From Schaalia meyeri (GTDB lineage: Bacteria > Actinomycetota > Actinomycetes > Actinomycetales > Actinomycetaceae), in assembly GCF_900105015.1 (NCBI RefSeq), contig NZ_FNLK01000012.1, forward strand, positions 385,749-417,748: a DNA stretch of 32,000 nt, given 5' to 3'. Within the stretch, counting starts at the first letter, position 1. The number at the start of each line of letters is the position of its first letter. Of the stretch, positions 1-32,000 are shown piece by piece. The translations under genes and the position numbers were made by a program. The notes beneath the pieces were generated by a model. The model saw nothing but the letters and a program-made list of their open reading frames with translations. It had not been told where the DNA came from and ran no database searches.

Positions 1-48
1 TTCGGCTGGCTGGCCATGAAGTACATGGAGAAAAAGGACCTGCTGTAG
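1..48 (+). CDS. 3' end of an unidentified CDS (…FGWLAMKYMEKKDLL*), truncated by the window edge
   Basis: Open frame from position 1 to TAG at 46-48. Too short to assign a function. Confidence 0.35.
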   Translation, partial: FGWLAMKYMEKKDLL

Positions 49-262
49 AAACATGAGGCGGCCCAGCGTGGCTTGCCTCATCCGAGCGCGCGTTCGATCT
101 GGCGTTCGTTGCCTGACAGAGCGACCGGCGCCTACGAATCCGCACGCTGAACGCGCTGCTCCTCGTCTGCATCCAGCAATCACTTGAGGATGCGCTCCCT
201 GAGCTCGCTGAGCCGATACGGCGGTGGAACGGGCGTCATGTTTCTTCTATCCACTCTTACGT

Positions 263-301
263 CCAGTTACTTCTAATTTTATCTCAATTAGAAGTAACTG
301 G
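263..301. promoter_or_regulatory. Perfect 16-bp inverted repeat CCAGTTACTTCTAATT-N7-AATTAGAAGTAACTGG, candidate operator
   Basis: Read directly. It is an AT-rich palindrome in a GC-rich context, about 25 bp upstream of a short minus-strand ATG at 238. Confidence 0.4.
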
Positions 302-433
302 ATATTTCTTAGCCTCGATCGCCCTCATCGCACGTCGACGAGGGCGACAGACCCGGCCGGGCGCGCTGAGGGTGCTCCTTCACAAAACGCGGCCTTCCCC
401 GCCCTGTGCGGCAACCAACCAATCGACCAGGGG

Positions 434-2164
434 CTACTGGCGGTCCGATAGCTCCAGGTTCGCACGAACGACGATTCCAATTCGTTCCACCATCGCCTCG
501 TCCACCCACGATCCGTCCAGGTCGGCCAGGCGCGGATGCGCGGGTTCCTCATCGAACAAACGATCAAAACCCAGGATCGCCCGCCACAGGGGGATGAGCT
601 CTTCGTGATAGGTGTGCCCGTGGCCGCCCGGAGCCGTCCCCGCGACCGGCAGATCCGCCAGAACCTGAATGAACGTCACGAAACGCGTGAACTCGACGGT
701 GCGTGACACGTCGCGCCCCGCACGCTCGCGCAACCAATCCGGTTGTGTCCATATCAGCTTCTTGTTCCACCACACGACCGGATCCGAGGGGTGCTGGGCG
801 TACACGAGGCGCGGGAAACCCCACGGCCCCAGCTCGCGGCCGTACAGGTCCGTGCGCAGGTCCGACGGCTCGTTCACGAAGCGCACGCGCCGCGCGTTGT
901 CCACCACGGGCGCCACCTCGGGACTACCCTTGTGCCGCGCGGCCGTCAGCGCCGCGTGCATCGGCGTAAACGCCGGGGTTCCCACCCACAGGGCGCCGTC
1001 GACACTCTCCAGCGCGTCATTTGCGCAGGAAAACACCGACTGCGACGCGAACGCACCGAGGGACTCCCCGCACACGAACAGGGCGGGACGGTCGGCCCGG
1101 TCCATGGAATCCAGCTCGGCGCGAACCGCGCGAAACAGGACCGCCGACGCCTTTTGCGACGGCTCCAATCCCGTCAGCCAATTCAAAGCGGAGGGCACGT
1201 ACGAATACTGCAGCGACGCGGTCGCGCAGTCGCCGCGCGTCAGGAACTCAAGGGGCTGGACCTGCCACTCATCCACCCATCCGGAGCCGGTCGAGGTGGC
1301 CAGCAGGATCACCGCGCGATCGAAGGCCCCGGTGCGGTGCAGCTCCGCCACCACCGTGGACGCGGCCTGCTCGATTCCGGCGCCTCCCGTGGGCATGCCG
1401 GCGTAGACGCGGATGGGTTCTTTCGCCGCTCCCCCACTGACCTGCGCGATGTCCAGGCGCGACGGGCCCCTGCCCAGGAACACGCGCCCCTGACCGCCCA
1501 CCGACTCCCACGTCACGGGCGAGGACGCAGACGCGGAACGCTCTAAGACGAAGGGCCGGTAGATGCCGCGGGCCGTACGCGTGTTCATCTGTTCCGCGTG
1601 GTGGCGAAAGAAACCGATGCCGCCGCGCAGGATCACGTTCGAGGTCAGAAAGAACACGATGACGCACACGATGGCCACGCCCACCACCACGGCCGCCGGC
1701 CTAATCATGTACGCCGCCAGCGCCGCGATCAGCATGCGTCCCACCTGGATGAAAGCCTCCACGATCGCCAGTAAACACCAGGCGACCACGACCGATCCGG
1801 CGGCTCCCAGGAGGTATTCGCCCAGGTTTTCGCCCGGCATGTTCACCAGCTTCGAGGCCTTACGTGCCCTCCGATACGACTGGATCACCGCATACAGCCA
1901 CCACACGGCGAACAGGGCGGCGATTCCCACGCGGAAACCGAGCTCGACGGGCTCGGAGGCGCTGATCGTCAGTCCCGTCACGCGGATGACTCGCGTCCCC
2001 ACGTTCTGGACGATGACGCCGCCCACGTAGCCGCACGTGACCAGGACGCCCGAGGCGATCGCGTGCCACGCCCACGAGCGCGCCATCAGCGAGGGCGCGA
2101 CGCTGACCGCATACATGGCCAGGGCCGCGATCACTCCCAGGAACGACCAACCCATGACGCCCAT
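434..2164 (-). CDS. Membrane-anchored alpha/beta-hydrolase family protein (Abhydrolase_9/DUF2319-like)
   Basis: 576-aa ORF. The N-terminal ~190 aa has several hydrophobic helices. The C-terminal part has the GESLGA nucleophile elbow and the PIRVYAG…TGSGWVD…QYSYVPS pattern typical of this actinobacterial family. Confidence 0.85.
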   Translation of the reverse strand: MGVMGWSFLGVIAALAMYAVSVAPSLMARSWAWHAIASGVLVTCGYVGGVIVQNVGTRVIRVTGLTISASEPVELGFRVGIAALFAVWWLYAVIQSYRRARKASKLVNMPGENLGEYLLGAAGSVVVAWCLLAIVEAFIQVGRMLIAALAAYMIRPAAVVVGVAIVCVIVFFLTSNVILRGGIGFFRHHAEQMNTRTARGIYRPFVLERSASASSPVTWESVGGQGRVFLGRGPSRLDIAQVSGGAAKEPIRVYAGMPTGGAGIEQAASTVVAELHRTGAFDRAVILLATSTGSGWVDEWQVQPLEFLTRGDCATASLQYSYVPSALNWLTGLEPSQKASAVLFRAVRAELDSMDRADRPALFVCGESLGAFASQSVFSCANDALESVDGALWVGTPAFTPMHAALTAARHKGSPEVAPVVDNARRVRFVNEPSDLRTDLYGRELGPWGFPRLVYAQHPSDPVVWWNKKLIWTQPDWLRERAGRDVSRTVEFTRFVTFIQVLADLPVAGTAPGGHGHTYHEELIPLWRAILGFDRLFDEEPAHPRLADLDGSWVDEAMVERIGIVVRANLELSDRQ

Positions 2165-2455
2165 TGTGCCAGGTGAGCGGGGCCTGGTTCAGGAATATAC
2201 GAGGCCGAGGCAGGTTCGATGATCAAGGTTTCACAAATAGGCCTGTCAAAAGTGTCACATCTTATGAAGCGGGCGGTTTGTCCAACCGCGCGGGCGTGCG
2301 AGTCGGTTCCGCTCCAGCGGGCGCGCATCCAAGCGAAACGCTCACTCCCATCCATGCGCCTGGGCGTGAGCAGTGAACTATCGCGAATAGCTCCATTCAT
2401 TGAGCGACCCACCACTTCGCTTGACATGTGTTTGGTCGATTTGTAGGTTGTGCTC

Positions 2456-2866
2456 GTGAGTGGGGATGTTGGCTTTGTTCCAGGGTCGCTGATTGAGGCG
2501 GCTTCGGGTGTTCAGGACGCGTGCGACCCGTTTGTTGAGTCGGTTTCTTCCTTGGGCGATGAGGTTGCTGGCTTGATTCCGGGTGTGAATGGTTCTTACG
2601 TGGAGCCGTTGAGCAGCTCGCTGGAGTTGTGGGGTGAGTCCTTGAAGGTCTTGTTCGATGATCTGGGCCGTTTGGTTGAGGCGCTGGTGGGGGTTGAGAA
2701 CTCGTTCGGAGCGTGTGAGAGTGAGATTGTTGCTTCGCTCATTCAGGCTGCCTCTGGTTATGGCGGGGATGGCGGGGATTCGTCGGGGGTAAATCCATTC
2801 GCTTCGGAGTTGGGTGGTGCCGGTGCTTCTGCTGGCAGGGGTGCTTCTGGTGCCTCGTCGGGGTGA
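2456..2866 (+). CDS. Small helical protein with a Gly/Ser/Ala-rich tail, first gene of the toxin operon (putative T7SS accessory/partner protein)
   Basis: ORF 2450-2866. The GTG at 2456 has better spacing from the AGG at 2445-2447. Same strand and tightly packed with the next three genes, with predicted helical composition. No family recognised by eye. Confidence 0.55.
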   Translation: MSGDVGFVPGSLIEAASGVQDACDPFVESVSSLGDEVAGLIPGVNGSYVEPLSSSLELWGESLKVLFDDLGRLVEALVGVENSFGACESEIVASLIQAASGYGGDGGDSSGVNPFASELGGAGASAGRGASGASSG

Positions 2867-2900
2867 GAGCCGTTTGAGAAGGTCTTGGGGGGGGAACGCT

Positions 2901-3200
2901 GTGAGTGGTGATTCGATGTTGGTGTTTCGTGAGGCGGACGCATCGGCGATGAGCGAGGTGTTCGCGAAGAAGGCGGCGTTAATGCGTGAGTTTGTGCCGG
3001 ATGTGCGCGATGGGGTCGTGAGTTCGGTGGGTGATTGGACTGGCGAAGCGCGTACTGCTTGTGATGCCGCGTTGGAGCGTTTGGTGGGGCGCGGGGAGGA
3101 GCTGGCCGATTTGTTACAGTCGGCTTCTGGCGCGATGGACGAGATCCGAGAAGCGGGCATTCATGCTGAGGCGATGGCGTTCGCGCATATCGATGGCTAA
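2901..3200 (+). CDS. WXG100-like small secreted/partner protein
   Basis: About 99 aa from GTG 2901, preceded by a G-rich RBS at 2887-2896. It has a central W-x-G motif (GDWTGEAR) between two helical halves, which is the size and architecture of Esx/WXG100 proteins. Confidence 0.7.
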   Translation: MSGDSMLVFREADASAMSEVFAKKAALMREFVPDVRDGVVSSVGDWTGEARTACDAALERLVGRGEELADLLQSASGAMDEIREAGIHAEAMAFAHIDG

Positions 3201-3212
3201 GGGAGCGAAGTG

Positions 3213-3551
3213 ATGAGCGATTTTGAGGTTGATCTGCAGGCGATGTCGTCTCTGGTGTCGTCGTTGTCTTCGTTTGAGGAGGCTGCCAAAGAGTATGACG
3301 TGGAGGATTGGGTCCCCAATTCGGGAATGCTCGACAATCCGGACGTGTGGAGTGTGACAAATTCGTTCCAGGACACTTGGGAGAAGGGCCTGAACGATTT
3401 GCGTTCGGATATTTCGGCCGCCAGCAGCGCCCTGGGTGGGGCGTTGGGCGCGTATGGGGAATATATGGAAAAGTCCAGCGAACTCATGCAGACAGTCGCC
3501 CAGGCTGCGTCTGACCTGGAGCAGTCTCCCGTTGTTGGTTCGGGGGCGTGA
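3213..3551 (+). CDS. Small helical protein (~112 aa), putative T7SS toxin partner
   Basis: ATG 3213 lies 7 nt after AAGGGAG. Helical, acidic, with a Ser/Ala-rich C-terminal half. It ends 6 nt before the toxin start. Confidence 0.6.
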   Translation: MSDFEVDLQAMSSLVSSLSSFEEAAKEYDVEDWVPNSGMLDNPDVWSVTNSFQDTWEKGLNDLRSDISAASSALGGALGAYGEYMEKSSELMQTVAQAASDLEQSPVVGSGA

Positions 3552-3557
3552 TTTGCT

Positions 3558-6500
3558 GTGGGCGTGAACGCTCAGGGTGCTCCTGTTTTCACGATTGGCG
3601 GCGATCCGGGTGGGATTCGCACGCGCGCCCAGGTGATGGCGGATCGGGCGGCGGAGTTCGCTGACGTGTATTCGGGCCTCACATCCCTGAAGTCTGACGG
3701 GTGGAAGGGGCGCGCGGCGGATCGTTTCCGTGAAAAGTTTAAGGTTCAGACCCAGGGGTGGATGGACGCGCAGACCGCGTTTTCGAGTGCCTCTGCGGCT
3801 TACCTGTCCTACGCCACCACGTTGGAGAACGCACAGAACCAGTTGCCCGGTATCCGGTCGCGGTGGGAGCAGGGCCGCGCCGCGGTCGAAGCGGCGCAGG
3901 CCAATCAGGACAGCGTTCGCAGCCAGGCCGCGTCCGCTGGCGTGCCCGCGGTGTTTGATTCTTCGTGTGACGAGGGGCCGGGCGAGGACGCCATGGCCGC
4001 AGCGCAGACGGATTTCAACACGCTGGTCGCCACTGTCAACGATGCGGGGAATCAACTGATCTCGGCGCTCAACGCGGGGATCGCGATGCTCCCCGAACGC
4101 ACATGGTGGGACGCTACCTGCCGCACGGTCGGCTCTGTGCTGGTTGGCTTCGTGGAAGCCGTCGCTGACTTGTTGAAGCTGGCATGCAAGCTTGGCGGTT
4201 TCGATACCGTATTTGATTTTGGGCGCATGCTGATGGGGGACATGTCTTGGGATGAGTACATGGCTAAGCACGCGTATCTTCCCACCGAAACCGTCACAGG
4301 TTTGGCCAAAGCGTTATGGCAGGACCCCATTGGTTTCATGAAGGGGCTTGGTAAGGCAGTTTTAGACTGGGATGCGTGGGCCGATGACCCTGGTCGAGCG
4401 ATCGGACACCTGCTCCCCGACGTGATCATCGCGGTAGCAACGGCAGGTACAGGCACAGGGGCATCCGCGGGCGAGAAAGCCGCATCAGGAGCGGCCCGCG
4501 CGGCTCGCGCGGCCCGCATCGGCCGCGAGGTTTTCAAAGCGATCCTGCCGGTCAACCCCGACGATATTCGCGCGGTATCTAAACTCGGTAAAAACCTGGT
4601 CGAAAAGCTCTCGAACCGCGGCATCAACACCACGGGCAGCGTCGCGCAGCTATGCAACGATGCAAAGAAGATGACGAGCGCCTTGAACATAGACCACGCG
4701 GCGGTCGGGACAAACAAGTTCGCGGGGGCATCCAACCTCACCGGGGACGCATCCCACGCTGGCCGGGGGGCTGACAATCTCGCGGGAGCCTACAACCTTG
4801 CGGGAGACACTTCACACGCAGGCCGGGGCACCAACAACCTCGCCAGTGCCTCCAACCTCGTCGGGGATACCACCCACGGTTCGAGCAACCTCTCCGGGGC
4901 CTCCAACCTCACCGGGGACGCCGCTCACGCAGGCAGGGGCACCAATGGCTTTAATGGGTCCTCCAACCTCGTCGGGGATGTCGCTCACGCTGGCCGGGGG
5001 ACTAGTGGTTCTTCGGGTGTCGCCGACACGGCCACGATGGCCGAGGCGTCGCGTGGTTCGCACGCGAATGGTTACGCTCATGCGCAAGTCGGCGGCGGCT
5101 CCTACGGTGGTGATACCGGCGTTCACGGTGCTTCATCCACCCACGCGCAGGGAGCCCACCACCCCGATGGCGGGATGCCCGCGAGGGATGTGCACGCCGG
5201 ATCACGCTCAGACTCCGCCGCCGGTTACAGCGACTCCCACCCGACGGCTTCCCACGACATCCAGAGTGCCCCCCGGGGTGCCTCCCACGACCCGTCCCAG
5301 GGCGGCTCCCGGGGTGCCTCCCGTGATGTGTCCAGCTCGGGCGGTCACGGCAATCAGCCGCAGAACTCCCACGCCGCACAGGGCGGGAACGCCTCTGGCG
5401 CAGAGCGGGGCTCGTCATCGAATGGTTCGTCTTCGAGTCAAGGACACCACGGATCCGGTCAGGGTACCCAGGGCGGCCCACAGCCCACCAACCCCGCAGC
5501 CCCCAAGCACCCCACAGGTGGGGACGCCGCTGCCCCGCAGCGCTCCCAGGCTGCGGTGAGCGGCGAGGCCCCGCGCGGCAGCGAGGCGGCCACGCCCAGC
5601 CAGGCCTCGCCCAAGCCCGCTGCAAAAACTCACGCGCCCGACGCTGACGCTCCACACGCTAAGGGGGACGCGTCCAAGCCTGCCCCCCAGGCGGAGCCAT
5701 CCAAGCCCGCACCCGACACCGACCGTGCTCACGCCAAGACCCACGAGCCCAGGTCCGCGCATCCCACCCAGGACTCCCCCACCAAGACCCGCGAGCCTGC
5801 GGGAAAGGGCGAGGTGAATGAAACACCCGTCGCGGCCGACAAGCCGACGACGGAGCACCACGCCGGAAACAAGCCTGGCTCGCACGCGGGCGAGAAGCGC
5901 TCGGGGCACGCAGCCGACACGGACAATAAAAACGCAAACAACTCGGCACACAAGCAAGAACCCGAGACCAACTCCGAGGCCAACCCTGGCGAACAAGCGC
6001 ACGAGGACGCCGCGAAGTCCAACAACACCAAGCAGACCACGCGCGACGACCCGACAGCTGACAAGCACGCCCCCAACGAGAAGGCAGAGGACCCCGCAGA
6101 CACCAAGACCCACGGCGATAAGGACGAGACAAGCACGCCCCCGGCGAAGGACAACGCGCACGATGCCAGGTCCGAGGCGGATAGCAGGCCCACCAAGAGC
6201 AGTGAGCCCGAGCCTGCGGAAAAGGGCGAGGTGAATGAAACACCCGCCACGGCCGACAAGCCGACAGACAAGACCCCCGCTGAGAACACCACGGCCGATA
6301 GGACAGACAAACACGCTTCCACCAGGCAGGCTAACGACGCAGCGGACGCGAAGCAACACGCCGACAAGGACGAGAAAACCAAGCCCGCCACGAAAGACAA
6401 CACGCACGAGGCATCGCCCGAAGCGGACAGCAAGCGTGCAGACGACTCGGCACACAAGCAAGAACCCGAGACCAACTCCGAGGCCAACCCTGGCGAACAA

Positions 6501-8039
6501 GCGCACGAGGACGCCGCGAAGTCCAACAACACCAAGCAGACCACGCGCGACGACCCGACAGCTGACAAGCACGCCCCCAACGAGAAGGGCGAAGAACCCG
6601 CAGACACCAAGACCCACGGCGATAAGGATGAGGCAGACAAGCAAGCCTCAGAAGATGGCACGCTCGACAAGAAGGATGCGGACACCACACGCCACGACGG
6701 CGATAACCTCGCCAAGGATCACGGCAGCGATCCCGACAAGGACAGCAGCCACCCCAAGGAAACCAACGACAAGTCCAACCGCCCCAACGATGGCGACACC
6801 TCGCAACCCGATGGCAAGGATCATCCGAAGACCAAGGAAACCCAGAAGGACAACTCCGCAACCAACACCAAGGACACTGACAACTCGAAGCACTCCAAGG
6901 AAGAGAACACACCCAAGCACGACAAGGATGCAGACCAACAGAAGGGTACCGACTCAACAGCAGACAAGCACGCCCGCAACGGACGGTCCGACGACGCCGC
7001 GGATCCAAAGCCACACCGTGACAAGGAAAAGGAAGAGGCAGGTTCATCTACCAAAGACCCCGACAGCGAGCATCCCGATGATTCTTCTCGAAAGAACAGC
7101 GCGTCCGAGTCCGCTGACGGCGACTCCAGCGATTCATCGCGCGATGAGCGCGGCACGGAGCACGGAGATCGTGACGCCGACGGCGATTCGGGCGAGCACG
7201 AAAGCTCCACGAGTGAAGGAGGCCAAGAGAGAAAGGAGTACGAGGATCTGCACGATCACTCGCACGATGGCCAGGCAGATCCCTCCTACGACCCCAGCGC
7301 TGATCCTCACACCAACTATGACGCGGATTACGACACCCCACCAGACCCATCCGTCGACCAGACCATCGGCTTCCCCGAGGGAGTCGACCCGTACACCACG
7401 CCACCCCGGACGCGCCGCCAGCTTCAGGAGGCACTGGAAGCCTGGCCAAACTACAGAAGAAAAGATCTCCCTCCAGACGCAAAGGACTGGCACACGGGCA
7501 GGTTCGGCTTCGACGACATGGTCAATCCCGAGCGCGCCCTGGGCTTCAATCCCGACGGATCTCCACGATCAATGAAGGACTTCATGGACACCTTCTTCGA
7601 CGAGAAGAAAGGCACTATGTGGCCATCCGATGTCCCCGGACAACGAAAGAGCGGCGCGCTCCTCAATGAGGACTACCATGAGTACGCCTCCATTCAACCT
7701 TTCATTGACGAGCACGGATCAGACCTGTGTCGAATCGGAGATCCCGAAGGTAAGTTCGCGGCCGCAATGCACAAGGACGGCTCCGTCCCATCGTTTGGCG
7801 AACGAGGATTGTTCCAGCCCTTCTCCCTGGGCGCACCGGATATGCGCGCACGCCTGACCGGATACCTTCCCGAGGGACACACCGTCAAATACGGCCAGGT
7901 CGCCCCCGCATTTGGCCAACCCGGAGGAGCAATACAGCTGCAGATTTGGGGACCCGAGGAAACAACAGGTAAAATGATAGAATTACCGTTAGAAACATGG
8001 AAGAAACGAGGAATCATTGAGTATGTCCAACACGATTAG
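3558..8039 (+). CDS. T7SS-type polymorphic toxin: WXG-like N-terminal secretion domain, hydrophobic/helical region, ~800-aa disordered linker and C-terminal TNT NAD+ glycohydrolase domain
   Basis: 1493-aa ORF. The N-terminus (GGDPGGIRTRA…DGWKGRAADRFREKF…YATTLENAQ) resembles the helical-hairpin secretion domain of actinobacterial polymorphic toxins. The C-terminus (LCRIGDPEGKF…FGERGL…VAPAFGQPGGAIQLQIW) carries the TNT signature FGQPGG.Q. Confidence 0.9.
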   Translation: MGVNAQGAPVFTIGGDPGGIRTRAQVMADRAAEFADVYSGLTSLKSDGWKGRAADRFREKFKVQTQGWMDAQTAFSSASAAYLSYATTLENAQNQLPGIRSRWEQGRAAVEAAQANQDSVRSQAASAGVPAVFDSSCDEGPGEDAMAAAQTDFNTLVATVNDAGNQLISALNAGIAMLPERTWWDATCRTVGSVLVGFVEAVADLLKLACKLGGFDTVFDFGRMLMGDMSWDEYMAKHAYLPTETVTGLAKALWQDPIGFMKGLGKAVLDWDAWADDPGRAIGHLLPDVIIAVATAGTGTGASAGEKAASGAARAARAARIGREVFKAILPVNPDDIRAVSKLGKNLVEKLSNRGINTTGSVAQLCNDAKKMTSALNIDHAAVGTNKFAGASNLTGDASHAGRGADNLAGAYNLAGDTSHAGRGTNNLASASNLVGDTTHGSSNLSGASNLTGDAAHAGRGTNGFNGSSNLVGDVAHAGRGTSGSSGVADTATMAEASRGSHANGYAHAQVGGGSYGGDTGVHGASSTHAQGAHHPDGGMPARDVHAGSRSDSAAGYSDSHPTASHDIQSAPRGASHDPSQGGSRGASRDVSSSGGHGNQPQNSHAAQGGNASGAERGSSSNGSSSSQGHHGSGQGTQGGPQPTNPAAPKHPTGGDAAAPQRSQAAVSGEAPRGSEAATPSQASPKPAAKTHAPDADAPHAKGDASKPAPQAEPSKPAPDTDRAHAKTHEPRSAHPTQDSPTKTREPAGKGEVNETPVAADKPTTEHHAGNKPGSHAGEKRSGHAADTDNKNANNSAHKQEPETNSEANPGEQAHEDAAKSNNTKQTTRDDPTADKHAPNEKAEDPADTKTHGDKDETSTPPAKDNAHDARSEADSRPTKSSEPEPAEKGEVNETPATADKPTDKTPAENTTADRTDKHASTRQANDAADAKQHADKDEKTKPATKDNTHEASPEADSKRADDSAHKQEPETNSEANPGEQAHEDAAKSNNTKQTTRDDPTADKHAPNEKGEEPADTKTHGDKDEADKQASEDGTLDKKDADTTRHDGDNLAKDHGSDPDKDSSHPKETNDKSNRPNDGDTSQPDGKDHPKTKETQKDNSATNTKDTDNSKHSKEENTPKHDKDADQQKGTDSTADKHARNGRSDDAADPKPHRDKEKEEAGSSTKDPDSEHPDDSSRKNSASESADGDSSDSSRDERGTEHGDRDADGDSGEHESSTSEGGQERKEYEDLHDHSHDGQADPSYDPSADPHTNYDADYDTPPDPSVDQTIGFPEGVDPYTTPPRTRRQLQEALEAWPNYRRKDLPPDAKDWHTGRFGFDDMVNPERALGFNPDGSPRSMKDFMDTFFDEKKGTMWPSDVPGQRKSGALLNEDYHEYASIQPFIDEHGSDLCRIGDPEGKFAAAMHKDGSVPSFGERGLFQPFSLGAPDMRARLTGYLPEGHTVKYGQVAPAFGQPGGAIQLQIWGPEETTGKMIELPLETWKKRGIIEYVQHD
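4713..5015 (+). repeat. Five tandem ~20-aa (≈60-nt) coding repeats, consensus NL.GASNL.GD.SHAGRGT.
   Basis: Read from the translation: ASNLTGDASHAGRGADNLAGAYNLAGDTSHAGRGTNNLASASNLVGDTTHGSSNLSGASNLTGDAAHAGRGTNGFNGSSNLVGDVAHAGRGTS. Confidence 0.8.
5941..6126 (+). repeat. Copy 1 of a ~186-bp near-identical in-frame direct repeat inside the toxin linker
   Basis: Encodes NSAHKQEPETNSEANPGEQAHEDAAKSNNTKQTTRDDPTADKHAPNEK.EDPADTKTHGDKDE. The second copy lies 504 nt downstream. Confidence 0.85.
6445..6630 (+). repeat. Copy 2 of the ~186-bp linker repeat
   Basis: Same sequence as 5941-6126 with a few substitutions. A second repeated motif, GEVNETP..ADKPT, occurs at 5811 and 6228 (offset 417 nt). Confidence 0.85.
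7724..8036 (+). other. TNT (NADase) catalytic core of the large toxin
   Basis: DLCRIGDPEGKFAAAMHKDGSVPSFGERGLFQPFSLGAPDMRARL…KYGQVAPAFGQPGGAIQLQIWG. The pattern matches the TNT family known from M. tuberculosis CpnT. Confidence 0.8.
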
Positions 8040-8568
8040 CGAAGATGAGTTCATCAGGACCCTCGTCCCCTTGCTTGACCGAGAAATTTACGTTGTCAGC
8101 GAGGACCACGTCAAGTTTCAGAGCAACGATCTCAATGTCATGATCCACACGTGGTACGAGGACGGTTTCTACTTCGGGGGCTCAAGCGAACGCCTCTCCC
8201 CCCCCGGCAGCTATCTGCGAGCGAACTCTCTTACCCCCGTGAAGCAGTGGCTAGCCATGCGCAACTTTGACCTACTGCGCTATTGCCTCGGCCTCGAGTA
8301 CTTTGACATCAGGTTTCGGGAGCTGCTGATCGCGCCGCACTGGTCCCACAGACGCGGCACTACCGACTATTCCGTTGAGCTGTGCCACAACGATCAACCC
8401 ACCGGCATCATCGTTGGCAAATCCTCCGACGAAGCCACCAACCTGACCTGGTTCCTCAACCACACACCCGAACGCCTCCTCGAAATCGCACACATCGAGG
8501 ACGTTGAGGAGGCCTGCCAGGCCCTCTTCGGAACCACACACATCCCATTCGGTGAGGACGACGACTGA
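8023..8568 (+). CDS. Putative TNT immunity protein, paralog 1 (181 aa)
   Basis: ATG 8023 lies inside the last 17 nt of the toxin ORF. The N-terminus MSNTISEDEFIRTL is shared by three paralogs in the window. Its position corresponds to the IFT immunity gene next to CpnT. Function is inferred from context only. Confidence 0.75.
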   Translation: MSNTISEDEFIRTLVPLLDREIYVVSEDHVKFQSNDLNVMIHTWYEDGFYFGGSSERLSPPGSYLRANSLTPVKQWLAMRNFDLLRYCLGLEYFDIRFRELLIAPHWSHRRGTTDYSVELCHNDQPTGIIVGKSSDEATNLTWFLNHTPERLLEIAHIEDVEEACQALFGTTHIPFGEDDD

Positions 8569-8613
8569 CACGCGCAGACCTACCACCCATTCAAGAAACA
8601 CAGTGAACCACCA

Positions 8614-8643
8614 GGGACTATTCAATATGTCCAACACGATTAG
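8614..8643 (+). pseudogene. Relic of a TNT toxin 3' end (…GTIQYVQHD*) fused upstream of and overlapping immunity paralog 2
   Basis: gggactattcaatatgtccaacacgattag matches the last codons of the toxins ending at 8039 and 13025 (GIIEYVQHD*, GIIQYVQHD*). Confidence 0.7.
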
Positions 8644-9190
8644 CGAAGATGAGTTCATCCGGACTCTCGTCGCCCCGCTTCATCGAGACGTCACGGTAGT
8701 TAGCGAGGAGCACGTGTGGTTTCGGAGCAACGATCTCAATGTCATGATCCACGCGTGGCGCAAAGGTAACTCCTACTTGGGCGGGTCAAGCGAACGCCTC
8801 TCTCCCCCCCCCCCCGGCACCTTCGTATGGTCTCATTCTCTTACCCCGGTGAAGCAGTGGCTCGTCATGTACAACTTTGACCTACTGCGAGCTTACCTCG
8901 ACCTCAAACCATTTGACATCAGTTTTCGAGAACTGCTGATCGCGCCGAACTGGTCCCACCGACCCGGCCCCAATCAGTACTCCCTCGAACTGTGCCACAA
9001 CGATCAGCCCACCGGCGTCTTTGCAGGCAAATGGTCCGACGAAGCCACCAACCTGACCTGGTTCCTCAACCACACACCCGAGCACCTCCTCGAAATCGCA
9101 CACATCGAGGACGTTGAGGAGGCCTGCCAGGCCCTCTTCGGAACCCCACACATCCCATTCGCGCCACATAAACGACCGACGCACGCGTAG
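8627..9190 (+). CDS. Putative TNT immunity protein, paralog 2 (187 aa)
   Basis: Begins MSNTISEDEFIRTL and is collinear with paralog 1. It contains a C12 tract (8804-8815) encoding SPPPPG. It is preceded by a remnant of a toxin 3' end. Confidence 0.75.
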   Translation: MSNTISEDEFIRTLVAPLHRDVTVVSEEHVWFRSNDLNVMIHAWRKGNSYLGGSSERLSPPPPGTFVWSHSLTPVKQWLVMYNFDLLRAYLDLKPFDISFRELLIAPNWSHRPGPNQYSLELCHNDQPTGVFAGKWSDEATNLTWFLNHTPEHLLEIAHIEDVEEACQALFGTPHIPFAPHKRPTHA

Positions 9191-9279
9191 GAGAAAGACA
9201 TGCTACGGGAAGAGTTTCTAGACATCACCAAGAGTCTATTAACAGAGCACAATATGAGTGCGGTATAGACGAGCAGGAG

Positions 9280-9612
9280 TTGAGACTTAGTATTCCCTCC
9301 GGCCCTTCAACTTTCTGCACACGCAGCAGTAAGGCTCCTTCCTCGTCGGCGCAGCCCGTTGCCTGTTACACCGCAGATGACACACCCGACAAGAAGGAAG
9401 CGAACGCCACCCGCCACGACGGTGATAACCACGCCAAGGAGCACGGCAGCAACCCCGACAAGGACAGCGACCGCCCCAAGGACACCGACGGCGACGGCAA
9501 CTCCGACAAGGATTCGGTCGAACGTAAGGATGCTGACCCCAAGGCGGAGGACTACTCCGCCAATGGCAAGGCCGATGACGCCGACGCGCACAAGACCACC
9601 GAAGACGCCCCG
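9280..9612 (+). pseudogene. Linker-like 5' portion of an orphan toxin cassette (frame 1), separated from the ART domain by a 1-nt frameshift
   Basis: Encodes …DDTPDKKEANATRHDGDNHAKEHGSNPDKDSDRPKD…. Nucleotides 9388-9482 match toxin linker 6665-6759 at 83/95 positions by hand alignment. The frame then shifts at the C4 run at 9608-9611. Confidence 0.65.
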
Positions 9613-9821
9613 AGGCCAAGGCCGACGACGCCGATACTAAGTCCGCTGCTTCAGACGGACATGGTTCGGGCGATGGCCACGGTGATGGGGAGCGCCCCCT
9701 CACCAAGGAGGAAATTGAAGCGCTCCCGCAAGCTCCTGGGCGCAGAGCGAGCGCGGAAGAGCTCGACGCGTGGCTGGACGCATGCATCGAGCAGAATCCG
9801 GATCTGACGCGTCAAGAGCTA

Positions 9822-10286
9822 ATGGCTGCCTACGACTACTCAGGTCCGCAATATAAGGAGATCAACGGCTGGCTTCGTGACCCATCAATGGCTGTCTCGG
9901 CCGATATCCCCGAGACAGTTGAGACCCTCAATAAATTCCTCGACAGGTTGCCACCACATAACGGCAGAGTATACCGAGGAACGAAGGTGCCTGGACACAT
10001 TCTCGACGAGGCACTCCGTACCGGTGTCTACCGCGACCCTGCATTCTTCTCAAGCAGCACAAAGCCCGGCGTTGCAGAGAAGTTCATGAATTCAGGCGCA
10101 CTCGACCCCGGAGACAGACGAGTCCTGTTCGAGATTGAAAGCGCTTCGGGTTCAAACATCCGCCCAATGTCTATGTTTGCCACACAAGACGAAATCCTTT
10201 TTAAATCCGGACTTGAGTTTAAGATTGAAAAATGGACGGAACATGCAGACGGAAGTTACACCATCAAACTAAGGCAGAGAGAGTAG
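9822..10286 (+). CDS. ADP-ribosyltransferase toxin domain (C3/VIP2-like R-S-E ART), orphan C-terminal module
   Basis: Motifs seen: YDYSGPQYKEINGWLR, RVYRGT (Arg), FFSSST (S-x-S) and ATQDEILFKSG (Q-x-E). The frame is open upstream to 9579, but the first start codon is ATG 9822. Confidence 0.8.
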   Translation: MAAYDYSGPQYKEINGWLRDPSMAVSADIPETVETLNKFLDRLPPHNGRVYRGTKVPGHILDEALRTGVYRDPAFFSSSTKPGVAEKFMNSGALDPGDRRVLFEIESASGSNIRPMSMFATQDEILFKSGLEFKIEKWTEHADGSYTIKLRQRE

Positions 10287-10295
10287 GATGCAGTT

Positions 10296-11183
10296 ATGCC
10301 CATCGCTGTGAATGGAAACGTTAACAGAGCGCAGTTGTGGCTTGCCGACCACCACTGGTGGGATTACCCAGAGATCTGGAAGCTCCCTAAGCGGCCCGAG
10401 GACGGCCAGCTCGACTGGGAGCGCCTCTTTCCACACCAGCGTGACGTCATCCGCCGTTTCTCAGCCACGCTCCGCACATTATCGGGCTTACCTGCGGTGT
10501 TGCCTTCGATCCCCTACCAGCCTTTCGGGACCCCGAGCCCGCAGGGCTGGGTCATGCCTATCAGATCCGGCACACGCGGTGAGCTTCGTTACGGCGAGTG
10601 CAGCTTTGAGGGCTCTATTCTCTCCCATCACCCCATCCGAGGGACCGACACGTTCGCGCTCCTCATCTATCCAGGCCGGATCAATCCCTGGTTTGTCATC
10701 CGCGCAGACGGACACCCCTGGCACACCAATCCATGGGCAAACAACACGCGAGTGGGGTCCATCTGGGTGCGCACTCTTGCCTGGCAGCACACCTCTCATC
10801 AGATTCTGCCATTCACCGAGGTAGCCGTTCCGCCGCGGACTGTGACTACGCAGCTGCGCACGATCTACATGGAGCGGAACCCCGACGATCCTGACCTGTA
10901 CGGCTCGCTCACAGAGCTACCGACACCGGTGGACGAACGCATCGAGGTTCGAGATGTCCCCGTGTGGTGGAAAGAACCAGAGTACCTCCTGTGGAAGCGC
11001 TTCCTTCAGCCCGAACCGGGAAATCCGGACTCCTATTGGAACGGTCCCAACACTCTCGACGAGCGCACCGCTTACGAGTGCATCATCCAATACGCAGGCC
11101 TGCTCCGCGATTGGACATCGCCTTACGTCCCCTCGCCCGACTTCATTGAACGCTTTGACTGGAAACCACGGGAGGAATCATGA
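10296..11183 (+). CDS. Hypothetical Trp-rich 295-aa protein, candidate immunity protein for the ART module
   Basis: ATG lies 6 nt after AGGA and 9 nt after the ART stop. No recognisable family. Function is inferred from position only. Confidence 0.6.
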   Translation: MPIAVNGNVNRAQLWLADHHWWDYPEIWKLPKRPEDGQLDWERLFPHQRDVIRRFSATLRTLSGLPAVLPSIPYQPFGTPSPQGWVMPIRSGTRGELRYGECSFEGSILSHHPIRGTDTFALLIYPGRINPWFVIRADGHPWHTNPWANNTRVGSIWVRTLAWQHTSHQILPFTEVAVPPRTVTTQLRTIYMERNPDDPDLYGSLTELPTPVDERIEVRDVPVWWKEPEYLLWKRFLQPEPGNPDSYWNGPNTLDERTAYECIIQYAGLLRDWTSPYVPSPDFIERFDWKPREES

Positions 11184-11683
11184 ACGAAGATAGCATCAAG
11201 AGTTTTTTAGCTCTTCTCGAGTCACTGCCGCCGACCCCCTCGGTTACCTTCCGCGGATATGTCGACACTTCCATCACGGAGCCGCGTGCGATCTCATCTC
11301 CCATTCTCACGGCAACATCGCATAGCATTTCCATTGCGACAAACAACCTGGAGATTCCGCAGATCGCTATTTTTATCGGCCAGAATGGACGAGACCTAAG
11401 CAACCTCATGATGGGTGCTCCCTCTTTCAATCTCGAAGAGGTCACCTACATGCCCGGATCCTACTTCTACCAGCATCCAGCACAGGAGTTCCTCGGAGTG
11501 ACAATCCAGCTTTACGAGGAAATGCGCCTGACCGAAGGAGGAAAGAGCCTCACCCCTACCCGTGTACTCGACTCCTGGACACCCATTCTCATTGAGTTTG
11601 AGCCTGCGCTCCGCGCTGCTCGTAGCCAGCGCGTCGAACTACCCGAAGGGGCATCAGAACGTTTTCTCATTCCCGTGGGGTAA
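11180..11683 (+). CDS. 167-aa protein with a divergent ART-like fold signature (possible second, N-terminally short ART module)
   Basis: ATGA overlap with the upstream stop, and a GGAGGA RBS. LESLPPTPSVTFRGY aligns with LDRLPPHNGRVYRGT of the neighbouring ART, ILTATSHS with FFSSSTK, and NLEEVTYMPGS with TQDEILFKSG. Confidence 0.55.
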   Translation: MNEDSIKSFLALLESLPPTPSVTFRGYVDTSITEPRAISSPILTATSHSISIATNNLEIPQIAIFIGQNGRDLSNLMMGAPSFNLEEVTYMPGSYFYQHPAQEFLGVTIQLYEEMRLTEGGKSLTPTRVLDSWTPILIEFEPALRAARSQRVELPEGASERFLIPVG

Positions 11684-12022
11684 CGTTTCAACACGAAGGG
11701 AAGCAGCGCTGACGGACCACTAGCTGTTCGACGAACGATGTCATCATCGACTATCTCACCCGACGATCGGCCAAACGGAACGTCACGCTGCACGCCCCTG
11801 CTGGTCGCCACGGCAGCCAGCCAGAGCACACACAGCTCGTAACAGCTGGCTGCACTCGCTCCTTCGGGGCACATCTCGAGCACGCGCCGCACACACCGAA
11901 CACCACGCATTCCCGACGGTACGGACCTGCACGCACCGGGTGTCCAACGAGAGAGGCATTCAAGTACAGGACGACGCTCCATACTGAAGACACCGGCATG
12001 TCAACCACGGGAGGATGTGATC

Positions 12023-12663
12023 ATGGACGTACTTGAGCAGCTGATCGAACGGGCGAAAAGCTTCGGCGTCTCTGCCGACCTCATCGGCGACAACGACTGC
12101 GTCTTCGGATACGAGGCGTCAATGAGTCAGCACTTTTGGATTGACGATCGGCAGTATCACTTCGGCTCCGACGAGAGAGCAACCACCTACTCCTCGCGCA
12201 TGTGGACGTCTTAGCCTCAACCCTCTCCCTGGAGGATATCGTCGCACCTACTCCTCGCGCATGTGGACGTCTTAGCCTCAACCCTCTCCCTGGAGGATAT
12301 CGTCGCACCTACTCCTCGCGCATGTGGACGTCTTCTCCTGACATCGCACCCCTGGCTCTCATCGACCTTGTTGGCTCCCTCTACCGAATGGCTGCAGGTT
12401 ACCGACGGAGCGACATGGACTACGGGTGGCGCTCCTTCCCCGTTGGCTGGACGATCCAACGAGTGGCGGGATACTCCTCTATGCGCATCGCTTCCGAGAG
12501 CCGGCCCGAGTTGAGCTACGACACCAACGAAATCCATCAGTACTTGCATATCCGCTCGCTCACCATCTATCCGGTTAAGACAGTGCTCGACATGTTCTTC
12601 GACCCCGAAGCGCCCCCTCTCGGCACTCGGGCTTACATTCACAACTTCTATGATCGTGTCTAG
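12023..12663 (+). pseudogene. ORF split by a 61-bp tandem repeat; would be ~172-174 codons if the two extra units were removed
   Basis: The 5' part (MDVLEQ…DERATTYSSRMWTS*) stops inside repeat unit 1. The same peptide, …TYSSRMWTS-SPDIAPL…, resumes in the frame shifted by 122 nt. A W..D..Y.FG..ER motif loosely resembles the immunity paralogs. Confidence 0.6.
12184..12334. repeat. 61-bp tandem repeat, 2 full units plus a 29-bp partial unit
   Basis: Units start at 12184, 12245 and 12306 and are identical by eye: cacctactcctcgcgcatgtggacgtcttagcctcaaccctctccctggaggatatcgtcg. Confidence 0.9.
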
Positions 12664-13025
12664 TGAGCGAAGACTGGTATCGGCATGTCGTTCGAGATGG
12701 TCACTCCACTGATTTATGCAGACTCAAAGATCCCGGTGGAAAGTTCGCTGCAGCAATGCACAAAGATGGAACACCGTCCTCTTTTGGCGAACGGGGATTG
12801 CATCCCTTCTCCCTAGGGGCACCAGATATGCGTGCACGCCTAACAGGCAAACTTCCTGATGGTTGCATTGTTAAATATGGTGAAGTAGCTCCAGCATTTG
12901 GCCGGCCCGGTGCTGCTATACAGCTACAGATTTGGGGACCCGACAAAATGACGGGTATACTCAGAGAGTTGACACTGAGAGAGTGGGAAAAGCGGGGAAT
13001 CATTCAATATGTCCAACACGATTAG
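12663..13025 (+). CDS. Orphan TNT (NADase) core module, 120 aa, lacking any N-terminal secretion domain
   Basis: GTG 12663 overlaps the upstream TAG. Collinear with the last ~120 aa of the large toxin (DLCRLKDPGGKFAAAMHKDG…VAPAFGRPGAAIQLQIWG…GIIQYVQHD*). Lower GC codons than the main copy. Confidence 0.75.
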   Translation: MSEDWYRHVVRDGHSTDLCRLKDPGGKFAAAMHKDGTPSSFGERGLHPFSLGAPDMRARLTGKLPDGCIVKYGEVAPAFGRPGAAIQLQIWGPDKMTGILRELTLREWEKRGIIQYVQHD

Positions 13026-13554
13026 CGAAGATGAGTTCATCCGCACTCTCGTCCCCTTGCTTGACCGAAAGATTTACGTTGTCAGCGAGGACCACGTCAA
13101 GTTTCAGAGCAACGATCTCAATGTCATGATCCACGTCTGGTACGAGGACGGTTTCTACTTCGGGGGCTCAAGCGAACGCCTCTCGCCTCCCAGCACCTAC
13201 CTGCGTGCAGATTCTTTAACCCCGGTGAAGCAGTGGCTCGTCATGGACAACTTTGACCTACTGCGATATTGCCTTGATCTCAAACCATTTGGCATCAGTT
13301 TTCGAGAACTGCTGATTGCACCACACTGGTCCCACAGACCCGGCACTACCATCTATTCCGTTGAGCTGTGCCACAACGATCAGCCCACCGGCGTCTTCAC
13401 AGGCAAGTGGTCCGACGTTGCCACCAAGCTGACCTGGTTTCTGAACCACACGCCCGAACGCCTCCTCGAAATCGCACACATCGAGGACGTCAAGGAGGCC
13501 TGCCAAGCCCTCTTCGGAACCACACACATCCCCTACAGCAAAAACTACGACTGA
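13009..13554 (+). CDS. Putative TNT immunity protein, paralog 3 (181 aa)
   Basis: ATG lies inside the last 17 nt of the orphan TNT ORF. It shares the MSNTISEDEFIRTL N-terminus and is collinear with paralogs 1 and 2. Confidence 0.8.
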   Translation: MSNTISEDEFIRTLVPLLDRKIYVVSEDHVKFQSNDLNVMIHVWYEDGFYFGGSSERLSPPSTYLRADSLTPVKQWLVMDNFDLLRYCLDLKPFGISFRELLIAPHWSHRPGTTIYSVELCHNDQPTGVFTGKWSDVATKLTWFLNHTPERLLEIAHIEDVKEACQALFGTTHIPYSKNYD

Positions 13555-13604
13555 CACGCGGCAGACCCGCCACCTGTCAAGTTCTGGATTTTGTGGAGGG
13601 GCGT

Positions 13605-14412
13605 TTAGGGCGTTTCTTTTCGTGGTGCTGTGTGTTGGTTTTCTGCTTGTTGTGGTGTGATGCCGCCTATTGCGAGGGGGAGGCGGTAGGTGTGGTACCA
13701 GTGGACCCAGGCTGAGGTTTCGCGTTCAACTTTCACGTTGGTCGTGCCAGGGACCGGCGTAGCGGGGGCGCGCCTTGTTGTGGATAAGTTCAGCTTTGTA
13801 CACGGAGTTCAATGCTTCAGCTAGGGCATTGTCGTAGGAGTCGTCCCTGGAGCTCGCCGAGTCTGCCGCCTTGCGCTGGGCTAGTGCTTGCCCGTAGCGC
13901 ACGTCGTCGATATTGGACACCCTGGTCGGAATGGTGCACGAGCCCGCTGGTGTCCATGCCCTCGCGGCAGCGCTGGTAGATCGCCATGTTCAAGGTATCC
14001 AGGGCCAGGTCGGCACGCAGCGAGAAAGAGACCTTCCACCCCAGGATTTTGCGCGAGTACACGTCGGTGACGAAGGAGACGTAGACCCAGCCGACCCGGT
14101 TGGCACGTAGGTAATGTCCGCGCCCCACAACTCGTTGAGATCATGGGCAGCGAAACGACGATTCACCAGGTCTGCTGGGCATGCCCGCCTCGGTGCCGGG
14201 GCCGTGACATGGCGGGCCCGGCACCGGCTCACACCGCGAATTCCCATACGCCGCATCAGCCGCTCAACCGTGCACCGCGCGACATGCCCCACGCCGGTAT
14301 CTGGTCGGTTAGGAAAGCATGCATTTGACGCAAGATACTCCCCACCATACCCGGGACACTTCAACACCCAAGTGAAACCCACACCGCCCCTGCTCGGGTA
14401 TAACTCCCACAA
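13605..14412 (-). pseudogene. IS3-family transposase OrfB (DDE integrase core), broken by several frameshifts; OrfA not seen
   Basis: Fragments lie in three frames: …VARCTVERLMRRMGIRG…ADLVNRRF…LWGADITYVPT, then …GWVYVSFVTDVYSRKILGWKVS…HHSDQGVQY, then …DSYDNALAEALNSVYKAELIH, then …ERETSAWVHWYHTYRLPLAIGGITPQQAE*. Confidence 0.8.
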
Positions 14413-14652
14413 TCGGGGGTTTTTCGGACCGCCGGGGCGACTCCGGTTTCAATCCGGAGAGTCGCATCAAGGTTATGGGGCGGGCTTGTACGCTGACGGG
14501 ACTGCCCACGTCCGCCTGAGCGGGTTAGCGCGCGCCTTACCGTGTTCACGCGCACCCCAGCGGATGCGGGTTAAGCGCAATCACCTAACAACAGGCTGTC
14601 TAGCCCGCGCAAGCCACCAGGGCGAGAACGCGCAGCACACGCGAGCCCCGCA

Positions 14653-14771
14653 CCTGGATAGGAAACAGCCTCCTGGATAGGAAACGGCCACCTGGATAGG
14701 AAACGGCCACCTGGATAGGTTAATAACCTATCCACGAGCGCATAACCTATCCAGCAACACACTTCCTATCC
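14653..14771. repeat. Array of seven GGATAGG/CCTATCC sites at strict 19-bp spacing (4 direct, 3 inverted), symmetric about GGATAGGTTAATAACCTATCC
   Basis: CCTGGATAGG starts at 14653, 14672, 14691 and 14710. CCTATCC starts at 14727, 14746 and 14765. Confidence 0.85.
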
Positions 14772-15179
14772 ATGAACCAGCCACAAAAAGGCAGCGGAGC
14801 ACCAGCAGCGGAGTCGGACCACTGCAAGGTTGACGGTGCCGCGAAAAACGGCGCACAACCCCGGCCAGCACGCGGCACCTGATCCCACGCGGACCGACAG
14901 CGAAAACAGCGACTACACCCAGGAGAAATCCAGCAGCAGACCACGAGCCCGAACGGGCCGACACCCGCGGGCACCACAACGCGCACACCCCAGGAACCTC
15001 CCCACACCACCAAACCACCAAACCACAAAGCCACAAAGCCACCCTTCCAACAACACACGGCGTCCTATAACCCCAAAGACCTCCACCTCTACCGCAACCC
15101 ACGACCAAAACCCGATCACCCACACTCAACTCGGAAGATCCTCTATGAGCTTATTTTCGAGGCAGATGAACCAGGGTTC

Positions 15180-15503
15180 ATGACCCAGGCGCGCGGATCG
15201 GGACTCACTCTTTACGAAATTGCCAGCAAGATGGAGAGACGACGGGAGCTGGCCGATCGCATGGCCGCCTATCTCGACAGGGACCTGACACAATGTCACG
15301 CGTTCACACTCGATACAGGGAGAACTAACGATGCCACCACTTATTTTCGCAATGCAGGCGGCTGTATTGTTTCTCGTAAGATCATTGAAGGAAAGGGGGC
15401 ATCAAGTCGCTCCCAGAGCCCTCAGCCAACCCCGCCGACAACGGTTGGCGCGTCTTACCTGACCGCGATGACGACGCTTACCTCGCCGATCCGAACAACC
15501 TAA
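15180..15503 (+). pseudogene. Part of a decayed cassette gene lying upstream of and across the ISL3 insertion site
   Basis: The frame is open far upstream of ATG 15180 through a CA-rich P/K/T/H/N-rich stretch. The N-terminal half of the ORF looks protein-like, and the C-terminal half becomes low-complexity after a G5 run at 15395-15399. The frame-2 reading continues across the IS target site. Confidence 0.4.
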
Positions 15504-15506
15504 CGG

Positions 15507-16942
15507 GGCTCTTCATAATTGAGGGTGTGGGGGTGGTATGCGGGGTTCGGTGTGTCGTGGCCGGGTAGGGGTCGAGGTCTTCCGATGATGGGGGTTCCTA
15601 CACCGTCCATCCGAAAGACCTCGACATGTCCAATGCTACCTTTGGTCGCCCTGACCTGAGCGCCTTCACGGGCCTGGATGACCTAGGACTGGAAGTGATG
15701 GGTCAGCGTGTAGGAGGCGATCGGACCGTCTTGGCCTGCAAGGTAGTGGGTGAGGATCGGTGGTGCCGACAGTGTGGGGGCGAGGGCGTCGTACGCGACA
15801 CGGTGATCAGGCGCTTGGCTCACGTACCCTACGGGTGGCACCCCACCATGTTGCACGTGAGCGTGCGCCGCTACCGCTGCCAGACGTGTGCTCACGTGTG
15901 GCGTCAAAACATGAGTGCAGCAGCCGATCCGCGCGCGAAGCTCTCGCGCGCAGCGGTGCGCTGGGCGCTGGTGGGCCTGGTGGTCCACCATCTGACGGTG
16001 GCGCGCATCGCCGACGTATTGGCCGTGTCATGGAACACTGCCAATACCGCGATCTTAGGTGAAGGCCAGCGCATACTCATCGATGATCCTGATCGTTTCG
16101 AGGGAGTGTGCGTCATCGGTGTTGATGAGCACGTGTGGCGCCACACCCCTTACGGCGACAAATACGTCACCGTCATCTTGGACTTGACTCCTATACGAGA
16201 CCGTCGTGGTCCCTCCCGGCTCCTGGATATGGTCCCAGGCCGCTCCAAGCAGGTCTTCAAAACCTGGCTCTCTTCCCAGCCCGACACGTGGCGCGAGAAC
16301 ATCGAGGTCGTAGCGATGGATGGATTCACCGGGTTCAAAAGCGCAGCCGCTGAAGAACTCTCAGACGCAACCGCGGTCATGGACCCCTTCCACGTCGTAC
16401 ACCTTGCCGGTGATGCTCTCGATGAGTGTCGCAGGCGCATCCAGCAAGAACTCCACCACCGGCGTGGGCGTGCCACCGATCCCCTGTACAAGGCCCGCAG
16501 AATGTTACACACCAGATCCTGCCTGCTCACCCCGCGCCAACAACACCGGATCCTCGACCTGTTCGCCAGCGATTGCCACGTCGCCCTCGAAGTCACCTGG
16601 AGCGTCTACCAGAGTATTATCGACGCCTACCGCGATCCCAATAAAATCCGCGGTAAGGCCCTGATGCAAGCCGAAATAGACCGTCTCAGCAACGCGGGTG
16701 TCCCTCGCTCCCTCACGGAGATCATCACACTGGGAAGAACGCTCAAACGCCGATCCCGGGACATCCTGGCTTACTTCGATCATCCACACACCAGCAACGG
16801 TCCTACCGAAGCGATCAACGGACGTCTCGAACACCTACGCGGATCCGCACTCGGGTTCCGAAACCTCACCAACTACATCACCCGCTGCCTCCTCGAAACA
16901 GGAGGATTCAGACCCCAACTACACCCTCAATTATGAAGAGCC
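15507..16942 (+). mobile_element. Intact ISL3-family insertion sequence (1436 bp)
   Basis: Perfect terminal inverted repeats GGCTCTTCATAATTGAGGGTGT (15507-15528 and 16921-16942). 8-bp target-site duplication CCTAACGG (15499-15506 and 16943-16950). Single transposase ORF. Confidence 0.92.
15626..16936 (+). CDS. ISL3-family transposase (436 aa)
   Basis: N-terminal Cys-rich zinc-finger region (CRQCG…CQTCAH) followed by a DDE domain (GVDEH…AMDGF…NGPTEAINGRLEHLR), typical of ISL3/IS204/IS1001-type enzymes. Confidence 0.95.
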   Translation: MSNATFGRPDLSAFTGLDDLGLEVMGQRVGGDRTVLACKVVGEDRWCRQCGGEGVVRDTVIRRLAHVPYGWHPTMLHVSVRRYRCQTCAHVWRQNMSAAADPRAKLSRAAVRWALVGLVVHHLTVARIADVLAVSWNTANTAILGEGQRILIDDPDRFEGVCVIGVDEHVWRHTPYGDKYVTVILDLTPIRDRRGPSRLLDMVPGRSKQVFKTWLSSQPDTWRENIEVVAMDGFTGFKSAAAEELSDATAVMDPFHVVHLAGDALDECRRRIQQELHHRRGRATDPLYKARRMLHTRSCLLTPRQQHRILDLFASDCHVALEVTWSVYQSIIDAYRDPNKIRGKALMQAEIDRLSNAGVPRSLTEIITLGRTLKRRSRDILAYFDHPHTSNGPTEAINGRLEHLRGSALGFRNLTNYITRCLLETGGFRPQLHPQL

Positions 16943-16950
16943 CCTAACGG

Positions 16951-17216
16951 TTCTTGATTTCAATGTGATTTCAATGTTCTCTGTGACATTGAGCCCGCCT
17001 GCATCGGCATCTACGACCTGCCCGTCGGCTCCGACATCCAGCTCGTTGTCGAACCCGACGGTCGCCGCCGCTGGTTCGACAACCACACCGAACGCGAAAT
17101 CACCTGCCGGTAAGGGCAGGGCTGCGCAACGACGCACGCCCACTCACTCAACCTGCCCGGGTGCGCTCAACCCGCCGAGGCGCACCCTGGAGCGATTCTT
17201 AATCCCCGTGGGTTAG
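16951..17216 (+). pseudogene. 3' remnant of the IS-disrupted, frameshifted cassette gene, ending …ERFLIPVG*
   Basis: The last 8 residues are identical to the C-terminus of the 167-aa ORF (11180-11683). An alternate frame gives protein-like DIEPACIGIYDLPVGSDIQLVVEPDGRRRWFDNHTEREI. Confidence 0.4.
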
Positions 17217-18052
17217 CGCCTGCTCACCCACACGAGCGTCGTATAGGGGACGGCGAGGCTTTCACCGGGCGCGTAGCCCAGATGCTCGTACAGGTACCAA
17301 CGCAGGTTCTCCTGCATGCGCGCACGCCCCTGCTCCGAGGCCCGAATGAACGAGGACCGTGTGGTTTCCAGAGCGAGTATCCGTTCAGGCGTCACCAGAT
17401 CCTCCCACGGAACCTGGGTCAGGCGCATGGGCGCGAAACCGCCGCCGGGTAAGGGCGGCCGGTCCGGCCGGTGCACGTCCCCCGAACGCATGATGCGCGT
17501 CAGCCGATGCACCCACGGCACCGACACATCCATCTGGTTCCACACGATCCCCAGGACCCCGCCCGAATCGAGCATACGCGCCGCCTCGATCCCGGCACGC
17601 TCGGAATCCACCCAGTGCCAGGACTGGGCAAACACGACGATGTCGTACATTCCGTCCGGTAATCCCGTGTCCTCCGCGACGCCGCAGTGCCAGGTGACCC
17701 CCTCGACCGACGAGGCCTGGGATCGCATCGCTTCCGACGGCTCCACCGCGTCCACGCGCGCGCCCGCCCGCGCCAAAAGCTCGCTCATCTTCCCGGTGCC
17801 CGCCCCAATGTCGGCCACCCGCAGGGGCCGCCGCCCACGCCCCCGGGCGGCGGAGGCCAGCAGCGCAGCCACTGCCCCGGCCGGGTAGGCGGGCCGCACG
17901 GAAGCATACGATCCGCCCTCGCGCTCGAAAGGATTACAGCCGACCTCGGGGGCTCTGGCCTCGGCGGCGCACGTCTTGGACACTCCGGCCTCCGCGGCGC
18001 CCGGGGATCCGCCAGCCGACGCGCCCCCACGGTCCCCGTCCACCGCTAACAT
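17213..18052 (-). CDS. Class I SAM-dependent methyltransferase
   Basis: Motif I VADIGAGTGKMSELLA, followed by VDAVEPSEAMR and DIVVFAQSWHW. The ORF extends to 18142 but would then overlap cls by 70 nt, so ATG 18052 is preferred. The start is uncertain. Confidence 0.8.
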   Translation of the reverse strand: MLAVDGDRGGASAGGSPGAAEAGVSKTCAAEARAPEVGCNPFEREGGSYASVRPAYPAGAVAALLASAARGRGRRPLRVADIGAGTGKMSELLARAGARVDAVEPSEAMRSQASSVEGVTWHCGVAEDTGLPDGMYDIVVFAQSWHWVDSERAGIEAARMLDSGGVLGIVWNQMDVSVPWVHRLTRIMRSGDVHRPDRPPLPGGGFAPMRLTQVPWEDLVTPERILALETTRSSFIRASEQGRARMQENLRWYLYEHLGYAPGESLAVPYTTLVWVSRR

Positions 18053-18072
18053 GGGCCCGTACCCGTCGATGC

Positions 18073-19572
18073 TCACAGGAGGGAGCTCCACAGACGACAC
18101 ACGTTGTCGATGTAGTGGACGTACCAGGGCTGGCATCTCCACTCCTGGTAGGTCAGCTCCCGCGAACGCTCACGGGTGCGCTGATCGTTCGCGTGCAGCA
18201 GCTCGACCAGGCGTGGGTCTTGGGCCAGGAGGGTGGTTTCGTAGTTGAGGCCGAACGAACGCACATCCATGTTGGACGAACCGATGGCGCAGAGGCTGGA
18301 GTCGATGACCACGTACTTGGAATGCAGCATGGTTGGCTTTCGGTACAGGTGGATGCGCACGCCGGAACCCAGGAGCAGCCCGTAATAGGAGCGCTGCGCG
18401 TGGCCAACCAGGAACTGGTCAAACTGTTCGGAGACGAAGAGCTCCACCGCGACCCCGGACACGGCTGCGTTCGTGAGGGCGGTGACGAGGGCCTCGTCGG
18501 GGATGAGGTAGGGGCTGGTGATCGACACGTGCGATCGGGCCGAGGAGATCATGGAGACGAAGGCACGCAGGTTGGGTTCACCCCTGTAGGCGGGTCCCGA
18601 GGGGACAACCTGCATCGGCGAGGCCGTCTCCTCCTCGCACTGCACCTCGCCCGTCGCGGGCGGCGGGGTCAGGTCCGCCGGGGTGAGGACTTCCTTGCAG
18701 GCGTAGTACCAGTCGGTGGCGAACACGGCCTGCGTCTGGGCGACGATGGGGCCGGTGACGGTGATGGTCGTGTCCTCGTAGGTGATGCCGGCACGCGCGT
18801 AGGCGGGGGTGTCGTAGTCGGGGGCGACCAGGTTGTGGGAGCCGACGAAGGCGACGCGTCCGTCGATGACCAGGAGCTTGCGGTGGTTGCGCAAGTCGGG
18901 TCTGCGGATCTGTCCACGCAGGGGCGCAAACGGCAGCATCGCGTGCCACCGAATGCCCGTGGCGTTGAGGCGGCGGCGAAATTCGCGGTGACCCGGGATG
19001 GTGCGCATGCCGTGGTGGTCAACCAGGAGGCGCACGGTGACCCCGCGGGCGGCGGCCCGCCCGAGCGCCTCGTAGAAGGGTGCGGTGACCTCGTCCCAGG
19101 AGGTTTGGTAATAGAGTGCGTTGACGTGGTGGGTGGCGGCGTCCACGCTGGCGGCCATCGCGAGGAAAGTGTCAGCCGTGTCGTTGTAGAGGCACCCGAC
19201 GCGCCCCCTGCTGGCGGGGAAGCCGGTGAGCCTGCCGGTCAGGCCCATGAGGGCGCTCGCGTGGTCGGGACAGTCGGGGGCCTCGTTGAGATCGGGGGCC
19301 GAGGCGGGGGAAGCGTGCAGGATGTCATCGACGAGGGCGCGGGCCTCGGGGTCGTCATCGAGGGCGCGTCCCATCGCCCACCACGATCCGAAGATGAAGT
19401 ACAGGGGGACGCCCACGAAGGGCAGCATGAAGATGAGGAGCAGCCACGCGGTGGACGTGGATGCACGCCGATACTTGGGGACGACGCCCAGGGCGACAAT
19501 GCGGATGACAAACTCGATGGCCCCGAGGAGGAGCCATGCCCACGGCGGAGGTTCGGGGGCTGGCACTGGCAT
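18073..19572 (-). CDS. cls: Cardiolipin synthase (two PLD/HKD domains, N-terminal TM helices)
   Basis: Two HKD motifs, HRKLLVIDGRVAFVGSHN and HSKYVVIDSSLCAIGSSNMD. 499 aa. Confidence 0.95.
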   Translation of the reverse strand: MPVPAPEPPPWAWLLLGAIEFVIRIVALGVVPKYRRASTSTAWLLLIFMLPFVGVPLYFIFGSWWAMGRALDDDPEARALVDDILHASPASAPDLNEAPDCPDHASALMGLTGRLTGFPASRGRVGCLYNDTADTFLAMAASVDAATHHVNALYYQTSWDEVTAPFYEALGRAAARGVTVRLLVDHHGMRTIPGHREFRRRLNATGIRWHAMLPFAPLRGQIRRPDLRNHRKLLVIDGRVAFVGSHNLVAPDYDTPAYARAGITYEDTTITVTGPIVAQTQAVFATDWYYACKEVLTPADLTPPPATGEVQCEEETASPMQVVPSGPAYRGEPNLRAFVSMISSARSHVSITSPYLIPDEALVTALTNAAVSGVAVELFVSEQFDQFLVGHAQRSYYGLLLGSGVRIHLYRKPTMLHSKYVVIDSSLCAIGSSNMDVRSFGLNYETTLLAQDPRLVELLHANDQRTRERSRELTYQEWRCQPWYVHYIDNVCRLWSSLL

Positions 19573-19576
19573 GCCT

Positions 19577-20200
19577 TCAGTTTACAAAGCGCCCCAGGTC
19601 CTGGTCGGCCCAGCGCTGCCAGTGTGGCGCGTACGTCGCCCCGTCCCGTGTAAGCGCCCGCCTGCGACGCACGGCCTGGCCGGGGTCCGCCAGCCAGATC
19701 GTCAGGTCGGCGTCAACGTCTATGGCCCCACAGCCTTCGATGATCGTGGGCAGCGCGGACACGGCCTTCGTCTCGCCGGGTGCGTCCTCTTCCCAGTCCC
19801 AGGCGACGTAGGACGAGGGCCTCCCCGCCCGCAGGTCGGCGGCGATGCGCCGGGCGATCGTCGCACCCGCCTCCAGGCCGTCCCACCCGGGGTACCAGTC
19901 GTCCATGTGGAGCACCTGCCACGCTTCCAGCAGGCGCACCAGGGCGCGGGCCAAGGTGGTTTTGCCGGACCCGGAATAGCCGTCGATGGCGACGACGGGC
20001 ATGCGCGCCGGCGCTCGCTGCCCGTCCCTCCCCTCTCCTTCCCCTCGCTGCCCCGGTGCCCAGGCCGTGGCCGTCCGGCCGCTCAGCGCGCGCAGGCGAT
20101 CGGCGAGGGTGCGTGCGGCCTCACCCGGTGCGACGTCAGCGGGGACGGTGATCCTGCACCCCGGCCCGCCGTGAGCCTCCGGCCAGATCAGGGCGGTCAT
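19577..20200 (-). CDS. P-loop NTPase, uridine-kinase-like/AAA-type small ATPase
   Basis: Walker A motif IDGYSGSGKTTLA. Its stop is 4 nt before the cls start. The ORF could start at TTG 20266, overlapping the REase stop; ATG 20200 is preferred. Confidence 0.7.
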   Translation of the reverse strand: MTALIWPEAHGGPGCRITVPADVAPGEAARTLADRLRALSGRTATAWAPGQRGEGEGRDGQRAPARMPVVAIDGYSGSGKTTLARALVRLLEAWQVLHMDDWYPGWDGLEAGATIARRIAADLRAGRPSSYVAWDWEEDAPGETKAVSALPTIIEGCGAIDVDADLTIWLADPGQAVRRRRALTRDGATYAPHWQRWADQDLGRFVN

Positions 20201-20252
20201 CGAAAAAACTCGTTCACCACTACTCGACCACCGAACATGCTCATCCTGCTTT

Positions 20253-21011
20253 TCAATCCGGATCAAACTGGGTGTGATCCCACGTATGCGCGCTCACGGC
20301 TACTATCGCCACCGGGCAGGTGCCCGCCTCGCCGCGGTCCAGACGCGGAATCGCCTTATCCAGGCTCGTGACCGTCGTCGTCGTTAAATCGAGCGGAAGC
20401 GCTAATTCACGCTGTCGATCACACCTCTTCTTTGCGGGGCATTTCGTCGCAATGCGAACGTCTTCGGGCCTCACTTTCAAATGGTCTGCCCAGAGCTCGC
20501 ACGCAATGTCAAACAGAGAGGCGCGATCTTTGGTGATGATCACTGCTCCATCAATGAGCCCATCCTCATACCACGCACGATAGGCGGCCAGATCACGGTC
20601 GAGATTGCCATCCTTCGCGTTCCATTCGACATCGACCAGTACGCGACCTTTGCGATTATCCACCCAATACGAAGGCATTTCCACCGCGGGGAATTCATCG
20701 AAGGAACGCCCCTTTTCGCGATATTCAATACGACCCTCACGCCTGACAACGTATCGACATTCGGCCCAGCCGCGAGCTCTCAGCGCACAGTTGAGCTCGT
20801 CTGCCATCGCGGAGTTATTTCCGCCAGCGCGCAAAAGAAGATTTGCAGAAAAGCTGAATTTGTCGAGAACATCAATGATATCTGACCATTCATTGGGCGC
20901 GACGGCAGACAGGACGCCACACGCATTTCGCACCTCATGAAACGAGTACTTTTTTCGCACGCTTACGGGGACGATACCGGGGTCATCGTACGACTCTGTT
21001 TGAACCGTCAT
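20253..21011 (-). CDS. Type II restriction endonuclease, BglII/BamHI-like fold
   Basis: 252 aa. WVDNRKGRVLVDVEWNAK and GAVIITKD resemble the BglII segments DIDFGKRDTLVEVQFSN and VAIIITKG, recalled from memory. Divergent from a DNA methyltransferase gene. Confidence 0.65.
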   Translation of the reverse strand: MTVQTESYDDPGIVPVSVRKKYSFHEVRNACGVLSAVAPNEWSDIIDVLDKFSFSANLLLRAGGNNSAMADELNCALRARGWAECRYVVRREGRIEYREKGRSFDEFPAVEMPSYWVDNRKGRVLVDVEWNAKDGNLDRDLAAYRAWYEDGLIDGAVIITKDRASLFDIACELWADHLKVRPEDVRIATKCPAKKRCDRQRELALPLDLTTTTVTSLDKAIPRLDRGEAGTCPVAIVAVSAHTWDHTQFDPD

Positions 21012-21076
21012 GCGGCCATATTAGCACGGGTAATAACCATATATTGCGTATGACGGAGACCACTCACCGTCAGCCA

Positions 21077-21100
21077 ATTTAGATCTATATTTAGATCTAT
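21077..21100. promoter_or_regulatory. Tandem 12-bp repeat ATTTAGATCTAT x2, each holding the 8-bp palindrome TAGATCTA; candidate operator in the R-M divergent promoter
   Basis: Read directly. It ends 11 nt before the methyltransferase ATG. Each unit contains an AGATCT (BglII-type) site. Confidence 0.6.
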
Positions 21101-21111
21101 TTGGTACTAAA

Positions 21112-21972
21112 ATGGGCGTCATGAGCAACGACCTATACGCCCCACTGCCCACCGTCGCAGGCGGCTTTTCAACGATCATGTCCGATCCGCCGTGGCGCTT
21201 CCAGAATCGGACAGGAAAAGTTGCTCCGGAACATAGGCGACTCGGGCGCTACGGCACGATGTCACTCAATGACATTAAAGCGTTGCCGGTTGCTGATATA
21301 TCAGCAACGAATGCGCACCTGTACCTCTGGGTCCCCAACGCACTCCTTCCAGAAGGAATTGAAGTGATGTCTGCGTGGGGATTCCGTTACGTCTCGAACA
21401 TCGTCTGGGCAAAGAGACGAAAAGATGGCGGACCTGATGGACGGGGAGTGGGGTTCTACTTTCGGAACGTCACGGAACTCCTGCTGTTCGGAGTTCGCGG
21501 GCGAATGCGAACTCTCGACGCTGGGCGGCGCCAAGTAAACATGATCGAAACACGCAAACGCGAGCATTCAAGGAAACCCGATGAACAATACGATCTGATC
21601 GAATCGTGTTCACCGGGACCGTACCTCGAGATGTTCGCGCGCTATCCGCGACCCGGCTGGGCAGCGTGGGGCAATGAAGCGGATGAGGGCATCGAACCGC
21701 AAGGAAAGGCCTACAACGGATACCGGGGCGGCGAGATCGAACCCTCACCGACTCCCCTCCCATCCCTGGAGTCGCACCAGCGCCTCCCCCACGACTTAGA
21801 GGTCGCCGTGGGCGCCGAGCTCCGACGCCAGTACGAGCAAGGAAACTCCATCAACGACCTCGCCTCCCTCCACGGGTACTCAATCGCGCGCGTGCGCCGC
21901 TACCTCAGCCTCGCTTCTACTCCCCTGAGGCAGCGCGGAAAAGGGCCTCATCCCACGGCCACCAAGGAATAA
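21112..21972 (+). CDS. MT-A70-family DNA methyltransferase (DPPW) with a C-terminal helix-turn-helix extension
   Basis: IMSDPPWRF catalytic motif, plus LYLWVPNALL and VWAKRRKDGGPDGRGVGFYFRNVTELLLFG. The C-terminal ~60 aa (QGNSINDLASLHGYSIARVRRYL) looks like an HTH. Confidence 0.85.
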   Translation: MGVMSNDLYAPLPTVAGGFSTIMSDPPWRFQNRTGKVAPEHRRLGRYGTMSLNDIKALPVADISATNAHLYLWVPNALLPEGIEVMSAWGFRYVSNIVWAKRRKDGGPDGRGVGFYFRNVTELLLFGVRGRMRTLDAGRRQVNMIETRKREHSRKPDEQYDLIESCSPGPYLEMFARYPRPGWAAWGNEADEGIEPQGKAYNGYRGGEIEPSPTPLPSLESHQRLPHDLEVAVGAELRRQYEQGNSINDLASLHGYSIARVRRYLSLASTPLRQRGKGPHPTATKE

Positions 21973-22007
21973 CGCAGACGATCCGAAAGCCGTGCTCACG
22001 GCCCAAC

Positions 22008-24491
22008 TCATCGGCCCACCAGGGCGAAACTGCCGGTCCAGACGCTGACGCTCAACGCGACCACGGGCAGGGCAATGGCCACGGCCATGAGGGCACCGTC
22101 GGCAACGCTCAAGCGGGAGGGGCGTGCCCAGGTGCGCCGCCCGGCCGCGCCGAAGCCTCGGGCCTCCATGGTGGTGGCCAACTTCCCGGAACGCCGCAGC
22201 GCAAAGACCAGCAGCGAGAAGGATCCGCGCAGGAAGGATCGCACCCTGGATGCGTCGCCGACGCCTCGGGCGCGCCGGGCGCGTTCGAGAGCCTTCCAGT
22301 CGGCGGCCATCAGGGAGGTCATGCGCGCGCCCGCGAGCGCGGCCAGCACGGGCCGGGCTGGCAGATGCAGAATCTGTGCCAGCCCATCGCCCATGTCGGT
22401 CGGGTCGATGCGGTCGATCAACGCGATCGCGGGCACGACGATCGCGCACATGCGCAGCCCGATGCCCAGGGCCAGCCACACGGAATGCTCCGAGATCGCC
22501 GCGGGGCCAAACTCCCAGAACACGCGGCCGCCCGGGGAGGCGTAGAGGAGCATGGACAGCGCGCCCAGGGGCGCGGCAAAGAGGAGGGGTGTGGCTTTGA
22601 GCGCGAAGCTGCGCGCCGAGACGCCGGATAGGGGGACCAGAGCCAGTTCGAGGGCGAGGGCGACCCCCGCACTAACCGGGTCGATCGAGGCCAGCAGCGG
22701 CGTGGTGGCGACCAGCAGCGCGATCACGCGGACCACCGGGTTCGTGCGCGCGAGGAAGCCGCCGGCTCCGCGGGGGCGAGAGAGGACGCAGGCGGGGGTG
22801 TCCGAGCCGTTTGAGGGACCCCCGGCTACCTCGCCCGTGGCGACGCGCCCCGAGGACTCGCCGCCACCCGACTGGCGACCCGGCACTTCCTCCGGGTGCT
22901 CGGCCTCGTCCCCGCCTGGGCGCCCCAGAGAACCCAGGTCGATGACTCGCTGGCCCATCGCGGCCACGAACGCGGGGTCGTGGGTGATGGATACCAGGGT
23001 GACGCCTCGGGACAGGGCGCCGCGCAGCAGGCGCACCAGGCCCAGCCACGTTCCGCGGTCCTGCCCGAAGGTGGGTTCGTCCAGGATCAGCAGCTCCGGG
23101 GCGCTGATGAGCGCGGTTGCCACGGAGAGGCGCCGTTTCTCACCGCCGGAGAGGGTCATGGGGTTGGCGCGCGCCAGGGCGGACAGGCCCAGGGCATCGA
23201 GGTGTTCGTCGACCAGGGGGCCGATCTCGTCCTCGCTCATGCCGACGGCGCGCGGACCGATGGCCAGTTCATCGGCGACCGTGGCGGCCAGAAACTGGTA
23301 TTCGGGTTCCTGGAAGACCATGGACACGCGCCCCAGCAGTCGGCGGCTGGGCCACTCGTGAGGGGCGGAGCGCGCGGCGTCGGCGATCGTTAGCTCGACG
23401 CCGCCATCGATCGGAGGCAGCAACCCCGCGAGAGTCAGCGCGAAGGTCGATTTTCCGGCACCGTTAGCGCCCACGATGCACGTTGACTCCCCCCGCTTAA
23501 TCGACACGTCTATTCCGGAGCGCACGGGGGAGGCAGAGTCATACCCGATCGTCAGCCCACGCACCCTAGCGATCGGCTCCCTCGCGGACACCGGCTCCCC
23601 CACCGACCAGGCCGAGGTCTCCCCCCGGGCGTGCCCGCTCGGATCGGCGGGATCCGCCAGGGGACAAACCTCGGCGACAACGTCGTCGCCGGGCAACCAG
23701 ATTCCCTGATCGCTCAGCTGCTTACCCCGCCGCGCGATGACCTGGCCCAGCGGGCCGTCCGCCACGATCTCGCCATCTGCGACGACGATAACGCGGTCCA
23801 CCAGGGAGGCCCACACGTCGACGCGGTGCTCCACGACGACCAGGGTCGCGCCGGTGCGCTCCACGACGGCCTCGACGGCGCGACGCACCTCGGCCACCCC
23901 CTGGGGGTCAAGGTTCGCGGTCGGCTCGTCCAAGAGGATCAGCCCGGGTCCCATCGCCAGAATCGACGCCAGGGCGAGACGTTGCTTCTGCCCGCCCGAC
24001 AGCTGCGAGGTCGAACGATCCAGGGGAACATCCAAGCCCACGGCCGCCAGGGAGTCCTGCACGCACGGCCAAATGTCGCCGGGCGCCACCCCCATATTTT
24101 CCATGCCAAAGGCCACGTCGTCGCCCACGCGGGCCAGGACCACCTGGGCCTCGGGGTCCTGCATCAGCAGGCCGACGCGGCCGCGCGACTGGGCCGGGGG
24201 AAGGCCATCGATGGTCAACGACCCGGCGGCTTCACCCTCCTCGGCGCCGCCCAGCAGACCGGCCAAGCCACCCATGAGCGTCGACTTTCCCGACCCCGAC
24301 GGGCCCAGCACCAGGACACGCTCGCCCGGCGTGATATCGAGGTCGACATCCGCCAGCGCGGCGCGCCTCCGCCCGGCGTGCCGCCACCCCCAGCCGCGCG
24401 CGCACACGCGCGCGCCCGTTCCCCCGCCCCGCGCAACCGGGGCGTCGGGAGAGGAAACGGGTGGGCGGGAGGCGGCCGGGGCCTCGTCCAT
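22008..24491 (-). CDS. ECF-type transporter fusion: duplicated ABC ATPase (YkoD-like) plus C-terminal EcfT/CbiQ transmembrane domain (YkoC-like)
   Basis: Two Walker A motifs (GPSGSGKST, GANGAGKST), two LSGG signatures (LSGGQKQR, LSGGEKRR), then a hydrophobic C-terminal ~270 aa. ATG 24491 (MDEAP…) is preferred over the longer ORF start at 24551. Confidence 0.88.
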   Translation of the reverse strand: MDEAPAASRPPVSSPDAPVARGGGTGARVCARGWGWRHAGRRRAALADVDLDITPGERVLVLGPSGSGKSTLMGGLAGLLGGAEEGEAAGSLTIDGLPPAQSRGRVGLLMQDPEAQVVLARVGDDVAFGMENMGVAPGDIWPCVQDSLAAVGLDVPLDRSTSQLSGGQKQRLALASILAMGPGLILLDEPTANLDPQGVAEVRRAVEAVVERTGATLVVVEHRVDVWASLVDRVIVVADGEIVADGPLGQVIARRGKQLSDQGIWLPGDDVVAEVCPLADPADPSGHARGETSAWSVGEPVSAREPIARVRGLTIGYDSASPVRSGIDVSIKRGESTCIVGANGAGKSTFALTLAGLLPPIDGGVELTIADAARSAPHEWPSRRLLGRVSMVFQEPEYQFLAATVADELAIGPRAVGMSEDEIGPLVDEHLDALGLSALARANPMTLSGGEKRRLSVATALISAPELLILDEPTFGQDRGTWLGLVRLLRGALSRGVTLVSITHDPAFVAAMGQRVIDLGSLGRPGGDEAEHPEEVPGRQSGGGESSGRVATGEVAGGPSNGSDTPACVLSRPRGAGGFLARTNPVVRVIALLVATTPLLASIDPVSAGVALALELALVPLSGVSARSFALKATPLLFAAPLGALSMLLYASPGGRVFWEFGPAAISEHSVWLALGIGLRMCAIVVPAIALIDRIDPTDMGDGLAQILHLPARPVLAALAGARMTSLMAADWKALERARRARGVGDASRVRSFLRGSFSLLVFALRRSGKLATTMEARGFGAAGRRTWARPSRLSVADGALMAVAIALPVVALSVSVWTGSFALVGR

Positions 24492-24501
24492 CGGGCGCGG
24501 G

Positions 24502-25101
24502 TCAGACAAGCTCGCGCGCCCCGCGGCCCGAGGCGAAACGATCCAGGGCACCCGTGCGCGCCAGCGCGCTCGTCAGCGCCCACGCCAGCACACCAGCCAG
24601 GAGGATGCCGGAGACGACGCCGCACACCAGGTAGGAGGCGTTGTAGACGACGCCCTTGGCGAGGTTTCCGGAGATGAAGAGTTCGAGCACCCATTCGACG
24701 GCGAAGGCCAGGGCTCCCGCGCCCGAGGCCACCCACACGTTGAAGCGGCGGTAGGCGAACAGGGCGAAGACGATCTCGGCGCCCAGGCCCTGGGCGAGAC
24801 CCGAGTACAGGGTTTCGACCGCCCACTGGGAACCCAGGCCCATGGAAACGGCCGCGGCCATCAGCTCGACGAAGAACGCGGCGCCGGGCTTGCGGATGAC
24901 GTAGCCGCCGAGCGTGCCGCCCAGCAGCCAGACGCCCGTCACCAGACCGCCCAGGCCGGGGGCGACGGCCTTGAGGATCTCGTAGCCCGCGTAACCCACC
25001 TGGTTCCAGGCAAAGAAAATGAGGCCGCACGCGATGCCGAGGACGGCGGCGGTGACGATGTCGATGACCCTCCAACGGAGGGACGGGGCAGTGGTAGCCA
25101 T
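24502..25101 (-). CDS. ECF transporter S component (YkoE-like, HMP/thiamine-related)
   Basis: About 199-aa polytopic membrane protein directly downstream of a TPP riboswitch. ATG preceded by GAAGGGAG. Confidence 0.75.
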   Translation of the reverse strand: MATTAPSLRWRVIDIVTAAVLGIACGLIFFAWNQVGYAGYEILKAVAPGLGGLVTGVWLLGGTLGGYVIRKPGAAFFVELMAAAVSMGLGSQWAVETLYSGLAQGLGAEIVFALFAYRRFNVWVASGAGALAFAVEWVLELFISGNLAKGVVYNASYLVCGVVSGILLAGVLAWALTSALARTGALDRFASGRGARELV

Positions 25102-25127
25102 GCGGATGTAACTCCCTTCGTGTTGCA

Positions 25128-32000: not shown

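Follow-up and report, generated by a model that had tools for sequence, protein, structure and literature searches.

Five open reading frames (ORFs) occupy the + strand at 2456-8568 of the window, the 32,000-nucleotide stretch of DNA that was analysed, where an earlier note on this DNA had placed them. In 5' to 3' order they encode three small WXG100-like helical proteins (s1, s2 and s3), a toxin of 1493 aa and an immunity protein (imm1), and the peptide strings quoted in that note (DGWKGRAADRFREKF, YATTLENAQ, VAPAFGQPGGAIQLQ and GDWTGEAR) are present in the translations. The note had ended the locus at 8568; we found that an orphan toxin/immunity array runs on to about 13554, containing two further IFT-like immunity paralogues, a broken fourth and two orphan cassettes, one for an ADP-ribosyltransferase (ART) and the other for a truncated TNT. 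The genes that flank the toxin locus are conserved, and the slot that it occupies between them is variable. Remnants of an IS3-family transposase (13726..14412, - strand), recognized by rve and HTH_21 fragments, form the distal limit of the variable region and are followed by an ISL3 transposase (15626-16936). The only ORFs of at least 800 aa in the window were the toxin and an ABC-transporter fusion, the latter present in two inverted copies.

The toxin is encoded by a single ORF (3558..8039, + strand), which is not a chance ORF because it is uninterrupted over 4.5 kb and has a significant domain at either end. GC3 values of 0.73, 0.75 and 0.65 were obtained for its three parts. The N-terminal region, proposed earlier to be a WXG-type secretion domain, matched Pfam T7SS_signal (PF21725) with 73.5 bits (cut-off 27; E-value 3.3e-20). 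This helical T7SS-signal domain spans residues 13-180 (3594..4097, + strand) and contains the motif W49-K-G51; G48 and W49 were invariant among diverse homologues. An AlphaFold2 model of the head had three long helices (block pLDDT about 65-92), and the best Foldseek matches were all PPE proteins of ESX systems, with E-values of only about 0.1. Immediately beyond lies a second conserved module (residues 183-300; 4104..4457, + strand), defined by many invariant columns in 18 diverse homologues, including the motif DWDxWADDPxRAIGHLxPD...ATAGTG. It falls outside the Pfam match and was modelled by AlphaFold2 as helical with low confidence. Between head and payload is a low-complexity spacer of 867 aa (residues ~396-1262; 4743..7343, + strand; GC3 0.75), which is presumed to be disordered on the basis of its composition: hydrophobic residues account for only 3.9%, and A, D, S, G, T, P, K and H are abundant. 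It also contains internal repeats of 60 nt and about 500 nt. Close relatives of the toxin are 1278-2033 aa long, whereas the median for other clades is 556 aa.

Gene boundaries were refined from the start codons, the ribosome-binding sites and the lengths of homologues. The gene for s1 (136 aa; 2456..2866, + strand) encodes a small helical, weakly EsxA-like protein, identified by its ORF, homologue context and profile. Its profile had a weak full-length match to ESAT-6 (3fav_B, E-value 0.07), 2 of 12 family members matched Pfam WXG100 (best E-value 1.3e-5), and homologues precede the toxin gene in related loci; the profile HMM detected s1 in 79 of the 86. For s2 (99 aa; 2901..3200, + strand), a helical protein with a W-T-G motif and weak EsxB-like character, the start is a GTG at 2901 preceded by the G-rich ribosome-binding site GGGGGGGG. 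An alternative start at 2814 was rejected, as both the ribosome-binding site and the lengths of homologues (99-101 aa) favour 2901; thus, s2 does not overlap s1. Matches of s2 to WXG100 (E-value 0.007) and TIGR03930 (E-value 2e-5) were each under the respective cut-off, its profile matched EsxB/CFP-10 weakly (E-value 0.12), and 80 of the 86 loci contained it by HMM search. The third protein, s3 (112 aa; 3213..3551, + strand; assigned by BLASTP and profile), is the universal partner; 82 of the 86 loci had a BLASTP homologue of it immediately 5' of the toxin gene. Among 40 members of its family, 28 had weak WXG100 matches and 10 matched EspC; W56, E57 and Y81 were invariant and G59 nearly so. 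A Y-x-x-x-D/E motif was present in 26 of the 40, and the s3 of the window departs from the strict motif with Y-x-x-x-x-E. WXG100 signals suggested for these proteins were recovered for all three, if weakly, but none of s1, s2 and s3 reached the curated WXG100 cut-off. Their description as toxin partners was borne out: about 80 of the 86 related loci, which come from across Actinomycetota, keep all three beside the toxin, and s1, s2 and s3 are conserved partners of the toxin head throughout the family.

The C-terminus of the toxin (residues ~1321-1493; 7518..8036, + strand) is a TNT-type NAD+ glycohydrolase domain by its phmmer match to 4QLP_B, the TNT NADase of M. tuberculosis CpnT (E-value 2.6e-13 over about 156 residues). 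The proposal of a TNT payload was supported by this match and by payload homologues at 68-87% identity that carry PF14021, one source labelling close homologues 'glycohydrolase toxin TNT-related', but the direct Pfam TNT score was 21.9 bits, under the gathering cut-off of 27. When the phmmer alignment was mapped onto the published mutational data (PMC6398120), the equivalents of Arg757, Arg780 and Gln822 were retained; mutation of R757 or R780 abolished TNT activity and that of Q822 reportedly reduced it. Several other positions to which importance has been ascribed were changed (D756 to C, H783 to F and Y765 to F, with F727 uncertain; PMC6398120). The most likely action of the toxin is the destruction of NAD+ in rival cells.

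The ATG of imm1 (181 aa; 8023..8568, + strand) lies 17 nt within the toxin gene, behind ACGAGGAA. None of 108 imm1 homologues contained a Pfam domain, and sequence similarity between imm1 and IFT was undetectable (15% identity in the structural alignment). However, an AlphaFold2 model of imm1 (pLDDT 93.6) had only two significant Foldseek matches in PDB, Rv3902c (4o6g) and IFT (4qlp_A), with TM-scores of 0.66-0.72 and E-values of 3e-8 and 2e-7 (4o6g: E-value 3e-8, TM-score 0.70). The modelled fold thus identifies imm1 as a predicted structural homologue of IFT, the known TNT inhibitor, in agreement with the overlapping IFT-type immunity gene that had been claimed. A tandem paralogue, imm2 (8627..9190, + strand), is 75% identical to imm1 at the amino acid level, and a third, imm3 (13009..13554, + strand; 86% amino acid identity), overlaps the orphan TNT module in the same way as imm1 overlaps the toxin. 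A diverged IFT-like immunity gene, pAB (12017..12663, + strand), is broken by a perfect 61-nt tandem triplication at 12184-12366; removal of two repeat copies restored an ORF of 174 aa. It matched the imm1 family HMM weakly but in register (13.9 bits), and a homologue was found 3' of a toxin with a variant TNT in one related locus (L007).

The downstream toxin cassettes are promoterless and head-less, and are homologous to the main toxin gene in the linker or at the 3' end. The ART cassette (9280..10286, + strand; ART and ADPrib_exo_Tox matches) consists of a linker remnant, a frameshift, a pre-toxin region and the ART domain, with the secretion domain absent. Its positions 9375-9513 are 81% identical to the toxin linker at 6653-6791, although the frames differ, and full-length relatives bear this ART domain on PF21725 toxins. 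It is followed by p295 (10296..11183, + strand) and p167 (11180..11683, + strand), neither of which matched Pfam. Homologues of the two co-occur 3' of toxins in relatives, adjoining each other in three loci (L016, L017 and L032). Those of p167 were present in 17 loci and immediately followed ART-bearing toxins in L001, L012 and L014; p167 is probably the immunity protein against the ART toxin. The orphan TNT module (12663..13025, + strand; Pfam TNT 27.2 bits) is 5'-truncated, retains the C-terminal 120 aa and is 66% identical to the toxin C-terminus. Exchange of payloads was also observed between strains. A toxin from another sample (P0185) was, except for a single gap of 33 residues, near-identical as far as residue ~1138 (nt ~6972) and aligned only weakly thereafter, where it carried a different TNT variant. 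The switch site falls in the third copy of a linker repeat encoding TADKH (repeat family D5; 6950..7036, + strand). Thus, the toxin C-terminus is swapped between near-identical strains, and GH-E nuclease, ART, PF15644 and TNT payloads were all seen on the same head.

We regard 2456-13554 as an Esx/T7SS-dependent polymorphic toxin locus of an oral Actinomyces/Schaalia-like bacterium, with a TNT payload and IFT-fold immunity, at a probability of about 0.8. No window ORF matched a T7SS core component, as had been noted earlier, and we infer that the genes for an EccC-driven Esx apparatus lie in another part of the genome and that this apparatus exports the toxin. An eccC-like ORF was found within 10 kb in only 1 of 86 related loci; in Aeromicrobium (L043), about 2 kb separate a family member from an eccC that has three FtsK_SpoIIIE stretches. 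A functional Esx system that requires eccC is present in S. odontolytica (PMC13622651), and mycobacterial EatA with TapA1/TapA2 depends on ESX-4 (PMC13444075). In the proposed mechanism, s3 and the toxin head may form a PE/PPE-like helical bundle, and the export signal would be shared between them, the toxin contributing WXG and s3 contributing Y-x-x-x-D/E. An EsxA/EsxB-like dimer of s1 and s2 would be co-secreted or serve as a targeting factor. In the cytoplasm of a neighbouring cell, the TNT domain would hydrolyse NAD+ and possibly NADP+. Translationally coupled to the toxin, imm1 would block the TNT active site in the producer, while imm2, imm3 and pAB may guard against the variant TNTs of kin. 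As a reservoir, the orphan cassettes could allow payloads to be replaced by recombination inside the repetitive linker.

The same parts might instead be aimed at Saccharibacteria (TM7) epibionts that parasitize oral Schaalia/Actinomyces, or belong to an epibiont-induced Esx response, rather than act on free-living competitors. [quoted passage not shown] However, immunity paralogues in arrays and payloads that are swapped from strain to strain are the signature of competition among kin or near-kin, nothing tied this locus to the induced clusters, and the effector identified in that study lies, as far as its text shows, outside this toxin family (PMC13622651). An epibiont target is unlikely. Still less likely is a TNT domain that is enzymatically dead or otherwise active, an exit other than T7SS (such as lysis or a small-protein pore), or both. 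The substituted D756, H783 and Y765 equivalents and the Pfam TNT score below cut-off favour a dead or altered enzyme, but the retained R757, R780 and Q822 equivalents speak against it, and the conservation of an IFT-fold immunity gene, closely coupled to the toxin and intact in three copies, points to an active toxin. Similarly, the lack of secretion machinery nearby favours another exit, and EsxE/EsxF of the cpnT operon reportedly make pores (PMC7810871), but the PF21725 match and WXG motif are strong. Least probable is a NADase that kills eukaryotic host cells like CpnT of M. tuberculosis, whose macrophage-killing domain is TNT and self-protection factor IFT (PMC6398120, PMC8593097), with an immunity gene that merely protects the producer: a probably human-associated organism favours a host target, but self-protection alone leaves the extra immunity paralogues, orphan cassettes and inter-strain payload replacement unexplained, and soil Nocardioides family members have the same architecture.

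As an interbacterial toxin locus, this is a well-preserved case of an already described type of system and not a new kind, because comparable actinobacterial toxin loci were characterized in 2026. The view that the small-partner arrangement is poorly characterized in actinobacterial toxins is therefore outdated: Benedict et al. 2026 characterized EatA with TapA1/TapA2/EatI, demonstrated its ESX-dependent interbacterial toxicity and surveyed 'Eat-like' toxins across Actinomycetota (PMC13444075). Those loci also have, in this order, small helical partner genes, a toxin whose N-terminal helical domain is elongated and a 3' immunity gene, and TNT is among their commonest payloads (PMC13444075). 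In contrast, the present locus has three partner genes rather than one or two, a toxin of 1493 aa with its spacer rather than typically 400-1000 aa, a monoderm Actinomycetaceae host without a mycolic outer membrane, and a cytoplasmic, IFT-like immunity protein rather than a lipoprotein; its toxin head belongs to PF21725. The libraries searched had no annotation for the conserved triad of s1, s2 and s3, the module at residues 183-300 or the immunity family with the IFT fold. [quoted passage not shown] It has two small genes instead of three, whereas our locus has a polymorphic payload and an orphan array, and its role is likely interbacterial and not anti-macrophage.

LXG toxins of Firmicutes T7SSb with Lap partners also resemble this locus in having a helical head, small helical targeting factors, a spacer, a C-terminal payload and an adjacent immunity gene (PMC5555719; PMC10801868). 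Among them, TelB of S. intermedius has a C-terminal TNT-like NADase and the adjacent immunity gene tipB, is Esx-secreted and antibacterial, and mediates contact-dependent antagonism (PMC5555719). However, our toxin had no LXG domain match, its head being of the WXG/PF21725 type, its actinobacterial host would be expected to use a T7SSa-type apparatus, and its spacer far exceeds those of TelA and TelB, for which about 150 residues and more have been noted. Under the Pfam criterion, our toxin is a member of the WXG-headed actinobacterial toxins (Zhang et al. 2012, PMC3482391) and of PF21725, the 'putative T7SS secretion signal domain', both of which are purely computational predictions; the former class similarly combines toxins that vary at the C-terminus with immunity genes and standalone cassettes (PMC3482391).

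Five plus-strand genes of the toxin locus had been called in the earlier note, and all were present in the window. Gene boundaries were refined using start codons, ribosome-binding sites and the lengths of homologs. Three small WXG100-like genes came first: s1 (2456-2866, 136 aa), s2 (2901-3200, 99 aa, with a GTG start behind a G-run; a longer form starting at 2814 is unlikely) and s3 (3213-3551, 112 aa). They were followed by the 1493-aa toxin (3558-8039) and by the immunity gene imm1 (8023-8568, 181 aa), which overlaps the toxin gene by 17 nt and has its ATG behind ACGAGGAA. The intergenic gaps of 34, 12 and 6 nt fit a single operon in which toxin and immunity genes are translationally coupled. 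A promoter/terminator scan was uninformative: it returned a single promoter-like site, located on the wrong strand, and matches resembling terminators that were mostly within the repetitive linker. Megablast of positions 2000-9500 against plasmids gave no match. The idea that the 1493-aa ORF is an artefact was rejected on account of its continuous frame, uniform GC3 and relatives of 1278-2033 aa.

The TNT domain (the NADase domain of Mycobacterium tuberculosis CpnT) that had been recognized by eye at the toxin C-terminus was recovered in a phmmer search, which matched ~156 residues to the solved TNT of CpnT (4QLP_B, E 2.6e-13, 53.6 bits), although the direct Pfam TNT score (21.9) was below the cut-off of 27. 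Homologs with 68-87% identity carried PF14021, and one source named them 'glycohydrolase toxin TNT-related'. The TNT variant of P0185, a near-identical toxin from another sample, had a Pfam TNT score of 27.3. Catalytic and NAD-binding residues of TNT are F727, D756/R757 (DRxG), Y765, R780 (QRxL), H783 and Q822 (PMC6398120). When the phmmer alignment to 4QLP_B was compared with this mutational study, equivalents of R757, R780 and Q822 were found to be retained, and D756, Y765 and H783 were replaced with Cys, Phe and Phe, respectively. F727 aligned with a Val, a Trp being located four residues upstream, and its equivalent is uncertain. Judged from its sequence, the C-terminus is likely an active NADase.

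The overlapping gene imm1 had been proposed to encode the immunity protein for this TNT. It had no match in Pfam and NCBIfam, and none in PDB by sequence, with either the single sequence or a 39-sequence profile. Its 108 homologs, which belonged to Schaalia, Actinomyces or MAGs where the source was named, also had no Pfam domain, and the family was unannotated in every library searched. The AlphaFold2 model of imm1 (pLDDT 93.6, pTM 0.90) was matched by Foldseek to Rv3902c, the inhibitor of TNT (IFT; 4o6g, E 3.2e-8, TM 0.70/0.72, 169 of 174 columns), and to IFT in the TNT-IFT complex (4qlp_A, E 2.2e-7). As these were the only significant matches (the next had an E value of 0.34), the toxin and imm1 are a predicted TNT/IFT pair, in which, according to the model, the immunity side is too diverged for sequence detection. 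A TNT gene was located directly 5' of an immunity gene twice in the window, in the toxin/imm1 pair with its 17-nt overlap and in an orphan TNT/imm3 pair that overlaps in the same way. TNT/IFT pairing would extend well beyond mycobacteria, with an immunity side that is seen by structure only.

At the other end of the toxin, the WXG-type secretion domain expected from inspection corresponded to PF21725 ('putative T7SS secretion signal domain'), which Pfam placed at residues 13-180 (E 3.3e-20, 73.5 bits against a gathering cut-off of 27). The AlphaFold2 model of this head, built with 18 homologs, contained three long helices (mean pLDDT 60, block values ~65-92 over residues 11-180), and a W49-K-G51 turn was located between helices 17-42 and 52-127. 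G48 and W49 were invariant and G51 nearly so in the 18 homologs. The best PDB fold matches to the modeled head were all PPE proteins of mycobacterial ESX systems, with non-significant E values of ~0.1 that are only suggestive of a PPE-like fold. The head family contained 692 cluster representatives at E ≤1e-3 and 200 at E ≤1e-10. Residues 183-300 formed a further strongly conserved module (DWDxWADDPxRAIGHLxPD...ATAGTG) outside Pfam coverage. Between this module and the TNT payload, residues ~396-1262 formed a spacer of 867 residues, only 3.9% of them hydrophobic, which had internal repeats of 20 aa and ~170 aa and a GC3 resembling that of the flanking domains. Toxins were 1278-2033 aa long in the Actinomycetaceae clade, compared with a median of 556 aa elsewhere.

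Conservation of the three small partners noted beside the toxin was assessed in 86 retrieved loci that encode homologs of the toxin head, ~80 of which had them. An s3 homolog was found by BLASTP directly upstream of the toxin gene in 82 of the 86 loci, and profile HMMs detected s1 and s2 homologs in 79-80. Given such family-wide conservation, the triad is an ancestral system component rather than a local peculiarity, and the idea that s3 is an unrelated insertion was rejected. s1 and s2 were transcribed in the same direction as the toxin in Actinomycetaceae and Propionibacteriaceae; in Nocardioides and relatives they occurred on the opposite strand, as a divergent pair just ahead of s3 and the toxin. 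The loci with divergent pairs were among the non-Actinomycetaceae ones (L013-L086; for example, 8930-9546 in L035).

Similarity of the partners to known WXG100 proteins was distant. s2 carried a W-T-G motif and had sub-threshold WXG100 scores (17.0 vs 27.3 for PF06013 and 24.6 vs 44.85 for TIGR03930); the s1 and s3 sequences themselves had no match to either model. In weak profile alignments of near full length, s1 matched ESAT-6 (E 0.07) and s2 matched EsxB/CFP-10 (E 0.12). Among 40 members of the s3 family, 28 had weak WXG100 matches and 10 had EspC matches. A W-E-x-G motif was conserved in this family, with W56, E57 and Y81 invariant and G59 nearly so; Y-x-x-x-D/E was present in 26 of the 40 members, and s3 of the window had Y-x-x-x-x-E. 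Analogy with the PE/PPE, EsxA/B, Lap and Tap partners suggests an Esx-like dimer of s1 and s2, and a secretion-competent bundle in which s3 would pack with the toxin head.

No T7SS core gene was found among the window ORFs, in agreement with the absence of machinery noticed earlier. We further screened the 86 loci for ORFs resembling EccC (800 aa or longer, with two or more Walker A motifs, within 10 kb) and found one, ~2 kb away in the Aeromicrobium locus L043, with three FtsK_SpoIIIE stretches. Since only 1 of 86 loci had such a gene, linkage to the machinery is not a trait of the family. Evidence at the genus level came from the literature: a September 2026 preprint (PMC13622651) showed that the Esx system of S. 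odontolytica is functional and depends on eccC, and predicted distally encoded substrates beside WXG100-like genes. On this evidence, T7SS export of the toxin is a well-founded inference, not a demonstration.

Several related systems have been described. Benedict et al. (2026, PMC13444075) characterized the mycobacterial ESX-4 toxin EatA together with TapA1/TapA2 as its partners and EatI as its inhibitor; in their survey of Eat-like loci across Actinomycetota, TNT was one of the most frequent payloads and partner genes numbered one or two, whereas the window locus has a conserved triad. Functional parallels are the cpnT operon (esxF-esxE-cpnT-ift) and TelB, an NADase of the LXG type (PMC5555719). 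The likeness to LXG systems lies in the way of working, but not in membership: a Pfam scan of the full toxin listed T7SS_signal, TNT and WXG100 only, with no LXG domain, and assignment to the LXG toxins (T7SSb, Firmicutes) was therefore rejected. Given the Eat-like, cpnT and TelB precedents, the locus belongs to an already known kind; the observation in the earlier note was confirmed and its interpretation supported, and the novelty is modest. The distinctive points are the conserved partner triad, the very long disordered spacer of the Actinomycetaceae clade and the unannotated IFT-fold immunity family. The general picture of polymorphic toxin systems is unchanged, and the value of the locus is that of a well-annotated example with testable constructs. 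Before PMC13622651, no Actinomycetaceae Esx effector had been identified experimentally, according to that preprint; for this family, the locus provides a concrete candidate for an antibacterial Esx toxin, with predicted NADase enzymology and antidote.

A joint reading, to which we assign a probability of roughly 15%, is that the triad represents a distinct T7SSa toxin-export module, with long tethers in oral Actinomycetaceae and an s1-s2 conduit. From Actinomycetaceae to Nocardioides, the triad may be an uncharacterized module in which an EsxA/B-like pair and a PE-like adaptor accompany a PPE-like toxin head. If this reading is true, the module would be joined in oral Actinomycetaceae to disordered tethers of 0.9-1.5 kaa that let the NADase reach neighboring cells, possibly including Saccharibacteria epibionts, a recently demonstrated target of the Schaalia Esx system (PMC13622651). 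The s1-s2 pair might serve as a membrane conduit, by analogy with EsxE-EsxF for CpnT.

Payload swapping is a defining behavior of polymorphic toxin systems (Zhang et al. 2012, PMC3482391). Homologous heads carried GH-E, ADP-ribosyltransferase (ART), PF15644 or TNT payloads, and standalone ART and TNT cassettes were present downstream of the window toxin. Payload replacement could be seen directly, as a breakpoint in the repetitive linker and as orphan cassettes with linker homology. P0185 (1428 aa) was nearly identical to the window toxin through head and linker to residue ~1138, except for one 33-residue gap; beyond this residue similarity was weak, and P0185 ended in a different TNT variant. 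The switch point was the third copy of the linker repeat encoding TADKH. In S. odontolytica UMB0018 (L007), the window-type TNT occurred as a downstream orphan, and the main toxin (2033 aa) ended in a TNT-like variant followed by a homolog of pAB, a broken IFT-like gene. Other close relatives (1278-1572 aa) had ART or unassigned ends. In several relatives (L001, L005, L012), the toxin was split within the low-complexity linker, with head and payload in separate ORFs, for example 494 aa and 547 aa (ADPrib_exo_Tox) or 335 aa and 380 aa (GH-E). The splits reflect either frameshift errors in GC-rich repetitive DNA or real decay or phase variation.

The toxin locus ran on past position 8568, where the earlier note had ended it. 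An imm1 paralog, imm2 (8627-9190, 75% identical to imm1), was followed by a frameshifted orphan ART cassette (9280-10286) without a secretion head, which opened with a toxin linker remnant (81% nucleotide identity to 6653-6791). Next came p295 and p167 (10296-11683), neither with a Pfam match; these two families travel together downstream of toxins in L016, L017 and L032. Homologs of p167 came straight after ART-bearing toxins in L001, L012 and L014, and p167 is therefore a probable ART immunity protein. The diverged IFT-like gene pAB (12017-12663), whose HMM match was in register, was frameshifted by a perfect 61-nt unit repeated 2.5 times at 12184-12366 (third copy 66%), and deletion of two 61-nt copies restored a 174-aa ORF. 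This repeat could reflect real pseudogenization, an assembly error or a site prone to slippage. An orphan fragment of a TNT C-terminus (12663-13025) came next; it had 66% identity to the C-terminus of the toxin and overlapped imm3 (13009-13554, 86% identical to imm1). The distal edge of the array was marked by frameshifted IS3-family transposase remnants (from 13726, minus strand, with rve and HTH_21 domains) and an intact ISL3 transposase (15626-16936). Between the two, a 19-nt unit was tandemly repeated 3.6 times (14651-14719).

In relatives, the whole variable block was framed by the same flanking genes and contained payloads of other kinds, for example a GH-E nuclease accompanied by Imm33. 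The slot was bordered on one side by Abhydrolase_9 and on the other by a methyltransferase, a PLD-like gene and an ABC/CbiQ transporter. The conserved left-hand neighbor in the window was a 576-aa Abhydrolase_9 protein (434-2164, minus strand), whose gene had ~80-83% DNA identity in L003, L005, L008 and L009. The flanking genes had the same level of identity (~80-83%) to uncultured Actinomyces/Schaalia contigs, and the best genome matches for the head were S. odontolytica and Actinomyces spp. (~64%). Large subtilisin-like surface proteins were encoded beyond Abhydrolase_9 in relatives.

Farther downstream, a BglII-like restriction endonuclease (20253-21011, minus strand) and an MT-A70 methyltransferase with HTH (21112-21972, plus strand) formed a divergent restriction-modification pair, which the syntenic contig L005 lacked at the corresponding position. 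A near-perfect palindrome (20818-32000) had its center near 26409, within a gene for an amino-acid permease, and reached the window end, with 100% complementary arms at 20818-25280/27538-32000 and 25313-26028/26790-27505. It duplicated the MT-A70 methyltransferase, the ABC/CbiQ fusion and the permease. L005 aligned with each arm up to the center, where the available L005 sequence ended. The likeliest explanation of the palindrome is a fold-back assembly artefact.

Follow-up and report, generated by a model that had tools for sequence, protein, structure and literature searches.

Schaalia meyeri is an oral bacterium. The 32,000-nt stretch of its genome analyzed here (the window) contains a toxin island bounded by an Abhydrolase_9 gene and a methyltransferase gene, with a GC content of 56-58% compared to 67-69% in the flanks. 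All features lie on the plus strand unless stated otherwise. The expressed toxin (3558-8039, 1493 aa) consists of a T7SS_signal domain, a linker and a TNT tip. The T7SS_signal domain (nt 3594-4097, residues 13-180) matches Pfam PF21725 with 73.5 bits against a cut-off of 27 (E = 3.3e-20). The linker (~4700-7500) is low-complexity and repetitive with internal repeats, and is followed by a TNT NAD+-glycohydrolase-type domain (~7518-8036). The toxin carboxy terminus aligns with Mycobacterium tuberculosis TNT (4qlp_B) over 150 residues (E = 2.7e-13), the isolated tip scores 26.8 bits against Pfam PF14021 (cut-off 27), and the domain is complete. Upstream are three small, helical, WXG100-like partner genes (2450-2866, 2901-3200 and 3210-3551), all of which are kept upstream of the toxin in related loci. 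The WXG100 matches of 2901-3200 are sub-threshold (17.6 versus 27.3 bits in Pfam; 25.3 versus 44.85 bits for TIGR03930). No T7SS core gene (EccC/EssC ATPase) was found within the 32-kb window; export of the toxin would proceed via a T7SS. A promoter and terminator scan returned nothing exceeding chance.

The toxin gene is directly followed by immunity candidate 1 (8023-8568, 181 aa), which begins with an ATG inside the toxin gene and overlaps its final 17 nt. The position directly 3' of the tip, the overlap, and coinheritance with TNT across species (loci L019 and L109) correspond to a toxin-immunity gene order and mark this gene as a putative immunity gene, and the 181-aa proteins as a group as putative immunity proteins of TNT. 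Immunity candidate 1 has no match in Pfam, NCBIfam, PADLOC or PDB. Paralog 2 (8614-9190, ATG at 8627) is preceded by GGGACTATTCAATATGTCCAACACGATTAG (8614-8643), which corresponds to the toxin gene's final 9-10 codons and stop codon, as a preliminary description of the locus had recognized. A C12 run at 8804-8815 keeps paralog 2 in frame in the window, versus a frameshifting C11 run in the closed genome CP066065.1. Paralog 3 (13009-13554, 181 aa) is 83% identical to paralogs 1 and 2, and both paralog 2 (in the window) and paralog 3 are full-length. By blastn, 8620-9161 aligns with 8016-8551 at 82.5% and 8620-9156 aligns with 13002-13532 at 83%. Paralogs 1 and 3 have exact common runs of up to 63 nt, and their informative sites form a mosaic. 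The conserved sequence reported earlier after these two paralogs (GACTGACACGCG.CAGACC) is real and extends for only ~20 nt.

Downstream of the main toxin and its immunity gene lie paralog 2, an ART cassette, a repeat-broken ORF, and a truncated TNT with paralog 3. This arrangement is identical in CP066065.1 and in independent Logan contigs, which rules out an assembly artifact, and the 9374/9375 junction is crossed by three Logan contigs (L004, L005 and L007). The region 3' of the full gene thus holds start-less toxin cassettes (the ART cassette, 9375-11683, and the TNT remnant, 12663-13025) and extra immunity genes (paralogs 2 and 3). These features support the interpretation of the locus as a T7SS-type polymorphic toxin followed by an Rhs/CDI-type array of orphan toxin and immunity genes. 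The array proposed in the preliminary description is therefore real, and two of its five units were parsed incorrectly: the genes for 295 and 167 aa are components of the ART cassette, and the ORF disrupted by the repeat is a small gene in its own right.

The first part of the ART cassette (9375-10286) has the structure of a former toxin tip, with a linker fragment (9375 to ~9608), a frameshift, a pre-toxin region and an ART domain of the R-S-E type (9822-10286). The ART domain matches the Pfam ART and ADPrib_exo_Tox families (2e-10 and 3e-10; PF01129/PF03496, 40.8 and 40.2 bits against cut-offs of 22.3 and 23.4), aligns with the PDB structures of Vis (4e-14) and Tre1 (7e-8), and its translation shows the motifs YRG, SSST and QDE. 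The cassette was correctly described as having a linker fragment and no secretion domain, and it also has no start codon; the correction is that linker and ART are in separate frames. The linker fragment is in frame 1 and ART in frame 0, which is open from ~9582, and a -1 frameshift in a C4 run (9609-9612) splits the two. One added C creates a single ORF. The run is C4 in the window, in 6/6 orphan-type contigs and in both genome assemblies, and C5 (in-frame) in 5/5 ART-tip contigs checked. The 83/95-nt match between this fragment and the main toxin linker was reproduced exactly with a 1-nt offset (6665 pairs with 9387, not 9388). Blastn places the tract at 9375-9490 versus 6653-6768 (85%, 99/116, no gaps), and the homology tracts in general hold under blastn alignment (82.5-85%).

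Two genes complete the cassette. The p295 gene (10296-11183) is an ART-tip partner gene that is found behind ART tips only in Actinomycetaceae (L018, L022, L024 and L035) and has only 16 relatives among 1.8 billion representatives. No fold match was obtained for p295 (AF2 pLDDT 52), and its candidate functions are a second immunity protein or a chaperone. The p167 gene (11180-11683) encodes a free-standing ART-fold protein. Alignment of p167 with the ART domain by hhalign gives 97.7% and E = 2e-12 with the R/STS/E motifs aligned, and its top Foldseek matches are all ARTs, though weak. It lies downstream of 23/23 ART tips and occurs on its own in L019, L072 and L075. The ART fold and the position downstream of every ART tip examined suggest that p167 is probably the cognate immunity protein of the ART tip. 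Both genes are full-length, with dN/dS values versus the sister species of 0.25 (p295) and 0.15 (p167). The ART-like nature of the second ORF was seen correctly; the pair are conserved ART partners within the ART cassette, not the separate unit first proposed.

The small orphan gene (12023-12663) encodes 172 aa when intact. The gene is interrupted by a 61-nt unit present in two additional copies (12184-12305), within a tandem repeat that spans 12184-12334, and removing these 122 nt restores the 172-aa ORF. The number of extra copies is 0 in L098 (the gene is also intact in L102-L104), 1 in L096/L099 and 2 in the window. A homolog adjoins the main tip in L015 and L018. The disruption by a repeat was rightly noticed in the preliminary description, and the disrupted ORF is a free-standing gene and not part of a toxin. 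The orphan TNT 3' part (12663-13025; Pfam TNT 27.2 bits, 5e-6) and the third immunity paralog are both present as described. Homology to the main TNT starts only at 12728, and the remnant keeps only the last 107-120 codons. It has no region matching 4qlp_B residues 42-106, the N-terminal third of the fold, and its catalytic domain is incomplete. The blastn alignment of 12728-13574 with 7739-8587 (83% over 853 nt) covers the TNT 3' part, the immunity gene and the ~20 nt downstream. The array is followed by a degraded island end (13817-17110, no strand assigned) that contains an rve fragment on the minus strand (13817-14128; Pfam rve 2.8e-12), a 19-nt tandem repeat (14651-14719), and an ISL3 element with inverted repeats at 15494-15540 and 16909-16955 and a transposase scoring 357.7 bits. 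Tblastn with sister-species genes located what is left of a 181-aa gene (15111-15275) and two pieces (15336-15502 and 16958-17110) of an Imm33-like gene that the ISL3 element interrupts.

Schaalia meyeri has two alleles of this toxin gene. In other S. meyeri assemblies (L102-L108, P0135-P0146), the same N-terminus and linker are fused in frame to this ART domain in a 1158-aa protein (allele A). The preliminary description predicted that recombination swaps the expressed tip and that strain comparison would reveal ART joined to the same N-terminus, and L102-L108, which come from 7 samples, carry exactly this fusion. The 90% cluster of the 154-aa ART ORF likewise contains proteins of 987-1158 aa that begin with the N-terminus and linker of the window toxin and end in this ART domain, and close homologs with a common N-terminus have different tips (TNT in the window, ART in P0135/P0136). 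In the contigs long enough to show the order (L103 and L104), allele A consists of the WXG genes, the 1158-aa toxin (PF21725 + ART), p295, p167, the intact 172-aa ORF, the orphan TNT and an immunity gene. The only sources of allele A are short-read Logan contigs (5.8-19 kb) spanning the repetitive linker; chimeras are unlikely because the identical 1158-aa protein is encoded by nine contigs and allele A has sequence of its own.

Comparison of the alleles defines the breakpoints. L103 1-4724 corresponds to window 1391-6139 at 97% identity, and L103 4730-7568 corresponds to 9375-12212 at 98.9%. Divergence between the window and allele A rises from 1-2% to ~15% at 5763. The block 5760-9374 therefore appears to be imported relative to the ART-tip allele, with a donor-type linker from ~5760, and 6140-9374 is 3235 nt of net additional sequence comprising another linker unit, TNT, the two immunity genes and a further 185 nt. 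Region 9375-10286 and the 3' end of the allele A toxin gene share 98.9% identity; the sole indel is C4 versus C5, and the stranded ART domain is one residue different from the functional tip. No donor >90% identical to the whole inserted block was found, and no homolog of the right junction (9191-9374) occurs outside the window allele. The ART-tip allele, the diverged linker and the 3235 extra bases suggest that the array is the product of a recent tip replacement. Three sequence arguments point to the direction from the ART-tip allele to the window allele. At the junction, allele A carries 32 private nt, of which the window has only a 78% homolog at 6643-6674; its linker is only ~85% identical to window 5760-6768; and in the sister species the tip at the syntenic position is ART.

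Related loci extend the range of tips and orphans. The linker, TNT and two immunity genes are an orphan block in another species (L109-L112; 86% over 2298 nt) beside ISL3 copies, and the tandem immunity-gene pair is also present in cassette L109. Versus the sister species, dS is 0.35-0.42 in the ART block, 0.73-0.93 in the flanks, and 1.4-2.3 in the N-terminus. The orphan block in another species, the dS differences and the island GC content argue that the TNT cassette is mobile. Schaalia odontolytica UMB0018 has another TNT variant as its tip and the TNT type of the window as a frameshifted orphan with a linker fragment. HPA0247 follows the same logic, as does UMB0018: only the last 47 ART codons remain in it, after an immunity gene. 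The L015 tip is a TNT variant and the L009 tip is ART.

Taken as a whole, the best explanation (probability about 0.85) of the observed anatomy, alleles, breakpoints and frameshift is that 8569-13554 is the trailing part of the S. meyeri polymorphic-toxin island and that its orphans arose as by-products when an incoming cassette displaced resident sequence, and are not a ready reservoir. The resident toxin would have had the T7SS-type N-terminal domain, the long repetitive linker and an ART tip, followed by p295 and p167. In the lineage of the window, a foreign cassette of diverged linker, TNT and two tandem immunity genes would have recombined into the linker, by a homologous crossover at its left end (~5760) and by joining without detectable homology at its right end (9374/9375). 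The gene would thereby have become TNT-ended and its old 3' end (linker fragment, ART, p295 and p167) would have been pushed downstream, where the ART piece may afterwards have lost one C from the C5 run. The repeat-broken small gene, the 5'-truncated TNT with its immunity gene, and the IS-damaged immunity genes further 3' would be older leftovers common to the ART-tip strains.

The preliminary description regarded the array as a ready substrate for switching, with orphans kept as a library from which homologous recombination through the tracts restores an ART or alternative TNT end. This is unlikely. The tracts exist (85% over 116 nt, and 83%), the ART domain is nearly identical to a functional tip with intact partner genes, its frame is one +1 slip in the C4 run away from being restored, and both alleles cocirculate, but perfect identity extends over at most 15 nt (linker tract) or 17 nt (TNT tract), which makes the toxin pieces poor substrates for switching back. 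The frameshift is in every orphan-type contig examined, a linker-tract crossover would yield a protein stopping at 9807, a third of the domain is missing from the orphan TNT, and allele A is not the product of a linker-tract crossover. The opposite proposal, that nothing in 8569-13554 is functional, immunity genes included, is equally doubtful. It would account for the ART frameshift, the truncated TNT, the repeat-broken ORF, the IS damage further on, and the C11/C12 length difference that leaves paralog 2 broken in one assembly; it does not fit the full-length state of paralog 2 in the window, paralog 3, p295 and p167, the low dN/dS values of p167 and p295, or the persistence of p167-family genes alone in other genomes. 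Orphan immunity genes are also protective in other systems (PMC10539506).

An independently expressed, intracellular toxin-antitoxin-like module of the 154-aa ART ORF, p295 and p167 is very unlikely. An ATG is present at 9822 with a weak AAGAG upstream, and the ORF, which is intact, is annotated as a gene in all assemblies; against this, the Met at 9822 is internal to the full-length toxin in allele A and the sister species, the ART frame is open for 240 nt upstream with no start codon, and the secretion domain is absent. Tandem duplication and divergence of the paralogs in this genome, with no foreign import, is slightly less probable still. The repeats are direct and share one orientation, and tandem immunity genes of which the second carries toxin 3' codons resemble a local duplication. 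However, the copies are 82-85% identical versus a 1-3% difference between strains of the species, the same two-immunity cassette is found in another species, the donor-type linker is ~15% diverged from the allele A linker, and island parts and flanks have different dS values.

The displacement reading agrees with the general model for polymorphic toxins (Zhang et al. 2012, PMC3482391). As that article describes for CDI and Rhs orphans (cdiA-CT/cdiI, rhs-CT/rhsI), a constant 5' trafficking part precedes a variable 3' tip and an immunity gene, displaced tips have no start or secretion parts and keep a piece of upstream sequence, and strings of immunity genes are remnants of earlier tips. In contrast to CDI and Rhs systems, the N-terminus here is T7SS-type (PF21725) and actinobacterial, recombination is in a low-complexity linker of hundreds of residues and not at a VENN/PxxxxDPxGL-type motif, and the right junction is nonhomologous. 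No Pfam domains for a CdiA/CdiB or Rhs/YD-repeat shell or a VENN/PxxxxDPxGL demarcation were detected in the toxin; the locus works like the CDI (T5SS) and Rhs (T6SS) systems but is not a member of either. The T7SSb LXG loci of Bacillota (EsaD/EsaG, TelC/TipC; Garrett et al. 2022, PMC9484751) also have nonidentical tandem immunity paralogs with conserved blocks allowing recombination, comparable to the exact runs and mosaic sites of the S. meyeri paralogs. They differ in phylum and in toxin N-terminal family, and S. meyeri has only three paralogs, interleaved with toxin remnants.

The CpnT/TNT-IFT system of M. tuberculosis and the Eat loci of Mycobacterium abscessus and other Actinomycetota (PMC13444075) share the small helical partners upstream, the helical N-terminal domain, the C-terminal toxin (TNT family among the commonest) and the downstream immunity gene. 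Unlike TNT-IFT, the S. meyeri immunity protein has no detectable similarity to any solved structure. The proteins in PMC13444075 have 400-1000 residues compared to 1158-2035 or more here, a larger size due to the linker, and the main text of that paper is silent on orphan cassettes, polymorphism and recombination. Tre1-Tri1 of Serratia and Bxa-Bsi-BAH of Bacteroides (PMC11699363) have a similar R-S-E arginine-ART-like toxin domain, Tre1 and Vis being the best PDB matches, and Bxa also has two downstream partner genes. These systems differ in that neither S. meyeri partner matches an ADP-ribosylhydrolase and p167 itself has an ART fold; no ART-fold immunity protein was found described in the literature searched.

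Both versions of the toxin gene still circulate in public data, and the arrangement itself is of a known kind. Long exact runs occur only among the immunity paralogs and not among the toxin pieces. Further rearrangement is most likely among the immunity paralogs, by deletion or gene conversion, and not via the toxin tracts. The intact orphan immunity genes may still protect S. meyeri against neighbors carrying those toxins.

The toxin gene at the head of the orphan array (3558-8039) encodes 1493 aa, in which a PF21725 'T7SS secretion signal' domain (3.3e-20) is followed by a long, repetitive linker of low complexity and a TNT tip at the C-terminus. Pfam makes the tip a borderline call (21.9-26.8 bits, cut-off 27), and the match is firm against the solved M. 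tuberculosis TNT structure (4qlp_B, E 2.7e-13). Putative T7SS membership rests on PF21725 together with the conserved small partner genes, whose WXG100 matches are sub-threshold, and the 32-kb window contains no T7SS core gene. The linker is a feature of the clade: Schaalia/Actinomyces toxins carry 800-2000 low-complexity residues rich in D, K, T, H, A and G (4700-7500 in the window; also in the sister species, L009, S. odontolytica, L015, and a MAG, L019) for total lengths of 1158 to >2035 aa, and PF21725 toxins of Nocardioides and other genera measure 530-580 aa with the linker nearly absent. The first candidate immunity gene (8023-8568, 181 aa) starts within the last 17 nt of the toxin gene. 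An exact look-up of its product returned no match from a TTG start and a match from the ATG at 8023.

ORF listing, Pfam and blastn confirmed the array of toxin and immunity cassettes reported in the preliminary description, and blastn of the array against the main toxin region reproduced all of the homology tracts aligned there by hand. The orphan TNT and its immunity gene (12728-13574) match 7739-8587 with 83% identity over 853 nt, the second immunity paralog (8620-9161) matches 8016-8551 with 82.5% identity, and the linker fragment (9375-9490) matches 6653-6768 at 99/116 positions. The 83/95 linker match counted earlier is exact, provided that position 6665 is paired with 9387, and the toxin 3' codons said to be kept before immunity paralog 2 (8614-9190) are the last 9-10 codons plus the stop (8614-8643). 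The arrangement is identical in the closed genome CP066065.1 and is carried by independent Logan contigs, so it is not an assembly artefact. Over 20 kb, CP066065.1 and the window differ at two homopolymer runs only: G9 and G8, respectively, at 2887-2894, and C11 and C12 at 8804-8815. The C-run lies inside immunity paralog 2, whose frame is kept in the window and lost in CP066065.1. This difference is either slippage, which would act as an on/off switch, or sequencing error. Exact look-up of immunity paralog 2 gave no match, Rfam and tRNA scans of the array region gave none either, and scanning for promoters and terminators did no better than chance.

The five-unit parsing of the array required revision, as two units had been wrongly assigned. 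The genes for the 295-aa and 167-aa proteins, p295 (10296-11183) and p167 (11180-11683), accompany the ART domain rather than forming a cassette of their own, and the 'repeat-disrupted ORF' is a free-standing gene. With 122 nt taken out (two 61-nt units, 12184-12305), an ORF of 172 aa runs intact from the ATG at 12023. This ORF is intact in L102-L104 of the ART-tip contigs described below, and the number of extra 61-nt copies varies among S. meyeri samples from none (L098) to one (L096, L099) to the two in the window. The unit (repeat region 12184-12334) is made up of a 29-nt target duplication and a 32-mer unique within the window. Homologs of the 172-aa gene are located elsewhere in L015 and in the homologous locus L018. 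The orphan TNT begins at the stop codon of the 172-aa gene and retains only its last 107-120 codons, and therefore the N-terminal third of the fold is missing; an ORF at 12202-12663, considered as the N-terminal half, was rejected as the 3' part of the 172-aa gene. Farther downstream, the degraded stretch between an rve fragment and an ISL3 element contains three to four copies of a 19-nt tandem repeat (CACCTGGATAGGAAACRGC, 14651-14719).

The stranded ART cassette (9375-10286) is interrupted by a frameshift. The linker fragment occupies frame 1, and the ART frame is open from ~9582 with its first start codon at ATG 9822; one C added to the C4 run at 9609-9612 joins linker fragment and ART into a single ORF. 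The counterpart of this ORF was found in expressed form. The 90%-identity cluster of the 154-aa ART ORF includes Logan proteins of 987-1158 aa that begin with the N-terminus of the window toxin (MGVNAQGAPVFTIGGDPGG...), have the linker in common for ~830 residues and continue in frame via ...DDTPDKK...TEDAPETKAD... into the ART domain of the window. An ART tip on the window-type N-terminus, the arrangement to be sought across strains, thus occurs in other S. meyeri contigs, S. meyeri being the species that NCBI protein records name for the window proteins. The ART-tip loci (L102-L108) come from seven samples, and the full gene order is visible only in L103 and L104: partner genes, a 1158-aa toxin (PF21725 plus ART), p295, p167, the intact 172-aa gene, the orphan TNT and an immunity gene. 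The sole indel between expressed and stranded ART genes is C5 versus C4, with C5 in the 5 ART-tip contigs checked and C4 in the window and 6 orphan-type contigs, and the two ART domains differ by one residue.

Alignment of the two alleles locates the breakpoints. L103 1-4724 corresponds to window 1391-6139 (97%) and L103 4730-7568 to window 9375-12212 (98.9%), and the window therefore has 3235 extra bases (6140-9374). Divergence is 1-2% up to ~5760 and ~15% thereafter, so the left crossover took place by homology within the linker. To the right of ~5760 the window linker is of donor type, with one extra 504-nt repeat unit. No homology was seen at the right junction (9374/9375), and no relative of 9191-9374 was found outside the window allele. 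Tip replacement would combine a crossover by homology inside the linker at the left end with joining that lacks detectable homology at the right.

The direction of change is predicted to run from the ART-tip allele to the window allele because three observations agree. At the junction the ART-tip allele carries 32 nt absent from the window save for a diverged donor homolog (6643-6674), its linker differs from the window sequence at 5760-6768, and the sister species also has an ART tip at the syntenic site. In the sister-species locus (L009) one frame stays open from the N-terminus across ~1300 linker residues as far as a scaffold gap of 100 N; the gap is flanked on both sides by one repeat peptide, and the shift in frame across it equals 100 mod 3. 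An origin of the ART-tip allele from the window allele by a crossover within the 116-nt linker tract is rejected by the junction and linker comparisons. Nor is the tract a local duplication, its two copies being the donor and recipient versions of one linker position. The replacement from ART to TNT, as read from these alleles, would be very recent and would have occurred in a human oral commensal. Both S. meyeri alleles co-circulate in human samples (public read sets). TNT-tip strains retain the ART immunity candidates, and in ART-tip strains the sole counterpart of the TNT immunity gene is 87% identical.

The proposal that the array is a substrate for recombinational toxin switching holds for the past, in that tip replacement built the array, and is not supported for a ready reservoir, the orphans being displaced leftovers. 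Exact matches reach no more than 15 nt in the linker tract and 17 nt in the TNT tract, so the toxin tracts are predicted to be weak recombination substrates, and a crossover in the linker tract would meet the ART frameshift. The exact runs among the three immunity paralogs (the third at 13009-13554) are 63, 61 and 42 nt. The informative sites of the paralogs form a mosaic: over the first 200 nt, 1 and 3 agree at a ratio of 35:7, and beyond that at 21:25 (best-breakpoint p = 3e-4, ~0.03 corrected). Given the weak toxin tracts and the long exact runs and mosaic sites of the immunity paralogs, the ongoing process is most likely deletion or gene conversion between immunity genes. The stranded toxin pieces are decaying, and the orphan immunity genes and ART partner genes are intact and probably still of use.

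The two genes following the ART domain belong with it across genera. Block 9687-11761 is 85% identical to the sister species, and homologs of both p295 and p167 also follow an ART tip in Peptidiphaga, Ancrocorticia and Actinobaculum. HMM searches placed a p167-family ORF 0-900 nt downstream in 23/23 loci with an ART tip on a PF21725 N-terminus and found p167 without any ART at three loci. The p167 protein has an ART fold (hhalign against the ART domain, 97.7%, E 2e-12; R, S-T-S and E fall at matching positions). Compared with the toxin ART, p167 retains R, S-T-S and E, the N-terminal helices are missing, and the C-terminus has acquired a conserved LPEGASERFLxP tail, which together with TFRG, TATSHS and EVTY makes up the conserved motifs of the family. 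The top PDB matches of its AF2 model are all ARTs (Tre1, XopAI, Vis, C3), a result that is supportive only, as the model is poor (pLDDT 52). Its position, its low dN/dS (0.15) and its survival at loci without ART point to p167 as the putative immunity protein. The dN/dS of 2.8 for the 44-codon stretch before the ART domain comes from too few sites for use. The p295 family is tiny (16 relatives among 1.8 billion representatives), with no match in PDB, Pfam, NCBIfam or PADLOC and nothing recognisable in a fold search with a poor AF2 model (pLDDT 52). Between an Imm33 remnant and a methyltransferase gene, 17190-17216 encodes ...ERFLIPVG and a stop, the p167-family C-terminal motif, and is probably all that is left of another p167-type gene.

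Several comparisons indicate that cassettes are mobile within the genus. Another species (L109-L112) has, in the same island, linker, TNT and two tandem immunity genes as a cassette lacking a start; it is 86% identical to window 6869-9160 and adjoins ISL3 copies 89-96% identical to the window ISL3; IS elements may help cassettes move between species. The window ISL3 (15494-16955) splits an Imm33-like gene, and related copies lie at L109 1-496 and 7977-8583. L109 786-12000 is a long run of small genes, including repeated Imm61-like 167-aa and 148-155-aa genes, and looks like a poly-immunity array. In S. odontolytica UMB0018 the expressed tip is another TNT variant (Pfam 32.9 bits), and the window TNT type is present as a frameshifted orphan with a linker fragment. 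The MAG L019 appears to carry the window TNT type as its tip, the linker having one frame change, followed by the matching immunity gene and a lone p167. In Actinomyces sp. HPA0247 only the last 47 ART codons are left, directly after an immunity gene and before p295. Flanking housekeeping genes have a dS of 0.73-0.93 against the sister species; the ART block is lower at 0.35-0.42, and the partner genes and toxin N-terminus are higher at 1.4-2.3. Parts of the island therefore have different histories. GC content is 56-58% in the island and 67-69% in the flanks.

Downstream, 20818-32000 is a near-perfect palindrome (arms 20818-25280 and 27538-32000, 100% complementary, centre ~26410) with further inner arms; because the window ends within the right arm, this extent is a minimum. 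An ABC/ECF transporter gene (847 aa) and a TPP riboswitch (25133-25234, minus; 27584-27685, plus) occur in duplicate within the palindrome, which may be either a recent inverted duplication or an artefact of assembly. Exact look-up of an ORF within it gave no match.

Passages of Zhang et al. (PMC3482391) describe the same arrangement for polymorphic toxins generally and cover WXG-type T7SS toxins of actinobacteria with Tox-ART-RSE domains. The likeness to orphan modules of CDI and Rhs systems, drawn in the preliminary description, holds for the arrangement, but the array is not a member of either because Pfam finds no CDI or Rhs domains in the toxin. Deletion and gene conversion between immunity genes are described for esaG and tipC in Bacillota (PMC9484751), and the process proposed for the S. 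meyeri paralogs would be analogous. Antibacterial T7SS toxins of Actinomycetota were only recently shown experimentally, in mycobacteria (PMC13444075, 2026); that work surveys Actinomycetota loci, TNT payloads included, and its main text does not mention orphan cassettes, tip replacement or recombination. Two features exceed the known template: recombination took place in the linker, with homology at one junction only, and a partner protein has an ART fold. For the latter no report was found in the literature searched. Two linked readings follow, to which we give jointly a probability of roughly 0.4: that p167 is the cognate antidote for a whole clade of actinobacterial T7SS ART toxins and derives from the toxin's own fold, and that the long repetitive linker is the landing pad for one-sided, homology-anchored cassette insertion in Schaalia.

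The breakpoints are mapped, a donor-like cassette is present in another species and both alleles are public. The analysis flags an uncharacterised family of ART-fold partner proteins, present with every ART tip examined. The two S. meyeri alleles are a natural, experimentally tractable pair in which the replacement of T7SS toxin tips, and what follows from it ecologically, could be observed, and they make testable the killing of ART-tip strains by TNT-tip strains, the rate at which stranded tips decay and the protection afforded by orphan immunity genes.

Follow-up and report, generated by a model that had tools for sequence, protein, structure and literature searches.

In a type VII polymorphic-toxin locus of Schaalia meyeri, two overlapping genes encoding proteins of 295 and 167 aa directly follow an orphan ADP-ribosyltransferase (ART) toxin tip. 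This arrangement raises the question of whether, and by what means, the two proteins protect the cell against such a toxin. Immunity proteins against interbacterial toxins are regarded as small, unrelated binders and, in rare cases, as repair enzymes. We analysed a stretch of 32,000 nt (hereafter the window), whose positions on the forward strand are used as coordinates throughout. The following features were considered:

3558-8039: toxin of 1493 aa with a TNT-like end, in the type VII polymorphic-toxin locus
9579..10286, + strand: orphan Tre1-like R-S-E ART toxin tip (Pfam ART 2e-10, ADPrib_exo_Tox 3e-10)
10284..10298, + strand: junction of the ART and 295-aa genes, with a TAG stop, AGGA at 10285-10288 and ATG at 10296 (sequence reading)
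10296..11183, + strand: ORF for a 295-aa Trp-rich protein from a rare family lacking annotation, which we propose as the partner of the pseudo-ART
11170..11183, + strand: putative translational-coupling junction of the 295-aa and 167-aa genes, with GGGAGGA at 11170-11176 followed by ATGA (sequence reading)
11180..11683, + strand: putative degenerate ART-fold protein (pseudo-ART) of 167 aa, assigned by profile homology and proposed as an immunity protein

The 1493-aa toxin gene is followed by immunity paralogues and orphan cassettes, one of which consists of the ART tip, the 295-aa ORF and the 167-aa ORF, in this order. The ART tip is encoded by an ATG-started ORF of 154 aa (9822-10286), whose frame is open back to 9579; upstream of the ATG, this frame encodes pre-toxin linker sequence, and a frameshift separates the ART from its linker. 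The tip carries the motifs RVYRG, FFSSST and QDE, and the closest solved homologue of the profile of its toxin clade was Tre1 (6dre/6drh, 6e-27). Nine bases separate the ART stop from the start of the 295-aa gene, a spacing that is identical behind an ART remnant in a related locus (L009). An earlier note on this DNA had described two ORFs, of 295 and 167 aa, within 10296-11683 that overlap in ATGA, and both were indeed found there, at 10296-11183 and 11180-11683, with the TGA of the first at 11181-11183, the ATG of the second at 11180-11182 and a Shine-Dalgarno-like run (GGGAGGA) shortly before. The 4-base overlap recurs in five related loci (L009, L010, L012, L013 and L079). The GC content was 51 % for the ART, 60 % for the 295-aa gene and 54 % for the 167-aa gene, compared with 63 % for the window. 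A scan for promoters and terminators gave nothing useful.

The earlier note had also claimed that the 167-aa protein resembles the neighbouring ART motif by motif. By single-sequence BLASTP, the two matched with an E-value of 0.029, and a Pfam search with the 167-aa protein itself returned no match. The alignment of the 167-aa family (A4; 12 sequences from four genera) was compared by hhalign with that of the ART domains of the cognate toxins (A5; 6 sequences), which gave a probability of 95.8 % and an E-value of 7.5e-9 over 95 columns. The aligned columns included LP..FRG, TATS, G.tGrD and EEVTY.PG, in the same order, and controls against the 295-aa family reached 0.4 % and 0.1 %; at the profile level, the likeness is thus far beyond chance. 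When searched against 177,635 PDB sequences, the A4 profile matched ExoT (7.3e-5) and Tre1 (~7e-4), as well as Vis, XopAI and ExoS. Reciprocal HMM searches agreed: the A4 profile matched the upstream toxin domains of related loci at 1e-4 to 1e-10, and the toxin profile matched proteins of the 167-aa family (hereafter 167-likes) at 1e-2 to 1e-4. Moreover, Pfam ART matched one distant member of the family at 2.7e-4, with 20.8 bits, just below the cut-off of 22.3.

AlphaFold models of the 167-aa and 295-aa proteins were built on shallow alignments of close relatives. The model of the 167-aa protein had a pLDDT of 54 and a pTM of 0.55, and a Foldseek search with it placed Tre1, XopAI, Vis, iota and C3 on top (E 0.09-0.3; TM ~0.29). 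Because this model is poor, the assignment of the ART fold rests on the sequence profiles, which place the 167-aa protein among the R-S-E ADP-ribosyltransferases as a divergent homologue.

We then read the active-site motifs from a joint alignment of 167-likes and toxins. The 167-aa protein of the window retains R25 of the strand 1 aromatic-R-G motif (FRG); elsewhere in the family, this Arg is replaced by His (G593, G583 and Cryobacterium) or by Lys (G119). The S-T-S motif is degenerate, reading A45-T46-S47 in the window, and its first Ser is Ala in most members. In the ARTT loop, the window's protein has L85-E86-E87 in place of Q/E-x-E; the first Glu of E-x-E is lost in g1, L-E-E is the form in the window's group, and distant members retain E-x-E. 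In one 167-like (L079), all three elements are found together (FRA, VSTSRS and EQE). The catalytic Glu is the sole catalytic residue that is invariant across the family. As the earlier note had stated for the window's ORF, the N-terminal Y..N..LR helix (Y…IN..LR in its wording), which precedes the LP..RG strand in the cognate toxins, is absent, and this is so in all members of the family. At the C-terminus, about 45 extra aa are present, ending in S-x-R-F in the window and in C/S-x-R-F or P-G-K-F in the family. Because the Glu is invariant and distant members keep E-x-E, residual NAD binding or catalysis is conceivable.

The 167-likes shared 15-28 % identity with the toxins, and the cognate toxin was no closer than the others. 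This lack of a cognate excess points to a single old offshoot and rules out that 167-like genes arose repeatedly by duplication of their own toxins, a possibility that had also been considered.

To describe the spread of the family, we scanned one genome per species, which returned 65 loci, 63 of them with true 167-likes. These came from Microbacterium, Nocardioides, Mycobacterium/Mycolicibacterium, Cellulomonas, Glycomyces, Actinotalea and MAGs. A profile search added Propionibacterium, Actinomyces ruminicola, Jiangella, Arsenicicoccus and Cryobacterium, in which all members were annotated as hypothetical and had no Pfam domain; such annotation is found everywhere in the family because no Pfam or NCBIfam model covers it. 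Dozens of full-length homologues of constant size were found, with conserved start sites and coupling. The upstream contexts of the 63 loci, as read from the profile hit table, were as follows:

ART directly upstream of the 167-like gene (<=100 bp): 9 of 63 loci
ART, then a gap of ~270 bp with a small ORF, then the 167-like gene: 7 of 63 loci
ART, then a gap of ~580 bp with a conserved mycobacterial protein of 190-200 aa, then the 167-like gene: 11-12 of 63 loci
ART, then a 295-core gene, upstream of the 167-like gene: 7 of 63 loci
ART, then a gene for a 327-aa repeat protein, upstream of the 167-like gene: 1 of 63 loci
ART within 1.2 kb of the 167-like gene, all classes: 37 of 63 loci
Orphan 167-like gene, with no ART within 5 kb: about 26 of 63 loci

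Across divergent loci, the 167-like gene was found directly downstream of the toxin, on the same strand. In L002-L005, a full-length T7SS toxin with an ART end is followed after 81 bp by the 167-like gene, with no gene between them; its product also has 167 aa and is 64 % identical to that of the window. The gene between toxin and 167-like varies by lineage and may encode a 295-like protein, an ARH (ADP-ribosylglycohydrolase) fusion, the mycobacterial 190-200-aa family (which matched no known family), a repeat protein or a small ORF, or be missing altogether. Since its gene differs by lineage, the slot next to the toxin could hold the specific immunity protein. Orphan 167-like genes adjoin other immunity genes, namely Imm33 (L006-8 and L022) and Imm61 (near L041 and L002). 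Placed after toxins or, as orphans, beside Imm33 and Imm61, the 167-like gene therefore behaves as an immunity gene, and we read its product as a putative pseudo-ART immunity protein, the constant partner of a clade of Tre1-like type VII ART toxins.

The 167-aa family was better conserved than the toxins, with 64 % identity between the window and L002, versus 38 % between the window's ART and the ART end of the L002-L005 toxins. An immunity protein that has to keep pace with a changing toxin surface would not usually show such a pattern, and in this respect the pattern speaks against the main model given below.

The 295-aa protein contains 17 Trp (5.8 %) and 34 Pro. In agreement with the earlier note, which had seen no recognisable immunity hallmarks in it, searches of its family against Pfam, NCBIfam, PADLOC and PDB sequences, diverse profiles included, gave no meaningful match; the single Pfam line obtained was a match of one member to Sarcoglycan_2 (E 0.035). 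Its AlphaFold model (pLDDT 45) was unusable, and a fold search with it was meaningless. Dozens of full-length homologues exist, in a family that is rare, with 18 clusters among 1.84 billion representatives. When 400 sampled genomes of the class were searched with the core profile, the sole convincing match was in the window's own genome, the rest being marginal. The core shared across lineages comprises ~130-160 residues, at about residues 40-200, with the motifs RPEDGxLDW and WxxxRADGxPW. Within it lie a helix, the stretch P.VSRVK..D.PH...GW (in the window PSIPYQPFGTPSPQGW) and a region rich in beta structure that carries W...RADG.PW; no conservation was seen for the His pairs that the window's protein contains. 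The RADGxPW motif had suggested a link to MORN/YwqK-like repeats, which found no support and was discarded.

Stand-alone copies of 291 aa (61 % identical) also exist, with no 167-like neighbour and far from any toxin. The stand-alone gene adjoins SIR2, NrtR and NadE genes. A link of the family to NAD metabolism was ruled out because this gene has been inserted between nadE and a gene for a lipoprotein, which lie 165 bp apart in the genome of the window.

Selection on the two genes was estimated by comparing cassettes whose neighbouring ART is shortened to 44-70 aa. dN/dS was 0.18-0.34 for the 295-aa gene and 0.11-0.15 for the 167-aa gene and, since these low values occur beside such truncated ARTs, both genes are kept for a function that is independent of an intact adjacent toxin. 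Within the same cassettes, the 295-aa gene evolved faster than the 167-aa gene (dN 0.11 vs 0.04).

The one constant feature of the 295-aa family is its gene neighbours. A 295-like gene adjoins a 167-like gene in g1, g6, g13, G103, seven Nocardioides loci and MAGs, i.e. in at least five lineages and in either order: genus g6 has toxin, 167-like and 295-like, and G103 has toxin, a 295-like of 265 aa and 167-like. Moreover, two independent MAGs (L086 and L102) encode an in-frame fusion of a 167-like domain to the 295 core, in which the fused 167-like is a second, more degenerate domain. The fusion suggests that the two proteins act in physical contact or are otherwise tightly linked in function, and the 295-aa protein most likely associates physically with the 167-aa protein in an immunity system of two parts.

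ARH genes form a further part of these modules. The Cryobacterium module comprises the toxin, a 563-aa ARH protein (PF03747, 1.4e-65), a 167-like and Imm61, and the G526 module comprises the toxin, a 167-like and an ARH (1.3e-54). ARH genes or remnants lie beside the 167-likes of G497 and G593, and toxin, 295 core, 167-like and ARH follow one another in five Nocardioides loci; the two MAGs with the fusion likewise carry ARH. The cassette of the window has no ARH gene, and two are present elsewhere in the genome. The shared slots in Cryobacterium and G526 had suggested that the 295-aa protein might substitute for ARH, a role that was ruled out because 295-core and ARH genes stand together in the five Nocardioides loci and the two MAGs. 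PF03747 did not match any of nine diverse members of the 295-aa family, even at an E-value of 10, and hhalign of this family against the Cryobacterium ARH protein gave 0.09 %.

Overall, with slightly better than even confidence, we propose that the protective half of the orphan cassette consists of a pseudo-ART immunity factor and its 295-aa partner. In this view, the stretch would supply protection within an orphan cassette of a type VII (Eat/LXG-like) polymorphic-toxin locus, and the 167-aa protein would be an ancient branch of the toxin's own ADP-ribosyltransferase fold whose catalytic site has degenerated. Made in the cytoplasm, it would act as the constant immunity factor against the Tre1-like ART clade, and it would most likely bind the incoming toxin domain, or the recognition site of the toxin, through its ART cleft and invariant Glu. 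The 295-aa protein would be a lineage-restricted partner, produced in fixed proportion to the 167-aa protein through the ATGA coupling; physically bound to the pseudo-ART, it would either form a second subunit of the complex that neutralises the toxin or stabilise this complex. The ARH that the same module includes in other Actinomycetota would remove the modification and thereby provide an optional repair layer. Homology, gene order, fusion and selection are the observations from which we infer binding, neutralisation and lack of catalysis. Two of the three readings put forward in the earlier note are compatible with each other and agree with this proposal. An inactive ART mimic acting in immunity would fit the degenerate active site and the immunity position of the gene in many Actinomycetota, and a two-component immunity system would fit a 295-aa partner that is recurrent, coupled and fused in two MAGs. 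Its third reading, a second orphan toxin fragment, fails, since the 167-aa protein is full-length, stands alone, has a constant size, is under purifying selection and is no closer to its own toxin.

The lineage-dependent slot and the high conservation of the 167-aa family keep two other assignments of roles alive. In one of these, which we regard as unlikely, the 295-aa protein would be the specific, toxin-binding immunity protein and the pseudo-ART a broad second layer on the cell side, e.g. a dominant-negative toxin mimic at the target site. Unrelated, lineage-specific genes next to the toxin are what would be expected for fast-evolving specific immunity, and the faster evolution of the 295-aa gene, the far better conservation of the 167-aa family, with its invariant Glu in the ARTT region, and the common orphan 167-like genes agree with such roles. 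However, many full-length ART toxins have a 167-like as sole downstream partner, which must therefore suffice alone there unless immunity lies elsewhere; in addition, genus g6 places the 295-like after the 167-like, and stoichiometric shielding of an abundant target would be costly. The other assignment, in which the pseudo-ART would occupy the target of the toxin (or its arginine) as a dominant-negative mimic, with the 295-aa protein as co-factor and without inhibition of the toxin itself, seems rather doubtful to us. It would explain why the 167-aa family is so well conserved relative to the toxins and why orphans are common in Actinomycetota, including mycobacteria; if it is true, immunity would be target-side and broad over the whole Tre1-like toxin clade.

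Three further explanations concern the nature of the two proteins. The position of the 295-aa gene directly behind the toxin, with its 9-bp spacing and in only some lineages, might indicate a helper for folding, stabilisation or export of the ART toxin domain, similar to EsaE, DUF4176 proteins or TrxA for TreX; helpers of T7SS toxins and a chaperone of an ART toxin are described in the literature. This is improbable, as purifying selection keeps the 295-aa gene whole even beside ARTs shortened to 44-70 aa, stand-alone copies of the family lie far from any toxin, the fusion partner is the 167-like domain and not the toxin, and the known T7SS helper models in Pfam and NCBIfam (Lap/Tap, DUF4176 and EsaE-like) gave no match with the 295-aa protein. 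Immunity would be enzymatic rather than based on binding if the 167-aa protein were a small active ART or another NAD-using enzyme that modifies the toxin or pairs reversibly with ARH. We consider this very improbable: the N-terminal helix is missing in all members, each of the three residues Arg, first Ser and first Glu has been substituted in one lineage or another on which selection still acts, and the window's copy has A-T-S and L-E-E, even though the catalytic Glu never varies, R, S-T-S and E-x-E coexist in distant members such as L079 and the family repeatedly adjoins ARH genes. Finally, the cassette is an orphan with a frameshift between the ART and its linker, and GC-rich DNA yields many spurious frames, so that the 167-aa ORF might be what decay has left of a second toxin fragment, and the 295-aa ORF a frame that is decaying or open by chance. 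We give hardly any credence to such decay in view of the dozens of full-length homologues of constant size that both proteins have, dN/dS values well below 1, conserved start sites and coupling, and a 167-aa family that is no closer to the cognate toxin than to others.

The proposed pseudo-ART and its partner may be compared with several known systems. In the Tre1-Tri1 pair of Serratia proteamaculans (PDB 6DRE/6DRH), Tre1 is the nearest solved relative of the window's toxin clade, and related actinobacterial modules carry an ARH gene, like Tri1. Work by Ting and colleagues from 2018 reportedly showed that Tri1 joins occlusion of the active site with enzymatic removal of ADP-ribose; these two activities, united in Tri1, may be split over separate genes in the modules described here. 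In contrast to Tre1-Tri1, the constant partner in the window is a putative ART-fold protein, the second gene encodes a protein for which no relatives of known function were detected, the cassette has no ARH, and delivery is of type VII, whereas Tre1 is a type VI effector. The enzymatic components of binary toxins appeared among both the fold and the sequence matches, and in VIP2, iota Ia and CDTa, an inactive, duplicated ART-fold domain likewise accompanies an active one. However, this inactive copy is an N-terminal adaptor of the same polypeptide and serves delivery, whereas the 167-aa protein is predicted to stand alone in the cytoplasm and is encoded where an immunity gene would lie. XopAI of Xanthomonas (PDB 6K93/6KLY), which was matched by both the profile and the model of the 167-aa protein, provides a precedent for a pseudo-ART as a binding module, since its ART-like domain has reportedly lost NAD-binding residues and instead binds an arginine-containing peptide. 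In contrast to what we propose for the 167-aa protein, XopAI, which a plant pathogen secretes as a type III effector, is not an immunity protein, and it retains the N-terminal portion of the fold.

Loci with several protective genes against one toxin are described in two reports, for Tde5-Tdi5a/Tdi5b, in which two immunity proteins bind one DNase toxin at different surfaces (PMC13392607), and for YwqJ-YwqK-EndoV, in which a deaminase toxin is countered by a binder and the product of a separate repair enzyme gene (PMC13648612). Both systems differ from the window in toxin chemistry, and they include neither an immunity protein with the toxin's fold nor a counterpart of the 295-aa protein. For Tox-ART-RSE, the listed immunity families are Imm41 and ADP-ribosylglycohydrolase (Zhang et al. 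2012, PMC3482391), which fill, behind polymorphic toxins of the R-S-E ART type, the functional slot that the two genes of the window would also hold; unlike these families, the 167-aa and 295-aa proteins match neither a Pfam immunity family nor PF03747. Neither an immunity protein with an ART fold nor the 295-aa family came up in a search of full-text literature, an absence that is not proof of novelty. The two coupled genes, for a degenerate copy of the toxin's fold and a rare Trp-rich partner, suggest an undescribed route of self-protection against ART toxins.

If this reading is true, an immunity family would have arisen from the toxin's own catalytic fold, which would be a new route of immunity evolution and a natural case of a pseudo-enzyme used against its active relative. 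The module would also be a simple, testable system for the division of work among protective layers against one ADP-ribosylating toxin. Conservation of the 167-aa family extends from oral Schaalia/Actinomyces as far as Nocardioides, Microbacterium and Mycolicibacterium. The family comes with the 295-aa partner, ARH and other middle-slot genes as optional additions, and it marks a set of type VII ART toxins in Actinomycetota.

The middle slot, the gene position between the ART toxin and the gene for a relative of the 167-aa degenerate ART-fold protein (167-like gene), was filled differently by lineage. Mycobacteria carried there a conserved protein of 190-200 aa (L109:4419-4982, L116, L122, and a further eight loci from Mycobacterium/Mycolicibacterium), with motifs including Y.RKWE.GGC.P.HSL and TYVGSWQWN.HGE, which matched neither Pfam nor the 295 profile. 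The slot was occupied in an Actinotalea MAG (L091:4009-4989) by a 327-aa protein in which a repeat of the form EWW.DG..HR.DGPA.E occurs about eight times; this protein had no match in Pfam.

The Trp-rich 295-aa protein was also found to have a stand-alone relative of 291 aa, with 61% identity, at two related loci (L011:8001-8876 and L035:8111-8983). Its gene was intact, with a dN/dS of approximately 0.2-0.3, and formed an insertion between nadE and a lipoprotein gene. In the genome that contains the window, 165 bp separate these two genes.

Two uncultured Actinomycetota MAGs (L086:5474-6433 and L102:5479-6366) encoded a degenerate 167-like domain and the 295-family core in one frame of about 319 aa. 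This fused domain was the second 167-like domain at each locus, and the fusion gene was flanked by a normal 167-like gene and an ADP-ribosylglycohydrolase (ARH) gene; in L102, the 295-family core was interrupted by a frameshift. A different association was observed in genome G095 (L078 / L032:916-1956), where a 346-aa protein carried a C-terminal 167-like domain, with the motifs SYRS, TCSA, and ALELVY, and an unrelated N-terminal half. Its gene immediately followed a type VII secretion toxin in whose end no ART was detectable, and the protein may be a composite immunity protein.

In genome G497, an ART remnant was followed by a tandem pair of diverged 167-like genes (L073:6692-7683), adjoined by an ARH gene in divergent orientation. 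The window's genome contained two ARH genes elsewhere (G000:C4:265910-266824 and G000:C1:12195-13007); one of them was contained in an open frame of 734 aa, at a distance of about 120 kb from the window. Within the cassette (9822-11683), the GC content was 51% for the ART, 60% for the 295-aa gene, and 54% for the 167-aa gene, versus 63% for the whole window; this lower GC content is consistent with a horizontal origin.

Finally, Jiangella asiatica (L039:4725-6489) exhibited a 337-aa ART protein, an ORF of about 89 aa, and a 167-like gene, flanked by the rpsL-rpsG-fusA-tuf operon and rpoC/rpoB, an unusual location for a toxin module.
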